A stretch of 64,000 nt of DNA from Ectothiorhodospiraceae bacterium (GTDB lineage: Bacteria; Pseudomonadota; Gammaproteobacteria; Nitrococcales; Aquisalimonadaceae). The stretch is from assembly GCA_007125985.1 (NCBI GenBank), contig SLCE01000051.1, positions 4,991 through 68,990 of the forward strand. The letters are read 5' to 3'. The notes under the pieces were generated by a model. That model was not told the origin of the DNA, made no database searches, and saw nothing but the letters and a program-made list of their open reading frames with translations. This document shows, in pieces, positions 1 to 64,000 of this stretch (its first letter is position 1; the number at the start of each line of letters is the position of its first letter). The translations under genes and the position numbers were made by a program.

Positions 1-398
<398 letters not shown>

Positions 399-407
399 GG
401 GGGGCCC

Positions 408-1733
408 ATGTCTGCTGTAGTCGAATCCACAAGCGTCTATCTGCAGGATTTCCGCAGCCGCAGTGTTGATGAGCCGGCCTGGCTGGCTGAGCGTCGCGAA
501 GCGGGCATCCAGGCATTCGAAGCGCTGGGCCTGCCGCATCGCCGAATGGAAGCCTGGCGAAATCTCAAACTGGGCCTGCTGGGGCAGGAGCATTTTGCCG
601 CTGCGGATGCTTTGGGCGCCGTTCCCATGGCATTGGCGCCCACGGCAGCCCTGGTGCCGGAGGCCTGGCGTCTGGTGTTCGTGGACGGGCACCTGAGCCC
701 CGGCCATGCGGCGGTGGACGCGCTTCCCAAGGGCGTAACCGTGCGGCCGCTGCGTGAGGCGCTGGCCCAGGATGCTGAGCTGCTCGAGACACACCTGGGG
801 CGCCACGCGGAGTTGGATGCACATCCGTTTGCCGCACTGAATTCCGCCTTCTGGGCGGATGGCGCACTGATTGATGTTGCACCGGGCACCGTGCTGGACG
901 CGCCGGTCGTGCTGGTGTTTCTGAGCAGTGAGTCTTCGGCGCACCGCGCCAGTTATCCGCGTGTGCTGGTTCGGGCCGGGGAGAGCGCCGAGTTCCGCAT
1001 CGCCCAGATTCATGCCGGCCCTGACAATCTGCCGTATTTCGTGGCACCGGTCACCGAGATCGTGGCGGAAGCCAATAGCAGCGTGCAGCTGCACCACGTC
1101 CAGGAGGAAGGCGACAGCGCCTATCACCTGGGACTGGTCCATGCAGATCTGGCCCGCGATGCGCGCCTGCATCTGCACGGCTTCAATGACGGTGGAAAAG
1201 TGGGCCGCACCGATATCTACGTCAATCTTGCCGGGGAAGGCGCCGATGCGCGGCTCGACGGCCTGTACCTGGTGGGGGATGGCCAGTACGCGGATTACCA
1301 CACCTGGGTGCGGCACCAGTCCGGACATTGCACCAGTCAGCAGTTGTTCAAGGGTGTGCTCTCAGGCAAGGCGGAATCGGTGTTCGACGGCCTGATCCAC
1401 GTTCATAAGGGAGCGCAGAAGACCGATTCCCAGCAGCAGAACCGCAATCTGCTGCTCAGCCCGCGGGCCCTGACGCATTCCAACCCGCGCCTGGAAATCT
1501 ACGCGGATGACGTCAAATGCGCGCACGGCTCCACCGTTGGTGAACTGGACCGGGATGCCCTGTTCTATCTGCGCTCCCGGGGTGTGGGTGAAAACGATGC
1601 GCGGGGGTTGCTGACCTTCGCCTTCGCCAATGAAATGCTTCAACCCATCGGCATTGAGGCACTGCGTGACCATGTGGGCCAACGCCTCGCTGCTTTCATG
1701 CCGGGGGATGCGACCGTAAAGGAGCTGCTATGA
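408..1733 (+). CDS. sufD: SufD Fe-S cluster assembly protein
   Basis: 441-aa ORF 10 nt after sufC. SufB/SufD-family C-terminal region (NRNLLLSPRA...EIYADDVKCAHGSTVG). Its stop overlaps the sufS start. Confidence 0.85.
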   Translation: MSAVVESTSVYLQDFRSRSVDEPAWLAERREAGIQAFEALGLPHRRMEAWRNLKLGLLGQEHFAAADALGAVPMALAPTAALVPEAWRLVFVDGHLSPGHAAVDALPKGVTVRPLREALAQDAELLETHLGRHAELDAHPFAALNSAFWADGALIDVAPGTVLDAPVVLVFLSSESSAHRASYPRVLVRAGESAEFRIAQIHAGPDNLPYFVAPVTEIVAEANSSVQLHHVQEEGDSAYHLGLVHADLARDARLHLHGFNDGGKVGRTDIYVNLAGEGADARLDGLYLVGDGQYADYHTWVRHQSGHCTSQQLFKGVLSGKAESVFDGLIHVHKGAQKTDSQQQNRNLLLSPRALTHSNPRLEIYADDVKCAHGSTVGELDRDALFYLRSRGVGENDARGLLTFAFANEMLQPIGIEALRDHVGQRLAAFMPGDATVKELL

Positions 1734-2986
1734 GTTCCGCAGAACCCCTGCAGGCGGCTGGCGGCAGCCTGGATGTGCAGGCGATCCGGAGCCAGTTTCC
1801 GGTGCTTGACCAGCAGGTGAACGGTCACCCGCTGGTGTATCTGGACAATGGCGCCACGGCGCAGAAGCCCGAGGCGGTGATTGAGGCCGAGGCGCGCTGC
1901 TACCGGGAGTACTATGCGAACATCCACCGTGGAGTGCATTCCCTGTCCCAGCGCTCCACGGCCGAATTCGAAGCCGTGCGCGGCAAGGTACAACGCCTGC
2001 TGAACGCTCCCGAAGAGAAGGAAATCATCTTCACCCGCGGCACCACGGAAGGTATCAACCTGGTGGCATACAGCTTCCTGAGACCGCAGTTGCAGGCCGG
2101 GGATGAAATCCTCATCACCGCCATGGAGCATCACTCCAATATCGTGCCGTGGCAGATCATCTGCGAGCAGACCAGCGCCAAACTGGTTGTAGTGCCCATT
2201 TCCGATGCCGGCGAAATCAGCCTGGACGACGTGGCGGAGCGCATCGGGCCACGAACCAAACTGGTCAGTGTGGTGCATCTGTCCAATGCGCTGGGCACCA
2301 TCAACCCGGTGAAGCAGATCGTTGACCTGGCCCACGCTCGGAATGTGCCAGTGCTGGTCGATGGCGCACAGTCCGCCCCGCACATGCCGGTGGATGTGCA
2401 GGCGTTGGGTTGCGACTTCTTCGTGTTTTCCGGTCACAAGCTGTATGGCCCAACCGGTACCGGCGTGCTTTGGGGGCGCTACGAACTGCTCAAGGCCATG
2501 CCGCCGTGGCATGGCGGCGGCGACATGATCCGCACGGTGACCTTCGAGAAAACCGATTTCGCGGATCCCCCCGCCCGTTTCGAAGCGGGTACACCTAACA
2601 TTGCCGGCGTCATTGCCCTGGGAGCGGCCATTGATTGGTTCCTGGCGCTGGACCCGCGGGCGGTGGCCGCCCATGAGGCGGATCTGCTCGCCCACGCCAC
2701 GGCGCGGTTGGGTGCGATTCCCGGCCTGCGTCTGATCGGCACGGCGGAGCAGCGCGCGGGCCTGGTGTCGTTTGTCATGGATGACGCGCATCCGCATGAT
2801 ATCGGTACCATTCTGGATGGCTACGGTATTGCTGTTCGGGCCGGTCACCACTGTGCCCAGCCCGTAATGCAGCGGTACGGCGTGCCGGCCACAGCCAGAG
2901 CATCTTTCGGCGTGTACAATACGCGTGATGAAATCGATCGACTGGCAGAGGGTATCCTCAAGGTGCGCGATTTGTTCGGTGGCTGA
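1730..2986 (+). CDS. sufS: SufS cysteine desulfurase (group II)
   Basis: PLP-lysine motif SGHKLYGPTGTG and active-site loop RAGHHCAQP. Start and stop both overlap the neighbouring genes. Confidence 0.92.
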   Translation: MSSAEPLQAAGGSLDVQAIRSQFPVLDQQVNGHPLVYLDNGATAQKPEAVIEAEARCYREYYANIHRGVHSLSQRSTAEFEAVRGKVQRLLNAPEEKEIIFTRGTTEGINLVAYSFLRPQLQAGDEILITAMEHHSNIVPWQIICEQTSAKLVVVPISDAGEISLDDVAERIGPRTKLVSVVHLSNALGTINPVKQIVDLAHARNVPVLVDGAQSAPHMPVDVQALGCDFFVFSGHKLYGPTGTGVLWGRYELLKAMPPWHGGGDMIRTVTFEKTDFADPPARFEAGTPNIAGVIALGAAIDWFLALDPRAVAAHEADLLAHATARLGAIPGLRLIGTAEQRAGLVSFVMDDAHPHDIGTILDGYGIAVRAGHHCAQPVMQRYGVPATARASFGVYNTRDEIDRLAEGILKVRDLFGG

Positions 2987-3438
2987 TGAGCGAACTGGCT
3001 GATCTCTACCAGCGGGTCGTTATTGAGCATAATCGTAGCCCGCGTCACTACAACAAACTCGACCCTTGCACGCATCACGCGACCGGGTACAACCCACTTT
3101 GCGGCGATGAGGTGGAGTTGTATCTGCGCATGGACGGAAACCGGGTGCGCGAGGCCGGCTTTCAGGGTGAGAGCTGCGCCATTGCCACCGCATCGGCCTC
3201 CATGCTTACCGAAGCGGTGCGTGGGCTGGATGCCGAGGCGATTCGGGAACTGGCGCGCGCCGTCTCCCGCCTGATACGCGACGGTGATCCGGGTGCAGAC
3301 GAATGGCCGGCTGACCTGGATGTGCTTGGCGTGGTCAGTCGCTTTCCCGGGCGGAGCAAGTGCGCAGAGCTACCTTGGAAGGCGCTGACCACAGCGCTGG
3401 ACGCCGGTTCAGGCGATACGGTTTCCACGGAAGAATAA
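2986..3438 (+). CDS. sufU: SufU/IscU-like sulfur acceptor / scaffold protein
   Basis: Conserved ligand motifs NPLCGDE, GESCAIATAS and RSKCAELPW. ATG overlaps the sufS stop. Confidence 0.8.
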   Translation: MSELADLYQRVVIEHNRSPRHYNKLDPCTHHATGYNPLCGDEVELYLRMDGNRVREAGFQGESCAIATASASMLTEAVRGLDAEAIRELARAVSRLIRDGDPGADEWPADLDVLGVVSRFPGRSKCAELPWKALTTALDAGSGDTVSTEE

Positions 3439-3582
3439 CGGGCCCGCTGAAGCCCACAGGCTGCTGCCTAGCGTCCAGCGTGCCCGAACAACAGGGCCGT
3501 ACACCTTGGCTGGCTGTGTTCAAGCGGCTACCAGCCATGTCGGCCCCGCCGGTTTGCGGCATGGAAAAGGGGGCGCAGTTTC

Positions 3583-5193
3583 ATGCGAGAAGGGAATGTG
3601 GCTGCCACCGAACCCGAGGTGGTGCAGGCTCGGTTGGAAAATCAGTGTCAGGCCCTTCGTGAGGCTTGGGAAGCACATCTGAGTCGGGGTGATTCCGATA
3701 GCCTGGATGCGTTTCGCAAGGAGGCCGCAAACCTGTCCGACATGGCGCGGCAGCAGGGTCTGGCCCGCATCTCGGAATTGGCACTGATGCTGGAGGTCAT
3801 GTGTGGCCCCGTGCTGGATGAGCAGGAGCCGGTCACCGCCGAATTCCAGGATACCGTCAGCCACTATCTGAATACGCTCGGTGAACAGTGCCGTCAGGCG
3901 CTGTGTGGCTCCGCCACGCCGGCCGCCCCCGCAGCACAGGTCCTGATGCTCGCAGGCGGCGGTTCCCTGGATGACGATGTGGAACAACATCTGGCCCACT
4001 TTGGCTATGAGTTGATCCAGGTCACCAGCGTGGACGACATGGACCGGCGCCTGCAACGCTCAGCACCCCGTGCGGTGATGCTGGATCCCGCGCTGCTGGG
4101 CGGTGCCGACGGCGTGATTGCCCTGGCCCGGCAGCTGCGTGAACAGCTGGGCGAGGATCTGCCTATCCTGCTTGTCACCGACACACCCAGTATGGACAGT
4201 CGCCTGGCTGCCGCCCGCGCGGGTCTTACGGCGTATCTGGTGAAGCCGGTGGGCTTCGATGAACTTCCGGAACTGCTGGAGCTGTTTCAGCTGGATCATC
4301 AGCCGGAGGCCTACCGGGTCCTGATGGTGGAGGACAGTCCGACGCAGGCGCGGTACATCTCCACCGTGCTCGAAGGCGCCGGCATGGAGGTTATCGCGGT
4401 CAGTAACCCCATGGAGGTGCTGGAGACGCTGGAGGTGCGTGATGTCGACCTGATCCTTACCGATATGTACATGCCTGACTGCACAGGTTATGAGCTTGCC
4501 AGCGTGATCCGGCAGATTCCGCGTCATGCCAGCATTCCCATCGTCTACCTGTCTGGTGAGACCAAACTGGACCGTCAACTGCGCGCCATGGGCCGGGGTG
4601 GCGACGATTTTCTCACCAAGCCCATTGAGCCCGACCACCTGGTACAGGCTGTTTCCATCCGCGCCGAGCGTGGCCGTATGCTGCGCGGCATGATGGTGAC
4701 CGACGGCCTTACCGGGTTACTGAATCACACCCGGGTCAAGGAGGAGTTGGAGGCCGAGTTGGCCCGGGCACGGCGACGAGGCAGTGTGGTGAGCTTCGCC
4801 ATGATTGATCTGGACTACTTCAAGGGCGTCAACGACACTTTCGGCCACCCGGCGGGAGATCGGGTGCTGAAGACGTTGGCGGGTTTGCTGCGCCAGCGTC
4901 TGCGCCGCACGGATTCCATCGGCCGGTATGGCGGCGAGGAGTTCGCGGTGATCATGCCGGATGCCACGGTGGAGGAAGCGGTACGTGTTCTGGACGGGAT
5001 TCGGCAGCGTTTCGCCGACATCCGCCATGCCGGGCCGGAAGGCCCTTTCCGCGTGACCTTCAGCGCCGGCGTCGCCTGTTATCCGGATTGCGGTGATGCC
5101 ACACAGCTGACCATGGAGGCGGACACCGCCCTGTACGCGGCCAAGCGGGCCGGGCGGAACTGCATCCGGGCTGGCCGTCCAGGCCAGGGGTGA
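3583..5193 (+). CDS. Response-regulator diguanylate cyclase (N-terminal helical domain, two receiver domains, GGDEF)
   Basis: Second receiver has DLILTDMYMPD and a KP motif. GGDEF domain has RYGGEEF, with an RRTD I-site 5 aa upstream. Start uncertain (ATG 3583 or GTG 3598). Confidence 0.85.
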   Translation: MREGNVAATEPEVVQARLENQCQALREAWEAHLSRGDSDSLDAFRKEAANLSDMARQQGLARISELALMLEVMCGPVLDEQEPVTAEFQDTVSHYLNTLGEQCRQALCGSATPAAPAAQVLMLAGGGSLDDDVEQHLAHFGYELIQVTSVDDMDRRLQRSAPRAVMLDPALLGGADGVIALARQLREQLGEDLPILLVTDTPSMDSRLAAARAGLTAYLVKPVGFDELPELLELFQLDHQPEAYRVLMVEDSPTQARYISTVLEGAGMEVIAVSNPMEVLETLEVRDVDLILTDMYMPDCTGYELASVIRQIPRHASIPIVYLSGETKLDRQLRAMGRGGDDFLTKPIEPDHLVQAVSIRAERGRMLRGMMVTDGLTGLLNHTRVKEELEAELARARRRGSVVSFAMIDLDYFKGVNDTFGHPAGDRVLKTLAGLLRQRLRRTDSIGRYGGEEFAVIMPDATVEEAVRVLDGIRQRFADIRHAGPEGPFRVTFSAGVACYPDCGDATQLTMEADTALYAAKRAGRNCIRAGRPGQG

Positions 5194-5267
5194 CGCCATC
5201 CGGCATCGGTTCCACCCACCTTACGGTGATCTGATACACTGCCGCCAATTCACCCGACTGATTTCAA

Positions 5268-5795
5268 ATGCCTATGAGTCTGAGCTGGGTAGATCGCCGG
5301 AGCCTGCGTCTGGCCAACGGTATCGGCTTCCTGCTGTGCGTCGGTATGATCGCAGGTGCCTATTACATGGAACTGGTGATGGGGCTGGAGCCATGTCCGC
5401 TGTGCATCCTGCAGCGGCTGGCGGTGGTGGCGATGGGTGTGGTGTTTCTGCTGGCAACAGTGCATGGTCCGCGCGGCTTCGGCCGCCATCTCTATGGCCT
5501 GCTACTCCTGTCCGCGGCGGGTACCGGGGCAGCTATCGCCGGGCGTCATCTCTGGTTGCAGAGCCTGCCTGAAGACCAGGTGCCTGCCTGCGGACCAGGC
5601 CTGGATTACATGCTGGAAGTCTTCCCGCTGATGGATGCCCTGCGCATGACGTTGCAGGGCTCCGGTGAATGCGCCGAGGTGGAAAAGGTGCTGGGCGTGA
5701 CGCTCCCTGGCTGGACGTTGGCGGCATTCATCATCGTCGGCCTGTACGGCGTTTTGATGAACATGCGTCCCCGGGAGCGGGCTATCTGGTTGTAA
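5268..5795 (+). CDS. dsbB: Disulfide bond formation protein DsbB
   Basis: Four predicted TM segments. CPLC (CxxC) after TM1 and a second Cys pair (PACGPG ... GECAEV) in the large loop. Confidence 0.85.
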   Translation: MPMSLSWVDRRSLRLANGIGFLLCVGMIAGAYYMELVMGLEPCPLCILQRLAVVAMGVVFLLATVHGPRGFGRHLYGLLLLSAAGTGAAIAGRHLWLQSLPEDQVPACGPGLDYMLEVFPLMDALRMTLQGSGECAEVEKVLGVTLPGWTLAAFIIVGLYGVLMNMRPRERAIWL

Positions 5796-5831
5796 TGGTG
5801 GCGCCACGGACGGCGCTCGATCGAGGAAGGC

Positions 5832-8165
5832 ATGGCGGCGAAGAAAAAACGGCGTTCCAGTCCCCGCGGGAAGCGAGGTCGATCCCGTACCCGGCGCCAG
5901 CCTGGTTTGCTGCGCCGTCTGTTCCTGCCTGCCGCGTTGATGGTGGTATTGGCCGGCGGCGGCTATGTTCTGTGGCTTGATCACACCGTCCGCACCCAGT
6001 TCGAAGGCAAGCGCTGGTCGGTGCCGGGCACTGTCTATGCGCGCCCGCTGGAGCTTTACGTGGGGCAACCGTTAACCCCTGCGCAATTGCAACTCGAACT
6101 CGAGGCGCTGGGGTATCGGGAGTCCCGGGATAGCCGCCGGCCAGGTACCTGGCGCCAGAGCGGGCCGGGGCTGGAAGTGTCCTCGCGACCGTTCACCTTC
6201 TGGGATGGCGTTGAGGGCCAGCAACGGTTCCGGATGACATTGTCTGATGGACAGGTCACCGCACTTCGCGGTCTGGATGGGCAGGACCTGCCCCTGGTCC
6301 GCCTGGATCCGGCGGTGATCGGTCATATCTACCCGGGACATCGGGAGGACCGCCTCCTGGTTCGGCTTGATCAGGTGCCCGCCACGCTGGTCGCCGGGAT
6401 GCTGGTGGTGGAGGACCGGGAGTTTTTCAGTCATTTCGGCGTTTCCCCCAGTTCCATCGCGCGGGCCGCTTTGGCCAACCTGCGTGCCGGCCGCGTGGTG
6501 CAGGGCGGCAGCACGATCACGCAGCAATTGGTCAAGAATTTTTATCTGAGCAGCGAGCGGAGTTATTGGCGCAAGTTCAATGAGGCCATCATGGCCGTCC
6601 TGCTGGAACTGCGCTACGACAAGGAAGCGATTCTCGAGACGTACCTGAACGAAGTCTATCTGGCGCAGGATGGGGAGCGTGCCATCCATGGGGTCGGACT
6701 CGCTGCGCAGCACCTGTTCGGGCAGGAACTGGAGCGCCTGTCGCTGGAACAGCAGGCCTTGTTGATCGCCCTGGTGCGGGGGCCATCCCACTATCACCCG
6801 AACCGCCACCCCGAACGGGCCATGACGCGGCGCAATCTGGTGCTGGACGTGATGGCGGAACAGGGGGTGATCACAGGGGAACAGGCACGTGCCGCAGCGG
6901 CGCGCCCCTTGGATGTCCTGCCCCCGCGCGGTCGCCCGCGGGAGAATTATCCCGCGTTCATGGATCTGGTACAGCGTCATCTGGAGCGGGATTACCGACG
7001 TGAGGATCTGCAAAGCGAGGGGCTGCGGATCTTTACCACACTGGCGCCAGCTATCCAGCGTGCCACCGAACGGGCCGTCGCCTCGACGCTGGCCGATAAA
7101 CCGGATGCGTTGCAGGCAGCCGCGGTCATGGTTGATGTGGATTCCGGTGAGGTCACGGCACTGGTGGGGGATCGTAACCCACGCTATGCCGGCTTCAATC
7201 GCGCGCTGGATGCGCGCAGGCCGGTGGGTTCGCTGATCAAGCCGGCGGTGTATCTCGCGGCGCTGGATCAGCCGTCACGCTGGGGGCTGGGCAGCCTGTT
7301 GGAGGATGTCCCGCTCAGCCTGACAGATGAACGTGGACGTCCTTGGGAGCCGCGGAATTTTGACCGGGAGTTTCGCGGCCAGGTACTGCTGGTGGACGCG
7401 CTAGCCCATTCCTACAATATCCCCACCATCCGCTTGGGCCAGGAGCTGGGCCTAGGCACCGTAGGCCGCACGGTAGAGCGACTGGGGGCGCCGACACCGC
7501 GGACCCTGTATCCATCCTTTCTGATCGGCACCGGTGAACTGAGCCCGGTGCAGGTGGCGCAAATGTATCAGACGCTGGCGTCCGGCGGCTACCGCACACC
7601 GTTGCGCTCGGTACGGGCGGTGACCCGGCAGGACGGAACCCCGCTGAACCGATATGCACTGGCGGTGGATCGTGCTTTCGAGCCAACCAGTGTCCAACTG
7701 GTGAACCAGGCGCTGGTGCAGGCCATGCAACGCGGCACCGGCCGGTCAGCGACGACACTGCTTCCGCCCGGCCTTGTGGTGGCCGGCAAGACGGGGACAA
7801 CAGACGAGACCCGGGACAGCTGGTTTGCTGGATTCGGCGACGATGTGCTGGGTGTCGTCTGGCTGGGTCGTGATGATAACCGCCCCACCGGGTTTACCGG
7901 CTCCAGTGGGGCGCTGCCGGTGTGGGCAAGGGCGATGCGGGACATCCGGCCCCGGCCATACAAGACAACGCTGGTTGCGGGCCTTGAAGCGGTCTGGATG
8001 GACGAAGCCAGCGGACGGCGCTCCGCTGAAGGGTGCGACGGCGCGCGCCTGCTGGCGTACCAACAAGGCGCTGCTCCTGAGCAATGGACCAGCTGCGGCG
8101 AACGGTATGCCCGACGGGAAGAGCGCTCGGGTGTGGGTAACTGGATACGAGGATTGTTCCGATGA
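5832..8165 (+). CDS. mrcB: Penicillin-binding protein 1B (bifunctional glycosyltransferase/transpeptidase)
   Basis: GT51 motifs EDREFFSHFG and GGSTITQQLVKN. Transpeptidase motifs SLIKP (SxxK) and KTGTT. Basic N-terminus plus a single TM segment. Confidence 0.9.
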   Translation: MAAKKKRRSSPRGKRGRSRTRRQPGLLRRLFLPAALMVVLAGGGYVLWLDHTVRTQFEGKRWSVPGTVYARPLELYVGQPLTPAQLQLELEALGYRESRDSRRPGTWRQSGPGLEVSSRPFTFWDGVEGQQRFRMTLSDGQVTALRGLDGQDLPLVRLDPAVIGHIYPGHREDRLLVRLDQVPATLVAGMLVVEDREFFSHFGVSPSSIARAALANLRAGRVVQGGSTITQQLVKNFYLSSERSYWRKFNEAIMAVLLELRYDKEAILETYLNEVYLAQDGERAIHGVGLAAQHLFGQELERLSLEQQALLIALVRGPSHYHPNRHPERAMTRRNLVLDVMAEQGVITGEQARAAAARPLDVLPPRGRPRENYPAFMDLVQRHLERDYRREDLQSEGLRIFTTLAPAIQRATERAVASTLADKPDALQAAAVMVDVDSGEVTALVGDRNPRYAGFNRALDARRPVGSLIKPAVYLAALDQPSRWGLGSLLEDVPLSLTDERGRPWEPRNFDREFRGQVLLVDALAHSYNIPTIRLGQELGLGTVGRTVERLGAPTPRTLYPSFLIGTGELSPVQVAQMYQTLASGGYRTPLRSVRAVTRQDGTPLNRYALAVDRAFEPTSVQLVNQALVQAMQRGTGRSATTLLPPGLVVAGKTGTTDETRDSWFAGFGDDVLGVVWLGRDDNRPTGFTGSSGALPVWARAMRDIRPRPYKTTLVAGLEAVWMDEASGRRSAEGCDGARLLAYQQGAAPEQWTSCGERYARREERSGVGNWIRGLFR

Positions 8166-8638
8166 TGACATGGCGAGGGATATTTCTTTCCGCGGCCATT
8201 CTGCTGATGCTGGCCGGCTGTGCCGCCCCCGGGGCTCCGGCTCCCGCAACCGAGGGGGATGACGGAGCGCCTGCGTCGGCCCCGGCGGAACGTGCTCCGG
8301 ATGCACCGGCCGTGGCTGCCCTGCAGGATCAGGCCGAAGCGGCGTCTGCGGAAGGGGACCATGACCGGGCCGCGGCACTGCTGGAGCGAGCGCTCCGCAT
8401 CGAGCCGCGTCATTCCGGTTTGTGGCATAACCTGGCCGTTGTGCAGTACCGAAAGGGGGATTATGCCCAGGCCGAAAACATGGCCCAGCGCTCGCTGCAA
8501 CACGTGCGGGGTGACCGGCAACTGGAGCGCCGCAACTGGGAACTGATTGCGGTTTCCCGGGAGTTGGCCGGTGATGCAGCGGGTGCCCGCGAGGCCCGGG
8601 ACCGCTTGGCAACCATGAAGGCGGGGTCTGATTCGTGA
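8162..8638 (+). CDS. TPR lipoprotein, LpoP-like candidate PBP1B activator
   Basis: ATG overlaps the mrcB stop (ATGA). Lipobox LMLAGC, an Ala/Pro-rich linker, then TPR repeats (AAALLERALRIEPRHSGLWHNLAVVQYRKGDYAQAE). Confidence 0.75.
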   Translation: MMTWRGIFLSAAILLMLAGCAAPGAPAPATEGDDGAPASAPAERAPDAPAVAALQDQAEAASAEGDHDRAAALLERALRIEPRHSGLWHNLAVVQYRKGDYAQAENMAQRSLQHVRGDRQLERRNWELIAVSRELAGDAAGAREARDRLATMKAGSDS

Positions 8639-10557
8639 GTGAGGCAAGGAATCTGCTGGGTGCCTCGGGCCCACTGGCAGGGCGCATTCCGGGGTTTCAG
8701 CCGCGGGAGGAACAGCAGGCGCTGGCGGAAGCGGTGGCCGGAACGCTGGATCGGGGCGGGGTACTGATTGCCGAAGCCGGCACCGGCGTGGGCAAAACCT
8801 TTGCTTATCTGTTGCCCGCGCTCATGTCCGGGCGCCGGGTTATTGTCTCAACTGGCACGCGGACGCTGCAGGATCAGCTGTACCAGAAGGATTTGCCGCT
8901 GGTGCTGGATGCGCTGGACCTGCCGGTGCGCACCGCGCTACTCAAAGGGCGCTCCAACTACCTGTGCCTACACCGGCTGGATCGGGCGGAGGTTGACCCG
9001 CGGCAGGAAGGCGCTACGTTGGCTTGGGAGCTGAGTACCATACGCCAGTGGGCCAGTGTCACCCGCTCAGGGGATATTGCGGAGTTGGACACCGTTCCAG
9101 CGGATCGGCAGGTTTGGGCAAAGGCCACATCCACAGTGGATAACTGCTTGGGCCAGGAATGTCCCGCGTTCGGCGACTGTTTCCTGATGGAAGCCCGCCG
9201 CCGTGCGCAGGAAGCCGACCTGGTCGTGGTGAATCATCACCTGCTGATGGCGGATATGGCTCTGAAGGAAGGCGGCTTCGGCGAGGTGCTGCCCACGGCG
9301 GAGGCCTACATCCTGGATGAGGCGCATCAGCTCCCTGATGTTGCCGCACAGTTCTTCGGGCTCAGCCTGTCCAGTCGCCAACTGCTGGACCTGATCCGGG
9401 ATGTACATCTGGATTACCTGCGGGAAGCCGGCGATGTGCCGGAGTGCGACCAGGCGCTGGATCAGTTGCGCGGCGCTGTGCTGGATTTCAGGCTGTGCCT
9501 GGGCCAGGGCAGGCGGCGCGCGGCCTGGGCGGAGGTGGCGGACGATGTGCGGGTGAGCGATGCGCTGGACACGTTGCAGTTAAGCCTCCACGGCTTGTTG
9601 AAAGTGCTTGAACCGCTGGTGCCGCGGGGCAAGGGGCTCGAGTCCGGGCACCGCCGCACCGGCGAACTGCTTGAGGTGGTGGAACGCTTCCAGGCCGGTG
9701 AGGATGAACGGTTCGTCAAATGGTTCGAAACCCATAGTCAGGCCTTCTTGCTTCGTCTCACCCCGTTGGATGTGGGGCAGCAGTTCCATGGGCAGATGCA
9801 AAAGCATCCCGGAGCCTGGGTGTTTACCTCTGCCACCCTGTCGGTGAATCGCGAGTTCGGTCATTTCCGCCGCCGTATGGGCATTGCCGAGGCCGAAGAG
9901 CTGCGCGTGGACAGCCCCTTCGATTACGCCAATCATGCGCTGCTCTACGTGCCGCAGGGCTTGCCGGAACCGAACAGTCGGGCCTATGACGAGGCGTTTC
10001 TCGAGGCGGCCGTGCCGGTCCTGCAGGCCAGCCATGGGCGCGCATTTGTGCTGTTCACCAGTCACCGGGCTTTGCGCCATGCCGCGGAATGGTTGCGGGA
10101 GCGAACCGATTTCACCCTGCTGGTGCAGGGTGAGGCAGCACAGCACGCCTTGCTCCACCGCTTTCGCGAGGGCGACGGCGCCGTGCTTCTGGGAACGGCA
10201 AGCTTCTGGGAAGGGGTGGACGTGAAAGGTTCGGCCCTGTCGGCGGTTCTCATTGACCGCCTACCGTTCGCATCACCTGCCGATCCGGTGACCGAGGCGC
10301 GTATCGAGTTTCTGCGACGCAACGAAGGCAATCCGTTCCGGGATTTCCAATTGCCGCACGCCGTGATCACCCTGCGCCAGGGTGTCGGGCGCTTGATCCG
10401 CGACGCCGAGGACATGGGGGTGTTGATGATCGGCGACCCGCGCATTGTCAATCGGGGCTATGGGAAGCAGTTTCTGAACAGTCTTCCACCCATGGCGCGC
10501 ACCCGCAGCCAGAGCATGGTGCGCGCCTTTCTCGATGGCATTCAGGCGTCCGCCTGA
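8635..10557 (+). CDS. DinG/YoaA-family ATP-dependent DNA helicase (XPD-like, Fe-S)
   Basis: Walker A AGTGVGKT, DEAH box ILDEAHQL, Fe-S cysteines (CLHRL ... NCLGQECPAFGDC). GTG overlaps the upstream stop. Confidence 0.88.
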   Translation: MSEARNLLGASGPLAGRIPGFQPREEQQALAEAVAGTLDRGGVLIAEAGTGVGKTFAYLLPALMSGRRVIVSTGTRTLQDQLYQKDLPLVLDALDLPVRTALLKGRSNYLCLHRLDRAEVDPRQEGATLAWELSTIRQWASVTRSGDIAELDTVPADRQVWAKATSTVDNCLGQECPAFGDCFLMEARRRAQEADLVVVNHHLLMADMALKEGGFGEVLPTAEAYILDEAHQLPDVAAQFFGLSLSSRQLLDLIRDVHLDYLREAGDVPECDQALDQLRGAVLDFRLCLGQGRRRAAWAEVADDVRVSDALDTLQLSLHGLLKVLEPLVPRGKGLESGHRRTGELLEVVERFQAGEDERFVKWFETHSQAFLLRLTPLDVGQQFHGQMQKHPGAWVFTSATLSVNREFGHFRRRMGIAEAEELRVDSPFDYANHALLYVPQGLPEPNSRAYDEAFLEAAVPVLQASHGRAFVLFTSHRALRHAAEWLRERTDFTLLVQGEAAQHALLHRFREGDGAVLLGTASFWEGVDVKGSALSAVLIDRLPFASPADPVTEARIEFLRRNEGNPFRDFQLPHAVITLRQGVGRLIRDAEDMGVLMIGDPRIVNRGYGKQFLNSLPPMARTRSQSMVRAFLDGIQASA

Positions 10558-10571
10558 CCGGGTCAACACGC

Positions 10572-11474
10572 TTACCCGGCAGCACGTAGTGGCGTGAAGT
10601 CACCGCGTTCGGACAGGAACTCCGGTCGATAGTCCGGCGCCGCATAGGGCCTGCGCGGTGTGTTCTTGACGCTGTTGTAGACGAAGAACACGTTACTGCG
10701 AGGATACGGTGACATGTTTGCGTTGGAGCCATGCAGCACGTTGCACTCGAACAGGAGCAGCGAGCCGGCCGGCCCCTTGGGCGCCTGAATGCCTCCCGCC
10801 TGATCGATCAGCTTCGCCAGACTGTCATTATCCGGCACTCCGATTTCCTGTTTCTTCAGGGACCTACGGAAGTTGTTCTCCGGTGTTTCTCCGATACAGG
10901 GGACAAAATAGCGGTGCGAACCCGGTACGATCATCAACGGGCCGTTGAACTCATTGTTATCCGTCAGGATGACTGAACAACTGACGGTACGCATGTGCGG
11001 CAGGCCATCCTCGGCGTGCCAGGTCTCAAAATCGGAATGCCAATTGAACCCCTTGCCCTGGAACCCCGGCTTGTAGTTGATGCGTGACTGGTGAATGTAT
11101 ACATCACCACCCAGCAACTGCTGCGCCATGGGCAGAATCCGCGGGTGACGGCACAGGCGGGCGAACACATCGGAATGCTTGTGGACCTGGAAAATGGATC
11201 GCACCTCCTGGCTGTCCGGCTCCGTTATGACATCGTCTCGTCCGGCCATGGAGCGATCGCTGCAGAGCCGATGCAGTTCGTCCACAAAGCTACCGATGGT
11301 CTGGCCGTTGAAAAAACCAGGGAAAAACAGGAAGCCGTCCCGATTGTACTGGTCCAGCTGCTCCTGGCTGAGCGGACCTTGATCGGCATTTCCGTAGACC
11401 ACCGGGTCGAGCCGCTCGAACATGGCCGTGGGGGCGCTGGTGCGGGACGGATAGAGGTCCTTGGTTGTATCCAT
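10572..11474 (-). CDS. ectD: Ectoine hydroxylase
   Basis: Contains the EctD signature FNWHSDFETWHAEDGLP. Non-heme Fe(II)/2-oxoglutarate dioxygenase fold. Lies downstream of ectABC. Confidence 0.93.
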   Translation of the reverse strand: MDTTKDLYPSRTSAPTAMFERLDPVVYGNADQGPLSQEQLDQYNRDGFLFFPGFFNGQTIGSFVDELHRLCSDRSMAGRDDVITEPDSQEVRSIFQVHKHSDVFARLCRHPRILPMAQQLLGGDVYIHQSRINYKPGFQGKGFNWHSDFETWHAEDGLPHMRTVSCSVILTDNNEFNGPLMIVPGSHRYFVPCIGETPENNFRRSLKKQEIGVPDNDSLAKLIDQAGGIQAPKGPAGSLLLFECNVLHGSNANMSPYPRSNVFFVYNSVKNTPRRPYAAPDYRPEFLSERGDFTPLRAAG

Positions 11475-11728
11475 TTGGAATACTCTTCACGCATAAACAA
11501 TGACAAGTAACAACACATGGGTGGCCTCCGCCGCGGGCGCTCTGGATGAGGCCCTGGGCTCAGCAAATCACTCGATTCAGATCAGGCTGGGTGCCAGACT
11601 CTGCGGCGGCTACCCGACGCAAGCAGGCCGGATGGCCTGCGGGATAATCTTGCGAAGAATGATGTAGGGGCAGCTTATCAGGCATTCAAGCCCGTAGCAG
11701 TGAAACATGCTGCATTCGCCTGGAAGCG

Positions 11729-11759
11729 AAAAAAGGCGACCCCGTCGGGGCCGCCTTTT
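11729..11759 (-). terminator. Intrinsic terminator after ectC
   Basis: On the minus strand: GGCGGCCCC-gac-GGGGUCGCC, a 9-bp stem including one G-U pair, followed by UUUUUU. It lies 21 nt after the ectC stop. A short T-run is also present on the plus strand. Confidence 0.7.
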
Positions 11760-11779
11760 CCAATGGTGCCTGTTGCGGT

Positions 11780-12169
11780 TCAGTCTTCTACAAGTTCGTA
11801 GGCTCCATCCGCGTCATGCGTTTCCTGGCCGGTCACCGGCGGATTGAAGGCGCAGATCAGGCGCATGTCCTCGGTGCCACCGCGGAGGATGTGCTTGTCG
11901 TGGTTGTCCAAGGCGTACAGTACACCGTCTTCGATCTTATGCACCTCGCCGGTGGCCAGATCTTCAATGGTGCCGTTGCCGGCAACACAGTAGACGGCCT
12001 CCAGGTGATTCTTGTACCACATGTGCAATTCAGCACCAGCCGGGATGATGGTTTCGTGAAACGAAAACCCCATGCCGTCCTTCTTTAGCAGCAGCCGGCG
12101 GCTGACCCAGTTCGGCCCTTTCACTTCGCGATCGGTACCGATGATGTCCTTCACGTCGACAATTTTCAT
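11780..12169 (-). CDS. ectC: L-ectoine synthase
   Basis: 129-aa cupin, [16 protein letters not shown]...[16 protein letters not shown], typical EctC. RBS GAGAGGAG upstream. Confidence 0.95.
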
Positions 12170-12205
12170 AGTCTGCTCCTCTCGGTGCCCGGACGCCCAG
12201 GCGTG

Positions 12206-12239
12206 AAAAAATAGCCCCGACGGCGCAGGCCGCCGGGGC
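12206..12239 (-). terminator. Intrinsic terminator/attenuator between ectB and ectC
   Basis: On the minus strand: GCCCCGGCGGC-ctgc-GCCGUCGGGGC, about 11 bp including one G-U pair, followed by UAUUUUUU. It lies about 35 nt before the ectC RBS. Confidence 0.6.
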
Positions 12240-12265
12240 CGGGTTGCCTGTTGACGGCAAACGGG

Positions 12266-13564
12266 TTATTCGCTGGCAGCCTGTTTGCTGATGCCGAGTT
12301 CCTGCATCGCCGTCACCAGGCTCTGCTCGATAATTTCCAGACCCTTCTGCAGGTCGGCATCCTCGGTGGTCAGCGGCGGCAGCAGCTTCAGCACTTCGTC
12401 GCTGGGGCCGGCAGTTTCAATGATCAACTTGTGCCGGAACGCCACCTCCGAGACCTTGCCCGCCAATTCCTCGTTGGGGAAGTGAATTGCCTGCATCATG
12501 CCACGGCCGCGTCGCGTTCCTTCGGCCTGCGGGTATTTCTTCACGACCTCGTCCAGGAAGTTCTCGATCATGGTGGTGCGGCGGGCGATGTCCTTTTCAA
12601 AGGAGTCATCGCTCCAGAACAGCTCCATGGCCTTGGCCGAGGTGATCATGGCGGGGTTGAAACCACGGAAGGTACCGTTGTGCTCGCCCGGCTCCCACAG
12701 GTCGTATTCGGGCTTCACCAGGGTGAGCGCCAGCGGCAGCCCGTAGCCGCTGATGGATTTGGAGACAGTGATCACATCGGGGCTGATGCCGGCTTCCTCG
12801 AAACTGAAGAATGTCCCGCAGCGCCCATTACCGGTCTGAATGTCATCGACGATCAGCAGCATGTCGTACTTGCGGCACAATCCTTCCAGGCGGCGAAGCC
12901 AGTCGAGGTCTGCCACGTTGACACCGCCTTCTGCCTGTACCGTCTCCACAATGGCGGCGGCCGGCAGGTCTACACCGGAGCTGGAGTCGGCCATCATCTT
13001 GTCGATGTATTCGATGGTGTCGTACTCCGGCCCGAAGTAATTGCAGTAGGGCATGGAGTCGCTGTGGGTCAGCGGAAGACCGGCACCCTGGCGCTTAAAG
13101 GCGTTGCCGGTCACCGACAGCGAACCCAGCGTCATGCCGTGGAACGCACTGGTGAACGACATGATCTTCTCGCGGCCCTTGGCCTTGCGCGCGATCTTCA
13201 GCGCGGTTTCCACGGCATTGGTGCCCGTTGGCCCGGGGAACTGGACCTTGTAATCCATGCCCCGCGGTTCGAGGATCAAACGATAAAACGTGTCCAGGAA
13301 GGTGCCGCGCGCGACGCTGGCCATGTCCAGGCTATGGGTGATGTTGTCGCCGCTCAGATAATCAATCAGTACTTTCTTCAGTTCCGGGTGATTGTGGCCG
13401 TAGTTCAGAACACTGGCGCCGGCAAAGAAGTCCAGGTAACGCTCACCGTTCACGTCCTCAATCCACGACCCCCGGGCCGTCTTGAACACGGCGGGGAAGT
13501 TGCGGACGTAGCTGCGTACCTGACTTTCATGCGTTTCGATGGAATTCATCGGGTCCATGGTCAT
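12266..13564 (-). CDS. ectB: Diaminobutyrate-2-oxoglutarate transaminase
   Basis: 432-aa class III aminotransferase with a PLP-lysine region (VITVSKSISGYGLP). Positioned between ectA and ectC. Confidence 0.95.
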   Translation of the reverse strand: MTMDPMNSIETHESQVRSYVRNFPAVFKTARGSWIEDVNGERYLDFFAGASVLNYGHNHPELKKVLIDYLSGDNITHSLDMASVARGTFLDTFYRLILEPRGMDYKVQFPGPTGTNAVETALKIARKAKGREKIMSFTSAFHGMTLGSLSVTGNAFKRQGAGLPLTHSDSMPYCNYFGPEYDTIEYIDKMMADSSSGVDLPAAAIVETVQAEGGVNVADLDWLRRLEGLCRKYDMLLIVDDIQTGNGRCGTFFSFEEAGISPDVITVSKSISGYGLPLALTLVKPEYDLWEPGEHNGTFRGFNPAMITSAKAMELFWSDDSFEKDIARRTTMIENFLDEVVKKYPQAEGTRRGRGMMQAIHFPNEELAGKVSEVAFRHKLIIETAGPSDEVLKLLPPLTTEDADLQKGLEIIEQSLVTAMQELGISKQAASE

Positions 13565-13577
13565 GGCTCGATTCCTC

Positions 13578-14108
13578 TCAGACTTTCAGTTGATTGGCGC
13601 GGGCGGCGGTATACGGGCCGATGAGGTAGAGTTCCTCGGCTTCATGGCCGCCCTCGGGGAAATGCGATTCGGTAAAGCCTTCGGTCACACGGATTTCCGC
13701 GCCCAGTTCGCGGGCAATGGCGCCGAACAGGGCCTTGGACGCCTCGTTGGACGGGGAAATCGTGGTTTCCAGCAGCGCGGCCCCTTCGGCTCCGGGGCTT
13801 TGCAGGAAAGCCGCCAGTAGGCGCTTGCCCAGGCCCTGACCGCGCATGGAGGCATCCACACCCACCTGCCACAGGAAAATGGACTCAGGCCGGTTGGGAG
13901 GGCGGTATCCGGTCACAAAGCCGGTGATACGCCCTTCATGCTCCGCCACCACGCAAGTATCGCCAAAATCCTTGGCAAGCAGTAGGTACATGTAGGCCGA
14001 GTTGAGGTCGAGAACGCCGGAGTCCTTGACCACACGCCAGATACCGGCTCCATCTTCCAGTCGCGCGTTGCGGAAACTGATGTCAAGTTTGTCTTTGCTG
14101 GATGTCAC
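13578..14108 (-). CDS. ectA: L-2,4-diaminobutyrate acetyltransferase
   Basis: 176-aa GNAT protein with acetyl-CoA motif MRGQGLGKRLL. First gene of the ect cluster. Confidence 0.9.
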   Translation of the reverse strand: MTSSKDKLDISFRNARLEDGAGIWRVVKDSGVLDLNSAYMYLLLAKDFGDTCVVAEHEGRITGFVTGYRPPNRPESIFLWQVGVDASMRGQGLGKRLLAAFLQSPGAEGAALLETTISPSNEASKALFGAIARELGAEIRVTEGFTESHFPEGGHEAEELYLIGPYTAARANQLKV

Positions 14109-14561
14109 GTGTCCTTGTCCTGTGTCCTGATGTTGAGATCCTGATGCAAGTGTAGCGGCCAGAAGCGACAGCGGAATGTCACCTCACCGGAACATGGGCT
14201 ACGGGGCAGGGAGGCGCTTTGGCAACTCGATTGGTTGAGCGCCTGATGGCCGTCGCGGGCAGGGTGCCCACATGCAAACGGCTGATTTGTGAAGCGATTG
14301 GCAGGAGTGTGCTGTCGTCTAAAGACAAGCCGCTTCCTCGCGGTTTCAAATCGGCTGATTATTCAAACATTTATGATTGATGGTGTCAAGCTGGGGGCGG
14401 TTCTTGATAGGCGTGGTGCATGCTGCCCGTTACGCCTGGCTCGCGCTGATGTCCGCATCGTTTCTGGCATTTGACCCGCCAATGAATGCGGACGAAGATT
14501 GCCCCGCACGGGCGGATATCCGGGGAATCCGCTTTACACCTTTAGGAGCATCCGGGCAGTC

Positions 14562-15866
14562 ATGATCAGGACGCTGGCATCGTTGGGGGCTTTGTTCTCC
14601 TCCATGGGTATTCTGCTGCTGGGCGGCGGTCTGCTAGGCACCCTGCTTGCCCTGCGCATGGGGCTCGAGGGTGTGCCGTCGCAGATCATCGGCCTGGTCA
14701 TGGCCTGCTATTCGGTGGGCTTTGTGCTCGCCACACTGGTTTCGGCTCGAATCATCCAGGCTGTCGGCCATATCCGCTGTTTCGCAGCTTTTGCCGCGCT
14801 TGCCTCGGTGTCGGCCTTGATGCACGGGCTGTTCTTCGATCCCTGGCTGTGGGCGGCCATGCGTATTCTGTTTGGCTTTTCTGTGGCCAGTCTCTATATG
14901 GTTACCGAGAGCTGGCTCAATGATCGCACGCCCCGGGAGTACCGGGGTCAGGTGCTGAGCTTCTATGTCATCGTTACCTCGCTGGCTCTGGGCTCGGGGC
15001 AGTTCCTGCTTGGCATCTGGGATGTCTCCGGTTATCAGCTGTTCAGCCTGGCGGCCATTCTGCTTGCCTCGGCGCTGGTGCCTGTGGCGCTGGCTCAGAT
15101 CTCATCGCCGGAGATCAGGCCCACCCGACGGGTGGGTTTGCGGCAGTTGTATGATATTTCGCCGCTGGGGACCTACACGGCATTTGCCTCGGGAATCATT
15201 AATGGCGGGTTCTTCGCGCTTGGGCCGGTGTTTGCGGCAGCCATCGGTTTTGGCGCCAATGCGGTGGCGACCTTCATGGGGTCCGCGATTCTTGGTGGGC
15301 TGTTCCTGCAATACCTGATCGGTCGCATGTCGGATCGCCATGACCGGCGGCTGGTGATCTCCATCGTAACCGCAGTGGTGGCCTTGCTCAGCCTGGCCAT
15401 GGCAATGATTCATGCCGTGCCGCTGTGGGTGGTGATCGTGCTCGCCGGGCTCTGGGGCGGTTTCAACTTCACTGTGTATGCGCTGGGACTCGCTTTGGCG
15501 CATGACTTCATGGAATCCGATGAACGGGTGCCGGCAAGTGCGACGCTGTTGCTGACGCACGGCGTGGGTATGATTATCGGCCCGGTGGTGTTGGCGCAGG
15601 TCATGGGGGCGTTTGGCGAGGAATCCCTCTTCTTCGGCTTTGCTGTCATGGCAGCCACGGTGACCTTTTTCGGCTGGTATCGTGCCCGGGTCGGGGAATC
15701 CATCCTGGTTGAGGACCAGGAACAGTATCAGTCCGCACCGCAGAGCCTGGTTTCCACGCCGCTTTCGGTGGCACTGGATCCACAGGCGGAGGATGACCCG
15801 CAATTGGAATTCGATTTCAGCCCGGATGAGGAAGACGGAATGGGGATGAACGAGGTGGAGATATGA
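14562..15866 (+). CDS. MFS transporter
   Basis: About 12 predicted TM helices with an acidic C-terminal tail. Start chosen at ATG 14562 (MIRTLASLG). The ORF is open from 14499, so the start is uncertain. Confidence 0.8.
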   Translation: MIRTLASLGALFSSMGILLLGGGLLGTLLALRMGLEGVPSQIIGLVMACYSVGFVLATLVSARIIQAVGHIRCFAAFAALASVSALMHGLFFDPWLWAAMRILFGFSVASLYMVTESWLNDRTPREYRGQVLSFYVIVTSLALGSGQFLLGIWDVSGYQLFSLAAILLASALVPVALAQISSPEIRPTRRVGLRQLYDISPLGTYTAFASGIINGGFFALGPVFAAAIGFGANAVATFMGSAILGGLFLQYLIGRMSDRHDRRLVISIVTAVVALLSLAMAMIHAVPLWVVIVLAGLWGGFNFTVYALGLALAHDFMESDERVPASATLLLTHGVGMIIGPVVLAQVMGAFGEESLFFGFAVMAATVTFFGWYRARVGESILVEDQEQYQSAPQSLVSTPLSVALDPQAEDDPQLEFDFSPDEEDGMGMNEVEI

Positions 15867-16552
15867 GTGCCGGGCCAAACGTACTGGCGCTGGACGCTGC
15901 CACCGAGGCGTGCAGCGCGGCCCTGCAGGTGGGCGAACATCGTACAGAGCGCTATGCCGTCATGCCCCGTGGGCACGCACAGCATCTGCTGGGTATGGTG
16001 GATAAGCTTCTGCAGGAGGCACACCTGGAGCCGGATCAATTGGATCTGATCGTCTATGGGCGCGGGCCTGGTGCGTTCACCGGTGTGCGTATTGGTGTCG
16101 GAGTTGCCCAGGGGCTGGCCTTCGGCGCGGACTGTCCGGTGTACGGCGTGTCCACTCTGGAAGCGGTGGCCCAGGGCTGCTTCCGGCGAAACGGGGCGAA
16201 GCATGTGCTGGTGGCGATGGATGCTCGGATGGGCGAAGTCTATTGGGCTGCTTGTTCGCTGGATTCTGCGTCCGGATCGATGCAAGCCCTTGGCGAAGAA
16301 TCCGTTGCATTGCCTGCGGAGGTGCGGTGTCCCGATGGCTGGACGGAGTGGTTTGCGGCAGGGACCGGCTGGAGCGCCCATGCGCAGGCGCTGGCATCTG
16401 CCTGCGGTCAGCCGCCGCTGGGCCGCGAGCCTGATGCGTTGCCCCGGGCCCTGGATCTGCTCCCCCATGGTCTGGCCGCCCTGAGGCGGGGCACTGTGGA
16501 TTCCCCGGAGCAGGCTCAACCGGTTTATCTGCGGGATAAGGTCACAAGCTGA
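15863..16552 (+). CDS. tsaB: tRNA t6A37 modification protein TsaB (YeaZ)
   Basis: N-terminal VLALDAATEACSAAL and GPGAFTGVRIGV motifs. ATG overlaps the MFS stop. Confidence 0.85.
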   Translation: MSAGPNVLALDAATEACSAALQVGEHRTERYAVMPRGHAQHLLGMVDKLLQEAHLEPDQLDLIVYGRGPGAFTGVRIGVGVAQGLAFGADCPVYGVSTLEAVAQGCFRRNGAKHVLVAMDARMGEVYWAACSLDSASGSMQALGEESVALPAEVRCPDGWTEWFAAGTGWSAHAQALASACGQPPLGREPDALPRALDLLPHGLAALRRGTVDSPEQAQPVYLRDKVTS

Positions 16553-16608
16553 TGATTTCCGCGTGAACCGCGATTAGCCAGGTTCTACCCGTGAAAGGTT
16601 AGTAACCG

Positions 16609-16622
16609 TTGACCTGCGTCAA
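16609..16622. promoter_or_regulatory. FNR/Anr-type box upstream of hemN
   Basis: TTGAC-CTGC-GTCAA is a perfect inverted repeat, one mismatch per half-site from the TTGAT-N4-ATCAA consensus. It is centred about 98 nt before the hemN ATG. Confidence 0.55.
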
Positions 16623-16713
16623 TGTCTGCGGACAGTGGTACTCCTACTATGCAGGCGTACCGGGTCAGCCGCGGAGGGCGGCGTGGGCCTGACATGCGTC
16701 GCAGGAGAGCTTC

Positions 16714-18102
16714 ATGTCTGCTATTCCGTTCAACCGCCGGCTGTACAAGAAGTACGATGTGGCCGGGCCCAGATACACTTCGTATCCGACGGCGCCACAT
16801 TTTCATACCGGTTTCGGAGAGGCCGCGTATCGGCAAGTGGCGAGCGGGAGCAATGAAGACCCGATCCCGCGCCCATTGTCACTGTATGCCCATATCCCTT
16901 TCTGTCACAGCCTCTGTTACTACTGTGCGTGCAGCAAAATCGTCACGCGCCATACGGCGAAGGCGGAGATCTACCTGCACTATCTGGAGCGCGAACTGGC
17001 GCTGCAAGGACCGCTGTTCGACCGGGACCGGCCACTGCGCCAGTTGCACCTCGGGGGCGGGACGCCCACTTACATGGACGACCGGCAGTTATGGCGCTTG
17101 ATGCAGGCGGTGGGCCGCCAGTTCTCCCTGGCGGTACCGGAAGAGCGGGAGTTTTCCGTCGAGGTGGATCCTCGTGCCGTGGGCGATGAGACTATCGCCG
17201 TGATGGCGGAACTGGGCTTTAACCGCATCAGCGTCGGCGTGCAGGATTTCGATCCGGAGGTCCAGAAAGCGGTCAACCGCCTGCAGAGTCTCGAGCAGAC
17301 CATGCAGGTCATCGACGATGCGCGCCGTAACGGCTACCGGTCGGTGAGCCTGGATCTGATCTATGGCCTCCCCAAGCAGACGCTGGAGCGTTTCGCCGCC
17401 ACGCTGGACCAGGTCATCGGTATCCGCCCGGAAAGGCTGAGTATCTATAACTACGCGCATCTGCCCGAGCGTGTGAAGGCGCAGCGCCTGATCGTGACGG
17501 AAGATCTGCCGTCCCCGGAGGAAAAGCTGGAAATACTGGCATATACCGTGGATCGCCTTACCCGCGCAGGTTACCGGTACATTGGCATGGACCACTTTGC
17601 CCTGCCGGAGAGTGACATGGCCCGGGCCCTCGACGATGGAACCCTGCAGCGTAACTTCCAGGGGTACTCCACCCACGCTGACTGCGACCTTATCGGGATC
17701 GGCATGACGTCGATCGGCAAGATCGGCGACAGCTACAGCCAGAACCTTCGGGACCTCAAGGCCTATTATCAGGCGCTGGATGCGGGCCGCCTGCCGGTGG
17801 CGCGTGGATATCTGCTGAACGCGGATGACCGCCTGCGTCGCGAGGTGATTGAACAGATCATGTGTCGTGCCTGGCTGGATTTCGCTGCCATCGAGCACGC
17901 CTACGATATCCGCTTTGCCGACTATTTCCGCAGTGAACTGGATGCATTGCAGGACATGGAGAATGACGGCCTGCTCCGGCGGCGGGAAAACGGGTTGGAA
18001 ATCCTGCCGGCCGGGCGGTTGCTACTGCGGAACATCGCGATGGTGTTCGATCGCTACCTTTGGGCGGGCGAGCAGACCGTGCGCTACTCGCGCACCGTCT
18101 GA
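16714..18102 (+). CDS. hemN: Oxygen-independent coproporphyrinogen III oxidase
   Basis: Radical-SAM motif CHSLCYYCAC and N-terminal YDVAGPRYTSYPTA. 462 aa. Confidence 0.93.
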   Translation: MSAIPFNRRLYKKYDVAGPRYTSYPTAPHFHTGFGEAAYRQVASGSNEDPIPRPLSLYAHIPFCHSLCYYCACSKIVTRHTAKAEIYLHYLERELALQGPLFDRDRPLRQLHLGGGTPTYMDDRQLWRLMQAVGRQFSLAVPEEREFSVEVDPRAVGDETIAVMAELGFNRISVGVQDFDPEVQKAVNRLQSLEQTMQVIDDARRNGYRSVSLDLIYGLPKQTLERFAATLDQVIGIRPERLSIYNYAHLPERVKAQRLIVTEDLPSPEEKLEILAYTVDRLTRAGYRYIGMDHFALPESDMARALDDGTLQRNFQGYSTHADCDLIGIGMTSIGKIGDSYSQNLRDLKAYYQALDAGRLPVARGYLLNADDRLRREVIEQIMCRAWLDFAAIEHAYDIRFADYFRSELDALQDMENDGLLRRRENGLEILPAGRLLLRNIAMVFDRYLWAGEQTVRYSRTV

Positions 18103-18130
18103 AACAGTCCTGCGGCGGGCCGGAGAGCGC

Positions 18131-18919
18131 TCACGCCTGGCTGCGGGAGTTCCCGGGAGTCGGTCCGTTCATCACGTTCTCGGTGCTCCCGCTCAGCTCC
18201 CGGAGCGTATCCATGTCGGCCAGTTCAATTTCGCGGCCGGAGGCACTGATCAGCCCCTGGTCCACGAAACGCTTGAACAGGCGGCTGGTGGTCTCCGGAG
18301 CCAGGCCCAGGTAATTGCTGAGGTCGTGGCGGGACATGGGCAGCCGGAAGCGGGTGGGGGACAGTCCCCGTCGTCCGAAGCGATCACCCAGGCTTAGCAG
18401 CATGATCGCCAGCCGCTGATCCGCGGTACGTCTGGCGAGCGCCTGCAACATTTCGTGCTCGTTGAAGATTTCCTTGCTCATGATGCGGAGCAGTTGCCGC
18501 TGCAGGCCCGGAATCTTTTCGGACAGAATCTCCAACTCCGTGAAGGGGATTTCGCAGACGGAGGTGGTCTCCAGCGCCACAGCTGTGGACGGGTGCTCAC
18601 CGAAGCTGATGGCGTCCAGGCCCAGCAGCTCGCCGGGCAGGTGAAATGCGGTGATCTGTTCCTCGCCGTCCTGGGCAAGCGTGGTGCTCTTCAGTGACCC
18701 TGTGCGGACCGCATAAATGGCGCCAAACGGCTTGCCGGCCTGGTACAGGCTGGCACCCTTGGTGAGCGGGCGACGCCGCTGGACGATGCTATCCAGGCGG
18801 TCCACGTCATCCGGGGCCAGTGCTACGGGTAGGCACAGGTCCGCCAGGCTACAGCTGGCACAGGCCTTGCGCAGTTCGTGAAGACGTGTGCGGCTCGGTT
18901 GCTCGGAATGCTTGGTCAT
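18131..18919 (-). CDS. fnr: FNR/Anr-family oxygen-sensing transcription regulator
   Basis: N-terminal Cys cluster CASCSLADLC (C-x2-C-x5-C), cNMP-binding-like fold, and DNA-recognition helix ETTSRLF (E--SR). Confidence 0.9.
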   Translation of the reverse strand: MTKHSEQPSRTRLHELRKACASCSLADLCLPVALAPDDVDRLDSIVQRRRPLTKGASLYQAGKPFGAIYAVRTGSLKSTTLAQDGEEQITAFHLPGELLGLDAISFGEHPSTAVALETTSVCEIPFTELEILSEKIPGLQRQLLRIMSKEIFNEHEMLQALARRTADQRLAIMLLSLGDRFGRRGLSPTRFRLPMSRHDLSNYLGLAPETTSRLFKRFVDQGLISASGREIELADMDTLRELSGSTENVMNGPTPGNSRSQA

Positions 18920-19182
18920 GCTGGAGTCACGCGTATTCCTGTTCGGTGACGAGGCAGGCGTCCGGGGAATAAAGCCTTGCTGTATACCCTGGGCCGTACT
19001 TTGATGCTTAGTCTACAGTAACGAGGTTTTTTTTCAGCCCCCCTGTTATGGAGGCGCGAGCAGTATAGTACACATGCCACTTGGCAGTGGGATCTGCTAC
19101 TGTCCGTGGTGGGATACGCCAATCCGCGCCGTCGGGTGGTGGGTCTATCCCGTCGTTTCAGCACGCAGCCGAGGAGCATGCA

Positions 19183-19536
19183 ATGGAAACCGAACTTCCC
19201 TCCGGGGCCGGTATTGTGGCCGAGGATTATCCGGAAATCTGGGACGCATACTCCCGTCTGGGGGCTGCCTGCGCCGAAGCGGGCCCGCTGGACGAGCGGG
19301 AACGGCGGCTGGTGAAGCTGGCGCTGGCTCTGGCCGCGGGCAGCGAGGGGGCGACGCATTCTCATGCACGTCGGGCTCTGGATGAGGGCATTCTGCCGGA
19401 GGAGTTGCGGCAGGTGGCCATGCTGGCCATTGCTTCCGTCGGTTTCCCGCGGGCTGTGGCGGGCCTCACCTGGATCGATGACATCCTGGACGAGGATGAA
19501 GGCGATCTGGATGAGGACGACGATGACGTGAGCTGA
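19183..19536 (+). CDS. Carboxymuconolactone decarboxylase (AhpD-like) family protein
   Basis: RBS GAGGAG 7 nt upstream of the ATG. CMD-family helical region (ERERRLVKLALALAAGSEGATHSHARRAL). Acidic C-terminal tail. Confidence 0.7.
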   Translation: METELPSGAGIVAEDYPEIWDAYSRLGAACAEAGPLDERERRLVKLALALAAGSEGATHSHARRALDEGILPEELRQVAMLAIASVGFPRAVAGLTWIDDILDEDEGDLDEDDDDVS

Positions 19537-19548
19537 TGCGCACCAGGG

Positions 19549-21585
19549 TTACTCTGTTTGCCCGTTATCAGCCGGTAACGCGGCACGCATAACGTCAGCA
19601 AGACGGCGAAACGCCTCGCGGCCGCCGACAGGGTCACGCTGACTGCTACACGCGAGGAGAATGCGACTGCCCCCCATTGGCTCTGGTTGGAGCAGGCACC
19701 AGGCGCGGCGATGGGGAACGTAGAACATCAGGACGATGCCGATGACCAGCAGGCCGAATCCGAGATAGACCAACGGCTTGCCGGGGCTGCGGGCAACCTC
19801 CAGCCCAGTGGACTGCCGGTGCTGGAAATCCTCCAGTTGCAGGTACAGGGGGGAGCCGTAGCGCTCCATGGCCGGCAGGGTTTCCAGGGTGTGGCGCAAG
19901 AAGCGCTCGCGGGCATCGTTGGCCTCATTCCAGATGGCGCCGGTTTGTTTGCTTGCCTGTACCTGGGCGCCTTCCACCATGCCGGCCAGAATGTCTTCAC
20001 CGAGGCCAAGCCACAGTTCACGCTGATCGCTATCCATCCCCGCCGCCTTGAAGCGTTCCTCCAATCTCCGTATCGCCTGCGTGAGGCCGTGGGACAGTAA
20101 GTCCTGCATCAGCAGTTCCCCGGTGCGGGTCAGACGGTGGCGCAGCTCTGACTCCCCGCTATCCAGGCCTTCTTCCTTCAGCAGTTCCTCCACCGATTCG
20201 CCGGCGATTGCGGCCCGGCTCTGCGCGCCGGTGAGCAGTCGGAAGACGGTGAGAAACGTGTCTGGCTGCCCGTTCGCGTCCGCCGGCATGTGAAGGTAGC
20301 GAAACGGCTCGGAGGGGCTGTTCCGCACACCACTGATAAAGAACGTATCGCCATCGATGCGTGCCGGCAGCATGAAATTCTCGTATTCGCGGCGCTCGCC
20401 GGTCGCGCTGCGCAGGCGAAAGATGAAGCTCGGACCCAGGTTGCGGTTTTCACTATCGATGCCAGGGACATTCTGGATGTTGTGCAGGGCGAAATCATCC
20501 GGCTCGAGATGGTAAGTCTCGCCATTGACGCGCAACTCCCTGGGGCTGGCCACACGCGCCTCCAGGCGCCGGCTCGAGCCACTCCCGTCCAGGGGCCAGA
20601 CCCGCAGAAACAGTGTGGAGCCACCGTCTCCGAAGGTCGACGGGTAAATGGTGTAGCCCCGGTACTGCAGGGGTTGGTTCACGGCGATGGTCGCCGTCAG
20701 TGGCTCATCGAGTTCAGGCGCATGCAGACGCACATCGCTTTCGAAGGAGCGCGGTTCGCCGGAGGGGTAATGCTCCACCCGGAATGCATCCACTTCCAGC
20801 ATGAAGGGCAGCTGGCGGACCAGATAGCCTTCACCACGGGTCATGAAAACCACACTGGCCCGTTCGCCCTCGGGGATGGTGACAATGCCACGGAACGGGC
20901 CGCTGTTCACGGAGAGTCGGCTGGACGGGTGCATGTCCTGCAGTGGCAGCATGCGGGATTCCGGCTGTATCTGTCCCGCCAGTTCCCGCAGCTTGAGTGT
21001 CAGGTTTCCGTCGATCAGTGCGCCGGCGCAGATCACGACAATGGCCAGATGCGTGAAGATATAACCCAGCCGGTTCGTCCCGCCCCGCATGGCCGCCAGC
21101 AGCACGGTTTGGCCCTTGTCCTTGCGCCGTAACCGGTAACCCTGGCTGCGCAGCACACGGCTGGCTTTGTCGGCACACTGATCCGGGGTGCCGCTGGCAT
21201 GGAACCATTCCATGTGATTGCGCAGGGCGCTTAACGAGCGCGCCTGCTGGTGGGTTCGGAACTGGCGCATTTCCCGAATCACCGCGGGGGTGTGTCGCCA
21301 GAGGCAGAACAGTACCGAGGCCACCAGAAATGCCAGCAGGCCCAGATACCATCCTGCTGAGTAGACGTGGTAGAGCCCCAGTCGGCGGAAGATCTCAAAC
21401 CACCAGGGGCCGAACTGGGCCTCGTAGTCGGTGTAGGGCTGTGCCTGGGGAATGATGGTGCCGATCACCGAGGCGATGCTGATGGCCACCAGCAGAGTGA
21501 TCGCCAGGTTCATGGAACCCAGGAAATGCAGGAAAATACCTGCTCCACTGCGCGGATGGCGACGGGTGGCGCGATGGGTACCCAT
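19549..21585 (-). CDS. ResB/Ccs1 cytochrome c biogenesis protein (system II)
   Basis: 678 aa. N-terminal TM segments (FLGSMNLAITLLVAISIASVIGTIIPQ), a large soluble domain, and a C-terminal TM segment. Confidence 0.85.
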   Translation of the reverse strand: MGTHRATRRHPRSGAGIFLHFLGSMNLAITLLVAISIASVIGTIIPQAQPYTDYEAQFGPWWFEIFRRLGLYHVYSAGWYLGLLAFLVASVLFCLWRHTPAVIREMRQFRTHQQARSLSALRNHMEWFHASGTPDQCADKASRVLRSQGYRLRRKDKGQTVLLAAMRGGTNRLGYIFTHLAIVVICAGALIDGNLTLKLRELAGQIQPESRMLPLQDMHPSSRLSVNSGPFRGIVTIPEGERASVVFMTRGEGYLVRQLPFMLEVDAFRVEHYPSGEPRSFESDVRLHAPELDEPLTATIAVNQPLQYRGYTIYPSTFGDGGSTLFLRVWPLDGSGSSRRLEARVASPRELRVNGETYHLEPDDFALHNIQNVPGIDSENRNLGPSFIFRLRSATGERREYENFMLPARIDGDTFFISGVRNSPSEPFRYLHMPADANGQPDTFLTVFRLLTGAQSRAAIAGESVEELLKEEGLDSGESELRHRLTRTGELLMQDLLSHGLTQAIRRLEERFKAAGMDSDQRELWLGLGEDILAGMVEGAQVQASKQTGAIWNEANDARERFLRHTLETLPAMERYGSPLYLQLEDFQHRQSTGLEVARSPGKPLVYLGFGLLVIGIVLMFYVPHRRAWCLLQPEPMGGSRILLACSSQRDPVGGREAFRRLADVMRAALPADNGQTE

Positions 21586-21595
21586 GGGCTAGGCG

Positions 21596-22345
21596 CTAGT
21601 GATGGTGGGCACCGTTGTCGTCCGACGGTTGCATGGTGTGTCCATGCTCATGTCCGCCGCCCGAGAGCAGGTGCATGGCGGGCGAGGCTGCGGTCCAGAG
21701 CCCGAATACCAACAGCACGCTACCGGTGATCAGACGCGCGTTACGGCTTCCCTGCCAGCGGCGGAGCGCCTGTCCGAAAACGGTCACACCGGTCATTGCC
21801 GGTAGGGTGCCCAGGCCGAATGCGAACATCACGGCAGCCCCGGACAGGGCAGAGCCGGACACCGCTGCGGCGACCAGCACCGTATACACGAGACCACAGG
21901 GCAGCCAGCCCCAAAGACCGCCCAGCGCCAGTGCCCGGCCTGGTGTGCGGACCGGCAGCAGGCGTTGCGCCAGTGGGCCGATATGCCGCCACAAACGCCC
22001 GCCCACTGCCTCGATGCGGCGCAACCCGGTCCAGTTGAACAGCAAATGGGCAGCCACAGCGATGAGGATGGCTGCCGTGAGCAGTCGCAGCACAACCGCC
22101 CAGGTGGAGATGGCGAACGTCGCGCCAATGGCCGCCACAACACCGGCAGCCACCGCACCCATGAAGGTGTAGCTGGCGAGGCGGCCCAGATTGTAGCTCA
22201 ATGCCAGTCCCAGACGGGATGCGGTGCTGCCGCCCTGCATGCCGGCGCCCAGGCTGCCTGCGATGCCGCCACACATGCCCAGGCAGTGGGGGCTGCCGGC
22301 CAGACCGATCAGCAGAGCTGCGAGCAGGGTCAGTTCAGGGTTCAT
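21596..22345 (-). CDS. DsbD_2/TauE-like integral membrane protein with His-rich tail (cbb3-locus associated)
   Basis: MNPELTLL...GSPHCLGMCGG motif, about 6 TM segments, C-terminus GGGHEHGHTMQPSDDNGAHHH. Start overlaps the ccoS 3' end by 11 nt. Confidence 0.75.
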   Translation of the reverse strand: MNPELTLLAALLIGLAGSPHCLGMCGGIAGSLGAGMQGGSTASRLGLALSYNLGRLASYTFMGAVAAGVVAAIGATFAISTWAVVLRLLTAAILIAVAAHLLFNWTGLRRIEAVGGRLWRHIGPLAQRLLPVRTPGRALALGGLWGWLPCGLVYTVLVAAAVSGSALSGAAVMFAFGLGTLPAMTGVTVFGQALRRWQGSRNARLITGSVLLVFGLWTAASPAMHLLSGGGHEHGHTMQPSDDNGAHHH

Positions 22346-22577
22346 CACGTTTCCCGTCGGCGTGGATTGCTGTTTCCGTGTCAGGCTCCGGGTCCTGAGG
22401 CGAATCGCTCTTGGCCTGTTGCTTTCGCTTGGGCTGGTCCTCGTCATCCATCAGGATGGAGTAGGCCGGTGTGTCCAGGTCGTCAAACTGCCCACTACGC
22501 ACTGCCCAGAAGAAGGCAGCCACGCCGATGGCGACCAGGATCAGGCTGATGGGGATGGAAATGAAGATGATGTTCAT
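22335..22577 (-). CDS. ccoS: cbb3 oxidase maturation protein CcoS
   Basis: MNIIFISIPISLILVAIGVAAFFWAVRSGQFDDLDTPA is typical of CcoS/FixS. ATG overlaps the ccoI stop (ATGA). Confidence 0.85.
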   Translation of the reverse strand: MNIIFISIPISLILVAIGVAAFFWAVRSGQFDDLDTPAYSILMDDEDQPKRKQQAKSDSPQDPEPDTETAIHADGKRDEP

Positions 22578-25033
22578 GCCGGCTGACCCTCCCGAACGGT
22601 GGTGGTGGGCACGGGGCAACTGAGCTGCTGTGGGCGTTTGCCGGCGAGGCGCCGGGAATTCAGCACGACCACCATCGAACTCAGCGTCATCCCCGTGGCG
22701 GCCAGCCACGGCGGAATAAAGCCCATGGCGGCCAGCGGTAGCATGGACGCATTGTAACAGGCAGACAGGGTCAGGTTCTGGCGGATGGTGCGCAGGGTGC
22801 GGCGGGCGGCTTCCAGGCCGTCGCTGAGCTGGCTCAGTTTACCGCCCAGCAGGATCATCCCGGCGCTGGTCTGTGCCAGGGCCGTGCCCTCGTTGAGGGC
22901 CGCCGATACGTTGGCTCCGGCCAGAACCGGGGCGTCGTTGATCCCGTCACCCACCATAAGCACGATGGCGCCTTCCGACTGCAGCTGCCGCAGGCGCGCC
23001 AGCTTGTCCTCTGGGCTCATGCGGGCATGCCAGGTGTCGATTCCAAGGGTGCGGGCAGCGGCCGCGACAGGCTCCTCCGCATCGCCACTGGCGATCTCCA
23101 CAGTCACCCCGCGGCCCTGCAGGGCGGTCACGGTCTGTTCCGCTTCCGGCCGCAGGCGATCCGCCAGGCGGAAGCTGGCCAGCAGGCCCTCCGCATCCCC
23201 CAACGCGATCCAGGCGCCTTGCTGTAAGTCACTGGATACCGTTGTGCCGGAGAGGTCCGCCACCCAGTCGGGCCTACCGATGCGAAGGGTTCGCCCGTTG
23301 ATCATGCCCTGTACACCGCCGCCGCGGGTGACCTCGGTGTGTTCCGCCTCAAAACGGGACGGGGCAGGGAAGGCGCTGGAGATGGGGTGTTCGGAATGGT
23401 GTTCCAGGGCCGCGGCCAAGGCCATGGCCTCAGACTCGTCCAGGCCGTTCGCGGGATGGATGTCCACCACGTTCAGTCGGCCCTCGGTCAGGGTTCCTGT
23501 CTTGTCCATCACCACATGCGTGACCTTGGCAAGCGTCTCCAGGGCATCGGCACGGGTCACCAGCAGCCCCTCGCTTGCCAGGCGGTTCGTGCCGGCCGCC
23601 AGGGCCGTGGGCATGGCCAGGGAAAGCGCGCAGGGGCAGGTGGCCACCAGCATGGCCAGCGTGATGTGGAAGGCGCGGGAAGGGTCGATCTGCCACCAGA
23701 CGGCAAATACGGTAGCTGCGGCAAGGAGCACAATGGTCACGAACCAGCGCGCCACCAGATCTGCCATCTTCGCCAGGGACGGGCGCTCGGACTGGGCGCG
23801 GCGAAGCAGTCGGCCGATATGCGAGACCGTGGTGTCCTGCCCTACGCGTTCGACCCGCATGCGGATGCTGCTTCCCAGATTCAGGCTGCCACCCACCACG
23901 GGGCTGCCAACGCCACGCGACTGGGGCTCGGATTCACCGGTGAGCATGGACTCGTCGACGCTGGTGCTTCCCTTGAGAACATGACCATCCGCCGGGACGG
24001 TGGCACCCGGCCGCACCAGGAGCTCGTCGCCCACATCCACGTCCTGCAATGGGATCTCTTCCTCGCCGTCCGGACCCAGTCGCACCGCCGTGCTGGGAAC
24101 CAGGCGGCCAAGGGCGTCCGTGGTGGCATTGGCCCGGTGACGTGCGGCCATTTCCACGTAGCGCGCTGTCAGCAGGAAGAAGGTGAACATGGACACCGAG
24201 TCGAAATAGACTTCCGGGCCACCGGCGAAGGTGATCCAGACGCTGGCGGAGTAGGCGCCGCCGATGGCGATGGCCACCGGCACATCCATGCCCGGCCTGC
24301 CGTTGCGTAGATCACGGAATGCGCCCAGGAAAATCGGAAGCCCGGCATAGAGGACCACGGGCGTGGCTACCAGCAGGCTGACACCGCGCAGGAAGTCCTC
24401 GTAGATATCGTCCATGCCATGGAACTGGCCGGAGTAGAGAGCCACGGCGAACATCATGGCCTGCATCATGCCAAGGCCGGCGACGATCAAACGGCGCAGG
24501 GCGGCGCGACGCTCCTTCACCGCCTGGGAATCAGACGCCTCCGGTAACACCGGGTGGGGTTTGTAGCCGAGCCGCCCCATGTGCGCCATCAGACTGCTCA
24601 AGGCCACCTGATCCGGGTCCCAGCGCAGGATGGCGCGGCCGGTCGCCGGATTTACCCGGATCTCCTCGACGCCGTCGGCCTCGCCCAGGCTTTTCTCGAT
24701 CAGCCAGCCGCAGGCTGCACAGTACAGGCCCTCCACCAGGATGGCTGCCTCCCGGGTGCCGTCCTGCGCCTGGTAGACAAAATCCTTTTGTACCCGCTCC
24801 TGGTCAAAGCTGGCGTAGCGCTTGGCGTTTGCCGCGGCCAGGTCTTCCGGTTGACCGGTCGGGGCAGGGCGGAACCGGTAGAAGGCATCAAGCCCGGAGC
24901 CAAGTATGGTGCTTGCCACGGCCTGGCAGCCGGTACAACAAACGGGTTCCCGTACCCCCTCAACCTCAACGGAGAGATCCAGCCCTGACGGAACCGGTTC
25001 ACCGCAGTGAAAGCAGGCCTGCTGCTGCGTCAC
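22574..25033 (-). CDS. ccoI: Copper-translocating P1B-type ATPase CcoI/FixI
   Basis: CPC in the TM region (ATCPCAL), phosphorylation motif DKTGTLT, hinge motif GDGINDAP, and N-terminal Cys-rich region (CFHCGEP, CCTGC). Confidence 0.92.
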   Translation of the reverse strand: MTQQQACFHCGEPVPSGLDLSVEVEGVREPVCCTGCQAVASTILGSGLDAFYRFRPAPTGQPEDLAAANAKRYASFDQERVQKDFVYQAQDGTREAAILVEGLYCAACGWLIEKSLGEADGVEEIRVNPATGRAILRWDPDQVALSSLMAHMGRLGYKPHPVLPEASDSQAVKERRAALRRLIVAGLGMMQAMMFAVALYSGQFHGMDDIYEDFLRGVSLLVATPVVLYAGLPIFLGAFRDLRNGRPGMDVPVAIAIGGAYSASVWITFAGGPEVYFDSVSMFTFFLLTARYVEMAARHRANATTDALGRLVPSTAVRLGPDGEEEIPLQDVDVGDELLVRPGATVPADGHVLKGSTSVDESMLTGESEPQSRGVGSPVVGGSLNLGSSIRMRVERVGQDTTVSHIGRLLRRAQSERPSLAKMADLVARWFVTIVLLAAATVFAVWWQIDPSRAFHITLAMLVATCPCALSLAMPTALAAGTNRLASEGLLVTRADALETLAKVTHVVMDKTGTLTEGRLNVVDIHPANGLDESEAMALAAALEHHSEHPISSAFPAPSRFEAEHTEVTRGGGVQGMINGRTLRIGRPDWVADLSGTTVSSDLQQGAWIALGDAEGLLASFRLADRLRPEAEQTVTALQGRGVTVEIASGDAEEPVAAAARTLGIDTWHARMSPEDKLARLRQLQSEGAIVLMVGDGINDAPVLAGANVSAALNEGTALAQTSAGMILLGGKLSQLSDGLEAARRTLRTIRQNLTLSACYNASMLPLAAMGFIPPWLAATGMTLSSMVVVLNSRRLAGKRPQQLSCPVPTTTVREGQPA

Positions 25034-25037
25034 GAAC

Positions 25038-25544
25038 TCAGCCTCCGCGCGGCACTGGCGTCAGTTGCAGCTCGTTTTCCTGGTCCTTGATTTCGGTGGC
25101 AAGCAGCCAGGAACTGTCCGCCGGCTGCAGACGGACGTAATGCCGCCCGGTGACCGGGCGTTGCGCATCGCCGCGATACAGTCCGGTGCTGTCCCGATCC
25201 AGTTCCATTTCCAGGTCCCGTTCCGCATGGGTGGGATGCGACAGGAACAGATGCAGACGTTCCGGCGGCTCATCCAGCCCGTCCAGACGGATCGTCACCA
25301 TGCCCTGGTCCCGGTCCAGCACCAGCTGACCGTCCACACCCAGGGCCACGGCGTGGTGCTCCAGTTGGTAGGTCTTATGAATCGCCCGGCCCACGGTGGA
25401 GTAGTTGTCCACCACCAGGCTGTCACCCTTGGTGACGGCGGTGTAGAGCAGGCTCAGTCCCAGCGCAATCGCCGCCAGCGGCGGAGCGATGACAAACCAG
25501 AACCAGAATTGGCGGTACCAGGGTGCAACACGTTGTTCATTCAT
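25038..25544 (-). CDS. ccoH: CcoH/FixH cbb3 oxidase assembly protein
   Basis: Single N-terminal TM segment (WYRQFWFWFVIAPPLAAIALG). Positioned between ccoG and ccoI. Confidence 0.8.
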   Translation of the reverse strand: MNEQRVAPWYRQFWFWFVIAPPLAAIALGLSLLYTAVTKGDSLVVDNYSTVGRAIHKTYQLEHHAVALGVDGQLVLDRDQGMVTIRLDGLDEPPERLHLFLSHPTHAERDLEMELDRDSTGLYRGDAQRPVTGRHYVRLQPADSSWLLATEIKDQENELQLTPVPRGG

Positions 25545-25550
25545 TGCGGA

Positions 25551-26942
25551 TCACTCATCAGGTCCGTGGAAGCGGGCCGAATTGGTCGATTGTATGTCCG
25601 GGTCGGACTGCGAGGTCAGTTGTAGCTCGATGGGGTGGCCCGGGCCGGTCGCGGCCCCTCGGGGGACCTGCACACGGGCAATGATCGTGTCGGTGCTGCC
25701 GGCGCCGACATGGATGCGCTCCGGGCGGGTGATGACACGGGCATTCGGCAGCCCGTCCACGGTCAGCACATACGAATGCGCCTGGTTATCCTTGTTCAGG
25801 ATGCGGACGGTGTAGACGTTCTCGATAGTCTCGAAGTCCACATCGCGGTACAGCACGTTACGGTCGGCCATGACCTCCATGGCCAGGGGAGTACGCTGGG
25901 TGAGGCTGTAAAGCACGCCAGCCGTGATCACCAGCAGCAGAATACCGTAGATGATGATCCGAGGGCGCAGGATACGCGAAGGCTGGCCCTCCATGGCGTT
26001 CTCGGTGGTGTACCGAATCAGGCCGCGCGGATAGTCCATCTTGTCCATCACGCCGTTGCAGGCGTCAATGCAGGCGGCACAGGCGATGCATTCGTACTGC
26101 AGGCCGTCCCGGATGTCGATGCCGGTGGGGCAGGCCTGGACGCAGAGGTTGCAGTCGATGCAATCCCCCAGGCCTTTGGCCTTGTGATCCACGTTGCGCC
26201 CTCGGCCGCCGCGCGGCTCCCCGCGTTTTTCATCATAAGAGATGATCAGCGAGTTGCGGTCGAACATGGCGCTCTGGAAGCGGGCATAGGGGCACATGTA
26301 GATGCACACCTGCTCCCGCAGAAAGCCCGCATTGCCCCAGGTGGCGAAGCCATAGAACAGCAGCCAGAATGTCTCCCAGCCGCCGAGGTTGAAAGTGGCC
26401 ACGCCCACGCTGAGTTCCCGGATTGGCGTGAAGTAGCCGACGAAGGTGAAGCCGGTATACAGCGCGAACAGCACCCATAGCACATGCTTGCTGCCACGCC
26501 GAAGCAGCTTGGTGCTGTTCCAGGGGGATTTGTCCAGCTTCAGGCGCTGCTGCCGGTTGCCCTCGGTCCAGCGTTCCATCCACAGGAACGCTTCCGTCCA
26601 AACGGTCTGGGGGCAGGCATAGCCGCACCAGAGGCGTCCCGCCAATGCGGTGAAGAAGAACAGGGACAGCGCCGCAAGGATCAGCAGCAAAGCAAGGTAG
26701 AGGAAGTCCTGCGGCCAGAAGGTCAGGCCGAAAATATGGAACTGGCGGGCCGGCAGGTCGAACAGAACGGCCTGTCGACCTTCCCATTGAACCCAGGCCA
26801 GGCCGTAGTAGATGCCGAGCAGAACGATCACCGCCAGGTTGCGCAGGGTCTGGAACGGCCCTTTCACCTCCCGGGGGTGGATCTTCTCACGGGCAACGTA
26901 CATGCCAGCGTCCACGGTGACTTCCTTCTCCTGTTTACTCAT
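25551..26942 (-). CDS. ccoG: CcoG/FixG polyferredoxin-like cbb3 assembly protein
   Basis: Two 4Fe-4S motifs (CIDCNLCVQACP, CIACAACIDAC), CGYACP, multiple TM segments. Confidence 0.9.
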   Translation of the reverse strand: MSKQEKEVTVDAGMYVAREKIHPREVKGPFQTLRNLAVIVLLGIYYGLAWVQWEGRQAVLFDLPARQFHIFGLTFWPQDFLYLALLLILAALSLFFFTALAGRLWCGYACPQTVWTEAFLWMERWTEGNRQQRLKLDKSPWNSTKLLRRGSKHVLWVLFALYTGFTFVGYFTPIRELSVGVATFNLGGWETFWLLFYGFATWGNAGFLREQVCIYMCPYARFQSAMFDRNSLIISYDEKRGEPRGGRGRNVDHKAKGLGDCIDCNLCVQACPTGIDIRDGLQYECIACAACIDACNGVMDKMDYPRGLIRYTTENAMEGQPSRILRPRIIIYGILLLVITAGVLYSLTQRTPLAMEVMADRNVLYRDVDFETIENVYTVRILNKDNQAHSYVLTVDGLPNARVITRPERIHVGAGSTDTIIARVQVPRGAATGPGHPIELQLTSQSDPDIQSTNSARFHGPDE

Positions 26943-27186
26943 TCCGGTCGCTGATGCCTCCGCTGAGCAGGTAAGTGAGGCTGCTGGACAGCAGCCCCAC
27001 GCCCCAGAACATGAAAAAACCGATCGTGTAGCCCGCCATCCGGCTGATACTCCAGTCCGGCAACGTCTGCATGCGCAGCGTCTCCGGGTCGATACTGGCG
27101 AAGAACACCACTGACGCCACGGCCGCCGCCAGAAACGACGGCCATAGCGTGCTGCCCAGGCAACGGAGGCACCAGACCTTAGTCAT
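26935..27186 (-). CDS. Small two-TM membrane protein between ccoP and ccoG (hypothetical)
   Basis: 83-aa ORF that fills the otherwise empty ccoP-ccoG gap. It overlaps each neighbour by 8 nt and has strong GC3 codon bias in this frame. Confidence 0.55.
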   Translation of the reverse strand: MTKVWCLRCLGSTLWPSFLAAAVASVVFFASIDPETLRMQTLPDWSISRMAGYTIGFFMFWGVGLLSSSLTYLLSGGISDRNE

Positions 27187-28105
27187 CGCTGGCTCCGTTC
27201 ACTTCCCGCGCCCGGGCCTCTTCCGAGAGGCTGTAGACGTAGGCGGTCAGCAGGTGTACGCGGTCTTCGCCCAGAAACTCTTCCTGCCCGGGCATGACGC
27301 CGTGGCGGCCGTCTCGGATGGTGGTGCGGATAGCCTCAAGGCTGGTGCCGTAGATCCAGTTCTCCGGGGTGTTGAGGTTTGGTGCACCCAGTGCGGTGTT
27401 GCCACTGGCATCCGCGCCATGGCAGGCCACACACTGCTGCTCAAACCGCTGCCGCCCCCGGCGGACCAGATCATCGGGTGCGTCGCGCCCGGTCAGGCTG
27501 AACACATAGGCGGACACCTCGGTGACCCCCTGTTCACCCAACGCTCCGCCCAGAGCGGGCATAACCCCGCTGCGGCCGTTGAGGATGGAAGCGTGGAGCT
27601 GTTCCGGGTCGCCGCCCCAGTTCCACTTGTTATTGGTCAGGTCGGGAAAACCCGGTCGACCGCCGCCATCCGCGCCGTGACAGACCGCACAGTTGTTGCC
27701 GAACAGGCGTCGCCCGGTCTGCATGGCTTCGTCGTTCTCCGCCAGTTCCGCCACCGGGATCTGGGCATACTCGGCGAACAACGGGGCCACGCGTTCCTCT
27801 GTGGCTTCGACTTCCTCTTCCCAGGCGCTGTACTGGGACCAGCCCAGCAGGCCCGGGTAGCTGCCGAAACTCGGATACAGCACCAGGTAGATCAGACCGA
27901 ACACGATGGTGATGTAGAACAGCCACAGCCACCAGCGCGGCATCGGGTTGTTCAACTCGGTCAGGCCGTCCCACTCATGCCCGGTGGTCTCGTGAGCCGC
28001 ACCCTCGCCAGGGCGTTTCTTGGCCGTCCAGCGGATGAGCCAGACGCAGGCCAGAATGTTGGCCACTGCAATGATGCCGATGTACCAGTTCCATGCGCTA
28101 CTCAT
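27179..28105 (-). CDS. ccoP: cbb3 oxidase diheme cytochrome c subunit CcoP
   Basis: Two CxxCH motifs (CAVCHG, CVACHG) and an N-terminal TM segment. ATG overlaps the ccoQ stop. Confidence 0.92.
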   Translation of the reverse strand: MSSAWNWYIGIIAVANILACVWLIRWTAKKRPGEGAAHETTGHEWDGLTELNNPMPRWWLWLFYITIVFGLIYLVLYPSFGSYPGLLGWSQYSAWEEEVEATEERVAPLFAEYAQIPVAELAENDEAMQTGRRLFGNNCAVCHGADGGGRPGFPDLTNNKWNWGGDPEQLHASILNGRSGVMPALGGALGEQGVTEVSAYVFSLTGRDAPDDLVRRGRQRFEQQCVACHGADASGNTALGAPNLNTPENWIYGTSLEAIRTTIRDGRHGVMPGQEEFLGEDRVHLLTAYVYSLSEEARAREVNGASDD

Positions 28106-28281
28106 GACCTGCCCTCGTGCTTGTTCTGTTCTTCATTGCCGTCCTTGTTCTCTTCCAGCGGCAACTGCGCGGCTTCGTCGAAATCCTTCTTGCGCCTGCC
28201 GCTGAATGCCCAGACCACGATGCCGAGGAACAGGATCAGCAGGACCAGCGTCAAAAGGCCGCGAACCGTATTGATGTCCAT
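28102..28281 (-). CDS. ccoQ: cbb3 oxidase subunit CcoQ
   Basis: 59-aa single-TM protein (MDINTVRGLLTLVLLILFLGIVVWAF) between ccoO and ccoP. The longer ORF in the track overlaps ccoO and was trimmed. Confidence 0.75.
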   Translation of the reverse strand: MDINTVRGLLTLVLLILFLGIVVWAFSGRRKKDFDEAAQLPLEENKDGNEEQNKHEGRS

Positions 28282-28297
28282 ACGTACCCCCGGAGTG

Positions 28298-28909
28298 CTA
28301 GCGGTTGTGCTGGACGGCGGTGCCCAGCCCCTGCAGATAGGCGATGATGGCGTCCATCTCGGTCTTGCCCTCCAGATCTGACGGTGCGTTCTGGATCTGT
28401 TCATCCGTGTAGGGCACGCCCAACCAGCGCTGTTGCGCGCGCATGGCGCGGGCGACTCGCTCACCGTTCACTTCACGATCCGCGAGCCAGGGATAGGCCG
28501 GCATGTTGGACTCGGGCACCACATCACGCGGGTTCATCATGTGGACGTAATGCCAGAGATCGCTGTACCGACCGCCCACGCGGGCCAGGTCCGGGCCGGT
28601 ACGCTTGGAGCCCCACTGGAACGGGCGGTCGTAAACGAACTCACCCGCCAGCGAATAGTGCCCGTAGCGCTCCGTCTCCGCCCGGAAGGGGCGGATCATC
28701 TGGGAGTGGCAGCTGTAACAGCCTTCGCGCACGTAGATGTCACGCCCGGCAAATTCCAACGGGGCATAGGGCTCCACGCCTTCATGCGGTTGCGTGGTCT
28801 CAGTGGCGAACAGTAGCGGCACGATCTGCACCAGGCCCGCCACGCTGATCACGGCGATGATCAGTACCGCCATCAGGCCAACGTTTTTCTCGACGACTTC
28901 ATGACTCAT
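28298..28909 (-). CDS. ccoO: cbb3 oxidase monoheme subunit CcoO
   Basis: CYSCH heme motif and an N-terminal TM anchor. 203 aa. Confidence 0.93.
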
Positions 28910-28913
28910 GTTC

Positions 28914-30335
28914 TCAGGCCTCCTGTGCAGCAGCGCGCGCGGTCACGGTTTCCCGGGCCGGGCGGGTGGTCATCCAGACGTTCCAGGCCATCAGCAGCAT
29001 GCCGGCGAAGAACAACAGGCCACCGAGCAGCCGAACCATGTAGTACGGATAGGTGGCAACCAGGGACTCGATGAAGGTGTAGGTCAGGGTGCCGTCCTCG
29101 TTCACGGCGCGCCACATCAGCCCCTGCATGACACCGGCAATCCACATGGATGCGATGTACAGCACCACGCCGATGGTGGAAATCCAGAAATGCAGTTCTA
29201 TGGCCTTGACGCTGTGCATTTCCTGCTTGCCGTAGAGCTTCGGGATCAAGGCGTAGATCGCACCGAAGGTGATGAAGGCGACCCAGCCCAGGGCCCCGGC
29301 GTGCACATGGCCGATGGTCCAGTCGGTGTAGTGCGACAGAGCATTCACCGTCTTGATGGACATCATGGGCCCTTCAAACGTGGCCATGCCATAGAAGGAC
29401 AGGCTGACGATCAGGAACTTCAGGATCGGGTCGGTGCGCAGCTTATGCCAGGCGCCGGAGAGCGTCATGATGCCGTTGATCATGCCGCCCCAGCTGGGCG
29501 CCAGCAGCACCAGGGAGAACACCATGCCCAGCGACTGGGCCCATTCCGGCAGCGCGGTGTAGTGCAGGTGGTGGGGGCCGGCCCACATGTAGATGGAGAT
29601 CAGCGCCCAGAAGTGCACGATGGACAGCCGGTAGGAATAAATGGGCCGGTTGGCCTGCTTGGGCACGAAGTAGTACATCATGCCCAGGAAGCCAGCGGTC
29701 AGGAAGAAGCCCACCGCGTTATGGCCGTACCACCATTGCACCATGGCATCCACGGCGCCGGAGTAGATGGGATAGGACTGGGTCAGGCCCACTGGAATCG
29801 CCAGGTTGTTGACGATATGCAGAACCGCCACCGTCAGGATGAAGGCACCGTAGAACCAGTTGGCCACGTAGATGTGTTTCACTTTCCGCTTGGCGATGGT
29901 GCCGAAGAACACCACGGCATACGCCACCCAGACCACCGCGATGATCACCGCAATCGGCCATTCCAGTTCGGCGTATTCCTTACCCTGGGTGATACCCAGT
30001 GGCAGGGTGATCGCCGCCAGCACGATGACCGTCTGCCAGCCCCAGAAGGTGAAAGAAGCGAGTTTGGGTAGGAACAGTGGCGTTTGACACGTGCGTTGGA
30101 CAACCCAGTACGAGGTGGCGAACAGCGCGGAACCGCCGAAGGCGAAGATGACGGCGTTGGTGTGCAGTGGCCGCAGGCGACCGTAGCTCAACCAGGGCAC
30201 CTCGAAGTTCAGCGCAGGCCAGATCAGCTGTGCCGCGATCAGGACGCCGACGCCCATGCCCACGACCCCCCAGACGACGGTCATGATCGCGAACTGACGT
30301 ACGACAGTTTCGTTGTATGTGGTTTTCTTATCCAT
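28914..30335 (-). CDS. ccoN: cbb3 oxidase catalytic subunit CcoN
   Basis: 473 aa, 12 TM segments, heme-copper oxidase His ligands ([23 protein letters not shown]). Confidence 0.95.
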
Positions 30336-30414
30336 CGGCTCCGGTCCGTTTCAACTTGAATTAGGCGGTGCTCAAGCTTCGCGCAGATTATCGTTGCGGT
30401 GCCGCATCGCTTTC

Positions 30415-30428
30415 TTGATGTGGGTCAA
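30415..30428. promoter_or_regulatory. FNR/Anr box, proximal, upstream of ccoN
   Basis: TTGAT-GTGG-GTCAA has one mismatch to TTGAT-N4-ATCAA. It is centred about 86 nt upstream of the ccoN ATG. Confidence 0.6.
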
Positions 30429-30619
30429 TGACAGGCCAGCGGCGTGGGTACGATAAGCTGCATCCCCCGAGAAAACGGTATGGGCGGGACCGGCACAATG
30501 CCGCCGTCCCGCCATAGGACAACTATGGCTGTCCTGTCCGCGGATGAGAAGGCCCGCACTGGGAAAACCCGGCCCGGGTCATCGGCATGCGATTTTTTGC
30601 TGGCTATCTCAACCTTCCT

Positions 30620-30633
30620 TTGATCTGGGTCAA
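30620..30633. promoter_or_regulatory. Second FNR/Anr-like box in the ccoN / XRE divergent region
   Basis: TTGAT-CTGG-GTCAA, 205 bp from the first box and about 170 bp upstream of the divergent XRE gene. Confidence 0.5.
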
Positions 30634-30796
30634 GGTTCGGCGCAACGGCGTGGCGCAATCTGAGCCCCATCAACCGAGACGTCATGCGGCACCACGAGGG
30701 CCGGTCCCGGTGGCTTGCGCTTTGGTCAATGCATCTTGGAGCAGGTGCAGCGCCGCATGAGGGATCCACGAGGAACATGTTTGGGAGGGTGTTAAC

Positions 30797-31105
30797 GTGA
30801 ACAGATTATCGAGTGTGCAGCGCCAGGCCATGGATTACAGCCGCCGGCTCGGTCAGCGGGTGCGGGTGATCCGCAGTGTGGCAGGGTTGACGCGGAAGGA
30901 ACTGGCGGACCGTTCTCATGTGTCCGAGCGCTATCTGGCGTCTCTGGAACTGGGGCATGCGAATCCATCGCTGGAAATCCTGTTCCGGCTTGCCACGGCG
31001 CTGGATATGCCCATTGAGCGCCTGATCTGCGTGCACGCCACCAACCAGGTGCGTGTTTGCCCGGTGGTTTCCGGCGAACACCGGTTGCACGCGGCAGCAG
31101 GCTGA
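30797..31105 (+). CDS. XRE-family helix-turn-helix regulator
   Basis: HTH region LTRKELADRSHVSERYLASLELGHANPSLEIL. GGGAGGG RBS 8 nt before GTG 30797. An alternative ATG lies at 30830. Confidence 0.7.
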   Translation: MNRLSSVQRQAMDYSRRLGQRVRVIRSVAGLTRKELADRSHVSERYLASLELGHANPSLEILFRLATALDMPIERLICVHATNQVRVCPVVSGEHRLHAAAG

Positions 31106-31207
31106 AGCGGGCGCGTCCGCCGCCGGATTTGTGGTATAACTCGCCCCGTTTCTGCAATCGACGGCTGCCCGGAGGGTGGCCGGAGACCCACGCAAGCGAG
31201 GTGTGCC

Positions 31208-32737
31208 ATGACCACCATCCGGCAGGATGACTTCATCCAGAGTATTGCGGACGCGCTGCAGTACATTTCCTACTACCACCCCTCCGATTTCGTCCGGGCG
31301 GTTACGGAGGCGTACGAGCGGGAGGAATCCCAGGCGGCCAAGGACGCCATGGCGCAGATCCTCATCAACTCCCGCATGTGTGCCGAGGGCCGTCGCCCCA
31401 TCTGCCAGGACACGGGCATCGTCACCGTGTTCCTCCGGATCGGCATGGATGTGCGCTGGGACGCCACCATGGGCGTTGAGGACATGGTGAACGAAGGGGT
31501 GCGTCGCGCCTACCAGCATCCGGATAACGTGCTGCGCGCCTCGGTGTTGCAGGACCCGGCCGGTGCCCGCAAGAACTCCGGGGATAACACACCCGCGGTG
31601 ATCCACATGCAGGTGGTTCCGGGCGATACCGTGGACGTCGAGGTCGCCGCCAAAGGCGGCGGCTCCGAGGCCAAGTCCAAATTCGTGATGCTGAATCCGT
31701 CCGACAGCATTGTCGACTGGGTGCTGAAAACCGTTCCCACCATGGGTGCTGGCTGGTGTCCGCCCGGCATTCTGGGGATCGGCGTTGGCGGCACCGCCGA
31801 AAAGGCGATGGTGTTGGCCAAGGAAGCCTGCATGGAGTCCATCGACATCCATGAGCTGAAAGCCCGCGGCCCGCAGAACCGGGTGGAAGAATTGCGTCTG
31901 GAGATCTTCGAGAAGGTCAACCAGCTCGGGATCGGGGCCCAGGGGCTCGGCGGCTTGACGACCGTGCTGGATGTCAAGATCAATGATTATCCAACTCACG
32001 CGGCGAACCTGCCGGTGGCCATGATTCCGAACTGTGCCGCGACCCGCCATGCGCACTTTGTGCTGGATGGTTCCGGGCCGGCCGAACTTGCGCCGCCGTC
32101 ACTGGATGACTGGCCGGAAGTCACCTGGAGTGGCGCCGATAACGCGCGCCGGGTGAATCTGGATACGGCAACCCCGGAAGAGGTGGCCAGCTGGAAGCCG
32201 GGCGAAACATTGCTGATTTCCGGCAAGATGCTGACAGGCCGCGATGCTGCTCATAAACGGATCGCCGATATGTTCGCGCGCGGTGAGCCGCTGCCCGAGG
32301 GCGTGGATTTCAAGAATAAGTTCATTTACTACGTGGGCCCGGTGGATCCGGTGCGTGATGAAGTGGTGGGTCCGGCGGGCCCCACCACGGCAACGCGCAT
32401 GGACAAGTTCACCGACATGATGCTGGAGAAGACGGGTCTGCTGGGCATGATCGGTAAAGCCGAGCGGGGCCCGGTGGCCGTGGATGCCATCCGCAAACAC
32501 AAGGCTGTCTATCTCATGGCTGTGGGCGGGGCCGCGTACCTGGTTTCCAAGGCGATCCGCAAGTCCCGTGTGGTGGCCTTTGAAGACCTGGGCATGGAGG
32601 CAATCCACGAATTCGAGGTGGAGGACATGCCGGTCACGGTCGCAGTGGATGCCAGTGGGGAATCGGTTCATGAAACCGGGCCCAAGGCCTGGCGTGAGAA
32701 GATCGGGAAGATTCCGGTGGTCGTGGAACCCGCGTGA
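31208..32737 (+). CDS. fumA: Class I (Fe-S) fumarate hydratase, fused alpha/beta type
   Basis: 509 aa with N-terminal YISYYHPSDF...RPICQDTGIV and a C-terminal beta-domain. Matches single-chain class I fumarases. Confidence 0.9.
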   Translation: MTTIRQDDFIQSIADALQYISYYHPSDFVRAVTEAYEREESQAAKDAMAQILINSRMCAEGRRPICQDTGIVTVFLRIGMDVRWDATMGVEDMVNEGVRRAYQHPDNVLRASVLQDPAGARKNSGDNTPAVIHMQVVPGDTVDVEVAAKGGGSEAKSKFVMLNPSDSIVDWVLKTVPTMGAGWCPPGILGIGVGGTAEKAMVLAKEACMESIDIHELKARGPQNRVEELRLEIFEKVNQLGIGAQGLGGLTTVLDVKINDYPTHAANLPVAMIPNCAATRHAHFVLDGSGPAELAPPSLDDWPEVTWSGADNARRVNLDTATPEEVASWKPGETLLISGKMLTGRDAAHKRIADMFARGEPLPEGVDFKNKFIYYVGPVDPVRDEVVGPAGPTTATRMDKFTDMMLEKTGLLGMIGKAERGPVAVDAIRKHKAVYLMAVGGAAYLVSKAIRKSRVVAFEDLGMEAIHEFEVEDMPVTVAVDASGESVHETGPKAWREKIGKIPVVVEPA

Positions 32738-32806
32738 GCCGTCGGCCCTCGCTCGGGCTGTTGACCAGATGATCCGTACGGGCCACCCGGCCCGCAAGCG
32801 TGACCG

Positions 32807-32828
32807 GACCCGGCCGCTCGGCCGGGTC
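32807..32828 (+). terminator. GC-rich hairpin after the fumarase gene (possible terminator)
   Basis: GACCCGGCC-gctc-GGCCGGGTC is a perfect 9-bp stem, followed by tgccgTTcTaTT, a weak U-tract. Confidence 0.45.
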
Positions 32829-32976
32829 TGCCGTTCTATTAACCCTCAGATCTCACCGCGATAGGAGACCGGCGGGAACAGTCTGTCATGCTGAGGTTTG
32901 CGGTCATACTCAGGTATTTCCCCTAAGTTCGGCCTTCTTGCGCGCCAGCCGATGTCCGACCGGTGAGATACGCGGG

Positions 32977-33378
32977 TTAATCGTCAATCATCCCCAGGAT
33001 TGAGTCCACGATATCGCTCATGGTGATCAGGCCCTCCAGCTCATTGTGGTGGGTCACCACGATGCGCCGGATGTCATGGGTCACCATCATGCGCGCCACG
33101 TACTTGGTATCCAGTTCGCGGGAGACCGTGATCACCGGCTTGGCGCAGACGTCGTAGACATTGAGCAGGTCAATATCACCTTCCTCGGCGACAATGGTCT
33201 GCAGGATGTTGGTGTAGGTCACCAGTCCGTAGGCGTCGTGTGGATTCTGCTTGTCCACCACCAGGCATTTCACCTTTTTTTCGCGCATCAGCGCCATGGC
33301 TTCGCGCAGCGTGGCCAGTGGTGAGACGGTCACCACGTCCTTTACCATGATGTCCTTGACCAGCATCATCATCTCCAA
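32977..33378 (-). CDS. CBS-pair domain protein
   Basis: 133 aa forming two CBS motifs (VKDIMVKDVVTVSP ... VARMMVTHDIRRIVV). Confidence 0.85.
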   Translation of the reverse strand: MEMMMLVKDIMVKDVVTVSPLATLREAMALMREKKVKCLVVDKQNPHDAYGLVTYTNILQTIVAEEGDIDLLNVYDVCAKPVITVSRELDTKYVARMMVTHDIRRIVVTHHNELEGLITMSDIVDSILGMIDD

Positions 33379-33388
33379 AAAGAAAGGG

Positions 33389-33736
33389 TTACAGTTCGTC
33401 CTTGATGCGTTCCTCGAACTGGGACATCTGCCCCGTGTCGATGCCCATGATGTGCTCCAGCGGCAGGCAGAACGTCACGCCGCGGGTATGGTTGGTCAGA
33501 TCCAGTTCCTTGGAAATGGCCTTCATCACCGCCAGTGACAGCTTGCGTTCCAGAACGAAGATCAGCACGGATTGCGAGCCCTCGTAGGTGAGTCCGAAGA
33601 AGGTCTTCTTCTCCTTGGCCCCGATTCCGCGGGCGCTGAGTATGGTCACGCCCCCGGCCCCAGCGCGTTTCGCCGCATCGATGGCCTGCTCTTCGAACTC
33701 GTCAGCAATGATGGCGACAAGGGCGGAAAACTTCAT
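33389..33736 (-). CDS. P-II (GlnB)-like small signalling protein, divergent
   Basis: 115 aa with a beta-alpha-beta pattern and a T-loop-like RGIGAKEKKTFFGLTYEGS. ATG overlaps the stop of the DUF1538 gene (ATGA). Confidence 0.75.
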   Translation of the reverse strand: MKFSALVAIIADEFEEQAIDAAKRAGAGGVTILSARGIGAKEKKTFFGLTYEGSQSVLIFVLERKLSLAVMKAISKELDLTNHTRGVTFCLPLEHIMGIDTGQMSQFEERIKDEL

Positions 33737-35250
33737 GATGACTGTCCTCTGAATTTTGCGTACAGCTCAATGGCGATAGCGTAGAGCATGACGGTCACGA
33801 TCGGAAAAATTGATGCGAAGGCGATCAGTCCGAAGCCATCGATCAGCACGTCACGCCCCTCGATGTGCGTGGCCAGGCCGATGCCCAGGGCCGTGACCAG
33901 GGGAACGGTGACCTCGGAGGTGGTCACGCCGCCCAGGTCGAAGGCCAGGGCGACAATATAGCGGGGTGACAGCGCCGTGAGCAGGATCACCAGAACGTAG
34001 CCGGCCATGATGTAGTGATGGATGGAGTCGCCGGTGATGATGCGATGCACGCCGATGGTGATGCCGATACCGACGCCCAGTGCCACGAGCATGCGGATGA
34101 CCGAGCCGCGCAAGCGTCCGTTTGCAGCCTCTTGCGCCTGATTCCCCACGGCGATCAGCGCGGGTTCAGCCATGGTGGTGGCAAAGCCGATGCAGAAGGC
34201 GAACAGGTAGACGAAAAGATATCCGTCCAGCCCGATCAGTTGTTCCGCCATGCTGCTGCCGATGGGGAACAGCCCCAGTTTCAGGCCGACCACGAAGGCG
34301 TACAAGCCGACCACCACCATCACGAAGCCGGTTAACACCTTGGGCAGATGCGCGATGCGGCGCCGCAGCACCATGTACTGGAAGACCACGATCACCAGGA
34401 TGATCGGCAGCACATCCCGCACCATCAGCAGCAGATCGCCCAACATGGCCAACACCCAGTGGCCACCGTTCGCCACGACCTCGTCCTCGGTGAACTCCTC
34501 GGCCATGGCCGCGCCGTTTGCCACGGCGCCGGGGTCCGCCTCACCGAAGCTGTACACTAGGATGCCGTACAACTGCACGGTGATCATGGGCACCATCACC
34601 GCCAGCGCCACCAGCCCGAAGCCATCGGTAAGGGCGTTGCGGCCCCGTATGGAGGAAGCCAGGCCGATACCAAGCGCCGCGATCAGCGGGACGGTGACAA
34701 TGTTGGTGGTGACGCCGCCCGAATCATAGGCGAGGCCGACGATTTCCTCCGGGGCGAAAAAGGTGATCAGCACCACCAGGATGTAGCCGCCGATCATGTA
34801 CCAGTGCAGCGGGTGTCCAAACACCGTGCGCATGATGCCGATGGCCACAACGGTGCCCACGGACAAGGCGACGATGACCCGCAACACGGTTGCGCTGATA
34901 CGCCCCTCGCTAATGGTCTGTGCTTGCTCCGCCACCGCGATCAGGGCCGGTTCCGCGATCACCGTCGAAAATCCCATGCAGAACCCGAAGATCAGCATCA
35001 GCGGCAGCGAACCCCGGCGGGCGAAGGAGTTGGAAAGGTTCTTGCCAATGGGGAAGACCCCCATCTCCAAACCCTGCAGGAACAGGGCGACCCCGAGCAC
35101 CACGATGCCCAGGCCCATGGCAATGGACCACATGCCATCCGGCGCCTGCTGGAGCACAAACGCCTGGAAGACCGCGACCACCAGAACAATGGGGAGGAGG
35201 TTGCGGAAGGCATGCAGTAGGGTGTGCCAGAATTCCTTGACGTGCTCCAA
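33733..35250 (-). CDS. Integral membrane protein, tandem (fused) DUF1538-like repeats
   Basis: Two homologous halves (FQAFVLQQ...GVALFLQGLEMGVFPIG and FQYMVLRR...GLYAFVVGLKLGLFPIG), each with about 5-6 TM segments. Start placed at TTG 35250 (MEHVKEFW); the Arg/Pro-rich extension to 35385 looks non-coding. Confidence 0.75.
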   Translation of the reverse strand: MEHVKEFWHTLLHAFRNLLPIVLVVAVFQAFVLQQAPDGMWSIAMGLGIVVLGVALFLQGLEMGVFPIGKNLSNSFARRGSLPLMLIFGFCMGFSTVIAEPALIAVAEQAQTISEGRISATVLRVIVALSVGTVVAIGIMRTVFGHPLHWYMIGGYILVVLITFFAPEEIVGLAYDSGGVTTNIVTVPLIAALGIGLASSIRGRNALTDGFGLVALAVMVPMITVQLYGILVYSFGEADPGAVANGAAMAEEFTEDEVVANGGHWVLAMLGDLLLMVRDVLPIILVIVVFQYMVLRRRIAHLPKVLTGFVMVVVGLYAFVVGLKLGLFPIGSSMAEQLIGLDGYLFVYLFAFCIGFATTMAEPALIAVGNQAQEAANGRLRGSVIRMLVALGVGIGITIGVHRIITGDSIHHYIMAGYVLVILLTALSPRYIVALAFDLGGVTTSEVTVPLVTALGIGLATHIEGRDVLIDGFGLIAFASIFPIVTVMLYAIAIELYAKFRGQSS

Positions 35251-35407
35251 GCGTCCGTTCCCTGATCCGATTCGCGAAGGTGGCAGACCCGGTGCTGTCC
35301 GCGCGCCCAGGGTGCGGGCGTCAGGATGCCGGTCGTGACGCACAGCATAAGGAAAGCGGCAGCCTGATAAAACTGTTCCCTTCACGCGGTCTCATGCGCT
35401 AGAGTGC

Positions 35408-35423
35408 AGAGCGAGCGCTCGCT
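35408..35423. promoter_or_regulatory. Perfect 16-bp palindrome, candidate TetR operator
   Basis: GAGCGAGCGCTCGCTC sits in the divergent region 27 nt upstream of the TetR ORF start, followed by GGTTTTT. Confidence 0.5.
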
Positions 35424-35449
35424 CGGTTTTTAGGAAAACGGGAGCGGCT

Positions 35450-36214
35450 TTGGATACCAACGCCGGGCAAGGGATGATGACGACACCGGACTATCAACGC
35501 TTCAGGCGACAGGTTGATCAGTGGCAGCCGGAGCTGGTGCGGGAGGTGTTCCGTCAGCACCAGCACCTGATCCGGGTGAAAAAGGAGGAGGTGGCGCTGG
35601 AACGGCTGGCCATGATCTTCCGCAGCGCGCTGGATATCAGCAACCGGAAAGGCTTCAAGTCCATGAGCGTGCGCGACCTCAGTGATACCACTGGAATCAG
35701 CATGGGGGCGTTGTACGGCTATATCGACAGCAAGGATGGCCTGCTGGACATGATCATGGCTTACGGGTCCACCGCGGCGCGCTGGGCGGTCCGGGTGCCT
35801 GAGGATGTGGCCACCGCGCGGGAGCGACTCGACTGGGTGTTGCGGGCGCACCTGTACCTGTCCGAGGTCATGCTTCCGTGGTTCTTCTTCGCGTTCATGG
35901 AAGCCCGGCATTTCAGCCAACGGGCCCGGGAACAGGCCATGGACAGCGAATTGTGGATGGAGCAACTCATCTCTGAATGCTTGGCAGCGGGCAATGCCAG
36001 CGGTGAGTTCCGGGTGCAGCAGCCCGAACTGGCGGGCGCCCTGATCAAGTCGCTGCTACAGGATTGGTACCTGAAACGCTGGAAGTACCGGCGCCGAGGC
36101 CTGGATGTGGAGGCCTACGCCCGGACAGTCATGGAATTCATCGAGGCCTGGGTGCTTGCTCAGCGGGCGCCCGGGCAGAAAACATCCGAACGACAATCTG
36201 CGGAGGAAACATGA
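35450..36214 (+). CDS. TetR-family transcriptional regulator
   Basis: HTH region FKSMSVRDLSDTTGISMGALYGYIDSKDGLL. Start uncertain (TTG 35450 or ATG 35474). Confidence 0.85.
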   Translation: MDTNAGQGMMTTPDYQRFRRQVDQWQPELVREVFRQHQHLIRVKKEEVALERLAMIFRSALDISNRKGFKSMSVRDLSDTTGISMGALYGYIDSKDGLLDMIMAYGSTAARWAVRVPEDVATARERLDWVLRAHLYLSEVMLPWFFFAFMEARHFSQRAREQAMDSELWMEQLISECLAAGNASGEFRVQQPELAGALIKSLLQDWYLKRWKYRRRGLDVEAYARTVMEFIEAWVLAQRAPGQKTSERQSAEET

Positions 36215-36975
36215 AGAAAGACCTGTTCGACCTGACCGGAAAGATCGCCCTGGTGACCGGTGCCAGTCGCGGTATTGGTGAGGCTGCCGCGCGTTTGCTG
36301 GCGCAACATGGCGCCCACGTCATCGTATCCAGTCGCAAGCAGGAGCCCTGCGAAGCGGTGGCTGCCAGCATTCGTGAGGAAGGGGGCAGCGCTGAAGGGT
36401 TCGCCTGCCACGTGGGCAGCATGGATGACATTGCGGCCATCTTTGGCCACATCCGGGAACAGCACGGCCGCATTGATATCCTGGTGAACAACGCAGCCGC
36501 CAACCCGTATTTCGGTCACATCCTGGATACGGATCTGGGTGCCTTCAACAAGACAGTGGAGGTAAATGTCCGCGGCTACTTCTTCATGTCCACCGAAGCC
36601 GGCAAGATGATGCGGGACCAGGGTGGCGGCGTCATTCTGAACACCGCATCGGTGAACGGTATCCGTCCTGGCGATATGCAGGGCATCTACTCCATCACCA
36701 TGGCGGCGGTCATCAATATGACCAAGGCGTTCGCCCGCGAATGTGGTCCCATGGGCATTCGCTGCAATGCGCTGCTGCCCGGGCTGACCCGTACCAAGTT
36801 CGCCTCCGCGCTGGTGGAGAACGAGGATATCTACAACCGCGCTATCCAGCAGATTCCGCTGCGCCGCCACGCGGAGCCCGAGGAGATGGCCGGAACGATC
36901 CTTTACCTGGTGTCGGACGCATCCACCTACACCAATGGATCCTGTGTGATCGTGGACGGCGGTATGCTGGCCTGA
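36211..36975 (+). CDS. Short-chain dehydrogenase/reductase (SDR)
   Basis: TGASRGIG cofactor motif, NNAA, and a YSITMAA catalytic region. GGAGGA RBS. ATG overlaps the TetR stop (ATGA). Confidence 0.9.
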   Translation: MKKDLFDLTGKIALVTGASRGIGEAAARLLAQHGAHVIVSSRKQEPCEAVAASIREEGGSAEGFACHVGSMDDIAAIFGHIREQHGRIDILVNNAAANPYFGHILDTDLGAFNKTVEVNVRGYFFMSTEAGKMMRDQGGGVILNTASVNGIRPGDMQGIYSITMAAVINMTKAFARECGPMGIRCNALLPGLTRTKFASALVENEDIYNRAIQQIPLRRHAEPEEMAGTILYLVSDASTYTNGSCVIVDGGMLA

Positions 36976-36982
36976 TCCCGCA

Positions 36983-37009
36983 CCCCGCCCGGTTAGCGGC
37001 CGGGCGGGG
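36983..37009 (+). terminator. GC-rich hairpin after the SDR gene (possible terminator)
   Basis: CCCCGCCCGG-ttagcgg-CCGGGCGGGG is a perfect 10-bp stem. The U-tract is poor. Confidence 0.4.
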
Positions 37010-37053
37010 TCTCGCCTGAAACATGCCATGACAGTCGATGCAAGGGCCGTGAC

Positions 37054-38856
37054 ATGAGCGACATGCTGATCAACCGCCGAGACATGGCGTTCCAGCTTTA
37101 TGAGCTGCTGGACGCGGAATCCCTGACCCAGCGCGAGCGCTTCGCGGAGCACAGCCGGGAAACCTTCGATGCGGCGCTGGAGACGGCGCGGCAGATAGCC
37201 TTCGAGCAGTTCGCGCCGCATAACCGCAAAGGGGACGAAAACGAGCCCCAGTTCCGCGACGGCGGGGCTGTGACTATTCCGGAGACCAAGGAAGCGTGGA
37301 AGGCCTTTGCCGAGGCCGGTTTTATTGCCGCGCACCATGATGCGGACCTGGGCGGCATGCAGCTACCCAGTCTGATCCAGCAGGCCTGCCAATCGCATTT
37401 TTTTGCCGCCAATGTCTCCACGGCCGCCTACCCCTTCCTCACCATCGCGGCAGCAAACCTGCTGCGTGCGCATGGCTCCGAGGAGCAGCAGGCGCGCTGG
37501 CTCCCGCCCATGCTGGAGGGGCGTTTCGCCGGCACCATGGCGCTTACCGAGCCGCATGCGGGCTCGTCGCTCGGGGATCTGCGCACCCGCGCCATCCAGC
37601 AGGATGACGGCAGCTATCGTATCGTTGGTAACAAGATCTACATTTCAGGTGGTGACCAGGACATCACCGAGAACATCGTCCACATGACCCTGGCCCGCAT
37701 CGAGGGCGCGCCGGAGGGCGTGAAGGGCATCTCGCTGTTCATCGTGCCCAAGTTCAGGCTGGATGCGGAAGGCAAACCCGGGGAGCGGAACGATGTCACG
37801 CTGGCGGGGCTCCTTCACAAGATGGGCTACCGTGGCACCACCTCCACGGTGTTGAATTTTGGTGACAACGGCGACTGCCATGGCTATCTGGTGGGCGAAC
37901 CCCACCAAGGCCTCAGTTACATGTTCCACATGATGAACGAGGCGCGCATCGGCGTGGGTGTGGGCGCGGCCATGCTTGGCTACACCGGCTATCTGCATAG
38001 CCTGGATTATGCCCGGCAGCGTCCCCAGGGGCGTCCGGTCACCCGCAAAGGCCAGGGCGGGCAGGTACCCATCATTCAGCATCCGGACGTGCGCCGCATG
38101 CTGCTGGCGCAGAAGGCTTATGCGGAAGGCGCGTTGGCGCTGTGCCTCTACGCATCACGCCTGTTCGACGACAGCACCAGCGCGCCGGATGAGCGTCAGC
38201 GCGAACGCGCCCAGCAACTGCTGGATCTGATGACACCGATCGTGAAGTCCTGGACGGCTGACTACGGGGTCAAGGCCAATGACCTGGCCATCCAGGTGCT
38301 GGGTGGTGCCGGGTACACCCGCGACTACCCGGTGGAGCAGTTCTACCGCGACAACCGGCTGAACCCCATCCACGAAGGCACCAACGGGATTCAGGCCATG
38401 GACCTGCTTGGCCGCAAGATGGGGCAGGCCGGCGGTGCTGGTTTCCAGGCCTTGCTGGAGGATGTACAGGCAACCCTGGCGGAAGCCCGCGGCCTGGACG
38501 GGCTGTCTGATCTGGTCACCGCGCTTGAGGCGGCCATGGCTGTGGTGATCGAAACCGCACAGATGCTGGCCGACGCGGGCAAAACCCAGGGGCCGGAGAA
38601 GGCGCTGGCGAACGCCTACGTGTTTCTCGACATGATGGGCCGGTTCGCCGTGAGCTGGCTGTGGCTGCGCAAGGCCGTGTTGGCGGAGCGCGCGCTGGAC
38701 GCGGAACTGCCGGCGGCTGAACAGGCATTCTATGAGGGCAAGCGACAGGCGGCCCGTTACTACCTGCGGTGGGAACTGCCCGCGGTTCATCAGCAGGCGG
38801 AACTGCTGCAATCGCTGGATACCACCACATTGGACATGAACGAGGACTGGTTCTGA
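37054..38856 (+). CDS. Long acyl-CoA dehydrogenase (about 600 aa, with C-terminal extension domain)
   Basis: ACAD motifs (GTMALTEPHAGSSLGDL, YISGGDQD, GGAGYTRDYPVEQFYRD). Confidence 0.9.
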   Translation: MSDMLINRRDMAFQLYELLDAESLTQRERFAEHSRETFDAALETARQIAFEQFAPHNRKGDENEPQFRDGGAVTIPETKEAWKAFAEAGFIAAHHDADLGGMQLPSLIQQACQSHFFAANVSTAAYPFLTIAAANLLRAHGSEEQQARWLPPMLEGRFAGTMALTEPHAGSSLGDLRTRAIQQDDGSYRIVGNKIYISGGDQDITENIVHMTLARIEGAPEGVKGISLFIVPKFRLDAEGKPGERNDVTLAGLLHKMGYRGTTSTVLNFGDNGDCHGYLVGEPHQGLSYMFHMMNEARIGVGVGAAMLGYTGYLHSLDYARQRPQGRPVTRKGQGGQVPIIQHPDVRRMLLAQKAYAEGALALCLYASRLFDDSTSAPDERQRERAQQLLDLMTPIVKSWTADYGVKANDLAIQVLGGAGYTRDYPVEQFYRDNRLNPIHEGTNGIQAMDLLGRKMGQAGGAGFQALLEDVQATLAEARGLDGLSDLVTALEAAMAVVIETAQMLADAGKTQGPEKALANAYVFLDMMGRFAVSWLWLRKAVLAERALDAELPAAEQAFYEGKRQAARYYLRWELPAVHQQAELLQSLDTTTLDMNEDWF

Positions 38857-38884
38857 GCCGGTCCCCTTGGCAGGAGGTTGCTTT

Positions 38885-39898
38885 GTGAGCGATCAGATGA
38901 ATACCCAGGTCAAGTTGGTGCAACGCCCGGTGGGCGAGCCCGCGCCCGAGTGCTTCCAGGTGGAGCAGGCGCCCGTAACGGCGCCCGCGGATGGCGAGGT
39001 GTTGTACAAAGTACTCTACATCTCGCTGGATCCGGCCATGCGCGGCTGGATGAACGAGGGCAAGTCCTATATTCCGCCGGTGGGCCTGGGCGAGGTCATG
39101 CGCGCCGGCGGCGTTGGGCGCGTGATCCAATCGGCCCATCCCGATTTCAAGGAAGGCGATTACGTCAGCGGCCATCCGGGCGCCCAGGAATATGCCGTGG
39201 AGAAAGGCGGTGAACTGATTGCCATTGACCCGGACGTGGCGCCCTTGCAGCGGTATCTGGGTGTCTTGGGCATGCCTGGCATCACGGCCTATTTCGGCCT
39301 GCTGGATGTGGGGCAGCCCAAAGCCGGTGAAACGGTGCTCATCTCCGGCGCCGCTGGCGCGGTGGGTTCCACCGTTGGACAGATCGCCAAGCTCAAGGGA
39401 TGCAGAGTGGTGGGCATCGCCGGCGGCGCCGAGAAGTGCGACTTCCTGCGTGAGCTGGGATTCGACGCCGTGATTGACTACAAGTCGGAGAACATCTTCC
39501 GCAGCCTCAAACAGGCCTGCCCGGATGGGGTGGACGTCTTCTTTGACAACGTCGGCGGCCCGGCGCTGGAGGCCGCGCTGGCGCGGCTTCGGTTCCGCGG
39601 GCGTGTGGTACTCTGCGGGGCCATCTCCCAGTACAACGCCACCGAACGTCCTACCGGTCCTTCCAACTATATGTCGCTACTGGTCAACCGGGCGCGCATG
39701 GAGGGCTTTGTGGTGTTTGACTACAAGGATCGCTACGCGGAGGCGGTCCGCGAGATGGCCGGCTGGATCGAGCAGGGCAAGCTGCAGGCCCGGGAACACG
39801 TGGTTGAAGGGCTGCCGCAGTTTCACAGCCACCTGATGATGCTGTTCCACGGCGAGAACTTCGGCAAGCTGGTGCTCAAGGTGGCGGACGACGCCTGA
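38885..39898 (+). CDS. NADP-dependent oxidoreductase, MDR family (YncB / alkenal reductase-like)
   Basis: AGGAGG RBS 7 nt before GTG 38885. Nucleotide motif SGAAGAVGSTVGQIAK. Confidence 0.85.
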   Translation: MSDQMNTQVKLVQRPVGEPAPECFQVEQAPVTAPADGEVLYKVLYISLDPAMRGWMNEGKSYIPPVGLGEVMRAGGVGRVIQSAHPDFKEGDYVSGHPGAQEYAVEKGGELIAIDPDVAPLQRYLGVLGMPGITAYFGLLDVGQPKAGETVLISGAAGAVGSTVGQIAKLKGCRVVGIAGGAEKCDFLRELGFDAVIDYKSENIFRSLKQACPDGVDVFFDNVGGPALEAALARLRFRGRVVLCGAISQYNATERPTGPSNYMSLLVNRARMEGFVVFDYKDRYAEAVREMAGWIEQGKLQAREHVVEGLPQFHSHLMMLFHGENFGKLVLKVADDA

Positions 39899-39978
39899 GA
39901 CTTGGCAACGTGAAAAGATAACCCGCCCGGCCGCCTGGTCGGGCGATTCTGATAGCAACAATTTGGAGGAAAGCATTC

Positions 39979-40959
39979 ATGCGTGCAGTGATCTGTAAGG
40001 AATACGGGCCGCCGGAAAGCCTGGTGGTTGGTGAACTGGAAACCCGCCCGGTGGGCGAGAACGACGTGCGTATCGGCGTTCACGCCTGCGGCGTCAACTT
40101 CCCGGATACCCTGATTATCCAGGGCAAGTACCAGTTCAAGCCGGAAATGCCGTTTGCGCCCGGTTCGGAAGTGGCCGGGGAGATCCTGGAAGTCGGCTCC
40201 GGCGTGAAAAACCTGAAGCCGGGTGATCGGGTGATGGCCATGGTGGGCCATGGCGGCTTTGCCGAAGAGGTGGTGATTGGCGCCGAGCGCGTCATGCCCA
40301 TGGCCGATGCTATGAGCTACGAAGTGGCCGCCGGCTTCCCGATGGTGTACGGCACGTCCTACCACGCGTTGAAACAACGCGGGCAGCTGCAACCGGGTGA
40401 GACCCTGCTGGTGCTGGGTGCCTCCGGGGGCGTGGGTCTGGCGGCAGTGGAACTGGGCAAAGCCATGGGCGCCCGGGTGATTGCCGCTGCCAGCTCCGAT
40501 GAAAAGCTCCAGCTGGCAAAGGAGCACGGTGCCGACGACGTGGTGAATTACTCTGAAGGCAGCCTCAAGGAGAAGGTCAAGGAGCTGACCGATGGTAAGG
40601 GCGCCGACGTGATCTACGACCCGGTGGGCGGCGACTACTTCGACGAATGTCTGCGCTGCATCAACTGGAACGGCCGCCTGCTGGTGGTGGGCTTTGCCAG
40701 CGGCCGTATTCCCAAGGCTCCGGCCAACCTGCCGCTGCTCAAGGGTTCCAGCATTGTTGGTGTGTTCTGGGGGGATTTCGTTCGCCGTCAGCCCAAGGAC
40801 AACACGCAGAACTTCATGGAGCTGTTCGGTTTCCTGAAGGAAGGCAAGATCCGGCCGCACGTCTCCGCCACATTCAGCCTGGATGACGCCCCGCAGGCCT
40901 TGAACCATCTTGTCAGCCGCAAGGCCACCGGCAAGGTGGTGGTGAAAGTCCGTGATTAA
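39979..40959 (+). CDS. NADPH:quinone oxidoreductase-like MDR protein
   Basis: GVNFPD, PGSEVAGE and GASGGVGLAAVELGK motifs. GGAGGA RBS. Confidence 0.85.
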   Translation: MRAVICKEYGPPESLVVGELETRPVGENDVRIGVHACGVNFPDTLIIQGKYQFKPEMPFAPGSEVAGEILEVGSGVKNLKPGDRVMAMVGHGGFAEEVVIGAERVMPMADAMSYEVAAGFPMVYGTSYHALKQRGQLQPGETLLVLGASGGVGLAAVELGKAMGARVIAAASSDEKLQLAKEHGADDVVNYSEGSLKEKVKELTDGKGADVIYDPVGGDYFDECLRCINWNGRLLVVGFASGRIPKAPANLPLLKGSSIVGVFWGDFVRRQPKDNTQNFMELFGFLKEGKIRPHVSATFSLDDAPQALNHLVSRKATGKVVVKVRD

Positions 40960-41034
40960 GCTGACTCACCCCTGGTGAAGGTCAGAACGGGGTCGGCGGC
41001 AAACGCCGGCCCCGTCCGCCGGCCAGGAAGCGGG

Positions 41035-41072
41035 CCTTAAGGAAGCGCGGATTTATTCCCATGCCGCTTCGC
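41035..41072 (-). repeat. Dispersed intergenic repeat, copy C (reverse orientation)
   Basis: The reverse complement, GCGAAGCGGCATGGGAATAAATCCGCGCTTCCTTAAGG, aligns with copies at 44298, 50903 and 56110. Confidence 0.8.
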
Positions 41073-41101
41073 TAATCGCCGGAAATCATCGCCACAATGG
41101 C

Positions 41102-41515
41102 TCAGGCCGCTTCTCTCGCGGCGATTTCCCGAATACGCTCCACCATGGCGAAAAAGCCGTTACGCCGGTTCGGCGTGAGCTGCTGTTCCAGCCCGAGTTT
41201 TTCGAACAGCCCTTTGATGTCGGTGCCCTGAATTTCCTCAGGTGTTCGCCCGGAATACGCCATCAGGATAATGGCGATCAGCCCCTTGACGATGAACGCG
41301 TCACTGTCGGCCCGGAAGTTCAGCCGGGGAGGGGGGCCGGGCTCCACTTCATGAATGAGCCACACGTTACTGGTACAGCCCTCCACCCGGTTTTCCTCGG
41401 TCTGCGCCTCTGCTGGCAATTCCGGCAGTTGTCGGCCCAGATCGATCAGCAGGCGGTAGCGCTCCTCCCAGTTGTCGAGGAATTCGAAGTTCTCGACCAG
41501 ATCATCCAATTGCAT
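41102..41515 (-). CDS. sufE: SufE/CsdE-family cysteine desulfuration (sulfur acceptor) protein
   Basis: Active-site loop RVEGCTSNVW and N-terminal FEFLDNWEERYRLLIDLG. Confidence 0.88.
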   Translation of the reverse strand: MQLDDLVENFEFLDNWEERYRLLIDLGRQLPELPAEAQTEENRVEGCTSNVWLIHEVEPGPPPRLNFRADSDAFIVKGLIAIILMAYSGRTPEEIQGTDIKGLFEKLGLEQQLTPNRRNGFFAMVERIREIAAREAA

Positions 41516-41637
41516 ACGATCAGCAAATTCCGGTTGTTGGCTAATTCAGGAAGGATAACACAGGCCCGCCCGGCTGAGCTGTGCACAGGCGCTGTGGCAT
41601 ACTGTCCCCGGAGACATGTTCACGGGAGCAAACGCGG

Positions 41638-41898
41638 ATGCTGGTGGTGGAGTTCTATGGCGTGCTGCAGCAAGTGGCCGGCGCCAAATCCCTCAAGCTG
41701 GAGGCGGAACAGGCATCCCTTACGGTGGATGAGGCGCTGGAACTGCTGAGACAACAGATGCCAGGGCTGGCCGAGCACTTGCCGCGGGTGGCCTGCGCCC
41801 AGGCTGATCAACTGGTTCGGCGTGACCAGCCACTGGACCCGGAGCAGCCATTGGTGCTTCTTCCCCCGGTGAGTGGCGGTTGTGGGAGGCAGGCATGA
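41638..41898 (+). CDS. moaD: MoaD molybdopterin synthase sulfur-carrier subunit, with a 5-aa extension after Gly-Gly
   Basis: 86-aa beta-grasp protein ending LLPPVSGG-CGRQA-stop. The stop is embedded in the moaE start (ATGA). Confidence 0.8.
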   Translation: MLVVEFYGVLQQVAGAKSLKLEAEQASLTVDEALELLRQQMPGLAEHLPRVACAQADQLVRRDQPLDPEQPLVLLPPVSGGCGRQA

Positions 41899-42350
41899 GC
41901 TGGATGACAGACAACCCCCTGGATCTGGATTCGCTGCTGCAGGAGACGGATGATGATACCTGCGGCGCGTTGGTCGTGTTCGCCGGCACCGTGCGGAACC
42001 ACCATGAAGGCAAGGCAGTCAGCGGGATGAGCTATTCCGCGTACAAGCCCATGGCCGACCGCGTTCTCAGGGAGTTGGAGCAGGAGACACTGGCGCGCTA
42101 TCCGGTGGAGCAATGCCGCATCATGCATCGCACGGGTGATCTGGTGATCGGTGAGGCCAGTGTGCTGGTCGTGGTCCGCTCCCATCACCGGGCGGACGCC
42201 TTTGACGCCGCGCGCTATGCAATTGATACGCTCAAGATGCGCCTCCCAGTCTGGAAGCACGACATGTACACCGATGGAAGCACCGCCTACCAGGACGGTG
42301 TGCCCCTGGAAGATCCGCCGGCATCCGGCGCCCGGGCGAAGGAGGACTAA
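41895..42350 (+). CDS. moaE: MoaE molybdopterin synthase catalytic subunit
   Basis: GALVVFAGTVRNHHEGKAV and LPVWKHD motifs. Coupled to moaD and moaB. Confidence 0.88.
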   Translation: MSWMTDNPLDLDSLLQETDDDTCGALVVFAGTVRNHHEGKAVSGMSYSAYKPMADRVLRELEQETLARYPVEQCRIMHRTGDLVIGEASVLVVVRSHHRADAFDAARYAIDTLKMRLPVWKHDMYTDGSTAYQDGVPLEDPPASGARAKED

Positions 42351-42877
42351 TGGAACTGCAAGCTGATCGTGACGGTTTCATGGCGTTGCCTATCGCGGTG
42401 CTGACGGTCTCCGACACGCGTACCGAGGCGGATGACAAATCCGGCAAGCTGCTGGCGGACCGGCTTCAGCGTGCCGGCCATCAGCTGCAGGACAAGGTGA
42501 TTGTCCCCGATGACATCTACCAGGTGCGGGCTGTGGTCTCACGCTGGATAGCCGATGAGGCGGTGAAGGTGGTGATCAGCACGGGTGGAACCGGTATCAC
42601 CGGCCGGGATACCTCGCCCGAGGCGGTTCAGCCACTGCTGGACATGCAGATCGACGGCTTCGGTGAACTCTTCCGGCAGCTTTCCTTCGAGGAGATCGGA
42701 AGCTCCACCATTCAGTCCCGGGCTCTGGGTGGAGTTGCAAACGGCACTCTGGTGTTCGTGTTGCCCGGATCATCCGGAGCCTGCGCAACCGCGTGGGATC
42801 GCATCCTTCAGCCGCAGCTGGACCTGCGGACCAAACCCTGCAATTTCGTCTCCCTCATGCCGCGCCTGCGGGAATAA
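42350..42877 (+). CDS. moaB: MoaB/MogA-family molybdenum cofactor biosynthesis protein
   Basis: TVSDTR and TGGTGITGRD motifs. ATG shares one nt with the moaE stop. Confidence 0.88.
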   Translation: MELQADRDGFMALPIAVLTVSDTRTEADDKSGKLLADRLQRAGHQLQDKVIVPDDIYQVRAVVSRWIADEAVKVVISTGGTGITGRDTSPEAVQPLLDMQIDGFGELFRQLSFEEIGSSTIQSRALGGVANGTLVFVLPGSSGACATAWDRILQPQLDLRTKPCNFVSLMPRLRE

Positions 42878-42965
42878 GGCCGGCTTGTCCTTGTGTCACG
42901 ACGGTCTATGCTGAACGTGGAGATCCGGGCGTCCTCCGGATCCGAGTCGGCGACGGGAGTGACCC

Positions 42966-43517
42966 ATGAAGCGACAACTGACTGCGTTTGCTGCCTCTGC
43001 CCTGCTGGCTGTCCCCATGCTTGCCGTGCATGCTGCCGGGCATGGAGATCATGGGCCAAGGGCCATGGCGGACATTCTTGATGCCTCCGGGGAGTCCATT
43101 GGAGAAGCCCAGTTGATTCAGGGACCAACCGGGACGGTTATCCGTCTGGAGCTGCGTGGCCTGCCTGCCGGGCCCAAAGCGATCCACATCCATGGAACCG
43201 GCACCTGTGAGGACCATGATCACGGCTTTCAGGCATCCGGAGGCCATCTGAACCCGGATGGGAAGCAGCATGGCCTGCTCAATCCCGAGGGGCCGGATGC
43301 GGGGGATCTGCCGAATTTCTATGTGCATGAGGATGGGTATGCCTGGGCGGAATTCTTCACACCCATGGCATCTCTGGACGGGGCGGTGGGTGCCCGGATT
43401 CTGGATGACGACGGTGCGGCCCTGGTGATCCATGAGAATCCGGATGACCATGAAACTCAGCCTATCGGTGGAGCCGGCGCCCGAATTGCGTGTGGCGTGA
43501 TCGAGGCGGCGCACTGA
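42966..43517 (+). CDS. sodC: Periplasmic Cu,Zn superoxide dismutase
   Basis: Signal peptide, metal ligands (IHIHGTGTC, GGHLNP, VIHENPDD), and C-terminal GGAGARIACGVI. Confidence 0.92.
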   Translation: MKRQLTAFAASALLAVPMLAVHAAGHGDHGPRAMADILDASGESIGEAQLIQGPTGTVIRLELRGLPAGPKAIHIHGTGTCEDHDHGFQASGGHLNPDGKQHGLLNPEGPDAGDLPNFYVHEDGYAWAEFFTPMASLDGAVGARILDDDGAALVIHENPDDHETQPIGGAGARIACGVIEAAH

Positions 43518-43566
43518 CTCCAGCTGTGCGCTGCGACCCCATGTCGGCCGGCAGCCCGGAGGGATC

Positions 43567-44274
43567 ATGCGACGTCGATCCTTTGTGAAAGTGTGCGCCT
43601 TGGGGGCCGGCGCGATGGCGGCGGGCCCTGGCCTCCTGTTTTCCAGTGACCTGGTGCGCAGGGAGTATTCCAGAGTTCGACTGGTGGACTTCCACGGCCA
43701 GCCGCTGCGGCCGGCCGAACTGAGCCCGCAGCGGCACTATGTGTTCAATTATCCCTACCTGGCAACACCTTGTTTTCTGCTCAATCTGAATCGCCCCGTG
43801 CCCGGGCTCAACGGCCTGAGCACGGAACAGGGTGATCGGTACGCTTGGCAGGGTGGGGTGGGGCCGCAACGATCGCTGGTGGCCTATTCGGCGATCTGTG
43901 CCCACAAGATGGCGCATCCCACCACCGCAGTCAGTTACATCAGTTTCCGCCAGCCGCGCAATGGGGATGACCCGGAAACCGGTGTGATCAGTTGCTGCGC
44001 CGAGAACAGCGTGTACGATCCTTTCCGCGGCGGAAGAGTTATTTCCGGCCCAGCGCCTCAGCCGTTGGCCGCCATCGTGCTGGAATACGATGCTGAAAAT
44101 GACGCCCTGTACGCACAGGGCACGCTGGGCGGCGAGATGTTTCGCCGTTTCTTCAGTGAATTTGAGGCACGCCTGTCCCTGGAGTATCCCGACGGTGATG
44201 CGGCGCGGCCGCTGGAAGGCGATGTGGAAGTGATACCTCTTGAACGGTACAGCGCGAATATCATGCAGTGCTGA
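43567..44274 (+). CDS. TAT-exported Rieske-fold-like protein with atypical cluster motifs
   Basis: Twin-arginine signal MRRRSFVKVCALGAGAMAA. Box-1-like ICAHKMAHP and box-2-like SCCAENSVYDP, in an arrangement like the arsenite oxidase small subunit. Confidence 0.6.
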   Translation: MRRRSFVKVCALGAGAMAAGPGLLFSSDLVRREYSRVRLVDFHGQPLRPAELSPQRHYVFNYPYLATPCFLLNLNRPVPGLNGLSTEQGDRYAWQGGVGPQRSLVAYSAICAHKMAHPTTAVSYISFRQPRNGDDPETGVISCCAENSVYDPFRGGRVISGPAPQPLAAIVLEYDAENDALYAQGTLGGEMFRRFFSEFEARLSLEYPDGDAARPLEGDVEVIPLERYSANIMQC

Positions 44275-44297
44275 CCGCCGCCTGTTCAGCGCACGCG

Positions 44298-44342
44298 AAT
44301 GGCTCCGCAGAGCATCATGGGAATAAATCAGTGTTTCCTTAG
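44298..44342 (+). repeat. Dispersed intergenic repeat, copy A
   Basis: AATGGCTCCGCAGAGCATCATGGGAATAAATCAGTGTTTCCTTAG, in the convergent gap between the Rieske-like and ankyrin genes. Confidence 0.85.
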
Positions 44343-44360
44343 GCTTTGGTGGGAAGAACT

Positions 44361-45089
44361 TCAGCCCCGGTCCACATGGCCCCGCAGCAATCGCAGTAAC
44401 TCCTGATCGTCACGCTGCTCCGCAATGGACAGCGCGGTGACGCCGCTGTGGTTTTCCTCGTCGGGCCTTAACCCGAGGGACAACAGGGCACGGGCCATGG
44501 CGCTATCGCCCAATTCGGCGGCGCGCATCAGCAGGGTTGACCCGTAGACATCCCGTGTGGTGGGGTCCGCTCCCAGCTCTGCCAGTGTGAGCACACTGTC
44601 GATGTGCCCCTTGGAGGTGGCCAGCATCAGCGGTGTCCAGCCGTGCCGCACCCGGTGATTCGGGTCGGCACCCGCTTCGATCAGTGTGCGGATCGCCTCC
44701 GTCTGACCGGACACCGCAGCGTACATCAGCGCGGTGCCACCCTTCGGGTTGGTGCGGTCCACGGCGGCTCCATAATCCAGCAACAGCCGCAGTGACCGTG
44801 TCTCACCACGTTCCGCCGCCCACATCAGTGCCGTTTTGCCGGCGTAGTCTCCATTGGCGGTGGTGGCCTCCGGCGATACGCCCTGATCCAGCAGAATCGC
44901 CACGCGAGTCGGCTGTCCGTCCGCGATTGCCCGAAGCAACGCATCGCCGGAGCCCGCAGCGACCTGGGACACCTGCAACAGCAGCAGCGACAGCAGTGAT
45001 GCGATCAGCAGGATGCGCCGCGCGTGAGTAGCCCGTACGTTGCGTTGCCATGGTAATCCCGGCGAGAAGGTGAGTATCATGAGCGCCAT
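44361..45089 (-). CDS. Secreted/periplasmic ankyrin-repeat protein
   Basis: Signal-like RRILLIASLLSLLLLQVSQVAAG followed by about 5 ankyrin repeats (G.TALMWAA..G, GGTALMYAA, GWTPLMLAT, GSTLLMRAA, GVTALSIA). The rest of the 557-aa track ORF is antisense to apbC and was trimmed. Confidence 0.85.
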   Translation of the reverse strand: MALMILTFSPGLPWQRNVRATHARRILLIASLLSLLLLQVSQVAAGSGDALLRAIADGQPTRVAILLDQGVSPEATTANGDYAGKTALMWAAERGETRSLRLLLDYGAAVDRTNPKGGTALMYAAVSGQTEAIRTLIEAGADPNHRVRHGWTPLMLATSKGHIDSVLTLAELGADPTTRDVYGSTLLMRAAELGDSAMARALLSLGLRPDEENHSGVTALSIAEQRDDQELLRLLRGHVDRG

Positions 45090-45188
45090 CCCGAGCAGTG
45101 CCGTAAGGTCGGTATTAGCAGATCTGACCCGATGCGGCAACTGGGCAGTCACATGGCCGGCGCATGCCGGCACTGCAGGAGGTTGACC

Positions 45189-46280
45189 ATGAGCGACATC
45201 ACCCGGGCGGCCGTTGAGGACGCCCTGAAAGCCTACGTAGAACCGTATCTTGGAAAGGATCTGGTCGCGGCCCGCTGCATTGATGACATCCGTATTGATG
45301 GCGGACATGTCACGGTGGATGTGAAGATGGGGTTCCCGGTCAAAGGGCTCATGGATGGGCTGCGCAGTGAACTCCGGGCGTGCCTGGATGCGGTGCCGGG
45401 TATTTCGCAGGTGGATGTGAACATCACCACCGATATCCATTCCCATCTGGCACAGCGTGGTTCCACCGCCGTCAGCGGCGTGAAGAACATCATCGCCGTT
45501 GCGTCCGGCAAGGGTGGGGTGGGCAAGTCCACCACGGCGGTCAATCTCGCCCTGGCCCTGGCGGCGGAAGGTGCGCGGGTTGGCATGCTGGATGCCGACA
45601 TCTATGGCCCCAGCCAGCCCCGGATGCTTGGCATCAGCGGCAAGCCGGATTCCAAGGATGGCAAGAAACTGGAACCCAAGGTCAACTATGGCATTCAGGC
45701 CATGTCGGCCGGTTTCCTGATTGACGAGGAAACCCCCATGATCTGGCGTGGCCCGATGGTGACCCAGGCGCTGGAACAGCTGCTGCGGGACACCAACTGG
45801 CGGGATCTGGACTATCTGGTGGTGGATATGCCGCCCGGGACTGGGGATATCCAGCTCACGCTGTCCCAGAAGGTGCCGCTGTCCGGTGCGGTGATAGTCA
45901 CCACCCCGCAGGATATTGCGCTGCTGGATGCCCGCAAGGGCTTGAAGATGTTCGAAAAGGTCAATGTGCCGGTTTTGGGCATCGTGGAGAACATGAGCAC
46001 CCACATCTGTAGCCAGTGTGGTCACGAGGAGCATATCTTCGGCAGCGGCGGCGGCCAGGCCATGGCCGAGCAGTATGGTGTGGACCTGCTGGGCTCATTG
46101 CCGTTGGACATCCGTATCCGGGAGCAGGCCGATGGCGGCAAGCCCACCGTGATCGCGGAGCCGGACGGCAAGGTTGCCGAGGCCTATCGTGATATTGCGT
46201 GGCGTATTGGGGCCCGATTGTCACAGCAGTCCCGCGATGCCAGCAGCCGGTTTCCGAAAATCGTGGTGGAGAACACCTAG
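45189..46280 (+). CDS. apbC: ApbC/Mrp (NBP35-like) Fe-S cluster carrier ATPase
   Basis: Deviant Walker A SGKGGVGKST, CSQCGHE motif, N-terminal DUF59-like domain. GGAGG RBS before ATG 45189. Confidence 0.92.
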   Translation: MSDITRAAVEDALKAYVEPYLGKDLVAARCIDDIRIDGGHVTVDVKMGFPVKGLMDGLRSELRACLDAVPGISQVDVNITTDIHSHLAQRGSTAVSGVKNIIAVASGKGGVGKSTTAVNLALALAAEGARVGMLDADIYGPSQPRMLGISGKPDSKDGKKLEPKVNYGIQAMSAGFLIDEETPMIWRGPMVTQALEQLLRDTNWRDLDYLVVDMPPGTGDIQLTLSQKVPLSGAVIVTTPQDIALLDARKGLKMFEKVNVPVLGIVENMSTHICSQCGHEEHIFGSGGGQAMAEQYGVDLLGSLPLDIRIREQADGGKPTVIAEPDGKVAEAYRDIAWRIGARLSQQSRDASSRFPKIVVENT

Positions 46281-46322
46281 GCGATGAGTTCGTTATTGGA
46301 GCGCCGTCCGTCCGGGCGGCGC

Positions 46323-47720
46323 TCAGTCTGATTCCCAGAGCTTGACCTTGCGCTCCAGCGTCTTCCGGGATACGCCCAGTCGGCGCGCGGCCTCCGATTT
46401 GTTTCCCCCGGCCGCTGCCAGTACCCGTAAGGCGTGGCGCTTTTCCACCTCGTCCAGCGGCATATCCAGCGGATAACCGGTCTCACTGCGGGCGTTGCCC
46501 AGAGTGATCGGTGCGTCCACATGGTCGACTTCCAGGCATTGGGTCGGGGAATAGCCCAACAGCATCGCGCGTTCGATCACGTTCTTCAACTCACGCACGT
46601 TGCCCGGCCAGGCATGGGATTGAAGGCGGCGGAGTTCCGCCGAATCCAGCTCCACCGGGGGGAGGCCGAGCTCCTTCGATAGCATGTCGCTGAACAGGCG
46701 CACGAGCTGCGGGATATCGGCAGGCCGTTCCCTTAGCGGCGGCAGGCGCAGCGAGAGCACGTTGAGCCGGAAATAGAGATCTTCCCGAAACCGTCCGGCG
46801 GCAACCTCGTCGGCAAGGCGGCGGTTGGTGGCGGCGACAATGCGGACGTCCACCGGTAGTTCCCGTTCCGTCCCCACCGGCCGGATGGTGTGGTCCTCCA
46901 GTACCCGCAGCAGCTTGGCCTGGAACGGTAACGGCATCTCGCCGATTTCGTCCAGAAATAGCGTGCCGCCGTCCGCATGGCTGAAAAGCCCCTCCCTGGA
47001 TTGGTTTGCGCCGGTAAACGCGCCCCGTACATGGCCGAACAATTCGCTTTCCAGCAACTCCGGCGCGATGGAGCTGCAATTCACGGGCACGAAGGGGCCG
47101 TTGCGCCCGCTGTAAAAGTGCAGGCAGCGGGCTGCGACCTCCTTGCCGGTACCCGATTCGCCCTCCAGTAACACGGTACTATTACGGCAGGCCACGCGTC
47201 GGATCAGGGTGAGCAACCCGCGCATGGCCTCGCTGCGGCCCACGATGCCCTCCAACTCGGGCGGGACCGGGCCTGGTGAGACGGGTGGTGTGTGCTCTTC
47301 ATTGCGTAGCAAACCGTTCACCGCGTCGAGCAGGGCATCCACCGCAAATGGAGTGGTGAGGCACTGGGTCCGGGCCACCTCGGAGAGCCCCTGGCAATCG
47401 TCCCGGTGCGGGGTGATGAGCAATGCCGCCTGGCACTGGCCCTGGCGCCGCAGGCGTTTCACCCAATGCAGACCGGAGCAGTCCGGTAACTGCGCATCCA
47501 CCAGCAGCAGATCGAACCGGCAGCCGGAAAGCAGGGCCTCTGCCGCTGTGGCGGTATCCGCCTCTTCAATGAGCTGGCAATGCTCGGCCAGAGCGTCCCG
47601 CAGCAACTGCCGCATACGTGGATCATGATGAACCACCAAGGCTGCAATGGAGCGCAGGGCTGGGCCCCTGTGGCTGTCACGGAAGGTATGATCGGCAGAG
47701 GTGGGCATGTCGGACAACAA
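46323..47720 (-). CDS. Sigma54-dependent response regulator (NtrC family)
   Basis: Receiver domain (DLLLVDAQLPD), AAA+ domain with GESGTGKE and the GAFTGA motif, and a C-terminal Fis-type HTH. No sensor kinase is adjacent. Confidence 0.9.
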   Translation of the reverse strand: MLSDMPTSADHTFRDSHRGPALRSIAALVVHHDPRMRQLLRDALAEHCQLIEEADTATAAEALLSGCRFDLLLVDAQLPDCSGLHWVKRLRRQGQCQAALLITPHRDDCQGLSEVARTQCLTTPFAVDALLDAVNGLLRNEEHTPPVSPGPVPPELEGIVGRSEAMRGLLTLIRRVACRNSTVLLEGESGTGKEVAARCLHFYSGRNGPFVPVNCSSIAPELLESELFGHVRGAFTGANQSREGLFSHADGGTLFLDEIGEMPLPFQAKLLRVLEDHTIRPVGTERELPVDVRIVAATNRRLADEVAAGRFREDLYFRLNVLSLRLPPLRERPADIPQLVRLFSDMLSKELGLPPVELDSAELRRLQSHAWPGNVRELKNVIERAMLLGYSPTQCLEVDHVDAPITLGNARSETGYPLDMPLDEVEKRHALRVLAAAGGNKSEAARRLGVSRKTLERKVKLWESD

Positions 47721-47913
47721 GCCTCCGATCGGTTAGGGTGCATGAACGTTCCCGGACAACTGCACCTCGAAAAAGCGAGATGCCCCTTTTTGCACCACCT
47801 TGGCCCCCGATTGGGCAAGTATGACGCAATCCGCGGCCCGGACTTCAATTTAGTCCATTCCGGAACAGAATACGATAGCATGGGGAGCAGACCCCTGGCT
47901 GGAGGCTACGACA

Positions 47914-48528
47914 ATGGCGAAAGTGACCGGTCTGGTACTGGCTGGCGGGCGTGCAACCCGCATGGGTGGACAGGACAAAGGGCTGGTGGAACTGTGTGGC
48001 AAACCCATGGTGCTCCATGTGATGGAACGCCTGAGCCCGCAAGTGGAGCACCTGGTGATCAATGCCAACCGAAACCTGGACCGGTACCGTCAGTACCGAG
48101 CCCCTGTGGTTAGCGACGCGTTTGGTGACTTTGCCGGACCGTTGGCAGGAATGGCCGCGGGGATGGCGGTTGCTGAATCTGAACTGATCTGTACGGTGCC
48201 CTGTGATTCCCCCCTGGTGCCAGCCGATCTGGTGCAGCGTTTGTATCGTGCCTGGAGCGAATCTGCCAATGGCATCGCGGTCGCCTGGGCTCACGGTCGC
48301 CTGCAGCCTGTGTTCGCTCTCATTCCCGTCGCATTGCTGGATGACCTGCAGGCGGCGCTTGTGGCGGGGGAGCGCAAGATTGACCGCTGGTATAGACGCC
48401 ACCCCATGGTGGAAGTGGATTTCTCCGATCAGCCGGACACGTTTCTCAATGTCAACACACCTGCAGAACGGGACGCGCTGGAACAGCGACTTGTCCGGGA
48501 CTCCGACGGAGCAGGGGGGCTGGCATGA
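47914..48528 (+). CDS. mobA: Molybdenum cofactor guanylyltransferase MobA
   Basis: LVLAGGRATRMGGQDKGL N-terminal motif. 204 aa. Confidence 0.9.
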   Translation: MAKVTGLVLAGGRATRMGGQDKGLVELCGKPMVLHVMERLSPQVEHLVINANRNLDRYRQYRAPVVSDAFGDFAGPLAGMAAGMAVAESELICTVPCDSPLVPADLVQRLYRAWSESANGIAVAWAHGRLQPVFALIPVALLDDLQAALVAGERKIDRWYRRHPMVEVDFSDQPDTFLNVNTPAERDALEQRLVRDSDGAGGLA

Positions 48529-50891
48529 ATCTGCTGCAGGAACGGCTGCGCTCGCAACACGCTGCCTATGGTGACTGGCTGGCCCAGCGTCATGTCGCTG
48601 ACCGAGAATTGCAACGGCTGCTGAACCGCCATGCGGCACGGCGCGCGGCACCACTGGTTCTGACCGGGAGTGTGGACGGGCGCCTGTCTGCGGCTGTGAG
48701 TCATTGGCTTGCCCGATACGGCGACAATCACGGCGATGTTCCTGTGTTCCGCTATCACTTCGGCAGCAGCCGGGATGCCCGTCGGTCCGGTCAGGTGGTC
48801 AACCAATTGCTGCATTGGCTTCAGGAGCAGGCCGGCCTCCGGGAGCCGGTGCCAGCTGCCCCTGCGACTGCGCAGGAGGTACTACCCAACTGGCTCGCGC
48901 GGGCGGCGGCGTCACGATCGTTGGTATTGATGCTCGATGGAGTGGACAGCCAGGAGGGCCTGAGCGATGACAGTGGTCCAGCCTGGTTGCCCGCCTTTCT
49001 GCCGGAGTCCGTGCGTCTGGTGATGACCATGCGCCCCGGGCCCGAGGCGGAGGCGCTGAGGCAGCGTGGCTGGGAAATCTACCCGGTGGATGACAGCAGC
49101 ACATCCACAGTTGGGGATATGCTGGCGCAGTTGCCGGTGGGGCAGGCAGATGCCGTCTGCGCCCTGTGGGCCGCGCGGCACGGGCTGGAGCGGGACGTGG
49201 TACGGGGCCTGGGGTTCGATGACGCGGTGCCGGATGGGCTCACGTATCCGTGGGGCAATCATCTGTGCCTGGCCGGTGCAGAGGTGCAGGATGCCGCAGC
49301 CCGGAGGCTGATGCCGGATGGGATGGACCGGCAGGCCTGGCACGCACTGCTGGCACGTGGGCTGGAAGGCCGGCCAGAGGATCCGGTGCTGCTGGCCGAG
49401 CGCCTGTGGCATCTTGTGGCGGCGGCGGACTGGAGTTCCCTGGCGGCGCTGCTGACCGACCCGGCCGCGTTGCGCATCCTGCTGGCGCCGGAATGGCGGT
49501 ATGAGCTCCTGGAGGCCTGGGCTGCCTGGGGAGCGGATGAGGCGCGGGTGCACTATTACCTGGAAGCCGTTCAGGGTTGGGCGCCGCGTGAGGTCACGGA
49601 TGGGCCGGAACTGATCCTGAGTCTGACCGAGGCGTTCCGTGAACTTCAGCTGGACCAGGCGCTGGAGCCGCTGTTTCAGCATGCGATCAACCGGGAGCCG
49701 GGGGCTGAGGTGGGGTCGGCGTATGGTGGGTGGTTGATGGATCAAGGGCGGGCGCCGGAGGCGGAACCGCTGCTACGCCAGACGCTGGATGTGCTGGGAG
49801 GTCCCGCCGGCGATGCGGTCGAACTGCGGGCCGCCCGCCACCGGCTGGCCATGGTTCTGGAGCAGCAGGATCGACTGGACGAGGCGGAAGCCCTCTACCT
49901 GCTCGCGTTGAAGGAGCGCGAAGCCGCGCTGGGTCAACAGCATGTGGGGCTTCTGCCGCACCTGAACAATCTCGCTGCGGTGAGGAAGGCGCGGGATGAT
50001 TATACGGGTGCGCGCGGGCTGTATCAGCGTGCGCTGAGCCTGGCCGAGCGCCATTACGGACAGCGGCACCCCACCACGGCGGCCTGCCTCGACAACCTGG
50101 CCGGCCTGCTCTACGCCGGACAGGATCTGGAAGCGGCGGAGGATCTCTATCAACGGGCGCTGGGTGTCGCGGAAGCGGCGTTCGGGCCGTCACATCCTGC
50201 CACCGCTGCCTCGGCCCACAACCTGGCCACGGTGATGGATGCCCGGGAGCAGTTCCAGGCAGCGGAGAGTCTGTTCCGCCGCGCGGTACAAATCCGGGAA
50301 CTGGCGCTGGGAGCTGAACACATGGATACCGCTTCCAGCCTGCACAATCTGGCCGGGGTTCTGGATGCCATGGGGCGCTACGACGAGGCGGAACCGCTGT
50401 ACCGCAGGGCGCTGGAGACCTGGGAGGCATTGGTGGGGCGTGAACATCCCGCGACTGCCACCACGGTGAACAATCTGGCCGATCTATTGCGTGAAACGCG
50501 CCAGTGGAATGAGGCGGAGGCCTTGTACCGGCGCAACCTCAAAACCTGGTCGGAATTGCTAGGTGAATCCCATCCGCATGTGATCATGACGCGGGCGGAG
50601 CTGGCAGGTCTGTATGCGGACAAGGCAGATCAGGGACGCGCCGAACCCTTGCTGCGTCAGGCATTGCAGGAGACGCTGGAAGTGATGGGTGGAGCGCATC
50701 CACAGCACGTCGCCTGCGTGACCCGGTTGGCGGCATTGCTCAGGGACAGCGGACGTCGGACAGAAGCCCGCGACCTGCTGCGGCAGGCCATCGACAGGGC
50801 CGAGGGCACACTGGGGATGCTATCACCGCTGGTGCAGAAGCTGCGCAAGCATCTTGACGCGCTGCAGCTTGACGGGAACCGCTTACACTGA
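48525..50891 (+). CDS. NACHT-like STAND-domain protein with degenerate P-loop and about eight kinesin-light-chain-type TPRs
   Basis: The Walker A position reads LVLTGSVDGRLS (no GK[ST]). Walker B-like LVLMLDGVDS and VRLVMTMRP. C-terminal 42-aa repeats (..LNNLA..L......Y.EAE.LY.RAL...E...G..HP.TA). ATG overlaps the mobA stop. Confidence 0.75.
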   Translation: MNLLQERLRSQHAAYGDWLAQRHVADRELQRLLNRHAARRAAPLVLTGSVDGRLSAAVSHWLARYGDNHGDVPVFRYHFGSSRDARRSGQVVNQLLHWLQEQAGLREPVPAAPATAQEVLPNWLARAAASRSLVLMLDGVDSQEGLSDDSGPAWLPAFLPESVRLVMTMRPGPEAEALRQRGWEIYPVDDSSTSTVGDMLAQLPVGQADAVCALWAARHGLERDVVRGLGFDDAVPDGLTYPWGNHLCLAGAEVQDAAARRLMPDGMDRQAWHALLARGLEGRPEDPVLLAERLWHLVAAADWSSLAALLTDPAALRILLAPEWRYELLEAWAAWGADEARVHYYLEAVQGWAPREVTDGPELILSLTEAFRELQLDQALEPLFQHAINREPGAEVGSAYGGWLMDQGRAPEAEPLLRQTLDVLGGPAGDAVELRAARHRLAMVLEQQDRLDEAEALYLLALKEREAALGQQHVGLLPHLNNLAAVRKARDDYTGARGLYQRALSLAERHYGQRHPTTAACLDNLAGLLYAGQDLEAAEDLYQRALGVAEAAFGPSHPATAASAHNLATVMDAREQFQAAESLFRRAVQIRELALGAEHMDTASSLHNLAGVLDAMGRYDEAEPLYRRALETWEALVGREHPATATTVNNLADLLRETRQWNEAEALYRRNLKTWSELLGESHPHVIMTRAELAGLYADKADQGRAEPLLRQALQETLEVMGGAHPQHVACVTRLAALLRDSGRRTEARDLLRQAIDRAEGTLGMLSPLVQKLRKHLDALQLDGNRLH

Positions 50892-50902
50892 GATTGAGCG
50901 CC

Positions 50903-50946
50903 AATGGCTCGCAGAGCACCATGGTAATGGATCAGCGCTTCCCTAA
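50903..50946 (+). repeat. Dispersed intergenic repeat, copy D
   Basis: AATGGCTCGCAGAGCACCATGGTAATGGATCAGCGCTTCCCTAA fills the convergent gap between the TPR gene and the YqeC-like gene and overlaps the latter's stop codon. Confidence 0.85.
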
Positions 50947-51695
50947 CGTAAGATCACATCCACCAACAGATCAGGTTCCCGGTTGCTCAGCAGCACCACC
51001 CGGTCATAGCGGTCGGATTCCCGCAGGATGCGTGCAGCCACCTCCCGTCCCAGGCTCCGCTGTTCCGGCTCGTCCGCCATGTTCAGTACCGGAACCAAAT
51101 GATGGTCGACGGTGCCTTGCTGCAGGCCCTCCGGGTGGGTATAGAGTGCGCTCATGGTTGCGGCCGTGATCGGGCTGCCCTCGCGCTGGCCGGTCACCCG
51201 AAGCACGCGCTCGAGGCGATGAGCGACACGATCAGTCAGGGCCTCGCCAATGGCCAGCAACGAGCTCACCACCAGCACGATGTTGGCGAACTCCGGAATG
51301 AAGGGCTCATGGGCGCCGGGCACCTTGATGCGACGCATGCGCGCGCCGTCCGCCTTGATCAGGCTGAGATCAAAAGCCCCCTGGCGGTGCAGTTCCAGGA
51401 TCTGTTCGGCCGGTGGGCCGGCCAGCCGTCCGGGTTTGTCGGCGGGGCAGGCATACAGCAGCGGGGCAGCCGATTGCGGCGTGATGCGGTGGCGCAAGGT
51501 GGAGGCATCCGCAACCAGCACATGGGCTTTCAGGCCCCGGGGCGGTTGATATGTGAAGACTGAAGCCGTCATGGCCGCGCGGCCTGGATGCCGTTCCAGC
51601 AGGCCGTATAGAGTGCTCTTTTTGCCACCGGCGCCGATGGCGCACACCAGTCCCCGTTCCGCTTTCAGCGCCTGGAACAACGCCGTGGCGCTCAT
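50943..51695 (-). CDS. YqeC-like accessory NTPase (selenium-dependent Mo-hydroxylase maturation family)
   Basis: MSATALFQAL...CAIGAGGKKSTL P-loop-like motif and LIKADGARMRRIKVPGAHEPFIP. ATG overlaps the stop of the upstream propeller gene (ATGA). The N-terminal 72 aa of the track ORF were trimmed. Confidence 0.75.
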   Translation of the reverse strand: MSATALFQALKAERGLVCAIGAGGKKSTLYGLLERHPGRAAMTASVFTYQPPRGLKAHVLVADASTLRHRITPQSAAPLLYACPADKPGRLAGPPAEQILELHRQGAFDLSLIKADGARMRRIKVPGAHEPFIPEFANIVLVVSSLLAIGEALTDRVAHRLERVLRVTGQREGSPITAATMSALYTHPEGLQQGTVDHHLVPVLNMADEPEQRSLGREVAARILRESDRYDRVVLLSNREPDLLVDVILR

Positions 51696-52804
51696 ACAGC
51701 CGTATCCGTCCACGCGGCCACGCTCAGGATGCGGGGGAGGAATTCGGCAATGCACTGCCAGCGGGCACCGTGGTCGGCGGAGGCGAACAGGTGGCCGCTG
51801 GAGGTGCCAAAGTAGGCTCCGCAAGGTTGCAGCTGATCCAGGCAAAGCGCTTCCCGCAGCACCGTCACATACGCGTGATGCTGGGGCAGCCCGCCGGACC
51901 TGCTTTCCCAACTGCGTCCGCCGTCCGCGGAACGGAAGACCCGTAATCGGCCGCCCGGGGCGGTGCGTAGGTGGTTGCTGTCAATGGGGATCACCCACAC
52001 CGTGTCCGGATCCGCATGCTCGGTGGCCAGGGCGTAGCCGAAGTCGCTGGGGAGTCCGTCGGTGATTTCCGTCCAGGTTTCGCCGCCATTGTTGCTCCGG
52101 TACACGCCGTTGTAGCACTGGCGATAGAGCCGATCCGGATCCAGCGGATGGGCAAGTAGCCGGTGGACATTGTGCCCACTGCGTGCGTGCCCACCCGGCA
52201 GGTGCTCTGCTCTTACGCCCCGGTTGATCGGCCGCCAGTGTGCACCGTGGTCATCGCTGCGGTAGACACCACCGGCGGAAACTGCCGCATACAGCCGCGC
52301 CGGGTCCAGCGGACACTGATGAATGGAGTGCAGGGAGAAGCCACCCTTGGCCGGCTCCCAGGTGTCGCGGCTCGGATGAGTATTTAATGCGTCCATCGGC
52401 GACCATCCACAGGCCCCGTCACGGCTGATGAACAGTCCGGCCGGGTCAATACCCGCATACAGGGTGCGGGGCTCAGAGGCGAGACCGGGTGCCAGATGCC
52501 AGATAGCCTTCAGACGGCTTCCCTGAAAATCTGACGGGTGGGTCGGAACGGCCTCCAGGGGATCCCAGCTGCGTCCGTAGTCCGTGGTGCGATAAAGGTG
52601 TGCCCCCCAGATCTCATGGTGGGTGGCCGCGTATCCCAGCCCGGGCGCCCGCGGATCAAGCCAGGCATGCAGCACCTCGTAACCCGCGATCAGCGGGCCC
52701 TGCATATGCCAATCCCGGCGTTGCCCGTCGCTGTGCAGGCGAAACAACCCTTTCTGTGTGCCGACCAGGAGGATCACCTGGGCGGGACGTTCCGATGAGG
52801 GCAT
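51692..52804 (-). CDS. Cytoplasmic Asp-box (BNR) beta-propeller protein
   Basis: Six Asp-box motifs (TTDYGRSW, SRDGACGW, SDDHGAHW, SNNGGETW, SADGGRSW, SADHGARW) and no signal peptide. The 5' part of the 651-aa track ORF is antisense to the JAMM and Ubl genes and was trimmed. Confidence 0.8.
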   Translation of the reverse strand: MPSSERPAQVILLVGTQKGLFRLHSDGQRRDWHMQGPLIAGYEVLHAWLDPRAPGLGYAATHHEIWGAHLYRTTDYGRSWDPLEAVPTHPSDFQGSRLKAIWHLAPGLASEPRTLYAGIDPAGLFISRDGACGWSPMDALNTHPSRDTWEPAKGGFSLHSIHQCPLDPARLYAAVSAGGVYRSDDHGAHWRPINRGVRAEHLPGGHARSGHNVHRLLAHPLDPDRLYRQCYNGVYRSNNGGETWTEITDGLPSDFGYALATEHADPDTVWVIPIDSNHLRTAPGGRLRVFRSADGGRSWESRSGGLPQHHAYVTVLREALCLDQLQPCGAYFGTSSGHLFASADHGARWQCIAEFLPRILSVAAWTDTAV

Positions 52805-52868
52805 ACAGCGTTCACCTTCACGGCGTGTGACCAGACAAGATCCCATTCCACCAGAAACAACGAGCGCA

Positions 52869-52883
52869 AGGGAAGCGCTGATC
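52869..52883 (-). repeat. Half copy (right arm) of the dispersed repeat, copy E
   Basis: The reverse complement, GATCAGCGCTTCCCT, is identical to 15 nt of copy D. It lies in the divergent propeller / JAMM promoter region. Confidence 0.45.
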
Positions 52884-52905
52884 TTGTGCCAGGGAATACG
52901 ATAGA

Positions 52906-53319
52906 GTGGAGGGCATGAATACTGTCGTTCTCCCATTGCCATTGTGTGGCTGGCTTCAGCAGGAAAGCCGGCTGGGCTCGCCGCAAGAGGTCTGCGGTCT
53001 GGTGCTGGGCCAGCGCCAGGAGTCTGTGGTGCGGGTTCATCGGGTACTTGCGGCGGAAAACATTGCCGAGCGGCCAGAGACGGGTTACCTGATTGATCCC
53101 GAATTCTACCTGCAGGTGGAGCATCAGGCCGCCGACGAGGGGCGTTCGGTTGTCGGCGTCTACCACAGTCATCCCATGGGCAAGCCTGTTCCTTCCGATA
53201 CGGATCTGGAACTGGCCTGGCCTGACTGGTCCTACGTGATCGTGGGCGCTGACGGCACTCTGCGGTCCTGGAGGCTGGTGGAAAAACGGTTTGTGGAGGA
53301 GGCCATCCGTCTTGAGTGA
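52906..53319 (+). CDS. JAMM/MPN (M67) metalloprotease, Mec+/QbsD-like
   Basis: Complete JAMM signature: Glu in SPQEVCG, then HSH-PMGKPVP-S-DT-D (H-x-H-x7-S-x2-D). Start is GTG 52906 or ATG 52915. Confidence 0.88.
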   Translation: MEGMNTVVLPLPLCGWLQQESRLGSPQEVCGLVLGQRQESVVRVHRVLAAENIAERPETGYLIDPEFYLQVEHQAADEGRSVVGVYHSHPMGKPVPSDTDLELAWPDWSYVIVGADGTLRSWRLVEKRFVEEAIRLE

Positions 53320-53320
53320 G

Positions 53321-53590
53321 GTGATTGTGCGGTTGCCGCCACCCCTGCGGGCCTTTGCGGACGGGAAAGCGGAATTGCGGCTGCCCGGCGCGACCGTGGG
53401 GCAGGTGCTCAGCTGCCTGAGTGATCTGCATCCCGGTGTGGGGCAGCGTCTGTTCGGCCCGGATAACGAACTGCGGCCGTACATCAACATCTTCCACGGC
53501 GAGCGCCACATTGCCCGGCTGGAAGGGCTTGCCACACCGGTGCGACCTGGCGATGTGGTGTCCATCATTCCGGCGGTGGCGGGGGGCTGA
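53321..53590 (+). CDS. ThiS/MoaD-fold sulfur-carrier (ubiquitin-like) protein, CysO-like, with a free C-terminal Gly-Gly
   Basis: Ends GDVVSIIPAVAGG-stop. GTG 53321 lies 2 nt after the JAMM stop; the ORF is open from 53291, so the start is uncertain. Confidence 0.85.
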   Translation: MIVRLPPPLRAFADGKAELRLPGATVGQVLSCLSDLHPGVGQRLFGPDNELRPYINIFHGERHIARLEGLATPVRPGDVVSIIPAVAGG

Positions 53591-53609
53591 CCACAAGGGC
53601 CCGGGGGCT

Positions 53610-54881
53610 TCAGTTGCCCATGACTCCCTCGAAAGGCTGCACGTCAACGTACTCGCCCGCCGCTATCGCCCCGCTGTCGTGTGGCACGACGATGAAGCAG
53701 TTCGCCCGGCTGACCGAATTCAGAATGCCCGAGCCCTGGCTGCCCGTGGTCCGGACCACCAGTTCCCCGTCCGGTTGCCGTTTCAGAATGCCCCGCTGGA
53801 ATTCTGTGCGGCCGGGGCGTTTGCGCAGGCGGTCCAGCGTTCGTACCCGAAAGCTCAAGGGGCGCTCCAGCTTCTGTCCCATCATGCGGCGCAGTGCCGG
53901 CTGAACGAACTGGTACCAGGTGGCCACCACGGAAACCGGATTGCCGGGTAGGCCGAAGAACCGGGCTGAACCGATACGGCCGAATGCCAGCGGGCGTCCC
54001 GGCCGCATGGCAATTTTCCAGAAGCTCACTTCGCCCAGCTGTTCGAGGATATCCTTGACGAAGTCTGCTTCTCCAACGGATACGCCGCCGGAGGTGATGA
54101 CAGCGTCCGCGAAACCGGCGGCGTCACGGAAGGCGGTCTCCATCGCTGCCGGCTCGTCCGGAACCACGCCCATGTCGGTGACGTCCACGCCCAGGCGTTG
54201 CAGAACGGCGTGAAGGGTGTAACGGTTGCTATCGTAGATCTGGCCCGCCTCCAGCTGCGTACCGGCACTCTGCAGTTCATCGCCGGTGGAGAAATAAGCC
54301 ACGCGAAGCCGGCGGTACACGCCAATCTCCACCAGACCAAGGGATCCCAGCATGCCGAGTTCCGCCGGTCCCACACGCGTGCCGGCTGAGAACACGGTCT
54401 GCCCCAGTTGCAGGTCCTCGCCGGCGCGGCGGACGTTCTGGCCCGGTTTATGGTCGGCGCCAATGCGCACGGAGTTCCCATCCGCTTCGGCCTGTTCCTG
54501 GATCACCACCGTGTCACTGCCCGGCGGCATGGGTGCCCCGGTCATGATGCGCACACACTCGCCCGCGGCCACCGTCCCGTGGAACGGGCGGCCGGCGAGC
54601 GCGGTGCCCACCAGCCGCAGCGCGGCCGTGCCTGATGCCGGCAGGTCGGCGGCGCGCAGCGCATAGCCATCCATGGCGGAGTTGTCATGCGCGGGGACAT
54701 CCACAGTGGAGCGGATATCCTCGGCCAGCACCCGACCCAGCGACTGGCGGACATTAAGGCGTTCCACACCGGCGACGGGCTGGATGTCGGTCTGGATGCG
54801 CTCCCAGGCAGCGTCTACGGGTAGGGAGGTCGGGTCGGAATCGTCCTGGCAGGACGGATCAAAACTGATCTGCTTGTTCAT
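53610..54881 (-). CDS. moeA: Molybdopterin molybdenumtransferase MoeA
   Basis: 423 aa with SAMDGYALRA, GGVSVGEADF and LPGNPVS motifs. Confidence 0.92.
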   Translation of the reverse strand: MNKQISFDPSCQDDSDPTSLPVDAAWERIQTDIQPVAGVERLNVRQSLGRVLAEDIRSTVDVPAHDNSAMDGYALRAADLPASGTAALRLVGTALAGRPFHGTVAAGECVRIMTGAPMPPGSDTVVIQEQAEADGNSVRIGADHKPGQNVRRAGEDLQLGQTVFSAGTRVGPAELGMLGSLGLVEIGVYRRLRVAYFSTGDELQSAGTQLEAGQIYDSNRYTLHAVLQRLGVDVTDMGVVPDEPAAMETAFRDAAGFADAVITSGGVSVGEADFVKDILEQLGEVSFWKIAMRPGRPLAFGRIGSARFFGLPGNPVSVVATWYQFVQPALRRMMGQKLERPLSFRVRTLDRLRKRPGRTEFQRGILKRQPDGELVVRTTGSQGSGILNSVSRANCFIVVPHDSGAIAAGEYVDVQPFEGVMGN

Positions 54882-54900
54882 GTGATGGGATTGGTTCGCC

Positions 54901-55911
54901 TTATCCCCCGGTCACACTCATGTGCCGGAAGATCACGGGTTTGGCGTCCAGGTTGAAGTCATGACCACGGGGCTTGATGTCCATGGCGGCGACAATGGCA
55001 CGCTTGAGTCGGTCCATGTCGCCGGGATGACTGCGCAGGACCTGTTTCAGGTTCATGGAGTGCTCCTGGCCCAGGCACAGAAGCAGTTGCCCCTCCGTGG
55101 TTACGCGCACCCGGTTGCAGCTGTCACAGAAATTGTGACTATGCGGCGAAATGAAACCAACGCGCGTATCGCTGCCCGGAATCCGGAAATAGCGGGACGG
55201 ACCACCGGTTTTCTCCGCCGTTTCCACCAGTTCATGCCGTGCGCGGATCAGATCTGCCACCTCGTCACTGGACATGTAGACTTCGGCGCGATCATGGTCG
55301 TCGATGACGCCCAGCGGCATTTCCTCGATGAAACTGATGTCCATGCCGCGATCAAGGACGTAGCGCACCAGGTCGAGGATTTCATCGTCGTTGCGGTTCC
55401 GCATGGCGACGGTATTGATCTTGATACGCTCGAAACCTGCATCCCGGGCCGCGTCGATCCCCCGCAGGACCTTGTGCAGATCGCCAACCCGGGTGATGCG
55501 GCGGAAGCGCTCCGGATCGAGGCTGTCCAGGCTGATGTTCAGGCGTCGTACGCCGGCATCCCGTAGGGGCTGTGCCAGGCGCTCCAGCTGTGAACCGTTG
55601 GTGGTCAGCGTCAGTTCGCGGAGCCCGGGCAATCGGCCCAACTCGCGAAACAGCCAGATCACATTATTGCGGACCAGAGGCTCACCCCCGGTGATGCGGA
55701 GCTTCGTGACCCCCAATTCGGTGAAGGCGCGACCCAGCGTGGCCATTTCCTCCAGCGTCAGCACCTGTGCCCGGGGCAGAAACGTCATGTCTTCGCTCAT
55801 GCAATACACACAGCGAAAATCGCAACGGTCTGTGACTGACAGGCGCACATAGGTCACGTGTCGCCCGAATCGGTCCACAAGCTTGTCCGGGAGTCCGCTG
55901 TCTGCGCTCAT
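54901..55911 (-). CDS. moaA: GTP 3',8-cyclase MoaA (radical SAM)
   Basis: CDFRCVYC radical-SAM motif, C-terminal CDSCNRVR cluster motif, and a terminal GG. Start placed at ATG 55911 ([17 protein letters not shown]). Confidence 0.92.
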
Positions 55912-56025
55912 GGGCGTCCTCGTTTTCTTGGTTCTGCGCCGGAAACAGTCCGACATAGCCCACAATACAAATATCATGCCTCGAACGAAAGCCTGCCAGG
56001 GTGTTTTCAGTGTATTTCCCTGCAA

Positions 56026-56049
56026 CCGGCGCCAGAAGCCGGTTTTTTT
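56026..56049 (+). terminator. Orphan terminator-like hairpin with a T7 run in the moaA / FDH divergent region
   Basis: CCGGC-gccagaa-GCCGG followed by TTTTTTT on the plus strand. There is no plus-strand gene upstream. Confidence 0.4.
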
Positions 56050-56109
56050 CTGCAGTTTGACGCATGAGCACGCGCCGGGTCAGACCCTGTTACGCGTCCT
56101 GCCCCAAAG

Positions 56110-56144
56110 CCGGAGCACCATGGGAATAGATCAGTGCTTCCCCA
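56110..56144 (+). repeat. Dispersed intergenic repeat, copy B
   Basis: CCGGAGCACCATGGGAATAGATCAGTGCTTCCCCA, about 150 nt upstream of the sigma54-like promoter. Confidence 0.85.
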
Positions 56145-56276
56145 GAAATATGGTGCAGCGTGTCATGGTGCATTTTGTCTCAGTGTTACCCGCGGCGGTC
56201 GCTTTTGACCCAGTGTCACGCACTCCTGACAACGGCGCGGACACGCCACAGGTAGCAATATGCTGCATCTATCTAC

Positions 56277-56292
56277 TGGTACGGGGTTTGCT
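56277..56292 (+). promoter_or_regulatory. Sigma54-type -24/-12 promoter candidate for the FDH accessory/structural operon
   Basis: TGGTAC-GGGGT-TTGCT has one mismatch to TGGCAC-N5-TTGCW, with correct GG-to-GC spacing. It lies about 45 nt before the GGAGGAG RBS and TTG 56338. Confidence 0.5.
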
Positions 56293-56337
56293 AGGAAATC
56301 AGTCAAACACACGAAAATCTGGAGGAGAGCCACGCCC

Positions 56338-56922
56338 TTGCGTCTGAATGATCAGAATGATCAGAGCAGTGACCAGCAATCCGTGGACCATGCGCTGCCC
56401 GGAGTGGCGCGTTTGCCTGTGGCCGTGATGATCGGCTGCCCCGGCGGTGAACCTGCCAAATCGGCGCGGAATTGGCAGATCACCGGTGTGATCGCGGGTC
56501 AGCAATTCGCTGCCGATCAGGTCCAGTGCAGCCAGGTGCGGTCCGGGCCGGACGCCGAATTGTATCTCTGGCGGGGTTTCAGTCTGCGGCTGCGGCCTGC
56601 GCAGGCGGCGGACTATGCGCTCAATCTGGGCTCCGGCAACCCGCGGGTGTTCGTGATTGCGCGGTTTGAGCCCGGTTTCGGGCTGCGCCCGCTGCAAGTC
56701 ACGGTCAGCCTGGATGAGGCGCAGAATCTCGACACCACCGAGCTGCGCAGTGCTGATGAACTGGTGCTCAACGCTCCCATGCCGGGAGAGGTTGGGCTTT
56801 GGGTGGAGGATTTCGTTAACACGCACTACCAGCCGCGCCGCAAGGGCGGCAAGCGCGGTAAGCGGCGCAGCAAAGCGATTTATGACGCGGAAGTCGGAGA
56901 CTACGCCGGAGACGATGCATGA
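56338..56922 (+). CDS. DUF3305-like protein (formate dehydrogenase cluster associated)
   Basis: Conserved core PVAVMIGC...WQITGV...LYLWRGF. GGAGGAG RBS 10 nt before TTG 56338. The ORF is open from ATG 56260, but that would place the sigma54-like promoter inside it. Start uncertain. Confidence 0.7.
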   Translation: MRLNDQNDQSSDQQSVDHALPGVARLPVAVMIGCPGGEPAKSARNWQITGVIAGQQFAADQVQCSQVRSGPDAELYLWRGFSLRLRPAQAADYALNLGSGNPRVFVIARFEPGFGLRPLQVTVSLDEAQNLDTTELRSADELVLNAPMPGEVGLWVEDFVNTHYQPRRKGGKRGKRRSKAIYDAEVGDYAGDDA

Positions 56923-57569
56923 CTGAGCAAAAGACTCCCGTGAATCCAAAGATCACCGCAGAGCTGGAATCCGAGGAAACCGGTTTTCTGAGCCGTTGGT
57001 CCCGCCGCAAAGCCGGGTTGGAGCCGGAAGAGCCCGATGTTCCGATGCCCACGACGGAACAAGCGGTGCCAGAGCAGGCGAGTGGTGAAGCGGCAGGGGC
57101 AACGGATTCTGTCCGGGTGGACCCCCGCACGGGAAAACCGGTGGATGAGCTCACGGATGAGGACATGCCGCCGGTGGAGTCCCTGAATGAGAATTCGGAC
57201 CTCAGTGTGTTCATGGGCAAACGCATTTCGCCCGCCCTGCGCATGAAAGCGCTTAACCGGGTATTTCATACCGCCAAGTTCAACAAAGTGTGTTTGTGCG
57301 CCGAGTACGCGGACGACTACACGAATTTCACGCCCATGGGCGACATCATCCCCCACGATCTGAAACAGGCGATCGTGCGTGAGGCCACCAAGCTCCGTGA
57401 CCGCTTGTCCGAACACGGCTTGGAAATCAGTGCCGAGGATGCCGAGACGCGCGTGGCCGCCGAGTACCGCGGAGAAAAGCTCCCGGATATCGAGGAATTG
57501 GCCCGGGAGACCACGCAGCAGGAAATCGCACAGGCGGAGCGGGAGCGCCCCGACCGCCTGCAAGGCTGA
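56919..57569 (+). CDS. DUF3306-like protein (formate dehydrogenase cluster associated)
   Basis: N-terminal GFLSRWSRRK motif. ATG overlaps the upstream stop (ATGA). Confidence 0.75.
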   Translation: MTEQKTPVNPKITAELESEETGFLSRWSRRKAGLEPEEPDVPMPTTEQAVPEQASGEAAGATDSVRVDPRTGKPVDELTDEDMPPVESLNENSDLSVFMGKRISPALRMKALNRVFHTAKFNKVCLCAEYADDYTNFTPMGDIIPHDLKQAIVREATKLRDRLSEHGLEISAEDAETRVAAEYRGEKLPDIEELARETTQQEIAQAERERPDRLQG

Positions 57570-57606
57570 CACCGACGCCGGGTACAACCTGGCCAACAGA
57601 GACGCC

Positions 57607-59331
57607 ATGACAGAACTTCTGAGACTTTACGACGACCTGGGTTTTGGTGAGGACGCTCGTGCCACGGCGGCACGGCGTGCCGCTCTTGCCGCAGCGCTGG
57701 CTGTGGAGGTGGACCCGACATCGATTGTTGATTATCGGTCCGCCGGATTCCTGCTCATCATCGGTGGCGAGTTGGATGCCCTGGAGTGTGCCGATATGCT
57801 GCGGAGCCGGCTCCATTGCACTGTCATGGCCACGAATCGGCACGACGGGGAACTCTCCGAGTCGGCCCGGTCGGCGCTTGCGGACGAGGGGCAGGTGCTC
57901 ATGCTTCACGGTGAGCCGGGACCGATTGAAGGTCATCTGGGAAGGTTTTCGGTCCGCCTGCGCACACCCCGGGGAGAGGATCTGGCGCCAGCGGAGTTCA
58001 GCCGCGCGGATCACCCCTATTTCGATCTGGTGCTGGATTTGCGTCGCGAGCCCGGGCTGCGCATGGAACTGCCACCGTTCGGTTATTACGCCCCGGCCGG
58101 GGATGCCGAGCGGCTTGCGCGGGCCATGGACGAGATACCGCAGATGACCGGGGAATTCGAAAAGCCGCGTTTCTATCATTACAACCCGGACATCTGTGCC
58201 CACGGTGATAGCGGGCTCACCGGGTGTACACGCTGCATCGACGCCTGCCCGACGGGTGCTATCCGCTCACTGGGTGAGCAGGTGGAGGTTGATCCGTATC
58301 TATGTCAGGGCGCGGGCACCTGCGCCAGTGTCTGCCCAAGCGGCGCCATGATTTACGCCTATCCCGGGCCCAAGGACCAGATTGCCCGGCTCCGGGGGAT
58401 GTTGCAGGCATATCGTGATGCGGGAGGTGAGGCCGGCCCGCTACTGGTATTTCATGATGACGAGGCCGGTGAGCAGCGTCTGCGGGCGTTGGCACCGGGG
58501 CTGCCCGTGAACAGTATTCCCGTGCGGGTGGCGGACATCGGTTCCGTGGGTATGGATCAGTGGTTCAGCGCGCTGGCCTATGGCGCCGGGGGTATTGTGC
58601 TGATCGACACCGGAGAGGTTCCGGGCACCGTGCGTGGCGCCATGCAGGCACAACTGGACTACGCACGTCCTATCCTGGAGGCCATGGGCTACAGCCCGCA
58701 GCGGCTTTGCTGGCTCGATGTCCACCAACAGGCTGACGCCCTGGATGGCATTGATCCACTGGACATTTCGGCCGCCAGCTTCGATACCTTTAATGAGAAG
58801 CGTGGCACCTTGCGTCTGGCGCTGGACCATCTGTTTGAGCAGGGCAGTGCGCGGCCGGTGGAGGTCAATCTGCCCCAGGGCGCACCCTTCGGGCGCGTGC
58901 AGGTGGATACCGAGGCCTGCACGTTGTGCATGTCCTGTCCGCAGGTCTGTCCGACCCGGGCTTTGACGGATGCCGGCGACAAGCCGCAGCTGAGCTTCAC
59001 CGAAGATCTCTGCGTGCAATGCGGCCTCTGTGAGGTCGCTTGCCCGGAGAACGCGATCACGCTGGATGCCCGCTTCCTGTTCGACTGGGAGCAGCGGCGG
59101 CGTCCGCGGGTGCTGAATGAGGAGGAGCCGTTCTGTTGTGTGAGTTGCGGCAAGCCGTTCGCCACGGCCAGCGTGATTCAGCGTATGACGCAGCGGCTAG
59201 AAGGCCATCACATGTTCCAGACGGCTGAAGCTGTGCGTCGCCTGCAGATGTGCGGGGACTGCCGGGTGGTGGACATGTTCCAGGACGATCTGGAAGGCGG
59301 TTCCAAGCCGCGTTGGTTCGGGCCGCAATAG
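57607..59331 (+). CDS. Multi-cluster 4Fe-4S ferredoxin-domain protein (FDH cluster)
   Basis: Four CxxCxxCxxxCP motifs (CTRCIDACP, CQGAGTCASVCP, CTLCMSCPQVCP, CVQCGLCEVACP) plus a C-terminal CCVSC...CGDC. Start at ATG 57607 (MTELLRLYDD). Confidence 0.85.
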   Translation: MTELLRLYDDLGFGEDARATAARRAALAAALAVEVDPTSIVDYRSAGFLLIIGGELDALECADMLRSRLHCTVMATNRHDGELSESARSALADEGQVLMLHGEPGPIEGHLGRFSVRLRTPRGEDLAPAEFSRADHPYFDLVLDLRREPGLRMELPPFGYYAPAGDAERLARAMDEIPQMTGEFEKPRFYHYNPDICAHGDSGLTGCTRCIDACPTGAIRSLGEQVEVDPYLCQGAGTCASVCPSGAMIYAYPGPKDQIARLRGMLQAYRDAGGEAGPLLVFHDDEAGEQRLRALAPGLPVNSIPVRVADIGSVGMDQWFSALAYGAGGIVLIDTGEVPGTVRGAMQAQLDYARPILEAMGYSPQRLCWLDVHQQADALDGIDPLDISAASFDTFNEKRGTLRLALDHLFEQGSARPVEVNLPQGAPFGRVQVDTEACTLCMSCPQVCPTRALTDAGDKPQLSFTEDLCVQCGLCEVACPENAITLDARFLFDWEQRRRPRVLNEEEPFCCVSCGKPFATASVIQRMTQRLEGHHMFQTAEAVRRLQMCGDCRVVDMFQDDLEGGSKPRWFGPQ

Positions 59332-59342
59332 GGAGCGTCGAG

Positions 59343-59960
59343 ATGAAGGCAGTAGATCAAATCCCGAACGACAGCGCTGTTGCGGCACAGGATGCGCAGC
59401 GTGCGGGAACCTGGACATTGCTCGGCCGTCTGCTTGCCGGGCCGCCGGACCATCAGGTTCTGGAACTGATCAAAGGCATCGGAGATGCATCGCCCGGAAA
59501 CCCGGATCCCGTTGCCCAGGGCTGGATGGACCTGAGGCAGGCGGCTTTGGAAATGGCTCCCGAGCAGCTGGATCCGGAATTTCAGGATGTGTTCATCGGC
59601 ATGGGCGGCGGGGAAGTGACCCCGTATGCCTCCTGGTACCGATCCGGCTCTCTGATGGAGCGCCCGTTGGTGGCGGTGCGGCAGGAACTGGAGGCGCTGG
59701 GTATCCGGCGTCTGGCAGACAACAACGAGCCGGAGGATCACGCGGCCACACTGTGCGAGACCATGGCGCTGGTGATCAGTGATCCGGAAGTGGACTTCGA
59801 CTGGCAGCGGGACTTCTTCCAGCGGCATCTGGAGCCCTGGATGGGGCACTTTTTCAAGGATCTTCAGCAGGCGCCCTCAGCCCGATTCTATAAGGCAGTG
59901 GGGGGGCTTGGTGAGACCTTTGTGCGGCTTGAGGAACGTTTCTTTGCCATGCCGGCCTGA
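59343..59960 (+). CDS. TorD/DmsD-like molybdoenzyme chaperone
   Basis: All-helical, about 205 aa, TorD-family pattern (EFQDVFIG...PYASWY...EPEDHAATLCE). Lies immediately upstream of the TAT-signal genes. Confidence 0.8.
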   Translation: MKAVDQIPNDSAVAAQDAQRAGTWTLLGRLLAGPPDHQVLELIKGIGDASPGNPDPVAQGWMDLRQAALEMAPEQLDPEFQDVFIGMGGGEVTPYASWYRSGSLMERPLVAVRQELEALGIRRLADNNEPEDHAATLCETMALVISDPEVDFDWQRDFFQRHLEPWMGHFFKDLQQAPSARFYKAVGGLGETFVRLEERFFAMPA

Positions 59961-60012
59961 GCGTCGGCATTTGATAACGAGACATTGCGATTGAGTGAGG
60001 GAGGAGAGAGCA

Positions 60013-60222
60013 ATGAGCAGACAAGAGGATCAGGGGCTGACGTCCCGTCGACGTTTTCTGAAGACGGTGGCCGCCACCGGCGGCGCCGTGGCCGTGACCG
60101 CAGCTGTGGGCCAGGCGGCAACTGCATCGGAGAGCGAACCCGAGCAGCCCGCGGCTCGCAGCGAGACCGGCTACCACGAAACCCCGCATATCCGGGACTA
60201 CTACGCCAGGGCGGAGTTCTGA
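60013..60222 (+). CDS. Small twin-arginine-signal protein of the FDH region
   Basis: 69 aa, SRRRFLKTVAATGGAVAV, conserved C-terminus YHETPHIRDYY. GAGGAGAG RBS. Confidence 0.75.
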   Translation: MSRQEDQGLTSRRRFLKTVAATGGAVAVTAAVGQAATASESEPEQPAARSETGYHETPHIRDYYARAEF

Positions 60223-60264
60223 GGCCCGTGCCCCGGAACTCCCGCTGACGTAAGGAGAACGACC

Positions 60265-63147
60265 ATGAAACTGATGAAGAAAAGCGGTGCGGCGGCAAGC
60301 TCCTCCCTGGCCCCCGGCCTGCTGGGCAAGGCCATCGGTCGACGGACCTTCCTGCAGGGAACCGGTCTCGCGGTGGGGGGCGCGGCAGTGGCGGGCCTGT
60401 TGCCCACCAGCATGGTGAAAAAGGCCAAGGCAGCGCGGCGCATTGACCCCAATGCGGAGATCCGTCGCGTCAAGACGGTCTGCGGTCATTGCTCCGTCGG
60501 ATGCAGCACCATCGCAGAAGTACAGAACGGCGTCTGGATCGGCCAGGAGCCGGCTTTCGACAGCCCTATCAACCTGGGCGCGCATTGTGCCAAGGGCGCG
60601 GCCCTGCGTAACCACGGCCATAGCGCGCGACGGGTCAAATACCCGATGAAGCTGACCAACGGCCGCTGGCAGCGCATGAGCTGGGAGGACGCCATCAACG
60701 AGATCGGCGACAAGCTGTTGCAGATCCGGAAGGACTCCGGGCCCGACGCGGTATGGTTCGCCGGGTCTTCCAAGGCGAACAACGAAGGGGCCTACCTGCA
60801 GCGGAAGTTCGCCGCATTCTGGGGCTCCAACAACTGCGATCATCAGGCCCGTATCTGCCACTCCACCACCGTGGCCGGTGTGGCGAACACCTGGGGCTAT
60901 GGCGCCCAGACCAACTCGTACAACGACATCAACAAGTCGAAATGCATCGTCATGTGCGGGTCCAACGCCGCCGAAGCCCATCCGGTGGCCATGCAGATGA
61001 TCCTGCGTGGCAAGGAGCAGGGTGCGAAGCTGATCGTGATGGATCCGCGCTTCACCCGCACCGCGGCCCATTCGGACATCTTCGTCCGGTTCCGGTCCGG
61101 GACCGATGTGCCGCTGATCTGGGGCATTCTCTGGCATGTCTTCGACAATGAGTGGGAGGACCGGGAATACCTGCGTCAGCGCGTGTTCGGCATGGATCGG
61201 GTCCGCGAAGAAGTGGCGAAGTGGACGCCCGACGAAGTGGAACGGGTGACCGGCGTGAGCCGGGAGGGCCTCTACGAGGTGGCGAAGACCATGGCCGAAA
61301 ACCGTCCCGGCACCTTTGTCTGGTGCATGGGCGGTACCCAGCACACCATCGGCAGCAACTACGTGCGCGCCTACAACTGCCTGCAGCTGGCCCTGGGCAA
61401 CATCGGTGTCGAGGGTGGTGGTGCCAATATCTTCCGCGGCCACGACAACGTACAGGGCGCGACCGACATCGGCCCGAACCCGGACAACCTCCCTGGTTAC
61501 TACCCGATCTCGGAGGCTGGCTGGCAGCATTGGTGCCGTGTCTGGGACGTGGACTACGAATGGCTCAAGGCCCGGTTCGATGACAACGAGTACGACGACG
61601 GCCGCGGCGGCACCATCAAGCCCATGAACACGGGTGGCATCACGGTGTCGCGCTGGATCGACGGGGTGTTGGAGCAGAAGGAGAACATCGCCCAGAGCGA
61701 CAACATCCGTGCTGTCATGTTCTGGGGGCATGCACCCAACTCCCAGACCCGCGGGCCGGAAATGAAACGCGCGATGGAGATGCTGGATCTGCTGGTCGTC
61801 ATCGACCCGTATCCGACGGTGTCGGCGGTGTTGCACGACAGGAAGGAGAACACCTACCTGCTGCCGGCTGCCACCCAGTTCGAGCAGTCCGGTTCCGTGA
61901 CCGCGTCGAACCGCTCCATTCAGTGGCGTGATCAGGTCATCGATCCGCTCTATGAGCACAAACCCGACGGGGAGATTGCCTACCTGCTGGCGAGCAAACT
62001 GGGCTTCGCCGATGAGATGTTCAAGCACATCGAGGTGAGGGACAACAACCCCGTGCCAGAGAGCGTCCTGCGGGAGATCAACCGGGGGGCCTGGTCCATT
62101 GGCTATACGGGCCAGAGCCCGGAGCGGCTCAAGGAGCATATGGCGAACCAGGGTCACTTCGATGTGGTGAGCCTCAAGGCGGAAGGCGGGCCGCTGGATG
62201 GCGAAACCTATTGTCTCCCCTGGCCCTGCTACGGCACACCGGAAATTAAACACCCCGGAACACATGTGCTGTATGACACCAGCAAACACGTCATGGAAGG
62301 CGGCGGCAACTTCCGCGCCAATTTCGGGACGGAGTACGAGGGCGAGACCCTGCTGGCCGAGGATTCCTGGTCCAAGGGTGCTGCCATTGAGGGTGGCTAT
62401 CCGCAGTTCGATTCGGAACTGCTCAAGCAACTCGGCTGGTGGGATGACCTGACCGAGGATGAAAAGCGCCAGGCAGAGGGTCGGTCATGGACCACGGACC
62501 TCTCTGGCGGCATCATCCGCGTGGCCATGAAGCACGGTTGTCATCCCTTCGGCAACGCCAAGGCCCGGGCCTATGTCTGGAACTTCCCCGACCCGGTGCC
62601 GATTCACCGTGAGCCCCTGTACACCCCGCGGTACGACCTGGTGTCGGATTACCCCACCTACGAGGACCGCAAGGTGTTCTACCGGCTGCCCACGCGCTGG
62701 AAGTCGGTACAGGCGCGGGATTACAGCCGCGAGTTTCCGCTCATTCATACCTCGGGCCGGCTGGTGGAGTACGAGGGCGGTGGCGAGGAAACCCGCTCCA
62801 ACCCCTGGCTCGCCGAGCTGAAGCAGGACATGTTTGTGGAGATCAACCCGGCAGATGCGAATGATGCCGGCGTGCGGGACGGTCAGATGGTCTGGCTGGA
62901 AGGGCCGGAAGGTGGTCGCATCCGCATCAAGGCACTGGTCACGCACCGGGTGGGTCGTGGCACGGTCTTCACACCGTTCCACTTTGGTGGGCACTTCCAG
63001 GGGGAGGACCTGCTCAGCAAGTACCCGGATGGTTCGGCGCCGTATGTGCGCGGTGATTCCACGAATACCGCCACCACCTACGGCTACGATGCCGTGACCA
63101 TGATGCAGGAAACCAAGACCACGCTGTGCCGTGTGGTGCCCGCATAA
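60265..63147 (+). CDS. fdhA: Formate dehydrogenase alpha subunit (Mo/W-bisPGD, Cys type, TAT-exported)
   Basis: RRTFLQ signal, N-terminal 4Fe-4S motif CGHCSVGC, and active-site ARICHSTT with Cys (TGC at 60856) where Sec-type enzymes have U. 960 aa. Confidence 0.93.
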   Translation: MKLMKKSGAAASSSLAPGLLGKAIGRRTFLQGTGLAVGGAAVAGLLPTSMVKKAKAARRIDPNAEIRRVKTVCGHCSVGCSTIAEVQNGVWIGQEPAFDSPINLGAHCAKGAALRNHGHSARRVKYPMKLTNGRWQRMSWEDAINEIGDKLLQIRKDSGPDAVWFAGSSKANNEGAYLQRKFAAFWGSNNCDHQARICHSTTVAGVANTWGYGAQTNSYNDINKSKCIVMCGSNAAEAHPVAMQMILRGKEQGAKLIVMDPRFTRTAAHSDIFVRFRSGTDVPLIWGILWHVFDNEWEDREYLRQRVFGMDRVREEVAKWTPDEVERVTGVSREGLYEVAKTMAENRPGTFVWCMGGTQHTIGSNYVRAYNCLQLALGNIGVEGGGANIFRGHDNVQGATDIGPNPDNLPGYYPISEAGWQHWCRVWDVDYEWLKARFDDNEYDDGRGGTIKPMNTGGITVSRWIDGVLEQKENIAQSDNIRAVMFWGHAPNSQTRGPEMKRAMEMLDLLVVIDPYPTVSAVLHDRKENTYLLPAATQFEQSGSVTASNRSIQWRDQVIDPLYEHKPDGEIAYLLASKLGFADEMFKHIEVRDNNPVPESVLREINRGAWSIGYTGQSPERLKEHMANQGHFDVVSLKAEGGPLDGETYCLPWPCYGTPEIKHPGTHVLYDTSKHVMEGGGNFRANFGTEYEGETLLAEDSWSKGAAIEGGYPQFDSELLKQLGWWDDLTEDEKRQAEGRSWTTDLSGGIIRVAMKHGCHPFGNAKARAYVWNFPDPVPIHREPLYTPRYDLVSDYPTYEDRKVFYRLPTRWKSVQARDYSREFPLIHTSGRLVEYEGGGEETRSNPWLAELKQDMFVEINPADANDAGVRDGQMVWLEGPEGGRIRIKALVTHRVGRGTVFTPFHFGGHFQGEDLLSKYPDGSAPYVRGDSTNTATTYGYDAVTMMQETKTTLCRVVPA

Positions 63148-63168
63148 ACCGAATGGAGGAGAGCCATC

Positions 63169-63759
63169 ATGGCCAGAATGAAATTTCTCTGTGACGCGGA
63201 GCGCTGCATCGAATGCCAGGCCTGTGTCACGGCGTGCAAGAACGAGCACGAAGTGCCCTGGGGCGTAAACCGGCGACGGGTCATCGTCATGAACGACGGC
63301 CGGCCCGGTGAAAAATCCGTTTCGGTGGCCTGCATGCACTGCTCGGATGCGCCATGCGCGGCGGTCTGCCCGGTGGACTGCTTCTACACCACGGCAGACG
63401 GTATCGTGCTACACGATAAGGACCTGTGCATTGGTTGCGGTTACTGCTTCTACGCCTGTCCGTTTGGTGCGCCACAGTACCCGCAGCAGACGGCTTTTGG
63501 TGTGCGCGGCAAGATGGATAAGTGCACCTTCTGCGCCGGTGGTCCGGAGATCGCGCATTCCGAGGAGGAATTGACCAAGTACGGAACCAACCGTATCGCG
63601 GAGGGCAAGTTGCCGCTCTGCGCGGAGATGTGCGCCACCAAGGCCTTGCTGGCCGGTGACGGTGACATTGTTGCTGATATCTACCGCAAGCGGGTGATGC
63701 GTCGTGGCGGTCGGCCCCAGACCTGGGGTTGGCAGGCTGCATACGGCCAGGATGCCTGA
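63169..63759 (+). CDS. fdhB: Formate dehydrogenase beta (4Fe-4S) subunit
   Basis: CIECQACVTACK, CMHCSDAPCAAVCP, CIGCGYCFYACP and CTFC motifs. Confidence 0.9.
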   Translation: MARMKFLCDAERCIECQACVTACKNEHEVPWGVNRRRVIVMNDGRPGEKSVSVACMHCSDAPCAAVCPVDCFYTTADGIVLHDKDLCIGCGYCFYACPFGAPQYPQQTAFGVRGKMDKCTFCAGGPEIAHSEEELTKYGTNRIAEGKLPLCAEMCATKALLAGDGDIVADIYRKRVMRRGGRPQTWGWQAAYGQDA

Positions 63760-63772
63760 GTCCGGCTGGGGC

Positions 63773-63796
63773 CCGGGGCTCCCAGGGGAGCCCCGG
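63773..63796 (+). terminator. GC-rich hairpin after fdhB (attenuator/terminator candidate)
   Basis: CCGGGGCTCC-cagg-GGAGCCCCGG is a perfect 10-bp stem, followed by AGTTTCC, a weak U-tract. Confidence 0.35.
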
Positions 63797-63832
63797 AGTT
63801 TCCATAAAACGCGAATCAAAAGGAGCCCAACC

Positions 63833-64000
63833 ATGCCGAACAAAGCCATGCTCGCCCTGGCGGCCGCTGCCAGCTTGTCCCTACTCACCGCTTGCGGGTC
63901 CGATGTGACCATCTACGAAGCGGGCGTGTACAAGGGCAAGCACGATGAGACGGCCACCGAGGAAGCAGCGCAGCGCCGTCAGGATCAGCTGCGTGATCGT
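63833..64000 (+). CDS. Lipoprotein (N-terminal part; 3' end lies outside the window)
   Basis: AGGAG RBS 7 nt upstream. Signal peptide with lipobox LLTAC. ORF is open to the window end. Confidence 0.6.
   Translation, partial: MPNKAMLALAAAASLSLLTACGSDVTIYEAGVYKGKHDETATEEAAQRRQDQLRDR

Follow-up and report, generated by a model that had tools for sequence, protein, structure and literature searches.

IS5 of Escherichia coli carries terminal repeats of 16 bp. The published target of this insertion sequence (IS) is the tetranucleotide YTAR (PMC5009759), and terminal inverted repeats (TIRs) matching IS5-family elements are also found on several non-coding, multicopy elements, namely BrickBuilt, MITE293 and MITE700 of Porphyromonas gingivalis and ATR of Neisseria (PMC4596501). 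Such elements need not be complete, both TIRs being kept in 4 of the 19 copies of BrickBuilt (PMC4596501). The REP/BIME and ERIC/IRU elements of the enterobacteria, which are short, abundant, intergenic and partly palindromic, form a second point of comparison. The repeat described here shares general properties with both kinds of element. Very probably it is the TIR of a 263-bp MITE derived from an IS5-group insertion sequence, and the copies from which it was recognized are the leftovers of that MITE.

The window, by which we mean the whole 64-kb stretch of DNA that was analysed (G000:C58:4991-68990), belongs to a 3.24-Mb assembly of 248 contigs with 63% GC. The preliminary description reported four full copies of a short repeat, at 44298-44342 (+; copy A), 50903-50946 (+; copy D), 56110-56144 (+; copy B) and 41035-41072 (-; copy C). 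A direct reading of the window confirms these positions and the accuracy of the accompanying alignment, together with a half copy (E) at 52869-52883 (-) that is identical to copy D over 15 nt. The abundance of the motif in the window is far above chance expectation: a 29-nt degenerate pattern taken from three copies gives 3 matches when up to 3 mismatches are allowed and none in 100 shuffles that preserve dinucleotides. A repeat search of the window recovers the family (D1, I8, I12). The size first given, 35-45 nt, needs revision, for although the repeat is present its copies are not units of that length and extend further inward, copy D to about 50899 and copy B to about 56098. Copy A reaches 44273, where it touches a stop codon, and its 69 nt correspond to MITE positions 202-270. 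The final four bases of each copy (TTAG, CTAA, CCAG and TTAA) are target-site sequence and lie outside the element.

Copies A, C and D do lie in convergent gaps, and B and E in divergent ones, as originally described. Copy A is flanked by an ORF and an ankyrin gene; the ORF was first called Rieske-like but has no Pfam match. The other convergent gaps are formed by a + strand ORF (39979-40959) and SufE for copy C, and by a long + strand ORF (48525-50891) and a YqeC-like gene for copy D. Copy B separates MoaA from a DUF3305 gene, and copy E a BNR-propeller gene from a Prok-JAB gene.

The repeat is not confined to the window. The preliminary description had considered both a genome-wide element and a local duplication, and the former is correct: a profile of the 36-nt core detects 128 copies at E<0.01 in the 3.24-Mb genome, 63 on the + strand and 65 on the - strand, distributed across the 248 contigs, and further copies occur in relatives. 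The outer edge is sharp in all of them, GTGCTTCC being followed at once by a tetranucleotide, which is TTAA in 30 copies, CTAG in 25, CTAA in 14 and TTAG in 8, so that 77 of the 128 (60%) are flanked by YTAR. Conservation within the core is highest over the terminal 22 nt, as would be expected of a protein-binding end. On the inner side the copies run on into either of two conserved arms, T1 or T2, although some fold straight back into GGAAGCAC instead.

The genomic context was assessed with gene calls from a crude GC3-based caller. On this basis 118 of the 128 copies are intergenic, as against about 14% intergenic DNA, and the tandem, divergent and convergent gaps hold 52, 32 and 25 copies, respectively, where they contribute 55, 26 and 19% of the intergenic length. 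The flanking tetranucleotide falls on a predicted stop codon at 32 of the 128 ends, compared with 21% of the YTAR sites outside gene interiors. As YTAR contains TAA or TAG, copies come to lie just 3' of genes, and such a target, together with selection against insertion into genes, accounts for a position that is intergenic and often adjacent to a stop codon. This explains why the repeats hug stop codons.

The motif seen in the window is the outer ~33 nt of the TIR of a palindromic, non-coding MITE. Among cores that lie close together the outward-facing (-,+) orientation dominates, and five of the pairs, with spans of 264-272 nt, are full copies of 271 nt (263 plus twice 4) that align from end to end. 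The body of the element is 263 nt, with TIRs of ~33 nt that start GGAAGCACTGATCTATTCCCATGG. Thirteen further two-ended copies are shorter through internal deletions, and two-ended copies are always outward-facing. The tetranucleotides on the two sides are identical in 10 of these 18 copies. Permutation gives 3.07 on average and, in 10,000 trials, never as many as 10. Among the matching pairs are TAAA/TAAA and TTCA/TTCA, which are not palindromic and so cannot belong to the inverted repeat. With TIRs around a short non-coding body and a target-site duplication, the element is a bacterial MITE. Folded as single-stranded DNA, a full copy has a free energy of -108 kcal/mol (z = -12). A search of a plasmid collection with the MITE gave no match.

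Aligned with the full-length element, the copies in the window appear to be truncated relics, four of them stumps with a single end (A, B, D and E) and one a 31-nt mini (C). Their positions are collected in Table 1, with those of the hairpin modules described below.

Table 1. Positions of the repeat copies in the window and of hairpin modules in elements outside it
Feature	Coordinates	Strand	Basis or remark
Copy A, one-ended relic, right (T1) arm	44273..44338	+	consensus positions ~202-267
TTAG target tetranucleotide beside copy A	44339..44342	.	sharp outer edge in all copies, ...TTCC followed by YTAR
Copy C, 31-nt mini, ~8 nt of one tip and the other terminus entire	41041..41071	-	core profile E 3.2e-08
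Copy D, one-ended T1-arm relic	50899..50942	+	consensus ~223-267 (profile 223-270), 1-nt deletion
CTAA target tetranucleotide of copy D	50943..50946	.	bases 1-3 form the YqeC-like gene's stop codon
Copy B, one-ended left (T2) arm relic, ~44 nt	56098..56141	+	T2 extent 48 including flank
Copy E, terminal scrap, ~14-20 nt	52871..52890	+	core profile E 3.2; 15-nt identity with copy D
Hairpin modules in a full-length MITE copy (example)	L003:129-232 and L003:237-342	+ and -	alignment A1, model R1
Module-bearing MITEs with other termini	L162-L172 (G011, G013, G015); L176 (G105); L175/L178/L184 (G159, G150, G210); L179 (G169); L182 (G093)		

A full-length profile (nhmmer) matches copy A over 44273-44341, equivalent to positions 202-270, with an E-value of 1.6e-16 and no second end, and the inner break lies directly beside the stop codon with which the upstream ORF (43567-44274) ends. 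Copy D sits against the YqeC-like gene (50943-51911), whose stop codon, TAG on the - strand, is inside the CTAA of this copy. The flank of copy B is a degenerate CCAG (56142-56145). Copy C is bounded by TTAA (41037-41040) and CTAA (41072-41075) and reads GAAGCG, 15 nt of former TIR interior, then CGCTTC, the same architecture as other minis in the genome. In copy E, 14 nt are identical to the tip of the TIR (GGAAGCGCTGATCT), with divergence beyond. The window also contains a separate inverted repeat (32839-32979, within 32820-33000) in the spacer between fumarase and CBS genes; blastn with it finds only itself in the genome, and it belongs neither to the MITE nor to any other dispersed family.

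The MITE has been found in all three genomes of the same genus, in 15 of the 18 genomes of the same family and also in two further families within the order, with very unequal copy numbers. Those relatives that carry an exact 23-mer are MAGs labelled Ectothiorhodospiraceae bacterium. The three congeners (G001-G003) are only 70-87% identical, and their intergenic DNA is too diverged for an exact empty site, but the orthologous gaps can be compared. Copy A is not in the orthologous gap of G001 or G003. In G002 the gap holds a two-ended MITE with a CTAG duplication, 22 nt away from the site of copy A and in the opposite orientation, which implies an independent hit on the same gap. Copy C is absent from the orthologous qor-sufE gap, and copy E from its own, in all three congeners, and the MoaA-DUF3305 gap contains no convincing counterpart of copy B in any of them. 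For copy D, the orthologous regions of G002 and G003 contain no core match, and the gap of G001 contains only a weak partial one at another place. On these sequence comparisons the copies in the window appear to be lineage-specific insertions rather than conserved signals.

Two observations arose alongside these comparisons. The G002 region orthologous to window positions 44275-44360 is divided between two contigs (G002:C113:23046-23135 and G002:C87:108687-108849; L052 and L051), the MITE insertion having split the assembly. A metagenome scan with a neighbouring gene (46323-47720, - strand) returned distant homologues only, with hits of at most 46% identity; judged by its conserved peptides and by its metagenome homologues, which number in the hundreds at 35-51% identity, this gene encodes a sigma54-type (NtrC-like) response regulator of a ubiquitous kind.

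The preliminary description had proposed that the repeat might be a small-RNA or 3'-UTR module, or a binding site for a DNA- or RNA-binding protein, and had remarked that the copies cluster around sulfur, Moco and FDH genes, which might or might not be meaningful. Applied to the MITE, this would mean that solo or mini units have been exapted, either as RNA modules (3'-UTR stabilizer, terminator or sRNA) or as sites for host regulators near those genes. Three of the window copies do lie directly 3' of genes and two in divergent promoter regions, the unit contains a weak internal inverted repeat, and a 12-bp stem can be drawn for the mini form. The window copies, however, fold no better than shuffled sequences on either strand (z from -0.76 to +0.91), and the Watson-Crick counts for the stem, 78, 85, 83 and 101, compare with 72, 84.9, 83.3 and 97.4 under independence. 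Copies A-D contain no T-run, as already remarked in the preliminary description, solo copies in co-directional gaps show no preferred orientation (18 versus 21, p=0.75), and the window has no Rfam match at the gathering threshold. Fold, covariation, orientation and Rfam evidence all speak against an RNA module. A regulon or host-protein site fares no better, as the share of each gap type tracks intergenic length and the orthologous sites of the three congeners preserve none of the five copies. Exaptation at individual loci is not supported, and we consider it very unlikely in general; the window copies most likely have no present function.

The 128 ends fall into four classes. Two-ended copies account for 33, mini-like copies, loosely defined, for 20 (of which about a dozen are unambiguous), one-ended copies with ≥45 nt of arm for 42, and one-ended copies with ≤44 nt for the remaining 33. 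The share of one-ended copies, ~59%, is high, and would result from deletion and from a detection method that favours termini. One might suppose instead that the shortest forms are still mobile, the 31-nt minis as ultra-short MITEs and the stumps by one-ended transposition. About a dozen minis do have the common architecture YTAR-GGAAGCAC-15 nt-GTGCTTCC-YTAR, with identical flanks in three, and the inner breaks of the right arm cluster at consensus positions 201-206 in nine copies. Against this, the left tip of a mini retains only 8 nt of a conserved end of ~22 nt, the flanks of most minis are unequal, and past the break points the stumps have no sequence in common. Both TIRs contain an AGCAC microhomology, and deletion from one to the other would leave precisely the junction of the minis, in which GGAAGCAC meets CATGGG.... 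Continued mobility is unlikely given the 8-nt tip and the mostly unequal flanks, and we attach still less weight to it than to exaptation. The copies in the window are probably immobile. The break cluster at 201-206 also raised the idea of a discrete 66-nt element, which was rejected as the copies share no sequence past the break; an apparent common start among G002 matches was an artefact of the query boundary.

The link with the IS5 group comes from a relic of ~300 bp elsewhere in the genome (G000:C232:4673-4960; L002:1328-1640). Here a T1 arm of ~115 nt, 85% identical, runs directly into what is left of the C-terminal part of an IS5-family transposase gene, which has one frameshift. No other IS5-type (NF033581) match occurs in the genome; the remnant is also one of two matches to PF01609 (DDE_Tnp_1), and it adjoins a core copy. 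The other is an unrelated DDE_Tnp_1 transposase within a 577-aa open frame (G000:C237:16673-17611; L001), on a contig that has no core copy. No intact partner transposase is present in the 248-contig draft, which has the 44-residue remnant only, but multicopy ISs are often lost from drafts. The fragment on C232 matches complete transposase genes in relatives. Elements of 1,210 bp occur in four copies in the complete genome of a member of the sister genus (G011) and in one copy in a congener (G001), and also in G034. They encode a 327-aa transposase that scores 339.5 bits with NF033581 (cut-off 140) and has the DUF772 and DDE_Tnp_1 (PF01609) domains. Many IS5-family relatives of this transposase were found in the plasmid collection. 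The termini of the 1,210-bp elements in G011 and G001, GGAAACGCTGATTTATTCGCC and GGAAGCGCTGATCTAATGCC, agree with the MITE tip at 18 of 24 positions, and the terminus in G034 agrees at 16 of 19. These autonomous relatives are flanked by direct repeats of CTAA, TTAG or CTAG. IS1380 was considered as an alternative YTAR-duplicating parent; the genome contains no such transposase.

It is hardly conceivable, then, that the repeat is of the REP or REPIN type, spread by a RAYT (Y1/HUH) transposase, as the preliminary term 'REP-like' would imply: it is short, intergenic, abundant and partly palindromic, and the genome encodes a single Y1_Tnp protein of IS200/RAYT type (G000:C117:103-462; L145), but no copy flanks that gene (the nearest core match on C117 is at 5999), the GTAG head is absent, the copies belong to 263-bp elements with long TIRs of ~33 nt and 4-bp duplications, where REPs are not known to make target duplications, and one MITE arm is directly contiguous with the remnant of a DDE transposase of the IS5 type.

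The origin of the repeat as the TIR of an IS5-derived MITE suggests the following course of events; we infer which transposase moves the MITE, its mobilization in trans and the mechanism of deletion from the sequences. The MITE would have arisen by internal deletion from an IS5-group insertion sequence. A DDE transposase of the IS5 type, acting in trans, would bind the outer ~22 bp of each TIR (GGAAGCACTGATCTATTCCCAT), excise the MITE and insert it at YTAR with duplication of 4 bp. The inserted copies would then decay mainly by deletion, either internal or from one side and in many cases between short repeats of the palindromic element, to give short two-ended derivatives, 31-nt minis and one-ended stumps. 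The junction of the minis is consistent with such a step between the AGCAC repeats, and forms of 89-91 nt have junctions that would correspond to the repeats GAGC and CACGCTG. The kind of element is ordinary selfish DNA. The family, with ~128 ends in 3.2 Mb, has so far had no name.

The interior of the intact elements is less ordinary. An alignment of full copies from ten genomes reveals two inverted blocks of ~50 nt that are better conserved than the surrounding arms, while the arms change between genera yet stay complementary. Each block is the centre of a hairpin of ~105 nt, so that an intact MITE carries two of these modules in inverted orientation, each with an apical region that does not vary (...GCAGGCAATGGC-n(2-4)-GCCCTTGGCAAG...). 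In 36 modules, 99.1% of the cells of the inner stem pair. Shuffling lowers this share to 88.4%, with no shuffle of 500 as high as the real modules, and sliding the partners lowers it to 33-53%. Cells with a double change number 49 where 17.4 are expected, although relatedness of sequences inflates such figures. The window contains no hairpin module. There are 25 modules in the genome, all inside copies of the present MITE family, including the relic on C232, where the module overlaps the 3' end of the transposase frame.

Of 150 families sampled across the class, 30 contain the module according to a covariance model, often with at least 26 copies and in inverted pairs. In the sister genus it belongs to another MITE family, whose termini read TGTCCTGTAACC... 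and whose flanks are CTAG. The MITEs that bear it have termini of at least five unrelated kinds, among them TGTCCTGTAACC..., GTACTCTTTCAAGG..., AGTGGTCTAACAAC... and TGGGCCAAGTGG..., and the TGTCCTG- and TGGGCC-type elements are flanked by CTAG. The pattern across families looks like that of a modular core with swapped ends. Comparison of full-length MITE copies with Rfam (E-value threshold) gave nothing relevant, and our literature search on MITEs that share a core but differ in their ends found nothing useful. We offer, as a tentative suggestion only, that the module may be an undescribed nucleic-acid element under selection, for mobilization or transposase control or for use by the host, that rides on many transposon families and has had its ends swapped around it. 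If it is functional, it would bear on how MITEs are built and mobilized.

For the window, the outcome is the removal of a false lead. A regulatory box, enhancer site, 3'-UTR module or operon-bracketing repeat need no longer be sought at these five loci, which surround the genes for SufE, SodC, Moco and FDH. The MITE family, which is found in uncultured bacteria labelled Ectothiorhodospiraceae, can now be masked in assemblies, where it causes contig breaks. The ends in the window are themselves ordinary; what deserves further attention is the conserved hairpin cargo that intact elements carry.

Among known systems, the REP elements of enterobacteria differ in having no TIR or TSD architecture and in their dependence on RAYT. 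An ERIC copy from E. coli is not matched by the covariance model of the hairpin module, and blastn with the MITE interior gives no match in 5,426 E. coli genomes. The MITEs of P. gingivalis and Neisseria resemble the present one in that most of their copies have lost one end, as here, where 33 of the 128 ends are in two-ended copies. They have no sequence similarity to it, and it differs further in its regular 4-bp YTAR duplications, in an interior made of a double hairpin instead of tandem repeats, and in its hosts, uncultured Gammaproteobacteria that resemble sulfur oxidizers and are labelled Ectothiorhodospiraceae. The comparison extends to IS5 of E. coli and the IS5 group (NF033581). The MITE differs from these in being non-coding and only 263 bp long and in having a TIR of ~33 nt, which beyond the first ~20 nt does not match the IS ends of the relatives, and its assembly has no intact partner. 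It resembles them in a tip that begins GGAAG, in a 4-bp duplication with a preference for YTAR, in one copy that is contiguous with an NF033581/PF01609 remnant, and in the matching termini of the 1,210-bp relatives.

Follow-up and report, generated by a model that had tools for sequence, protein, structure and literature searches.

The window, i.e. the whole 64,000-nucleotide stretch of DNA that was analysed, contains two divergent gene pairs surrounded by Moco genes. On the reverse strand, a gene for a cytoplasmic, seven-bladed Asp-box beta-propeller of the 3b7f or 'YP_299179.1' family (51692..52804, 370 aa) is followed by one for a YqeC-family P-loop (SIMIBI-class) NTPase (50943..51695, 250 aa), the stop codon of the former overlapping the start codon of the latter (ATGA). 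On the forward strand, a gene for a Prok-JAB/JAMM (MPN+) zinc metalloprotease (52906..53319, 134–137 aa) precedes one for a CysO/SAMP1-like Ubl of the ThiS/MoaD fold (53321..53590, 89 aa), which ends in AVAGG-stop. The ORFs and coordinates of all four genes agree with those in the preliminary description, as does the 101-bp spacing between the two operons, and each gene fits its family. Neither a consensus sigma-70 promoter nor an Rfam family was found in this divergent intergenic region (52805..52905).

The gene moeA for molybdenum insertion (53610..54881, reverse strand; assigned from sequence and synteny) is convergent with the Ubl gene, and moaA for radical-SAM cPMP synthesis (54901..55911, reverse strand; ORF and orthologues) lies beyond it. 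In the closest related loci (L002–L015), the moeA orthologues are 68–85% identical and occupy the same position, and the moaA orthologues of the closest loci are 77–89% identical. On the other side lies mobA (47914..48528, forward strand; ORF and conserved position), which adjoins the module in 24 loci. The flanks are thus as previously described, but mobA is separated from yqeC by a gene for a 788-aa TPR protein (48525..50891, forward strand; Pfam TPR_10/TPR_12), which overlaps mobA by 4 nt and keeps this position in 15 close loci (L002–L015). A formate dehydrogenase (FDH) operon (56338..63759, forward strand; Pfam DUF3305 and Nitrate_red_del, ORFs) encodes DUF3305 and DUF3306 proteins, a 4Fe-4S protein, a TorD-like chaperone, a TAT-signal peptide protein, FdhA (Cys type), and FdhB. 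In addition, a canonical moaD-moaE-moaB set is located 10 kb upstream on the forward strand (41638–42877), consisting of a MoaD precursor gene (41638..41898; PF02597), moaE (41904..42350; PF02391, E = 4e-38), and a moaB/mogA-like gene (42350..42877; PF00994, E = 3e-31). This moaD, whose product contains LLPPVSGG followed by a C-terminal tail (CGRQA), had been overlooked.

Protein families encoded by the four genes

The YqeC-like assignment was borne out by a TIGR03172 score (130.6 bits) above the curated cut-off of 73 and by a match to Pfam PF19842 (E = 2e-24). A P-loop-like GAGGKKS motif is present at residue 21. The nearest PDB folds of the AF2 model (pLDDT 94.8) are the MeaB/IcmF G-domain, FlhG/MinD, SRP54, HypB, and CooC (TM 0.41–0.46), among which MeaB, HypB, and CooC are cofactor-insertion NTPases.

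The propeller matches PDB 3b7f both in a profile comparison (E = 1e-103, 38% identity) and in a Foldseek search with its AF2 model (pLDDT 88.9, TM 0.91). The 3b7f entry, i.e. Reut_B4987, a 'putative glycosyl hydrolase with BNR repeats' of the 'YP_299179.1 family' of Quistgaard & Thirup 2009, has been described as seven-bladed (PMC2716378), and the two proteins agree in fold and family, in the number of blades (seven), in lacking a signal peptide, and in having a central tunnel (~9 x 11 Angstrom). The strict S/T-x-D/N-x-G-x-x-W pattern is found at five Asp-boxes (residues 73, 183, 237, 292, and 342), and degenerate boxes (SRDGACGW and HSDGQRRDW) add to these, so the six motifs counted earlier are about right. 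The N-terminus contains no hydrophobic segment of the signal-peptide kind, again as described. A cytoplasmic protein of this kind, coupled to a Moco-type NTPase, had been considered unexpected; however, the family is a large cytoplasmic one with a solved structure (>4500 homologues at 56–100% identity among the matches listed), and the location is not odd in itself. Invariant polar residues across the family are T16, K18, H159, H214, Q229, R280, and R317. The glycosidase label found no support: the BNR_2, F510_1955, and sialidase models all scored below their cut-offs, and the surroundings contain no carbohydrate genes.

The JAMM gene (PF14464, 78.7 bits) starts either with GTG at 52906 or with ATG at 52915 and ends at 53319. 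Its catalytic signature is intact, as had been reported, with E25 in EVCG and H84-x-H-x7-S-x2-D (HSHPMGKPVPSDTD at residue 84), and in the PDB it is matched best by P. furiosus JAMM1 (5lda) and 2kcq. The Ubl (PF02597, 36.5 bits) terminates with AVAGG followed by TGA. Its best PDB sequence matches include the Thermus MoaD-related protein 1v8c, M. tuberculosis CysO (3dwg_C, E = 2e-11), and SAMP1; the resemblance to CysO, noted earlier, is therefore real.

The MoaD encoded in the window carries five residues (CGRQA) after PPVSGG, and its relatives have variable tails of 1–10 aa behind an invariant PPVSGG. MoaD needs a free GG terminus, and a tail after GG therefore provides an obvious job for the JAMM protein, of which the tailed MoaD is a likely substrate. 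All mappable tailed MoaDs come from genomes that also have JAMM, an association within one clade that is not phylogenetically independent. Cleavage of MoaD-MoaE by a bacterial JAMM is documented (PMC8832034).

Conserved linkages and gene fusions

The neighbourhood survey, set beforehand as the test of the proposed linkage, covered 80 related loci and counted a Ubl as a neighbour when it was located within 2.5 kb of the propeller or yqeC gene. The linkage was recovered: yqeC directly follows the propeller gene in 69 of the 80 loci, usually with overlapping stop and start codons, in Gammaproteobacteria, Gemmatimonadota, and Nitrospira-labelled MAGs, and a Ubl gene is present in 26, either as propeller-yqeC-Ubl or as a divergent JAMM-Ubl pair. 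The remaining 54 loci have no Ubl within 2.5 kb, and no Moco genes were found near the propeller-yqeC pair in the Gemmatimonadota loci, which indicates that the coupling is not obligatory in cis. The four genes are not one module, as had been supposed, but two separable ones, propeller-yqeC and JAMM-Ubl.

Pairs of Ubl and propeller genes also occur independently of yqeC in Ralstonia, Burkholderia, Cupriavidus, Mitsuaria, P. aeruginosa, and Arthrobacter. In the first five, an 89-aa 'MoaD/ThiS family protein' ending in ALSGG is encoded directly upstream of propellers with 33–36% identity, in flanks that are otherwise unrelated. The Ubl gene is directly downstream of the propeller gene in Arthrobacter and at one further locus (L102) and directly upstream at another (L103). 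In Alkalilimnicola ehrlichii, JAB and ThiS-Rhodanese-ThiF genes are divergent from the propeller gene, and neither yqeC nor Moco genes are found in the vicinity. Two proteins (P0327 and P0374) are Rosetta-stone fusions of the form ThiS-GG-linker-propeller. This propeller family is a recurrent partner of GG-ended Ubls, apparently a new point. A beta-grasp neighbour of the propeller in Nonomuraea ends in VLPALA, without GG, which speaks against a general need for C-terminal activation.

Several loci connect the module with molybdenum enzymes. A DUF3305/3306-type FDH operon lies alongside it in 16 related loci, including those of distant Gammaproteobacteria, in support of the tie to the FDH and Moco genes proposed earlier. 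Woeseiaceae-type loci (Gammaproteobacteria) contain a mobA-moeA-moaB-propeller-yqeC-Ubl-moaA operon, the gene for the P0374 fusion is the last gene of a Mo-hydroxylase operon (Fer2_2/MoCoBD/FAD_binding_5), and an XDH-family enzyme is encoded 4 kb from the propeller at locus L071. The order fdhD-mobA-moeA-propeller at locus L078, where fdhD and the propeller gene are both present, weakens the simple idea of an FdhD replacement. Many Ubl-propeller pairs, e.g. in Ralstonia and Pseudomonas, have no Mo-enzyme gene near them, and the process served may be more general than Moco.

Ancestry of the JAMM-Ubl cassette and comparison with known systems

In most relatives the Ubl is part of a larger protein: the orthologues in L003–L012 and L015 continue into rhodanese and ThiF E1 domains, in the order Ubl-rhodanese-E1 within a single polypeptide. 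The deletion of the rhodanese-E1 part at the Ubl of the window is seen in DNA alignment A4. The Ubl gene is what remains of a gene for a Ubl-rhodanese-E1 fusion; the GG end, described as ready-made, is present, but it is a derived feature left by the deletion. All four genes have been under purifying selection since the loss of the E1 (dN/dS 0.12–0.26; 0.26 for the Ubl gene and, against the closest relative, 0.14 for the JAMM gene). JAMM-Ubl is no new pairing but a decayed copy of an operon, 'ThiS/MoaD + JAB + E1-rhodanese', that Iyer, Burroughs & Aravind 2006 gave for Alkalilimnicola ehrlichii (PMC1779556, Table 1 row 4b). That operon shares with the window the standalone Prok-JAB, the GG-type ThiS/MoaD Ubl, the family Ectothiorhodospiraceae and, in relatives of the window, a ThiF-type E1 with rhodanese. 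It consists of separate genes with a C-terminal rhodanese, whereas the relatives of the window have one Ubl-rhodanese-E1 polypeptide and the window has lost the rhodanese-E1 half. Such operons were reported without cofactor-pathway genes (PMC1779556), whereas the cassette in the window is embedded in Moco genes and adjoins a propeller, which that paper does not mention.

The arrangement also resembles Mec+/CysO/CysM of M. tuberculosis and QbsD/QbsE of Pseudomonas, in which JAMM is directly upstream of a GG-ended beta-grasp carrier of ~90 aa, with CysO a top match. QbsD removes the tail of QbsE, and the trimming proposed here of residues after GG would be analogous. The partners differ, being the propeller, YqeC, and Moco genes instead of the cysM or siderophore genes, which are absent from the window and the related loci. 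In agreement with the preliminary description, a tblastn search of the window with E. coli queries gave no homologue of MoeB, CysK, FdhD, or SelD, and a tblastn search with CysK revealed no cysM-type gene within 10 kb of the pair in loci L001–L081 or the window.

Natural MoaD-MoaE and ThiS-ThiG fusions are known (PMC1779556). In these JAMM-cleaved proteins (e.g. by Deinococcus DRJAMM), a GG carrier is beside, or N-terminally fused to, its acceptor, a layout like that of P0327 and P0374, and a JAMM protein is available for cleavage in the window as well. In contrast, the putative acceptor here is a seven-bladed Asp-box propeller, and the window also retains a normal MoaD-MoaE. This fold is not known to use thiocarboxylates. 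The YqeC of E. coli and Clostridia (TIGR03172), for which an accessory function with selenium-dependent molybdenum hydroxylases has been proposed, shares the family and the link to Mo-enzymes and Moco; unlike it, the YqeC of the window is paired with a propeller, no selD was found with it, and the enzyme next to it is an FDH of the Cys type instead of an XDH-type hydroxylase. The task proposed below, the sulfido ligand of FDH/XDH-family cofactors, is that of FdhD, which acts with IscS, and of XdhC, whose partner is a NifS-like desulfurase; both are similarly placed by FDH or Mo-hydroxylase operons; there is, however, no sequence relationship, the donor would be a Ubl-thiocarboxylate and not a persulfide, and fdhD co-occurs with the propeller gene at L078.

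Alternative explanations and proposed role

Housekeeping alone might explain the locus, with the Ubl serving MPT synthase (MoaE) as another MoaD-type carrier, JAMM as the MoaD/Ubl-processing peptidase, and propeller-YqeC acting separately in Moco handling (storage, insertion, MobB-like), the Ubl lying beside it through a shared supercluster. The Ubl is indeed encoded among mobA, moeA, moaB, and moaA and in relatives has a MoeB-type E1 next to it or joined to it as a fusion; the MoaD tail accounts for JAMM without the propeller, the 54 loci without Ubl fit this reading, and SAMP1-type proteins, its closest relatives, act as MoaD in archaea (PMC4443979). A canonical moaD next to moaE is already present in the window, however, and the recurrence of Ubl-propeller pairs far from Moco genes (in Beta- and Gammaproteobacteria and Actinobacteria), together with the fusion proteins, cannot be put down to a shared Moco cluster. 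We regard this explanation as rather doubtful. Protein tagging of the sampylation or urmylation kind, in which the Ubl would be attached to target lysines, e.g. of Moco-pathway enzymes, with JAMM as deconjugase and the propeller as receptor, adaptor, or target, is improbable. The NCBIfam matches to haloarchaeal desampylase (JAMM, 100.9 bits) and SAMP1 (Ubl, 55.5 bits) hint at it, but both are below the cut-offs (130 and 60, respectively). Control of MPT synthase by SAMP1/HvJAMM1 through reversible conjugation has been described (PMC4443979), and related propellers such as sortilin and Ycf48 bind peptide C-termini (PDB entry titles); against this, no gene of the E2 or E3 kind is present, the rhodanese fusion in relatives is a hallmark of sulfur mobilisation, and many Ubl-propeller pairs have no JAMM nearby.

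JAMM immediately upstream of a GG-ended Ubl, as found here, is the mec-cysO arrangement, and with CysO among the best matches the Ubl-thiocarboxylate could feed a CysM-like (or MetY-like) PLP enzyme encoded elsewhere, JAMM freeing cysteine or homocysteine and the adjacency to the propeller and Moco genes being meaningless. Iyer et al. list JAB/Ubl/E1 operons with a cysteine synthase (rows 4c and 4d; PMC1779556). CysO systems have cysM adjacent, however, whereas a tblastn search with CysK detected no PALP-type cysteine synthase in the window, nor up to 10 kb away in L001–L081; the genes conserved beside the pair are those for the propeller, YqeC, E1, and Moco synthesis. We consider this role very unlikely. 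Least credible of all is the selenium insertion suggested earlier, in which the Ubl would carry Se and YqeC would help to make the labile selenium cofactor of a molybdenum hydroxylase. TIGR03172 is passed at the equivalog level, and the PGAP name would therefore be 'selenium cofactor biosynthesis protein YqeC'. Moreover, an association of YqeC with selD and Mo hydroxylases was reported by Haft & Self 2008 (PMC2276186). That link is purely phyletic, however, and a C. difficile mutant lacking yqeC showed no phenotype in a system that depends on selenium (PMC11448449). In addition, no selD homologue was found in the window or L001–L081 (tblastn, E. coli queries), and FdhA is an uninterrupted ORF of the Cys type. 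Its Cys presumably occupies the Sec position, as placed by an alignment to E. coli FdnG.

We tentatively favour sulfur transfer in Mo/W-cofactor maturation by two modules of the Moco/FDH supercluster, which very probably cooperate. One is the propeller with the YqeC-type NTPase, which are translationally coupled; the other is JAMM with the GG-ended ThiS/MoaD-fold carrier, left over from an ancestral 'JAB + [Ubl-rhodanese-E1]' cassette. JAMM would expose Gly-Gly termini, with the MoaD precursor (PPVSGG-CGRQA) as its likely substrate in this genome and, in relatives, the Ubl-rhodanese-E1 fusion as a further one. A MoeB/ThiF-type E1 encoded elsewhere would adenylate the Ubl, leading to a thiocarboxylate, and the Ubl would dock on the propeller as its dedicated partner, a role that MoaE, ThiG, and CysM play for other carriers. 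YqeC may be a nucleotide-gated cofactor-handling factor, and propeller, YqeC, and Ubl would together deliver sulfur in a maturation step of the Mo/W-pterin cofactor; the lack of a phenotype in the C. difficile yqeC mutant counts against this reading as well. The most attractive candidate is the terminal sulfido ligand needed by formate dehydrogenases and Mo-hydroxylases. The propeller/YqeC/Ubl linkage and the Moco and FDH tie of the original interpretation are retained in this proposal; the single module and selenium are not. The adjacency, and in two proteins the fusion, of Ubl and propeller across many unrelated bacteria, with Beta- and Gammaproteobacteria and Actinobacteria among them, points to an undescribed cofactor-maturation system.

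Gene identities and layout

The genes for the YqeC-type NTPase (250 aa; 50943–51695, reverse strand) and the Asp-box propeller (370 aa; 51692–52804, reverse strand) overlap at the propeller stop codon (ATGA), and a divergent gap of 101 bp separates them from the gene for the JAMM protease (52906 or 52915 to 53319, forward strand). The gene for the ThiS/MoaD-fold carrier (Ubl; 89 aa; 53321–53590, forward strand) starts one base after the JAMM stop and ends in AVAGG-TGA. The ORF list and translations agree with the preliminary description as to these four ORFs, the overlap, and the gap, and profile searches (JAMM, ThiS/MoaD, BNR, and TIGR03172) bore out the family assignment of each gene.

Window genes were called with a codon-usage gene caller and then searched against Pfam. 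Naive calling by ORF length fails in this 63% GC DNA, where spurious ORFs, antisense or extended, reach great lengths; one of 651 aa (51692–53647, reverse strand) covers the propeller, JAMM, and Ubl genes. Longest-ORF and GC3 rules were likewise unsuited to the related loci, where antisense ORFs win, and homology-driven tblastn tables were used for them. Between mobA and yqeC lies a gene for a 788-aa TPR_10/TPR_12 protein, which overlaps mobA by 4 nt (both within 47914–50891, forward strand). The N-terminal ~400 residues of this protein matched no Pfam family, and the mobA-TPR pairing is retained in 15 close related loci (L002–L015). No Rfam family, the Moco riboswitch included, reached gathering score anywhere in the window, and a scan for promoters and terminators gave no signal exceeding shuffled expectation.

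The propeller-yqeC unit and its genomic setting

A scan of the genome collection with the propeller alignment yielded 80 loci, which were analysed with 10-kb flanks. The yqeC gene directly follows the propeller gene in 69 of them, from Gammaproteobacteria, Gemmatimonadota, and Nitrospira-labelled MAGs; a Ubl gene lies within 2.5 kb of the propeller gene in 26 of the 80, and a JAMM gene is nearby in 18. Linkage of the propeller to yqeC and to ThiS-fold genes thus recurs across genomes, but the four genes, previously taken as one module, belong to two conserved modules, and the frequency of the propeller-yqeC succession marks this pair as the core unit.

The layout of the window is also found in other Ectothiorhodospiraceae and Aquisalimonadaceae, and a single operon (mobA-moeA-moaB-propeller-yqeC-(JAMM)-Ubl-(moeB)-moaA) is present in Woeseiaceae-like and Chromatiales MAGs. 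In Gemmatimonadota the propeller-yqeC pair stands by itself; two types of neighbour there, one protein bearing a signal peptide and a beta-barrel-like sequence and another hydrophobic at its N-terminus, were judged to reflect lineage synteny and were rejected as parts of the system. A DUF6505 gene, absent from the window, lies directly upstream of propeller-yqeC (at ~9300–9950) in eight loci from Acidiferrobacterales, Nitrospira-labelled, and other MAGs (L017, L021, L022, L025, L026, L028, L032, and L042).

The proposed link to the neighbouring formate dehydrogenase (FDH) gains support from 16 related loci, in which a DUF3305-DUF3306-FeS-TorD-like-FdhA operon with a sigma-54 regulator lies alongside, at identities down to ~30%. 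The FDH catalytic subunit of the window is an uninterrupted ORF of 960 aa (60265–63147, forward strand) containing QARICHSTTVAG, whose Cys corresponds to the Sec of E. coli FdnG. Homologues of MoeB/ThiF-type E1, CysK, FdhD, SelD, and MoaC were not detected in the window by tblastn with E. coli queries. The same queries detected MoeB in 11 related loci, MoaC in three, and FdhD in locus L078, which is exceptional in its fdhD-mobA-moeA-propeller arrangement; the earlier statement that the window contains no CysM, E1, or fdhD thus holds.

The propeller is a member of the family of PDB entry 3b7f (Reut_B4987), as judged from a full-length match in both sequence (hmmsearch of the profile against 3b7f, E = 1e-103, residues 6–366) and fold (AF2 model with pLDDT 88.9, superposing at TM 0.91 and rmsd 2.9). 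Pfam detects BNR/Sortilin-Vps10 repeats; of the six Asp-box motifs counted previously, five are canonical, and the rest amount to one or two degenerate copies. The N-terminus is not hydrophobic, in agreement with the reported lack of a signal peptide. The cytoplasmic Asp-box propeller therefore belongs to an already known but uncharacterised family, the 'YP_299179.1 family' of 7-bladed propellers, whose central tunnel measures ~9 x 11 Angstrom (Quistgaard & Thirup 2009, PMC2716378). Seven polar residues (T16, K18, H159, H214, Q229, R280, and R317) are invariant across the family.

A sialidase or GH74-type glycosidase was considered and rejected: the scores were under cut-off for BNR_2 (19.4 versus 31.4 bits), BNR_3 (17 versus 27), and F510_1955 (64 versus 175), the resemblance to GH74 structures is limited to TM ~0.6 and 14–20% identity, and the gene, which specifies no secretion signal, has Moco/FDH genes as neighbours rather than a carbohydrate-utilisation context. 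Because these models fall under cut-off, the annotation of 3b7f-type propellers in genomes as exo-alpha-sialidase is unsupported and probably wrong. Elsewhere in the family, a 704-aa protein of the representative library (P0302) fuses a Ser/Thr protein kinase domain to a full-length propeller, and in Rhodobacter sp. CZR27 (L087, 3598–7125) a propeller homologue with no adjoining Ubl lies divergently beside the ergothioneine genes egtB-egtD, a single instance of another sulfur-chemistry neighbourhood.

YqeC scored 130.6 bits with TIGR03172 (equivalog cut-off 73.05) and 86.8 bits with PF19842 (cut-off 27.6). No solved relative was found in the PDB by sequence; the AF2 model (pLDDT 94.8) adopts a SIMIBI-class P-loop fold, and the fold search returned only remote SIMIBI/G3E-like NTPases at TM <0.5, the nearest being MeaB/MMAA/IcmF G-domains, FlhG/MinD, SRP54, HypB, and CooC (TM 0.41–0.46), with MobB not among the top matches. 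The fold neighbours of the modelled structure are rich in NTP-gated cofactor-insertion chaperones, although the likeness is remote.

The Ubl, its lost rhodanese-E1 half, and the JAMM protease

The Ubl belongs to the ThiS/MoaD beta-grasp family (PF02597, 36.5 bits; cut-off 22.5), and its C-terminal Gly-Gly is kept by orthologues as AVAGG or AIAGG. Its best solved relatives are a Thermus MoaD-related protein, M. tuberculosis CysO, and SAMP1, so that the resemblance to CysO noted earlier is real; the scores against the SAMP1 model NF041918 (55.5 bits) and the archaeal MoaD model TIGR01687 (41.2 bits) were under the cut-offs of 60 and 49.5, respectively.

A rhodanese-ThiF E1 is fused or adjacent to orthologues of the Ubl in 11 loci. 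In L003–L012 and L015, the Ubl ORF runs past AVAGG into the rhodanese and ThiF-type E1 domains, e.g. in the 479-aa protein of L004 (Pfam: ThiS 5–91, Rhodanese 112–201, and ThiF 220–458). In L004 the JAMM gene overlaps the start of the fusion gene, and the same JAB plus ThiS-Rhodanese-ThiF pair is present in Alkalilimnicola ehrlichii. In the window, a stop codon directly follows the second Gly and the convergent moeA gene ends 19 bp further on, and in the closest relative (L002) ~60 nt of degenerate linker are left after the Ubl; these features indicate that the rhodanese-E1 half has been deleted. The Gly-Gly terminus, previously regarded as ready-made, is thus a derived state. Comparable losses are found in L013 and L014, and sister Aquisalimonas loci (L009 and L012) keep the rhodanese-E1 half; the loss has occurred more than once (in the window and L002, in L013, and in L014), which suggests redundancy with another MoeB. 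Against L002, dN/dS was lowest for MoeA (0.09), followed by the propeller (0.12), JAMM (0.14), YqeC (0.18), and Ubl (0.26); the values of JAMM and Ubl indicate purifying selection. These two genes are therefore not decaying pseudogenes, and the Ubl must presumably be served by an E1 encoded elsewhere in the genome. The window shares JAB and Ubl with the type-4b operon of Iyer et al. (2006, PMC1779556) but lacks its E1-rhodanese, and can be regarded as a reduced derivative of that operon, the complete set of which is found in L003–L012, L015, L050, and A. ehrlichii (L098).

The JAMM protein is of the Prok-JAB type (PF14464, 78.7 bits, cut-off 25; PF01398, 27.4 bits, cut-off 22.5). It aligns with P. 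furiosus JAMM1, which, together with two bacterial MPN proteins, is among its best solved relatives; against the haloarchaeal desampylase model NF041370, it scored 100.9 bits, under the equivalog cut-off of 130. The catalytic motif (Glu, then H-x-H-x7-S-x2-D) is intact, as had been reported, with E25 in EVCG and HSHPMGKPVPSDTD at residue 84.

The codon-usage calls and Pfam also identified a canonical moaD (41638–41898, forward strand) beside moaE and moaB, 10 kb upstream, which had been overlooked; the JAMM-linked Ubl is thus a second ThiS/MoaD-fold protein. The window MoaD ends in LLPPVSGG-CGRQA, i.e. with a 5-residue tail beyond the PPVSGG that is invariant in its relatives, among which the tail varies from 0 to 10 residues. 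MoaD needs a free Gly-Gly carboxylate for MoeB, so the tail must be removed, and JAMM is the obvious candidate for its removal. Wherever a tailed MoaD could be assigned to a locus, the genome also bears JAMM (the window, L003, L004, L005, L010, and Aquisalimonas); this association is consistent with trimming but does not prove it, since all cases are from one clade and JAMM genomes with a tail-less MoaD exist (L015 and A. ehrlichii).

The sufE gene (41102–41515, reverse strand) is divergent from moaD-moaE-moaB, and ORFs at 3–3438 (forward strand) resemble, judged from translations only, a sufC-sufD-sufS-sufU set; sufE and these ORFs may together supply the carriers with sulfur through a relay. 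The 235-aa product of 43567–44274 (forward strand) carries a twin-arginine signal (MRRRSFVK), had no Pfam match, and is syntenic with moaB and an ApbC/NUBPL-type gene in relatives.

Ubl-propeller association and possible function

When the propeller protein was used to search annotated plasmids and chromids, a MoaD/ThiS-family gene (89 aa, ALSGG-stop) was found 20–120 bp upstream of a 33–36%-identical propeller gene in Ralstonia, Burkholderia, Cupriavidus, Mitsuaria, and P. aeruginosa; the genes on either side of the pair are otherwise unrelated. In Arthrobacter, a GG-ended Ubl is encoded just downstream of the propeller. In Nonomuraea (L095, 5081–5392), a beta-grasp ORF 4 nt downstream ends in VLPALA without GG; judging from such a terminus, partner Ubls are not all C-terminally activatable. 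The propeller homologues of Streptomyces, Rhodobacter, and Marivivens have no adjoining Ubl, and in A. ehrlichii the JAB and Ubl-rhodanese-E1 genes are divergent beside the propeller gene, with yqeC and Moco genes not nearby.

Among 1.84 billion representative proteins, a profile search found 3917 matches at E ≤ 1e-30, two of which (P0327 and P0374) are fusions of the layout ThiS-GG-linker-propeller. The gene for P0374 closes a Mo-hydroxylase operon (L099, 3272–9362) that encodes Fer2_2, a MoCoBD large subunit, FAD_binding_5, an 81-aa protein, and DUF1326. Two further representatives picked blind to context both have a Ubl beside the propeller, downstream with AVSGG-stop in L102 and upstream with AISGG-SRRRQPPAAP in L103, and in L100 a ThiS gene lies 0.9 kb upstream.

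A gene pair that stays together across phyla while its flanks change, and whose domains also occur fused, is usually taken as evidence that the two products, here Ubl and propeller, are direct functional partners; evidence of the same kind links MoaD with MoaE and ThiS with ThiG (Iyer et al. 2006, PMC1779556). We found no earlier description in the open-access literature of a Ubl, sulfur carrier, or thiocarboxylate, or of YqeC, paired with a BNR propeller. JAMM plus Ubl is a known kind of system in reduced form and YqeC is a known orphan, whereas the combination of a Ubl with a 3b7f-type propeller and YqeC in Moco/FDH/Mo-hydroxylase clusters, fusions included, appears to be undescribed. MoaE, ThiG, CysM, and TtuA-type enzymes are known acceptors for Ubl thiocarboxylate carriers, and the 3b7f propeller is a candidate for a new acceptor fold among such systems.

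It is established what the genes are, that they form two conserved modules embedded in Moco/FDH clusters, that Ubl and propeller genes recur as neighbours and as fusions, that the rhodanese-E1 half was deleted, and that the genes are under selective constraint; a sequence of steps can be proposed on this basis. JAMM would trim the CGRQA tail of MoaD and, in relatives, free the Ubl from its fusion with rhodanese-E1; an E1 would charge the Ubl as a thiocarboxylate; the Ubl would dock on the propeller as acceptor subunit, with YqeC providing NTP-dependent gating; and in this way Mo/W-pterin cofactors would undergo a maturation step that depends on sulfur. The FDH, fdhD/mobA, and XDH-family gene contexts make the sulfido ligand of FDH and Mo-hydroxylases an attractive target. 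The cofactor-maturation idea of the preliminary description and its FDH link are strengthened; its four-gene module, ready-made GG end, overlooked MoaD, and hint of selenium call for correction.

We tentatively favour such a Ubl-propeller-YqeC sulfur-transfer step, as a reading that may well be correct but is short of probable. Against it stand the 54 of 80 loci with no Ubl nearby, the many Ubl-propeller pairs far from Mo-enzyme genes, the neighbouring Ubl without GG, and the presence of fdhD plus propeller in L078. The main alternative is that Ubl and JAMM serve ordinary molybdopterin synthesis only and that the propeller-YqeC pair acts otherwise on Moco; we consider this rather unlikely, since Ubl-propeller pairs and fusions occur far from Moco genes.

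Protein tagging by the Ubl seems improbable, as the rhodanese domain fused to its relatives favours sulfur, and CysO-type cysteine synthesis by Ubl and JAMM is, despite the kinship to CysO, a little less probable again, no PALP/CysK homologue having been found by tblastn in the window or in loci L001–L081. As for selenium, its link to YqeC is purely phyletic (PMC2276186), the family owing its name to a genomic association with selD, yqeB, and selenium-dependent Mo hydroxylases, and deletion of yqeC in C. difficile gave no phenotype (PMC11448449). The neighbours of yqeC here are the propeller and Moco/FDH genes and not selD, no SelD homologue was detected in the window or in L001–L081 (tblastn, E. 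coli query), and FdhA is uninterrupted and of the Cys type; a selenium role of the YqeC system is thus very improbable. The broader extension of the favoured sulfur-transfer reading, in which the 3b7f propeller is a new acceptor for Ubl thiocarboxylate carriers and forms with YqeC a widespread, unrecognised sulfuration route for the Mo/W-pterin cofactors of FDH and Mo-hydroxylases, is doubtful.

Ubiquitin signalling has its prokaryotic roots in the Ubl systems that carry sulfur, and new chemistry has come to light with each new acceptor; to our knowledge, the propeller fold has never previously been linked to thiocarboxylate chemistry. A Ubl carrier type now has a conserved, sometimes fused candidate partner of that fold, and two orphans, YqeC (a puzzle since 2008) and the 3b7f propeller family, have a testable context. 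The Ubl-propeller pair is carried by model organisms (Ralstonia, Burkholderia, P. aeruginosa, and Alkalilimnicola), and the tailed MoaD precursors and Ubl-rhodanese-E1 fusions are evident substrates on which a bacterial JAMM protease could be assayed in vitro. If the propeller is indeed an acceptor, YqeC and the structural-genomics orphan 3b7f would gain a biochemical role; if the system acts on Moco, it would explain how FDH and Mo-hydroxylase cofactors acquire their sulfido ligand in the numerous bacteria with no fdhD in their FDH clusters.
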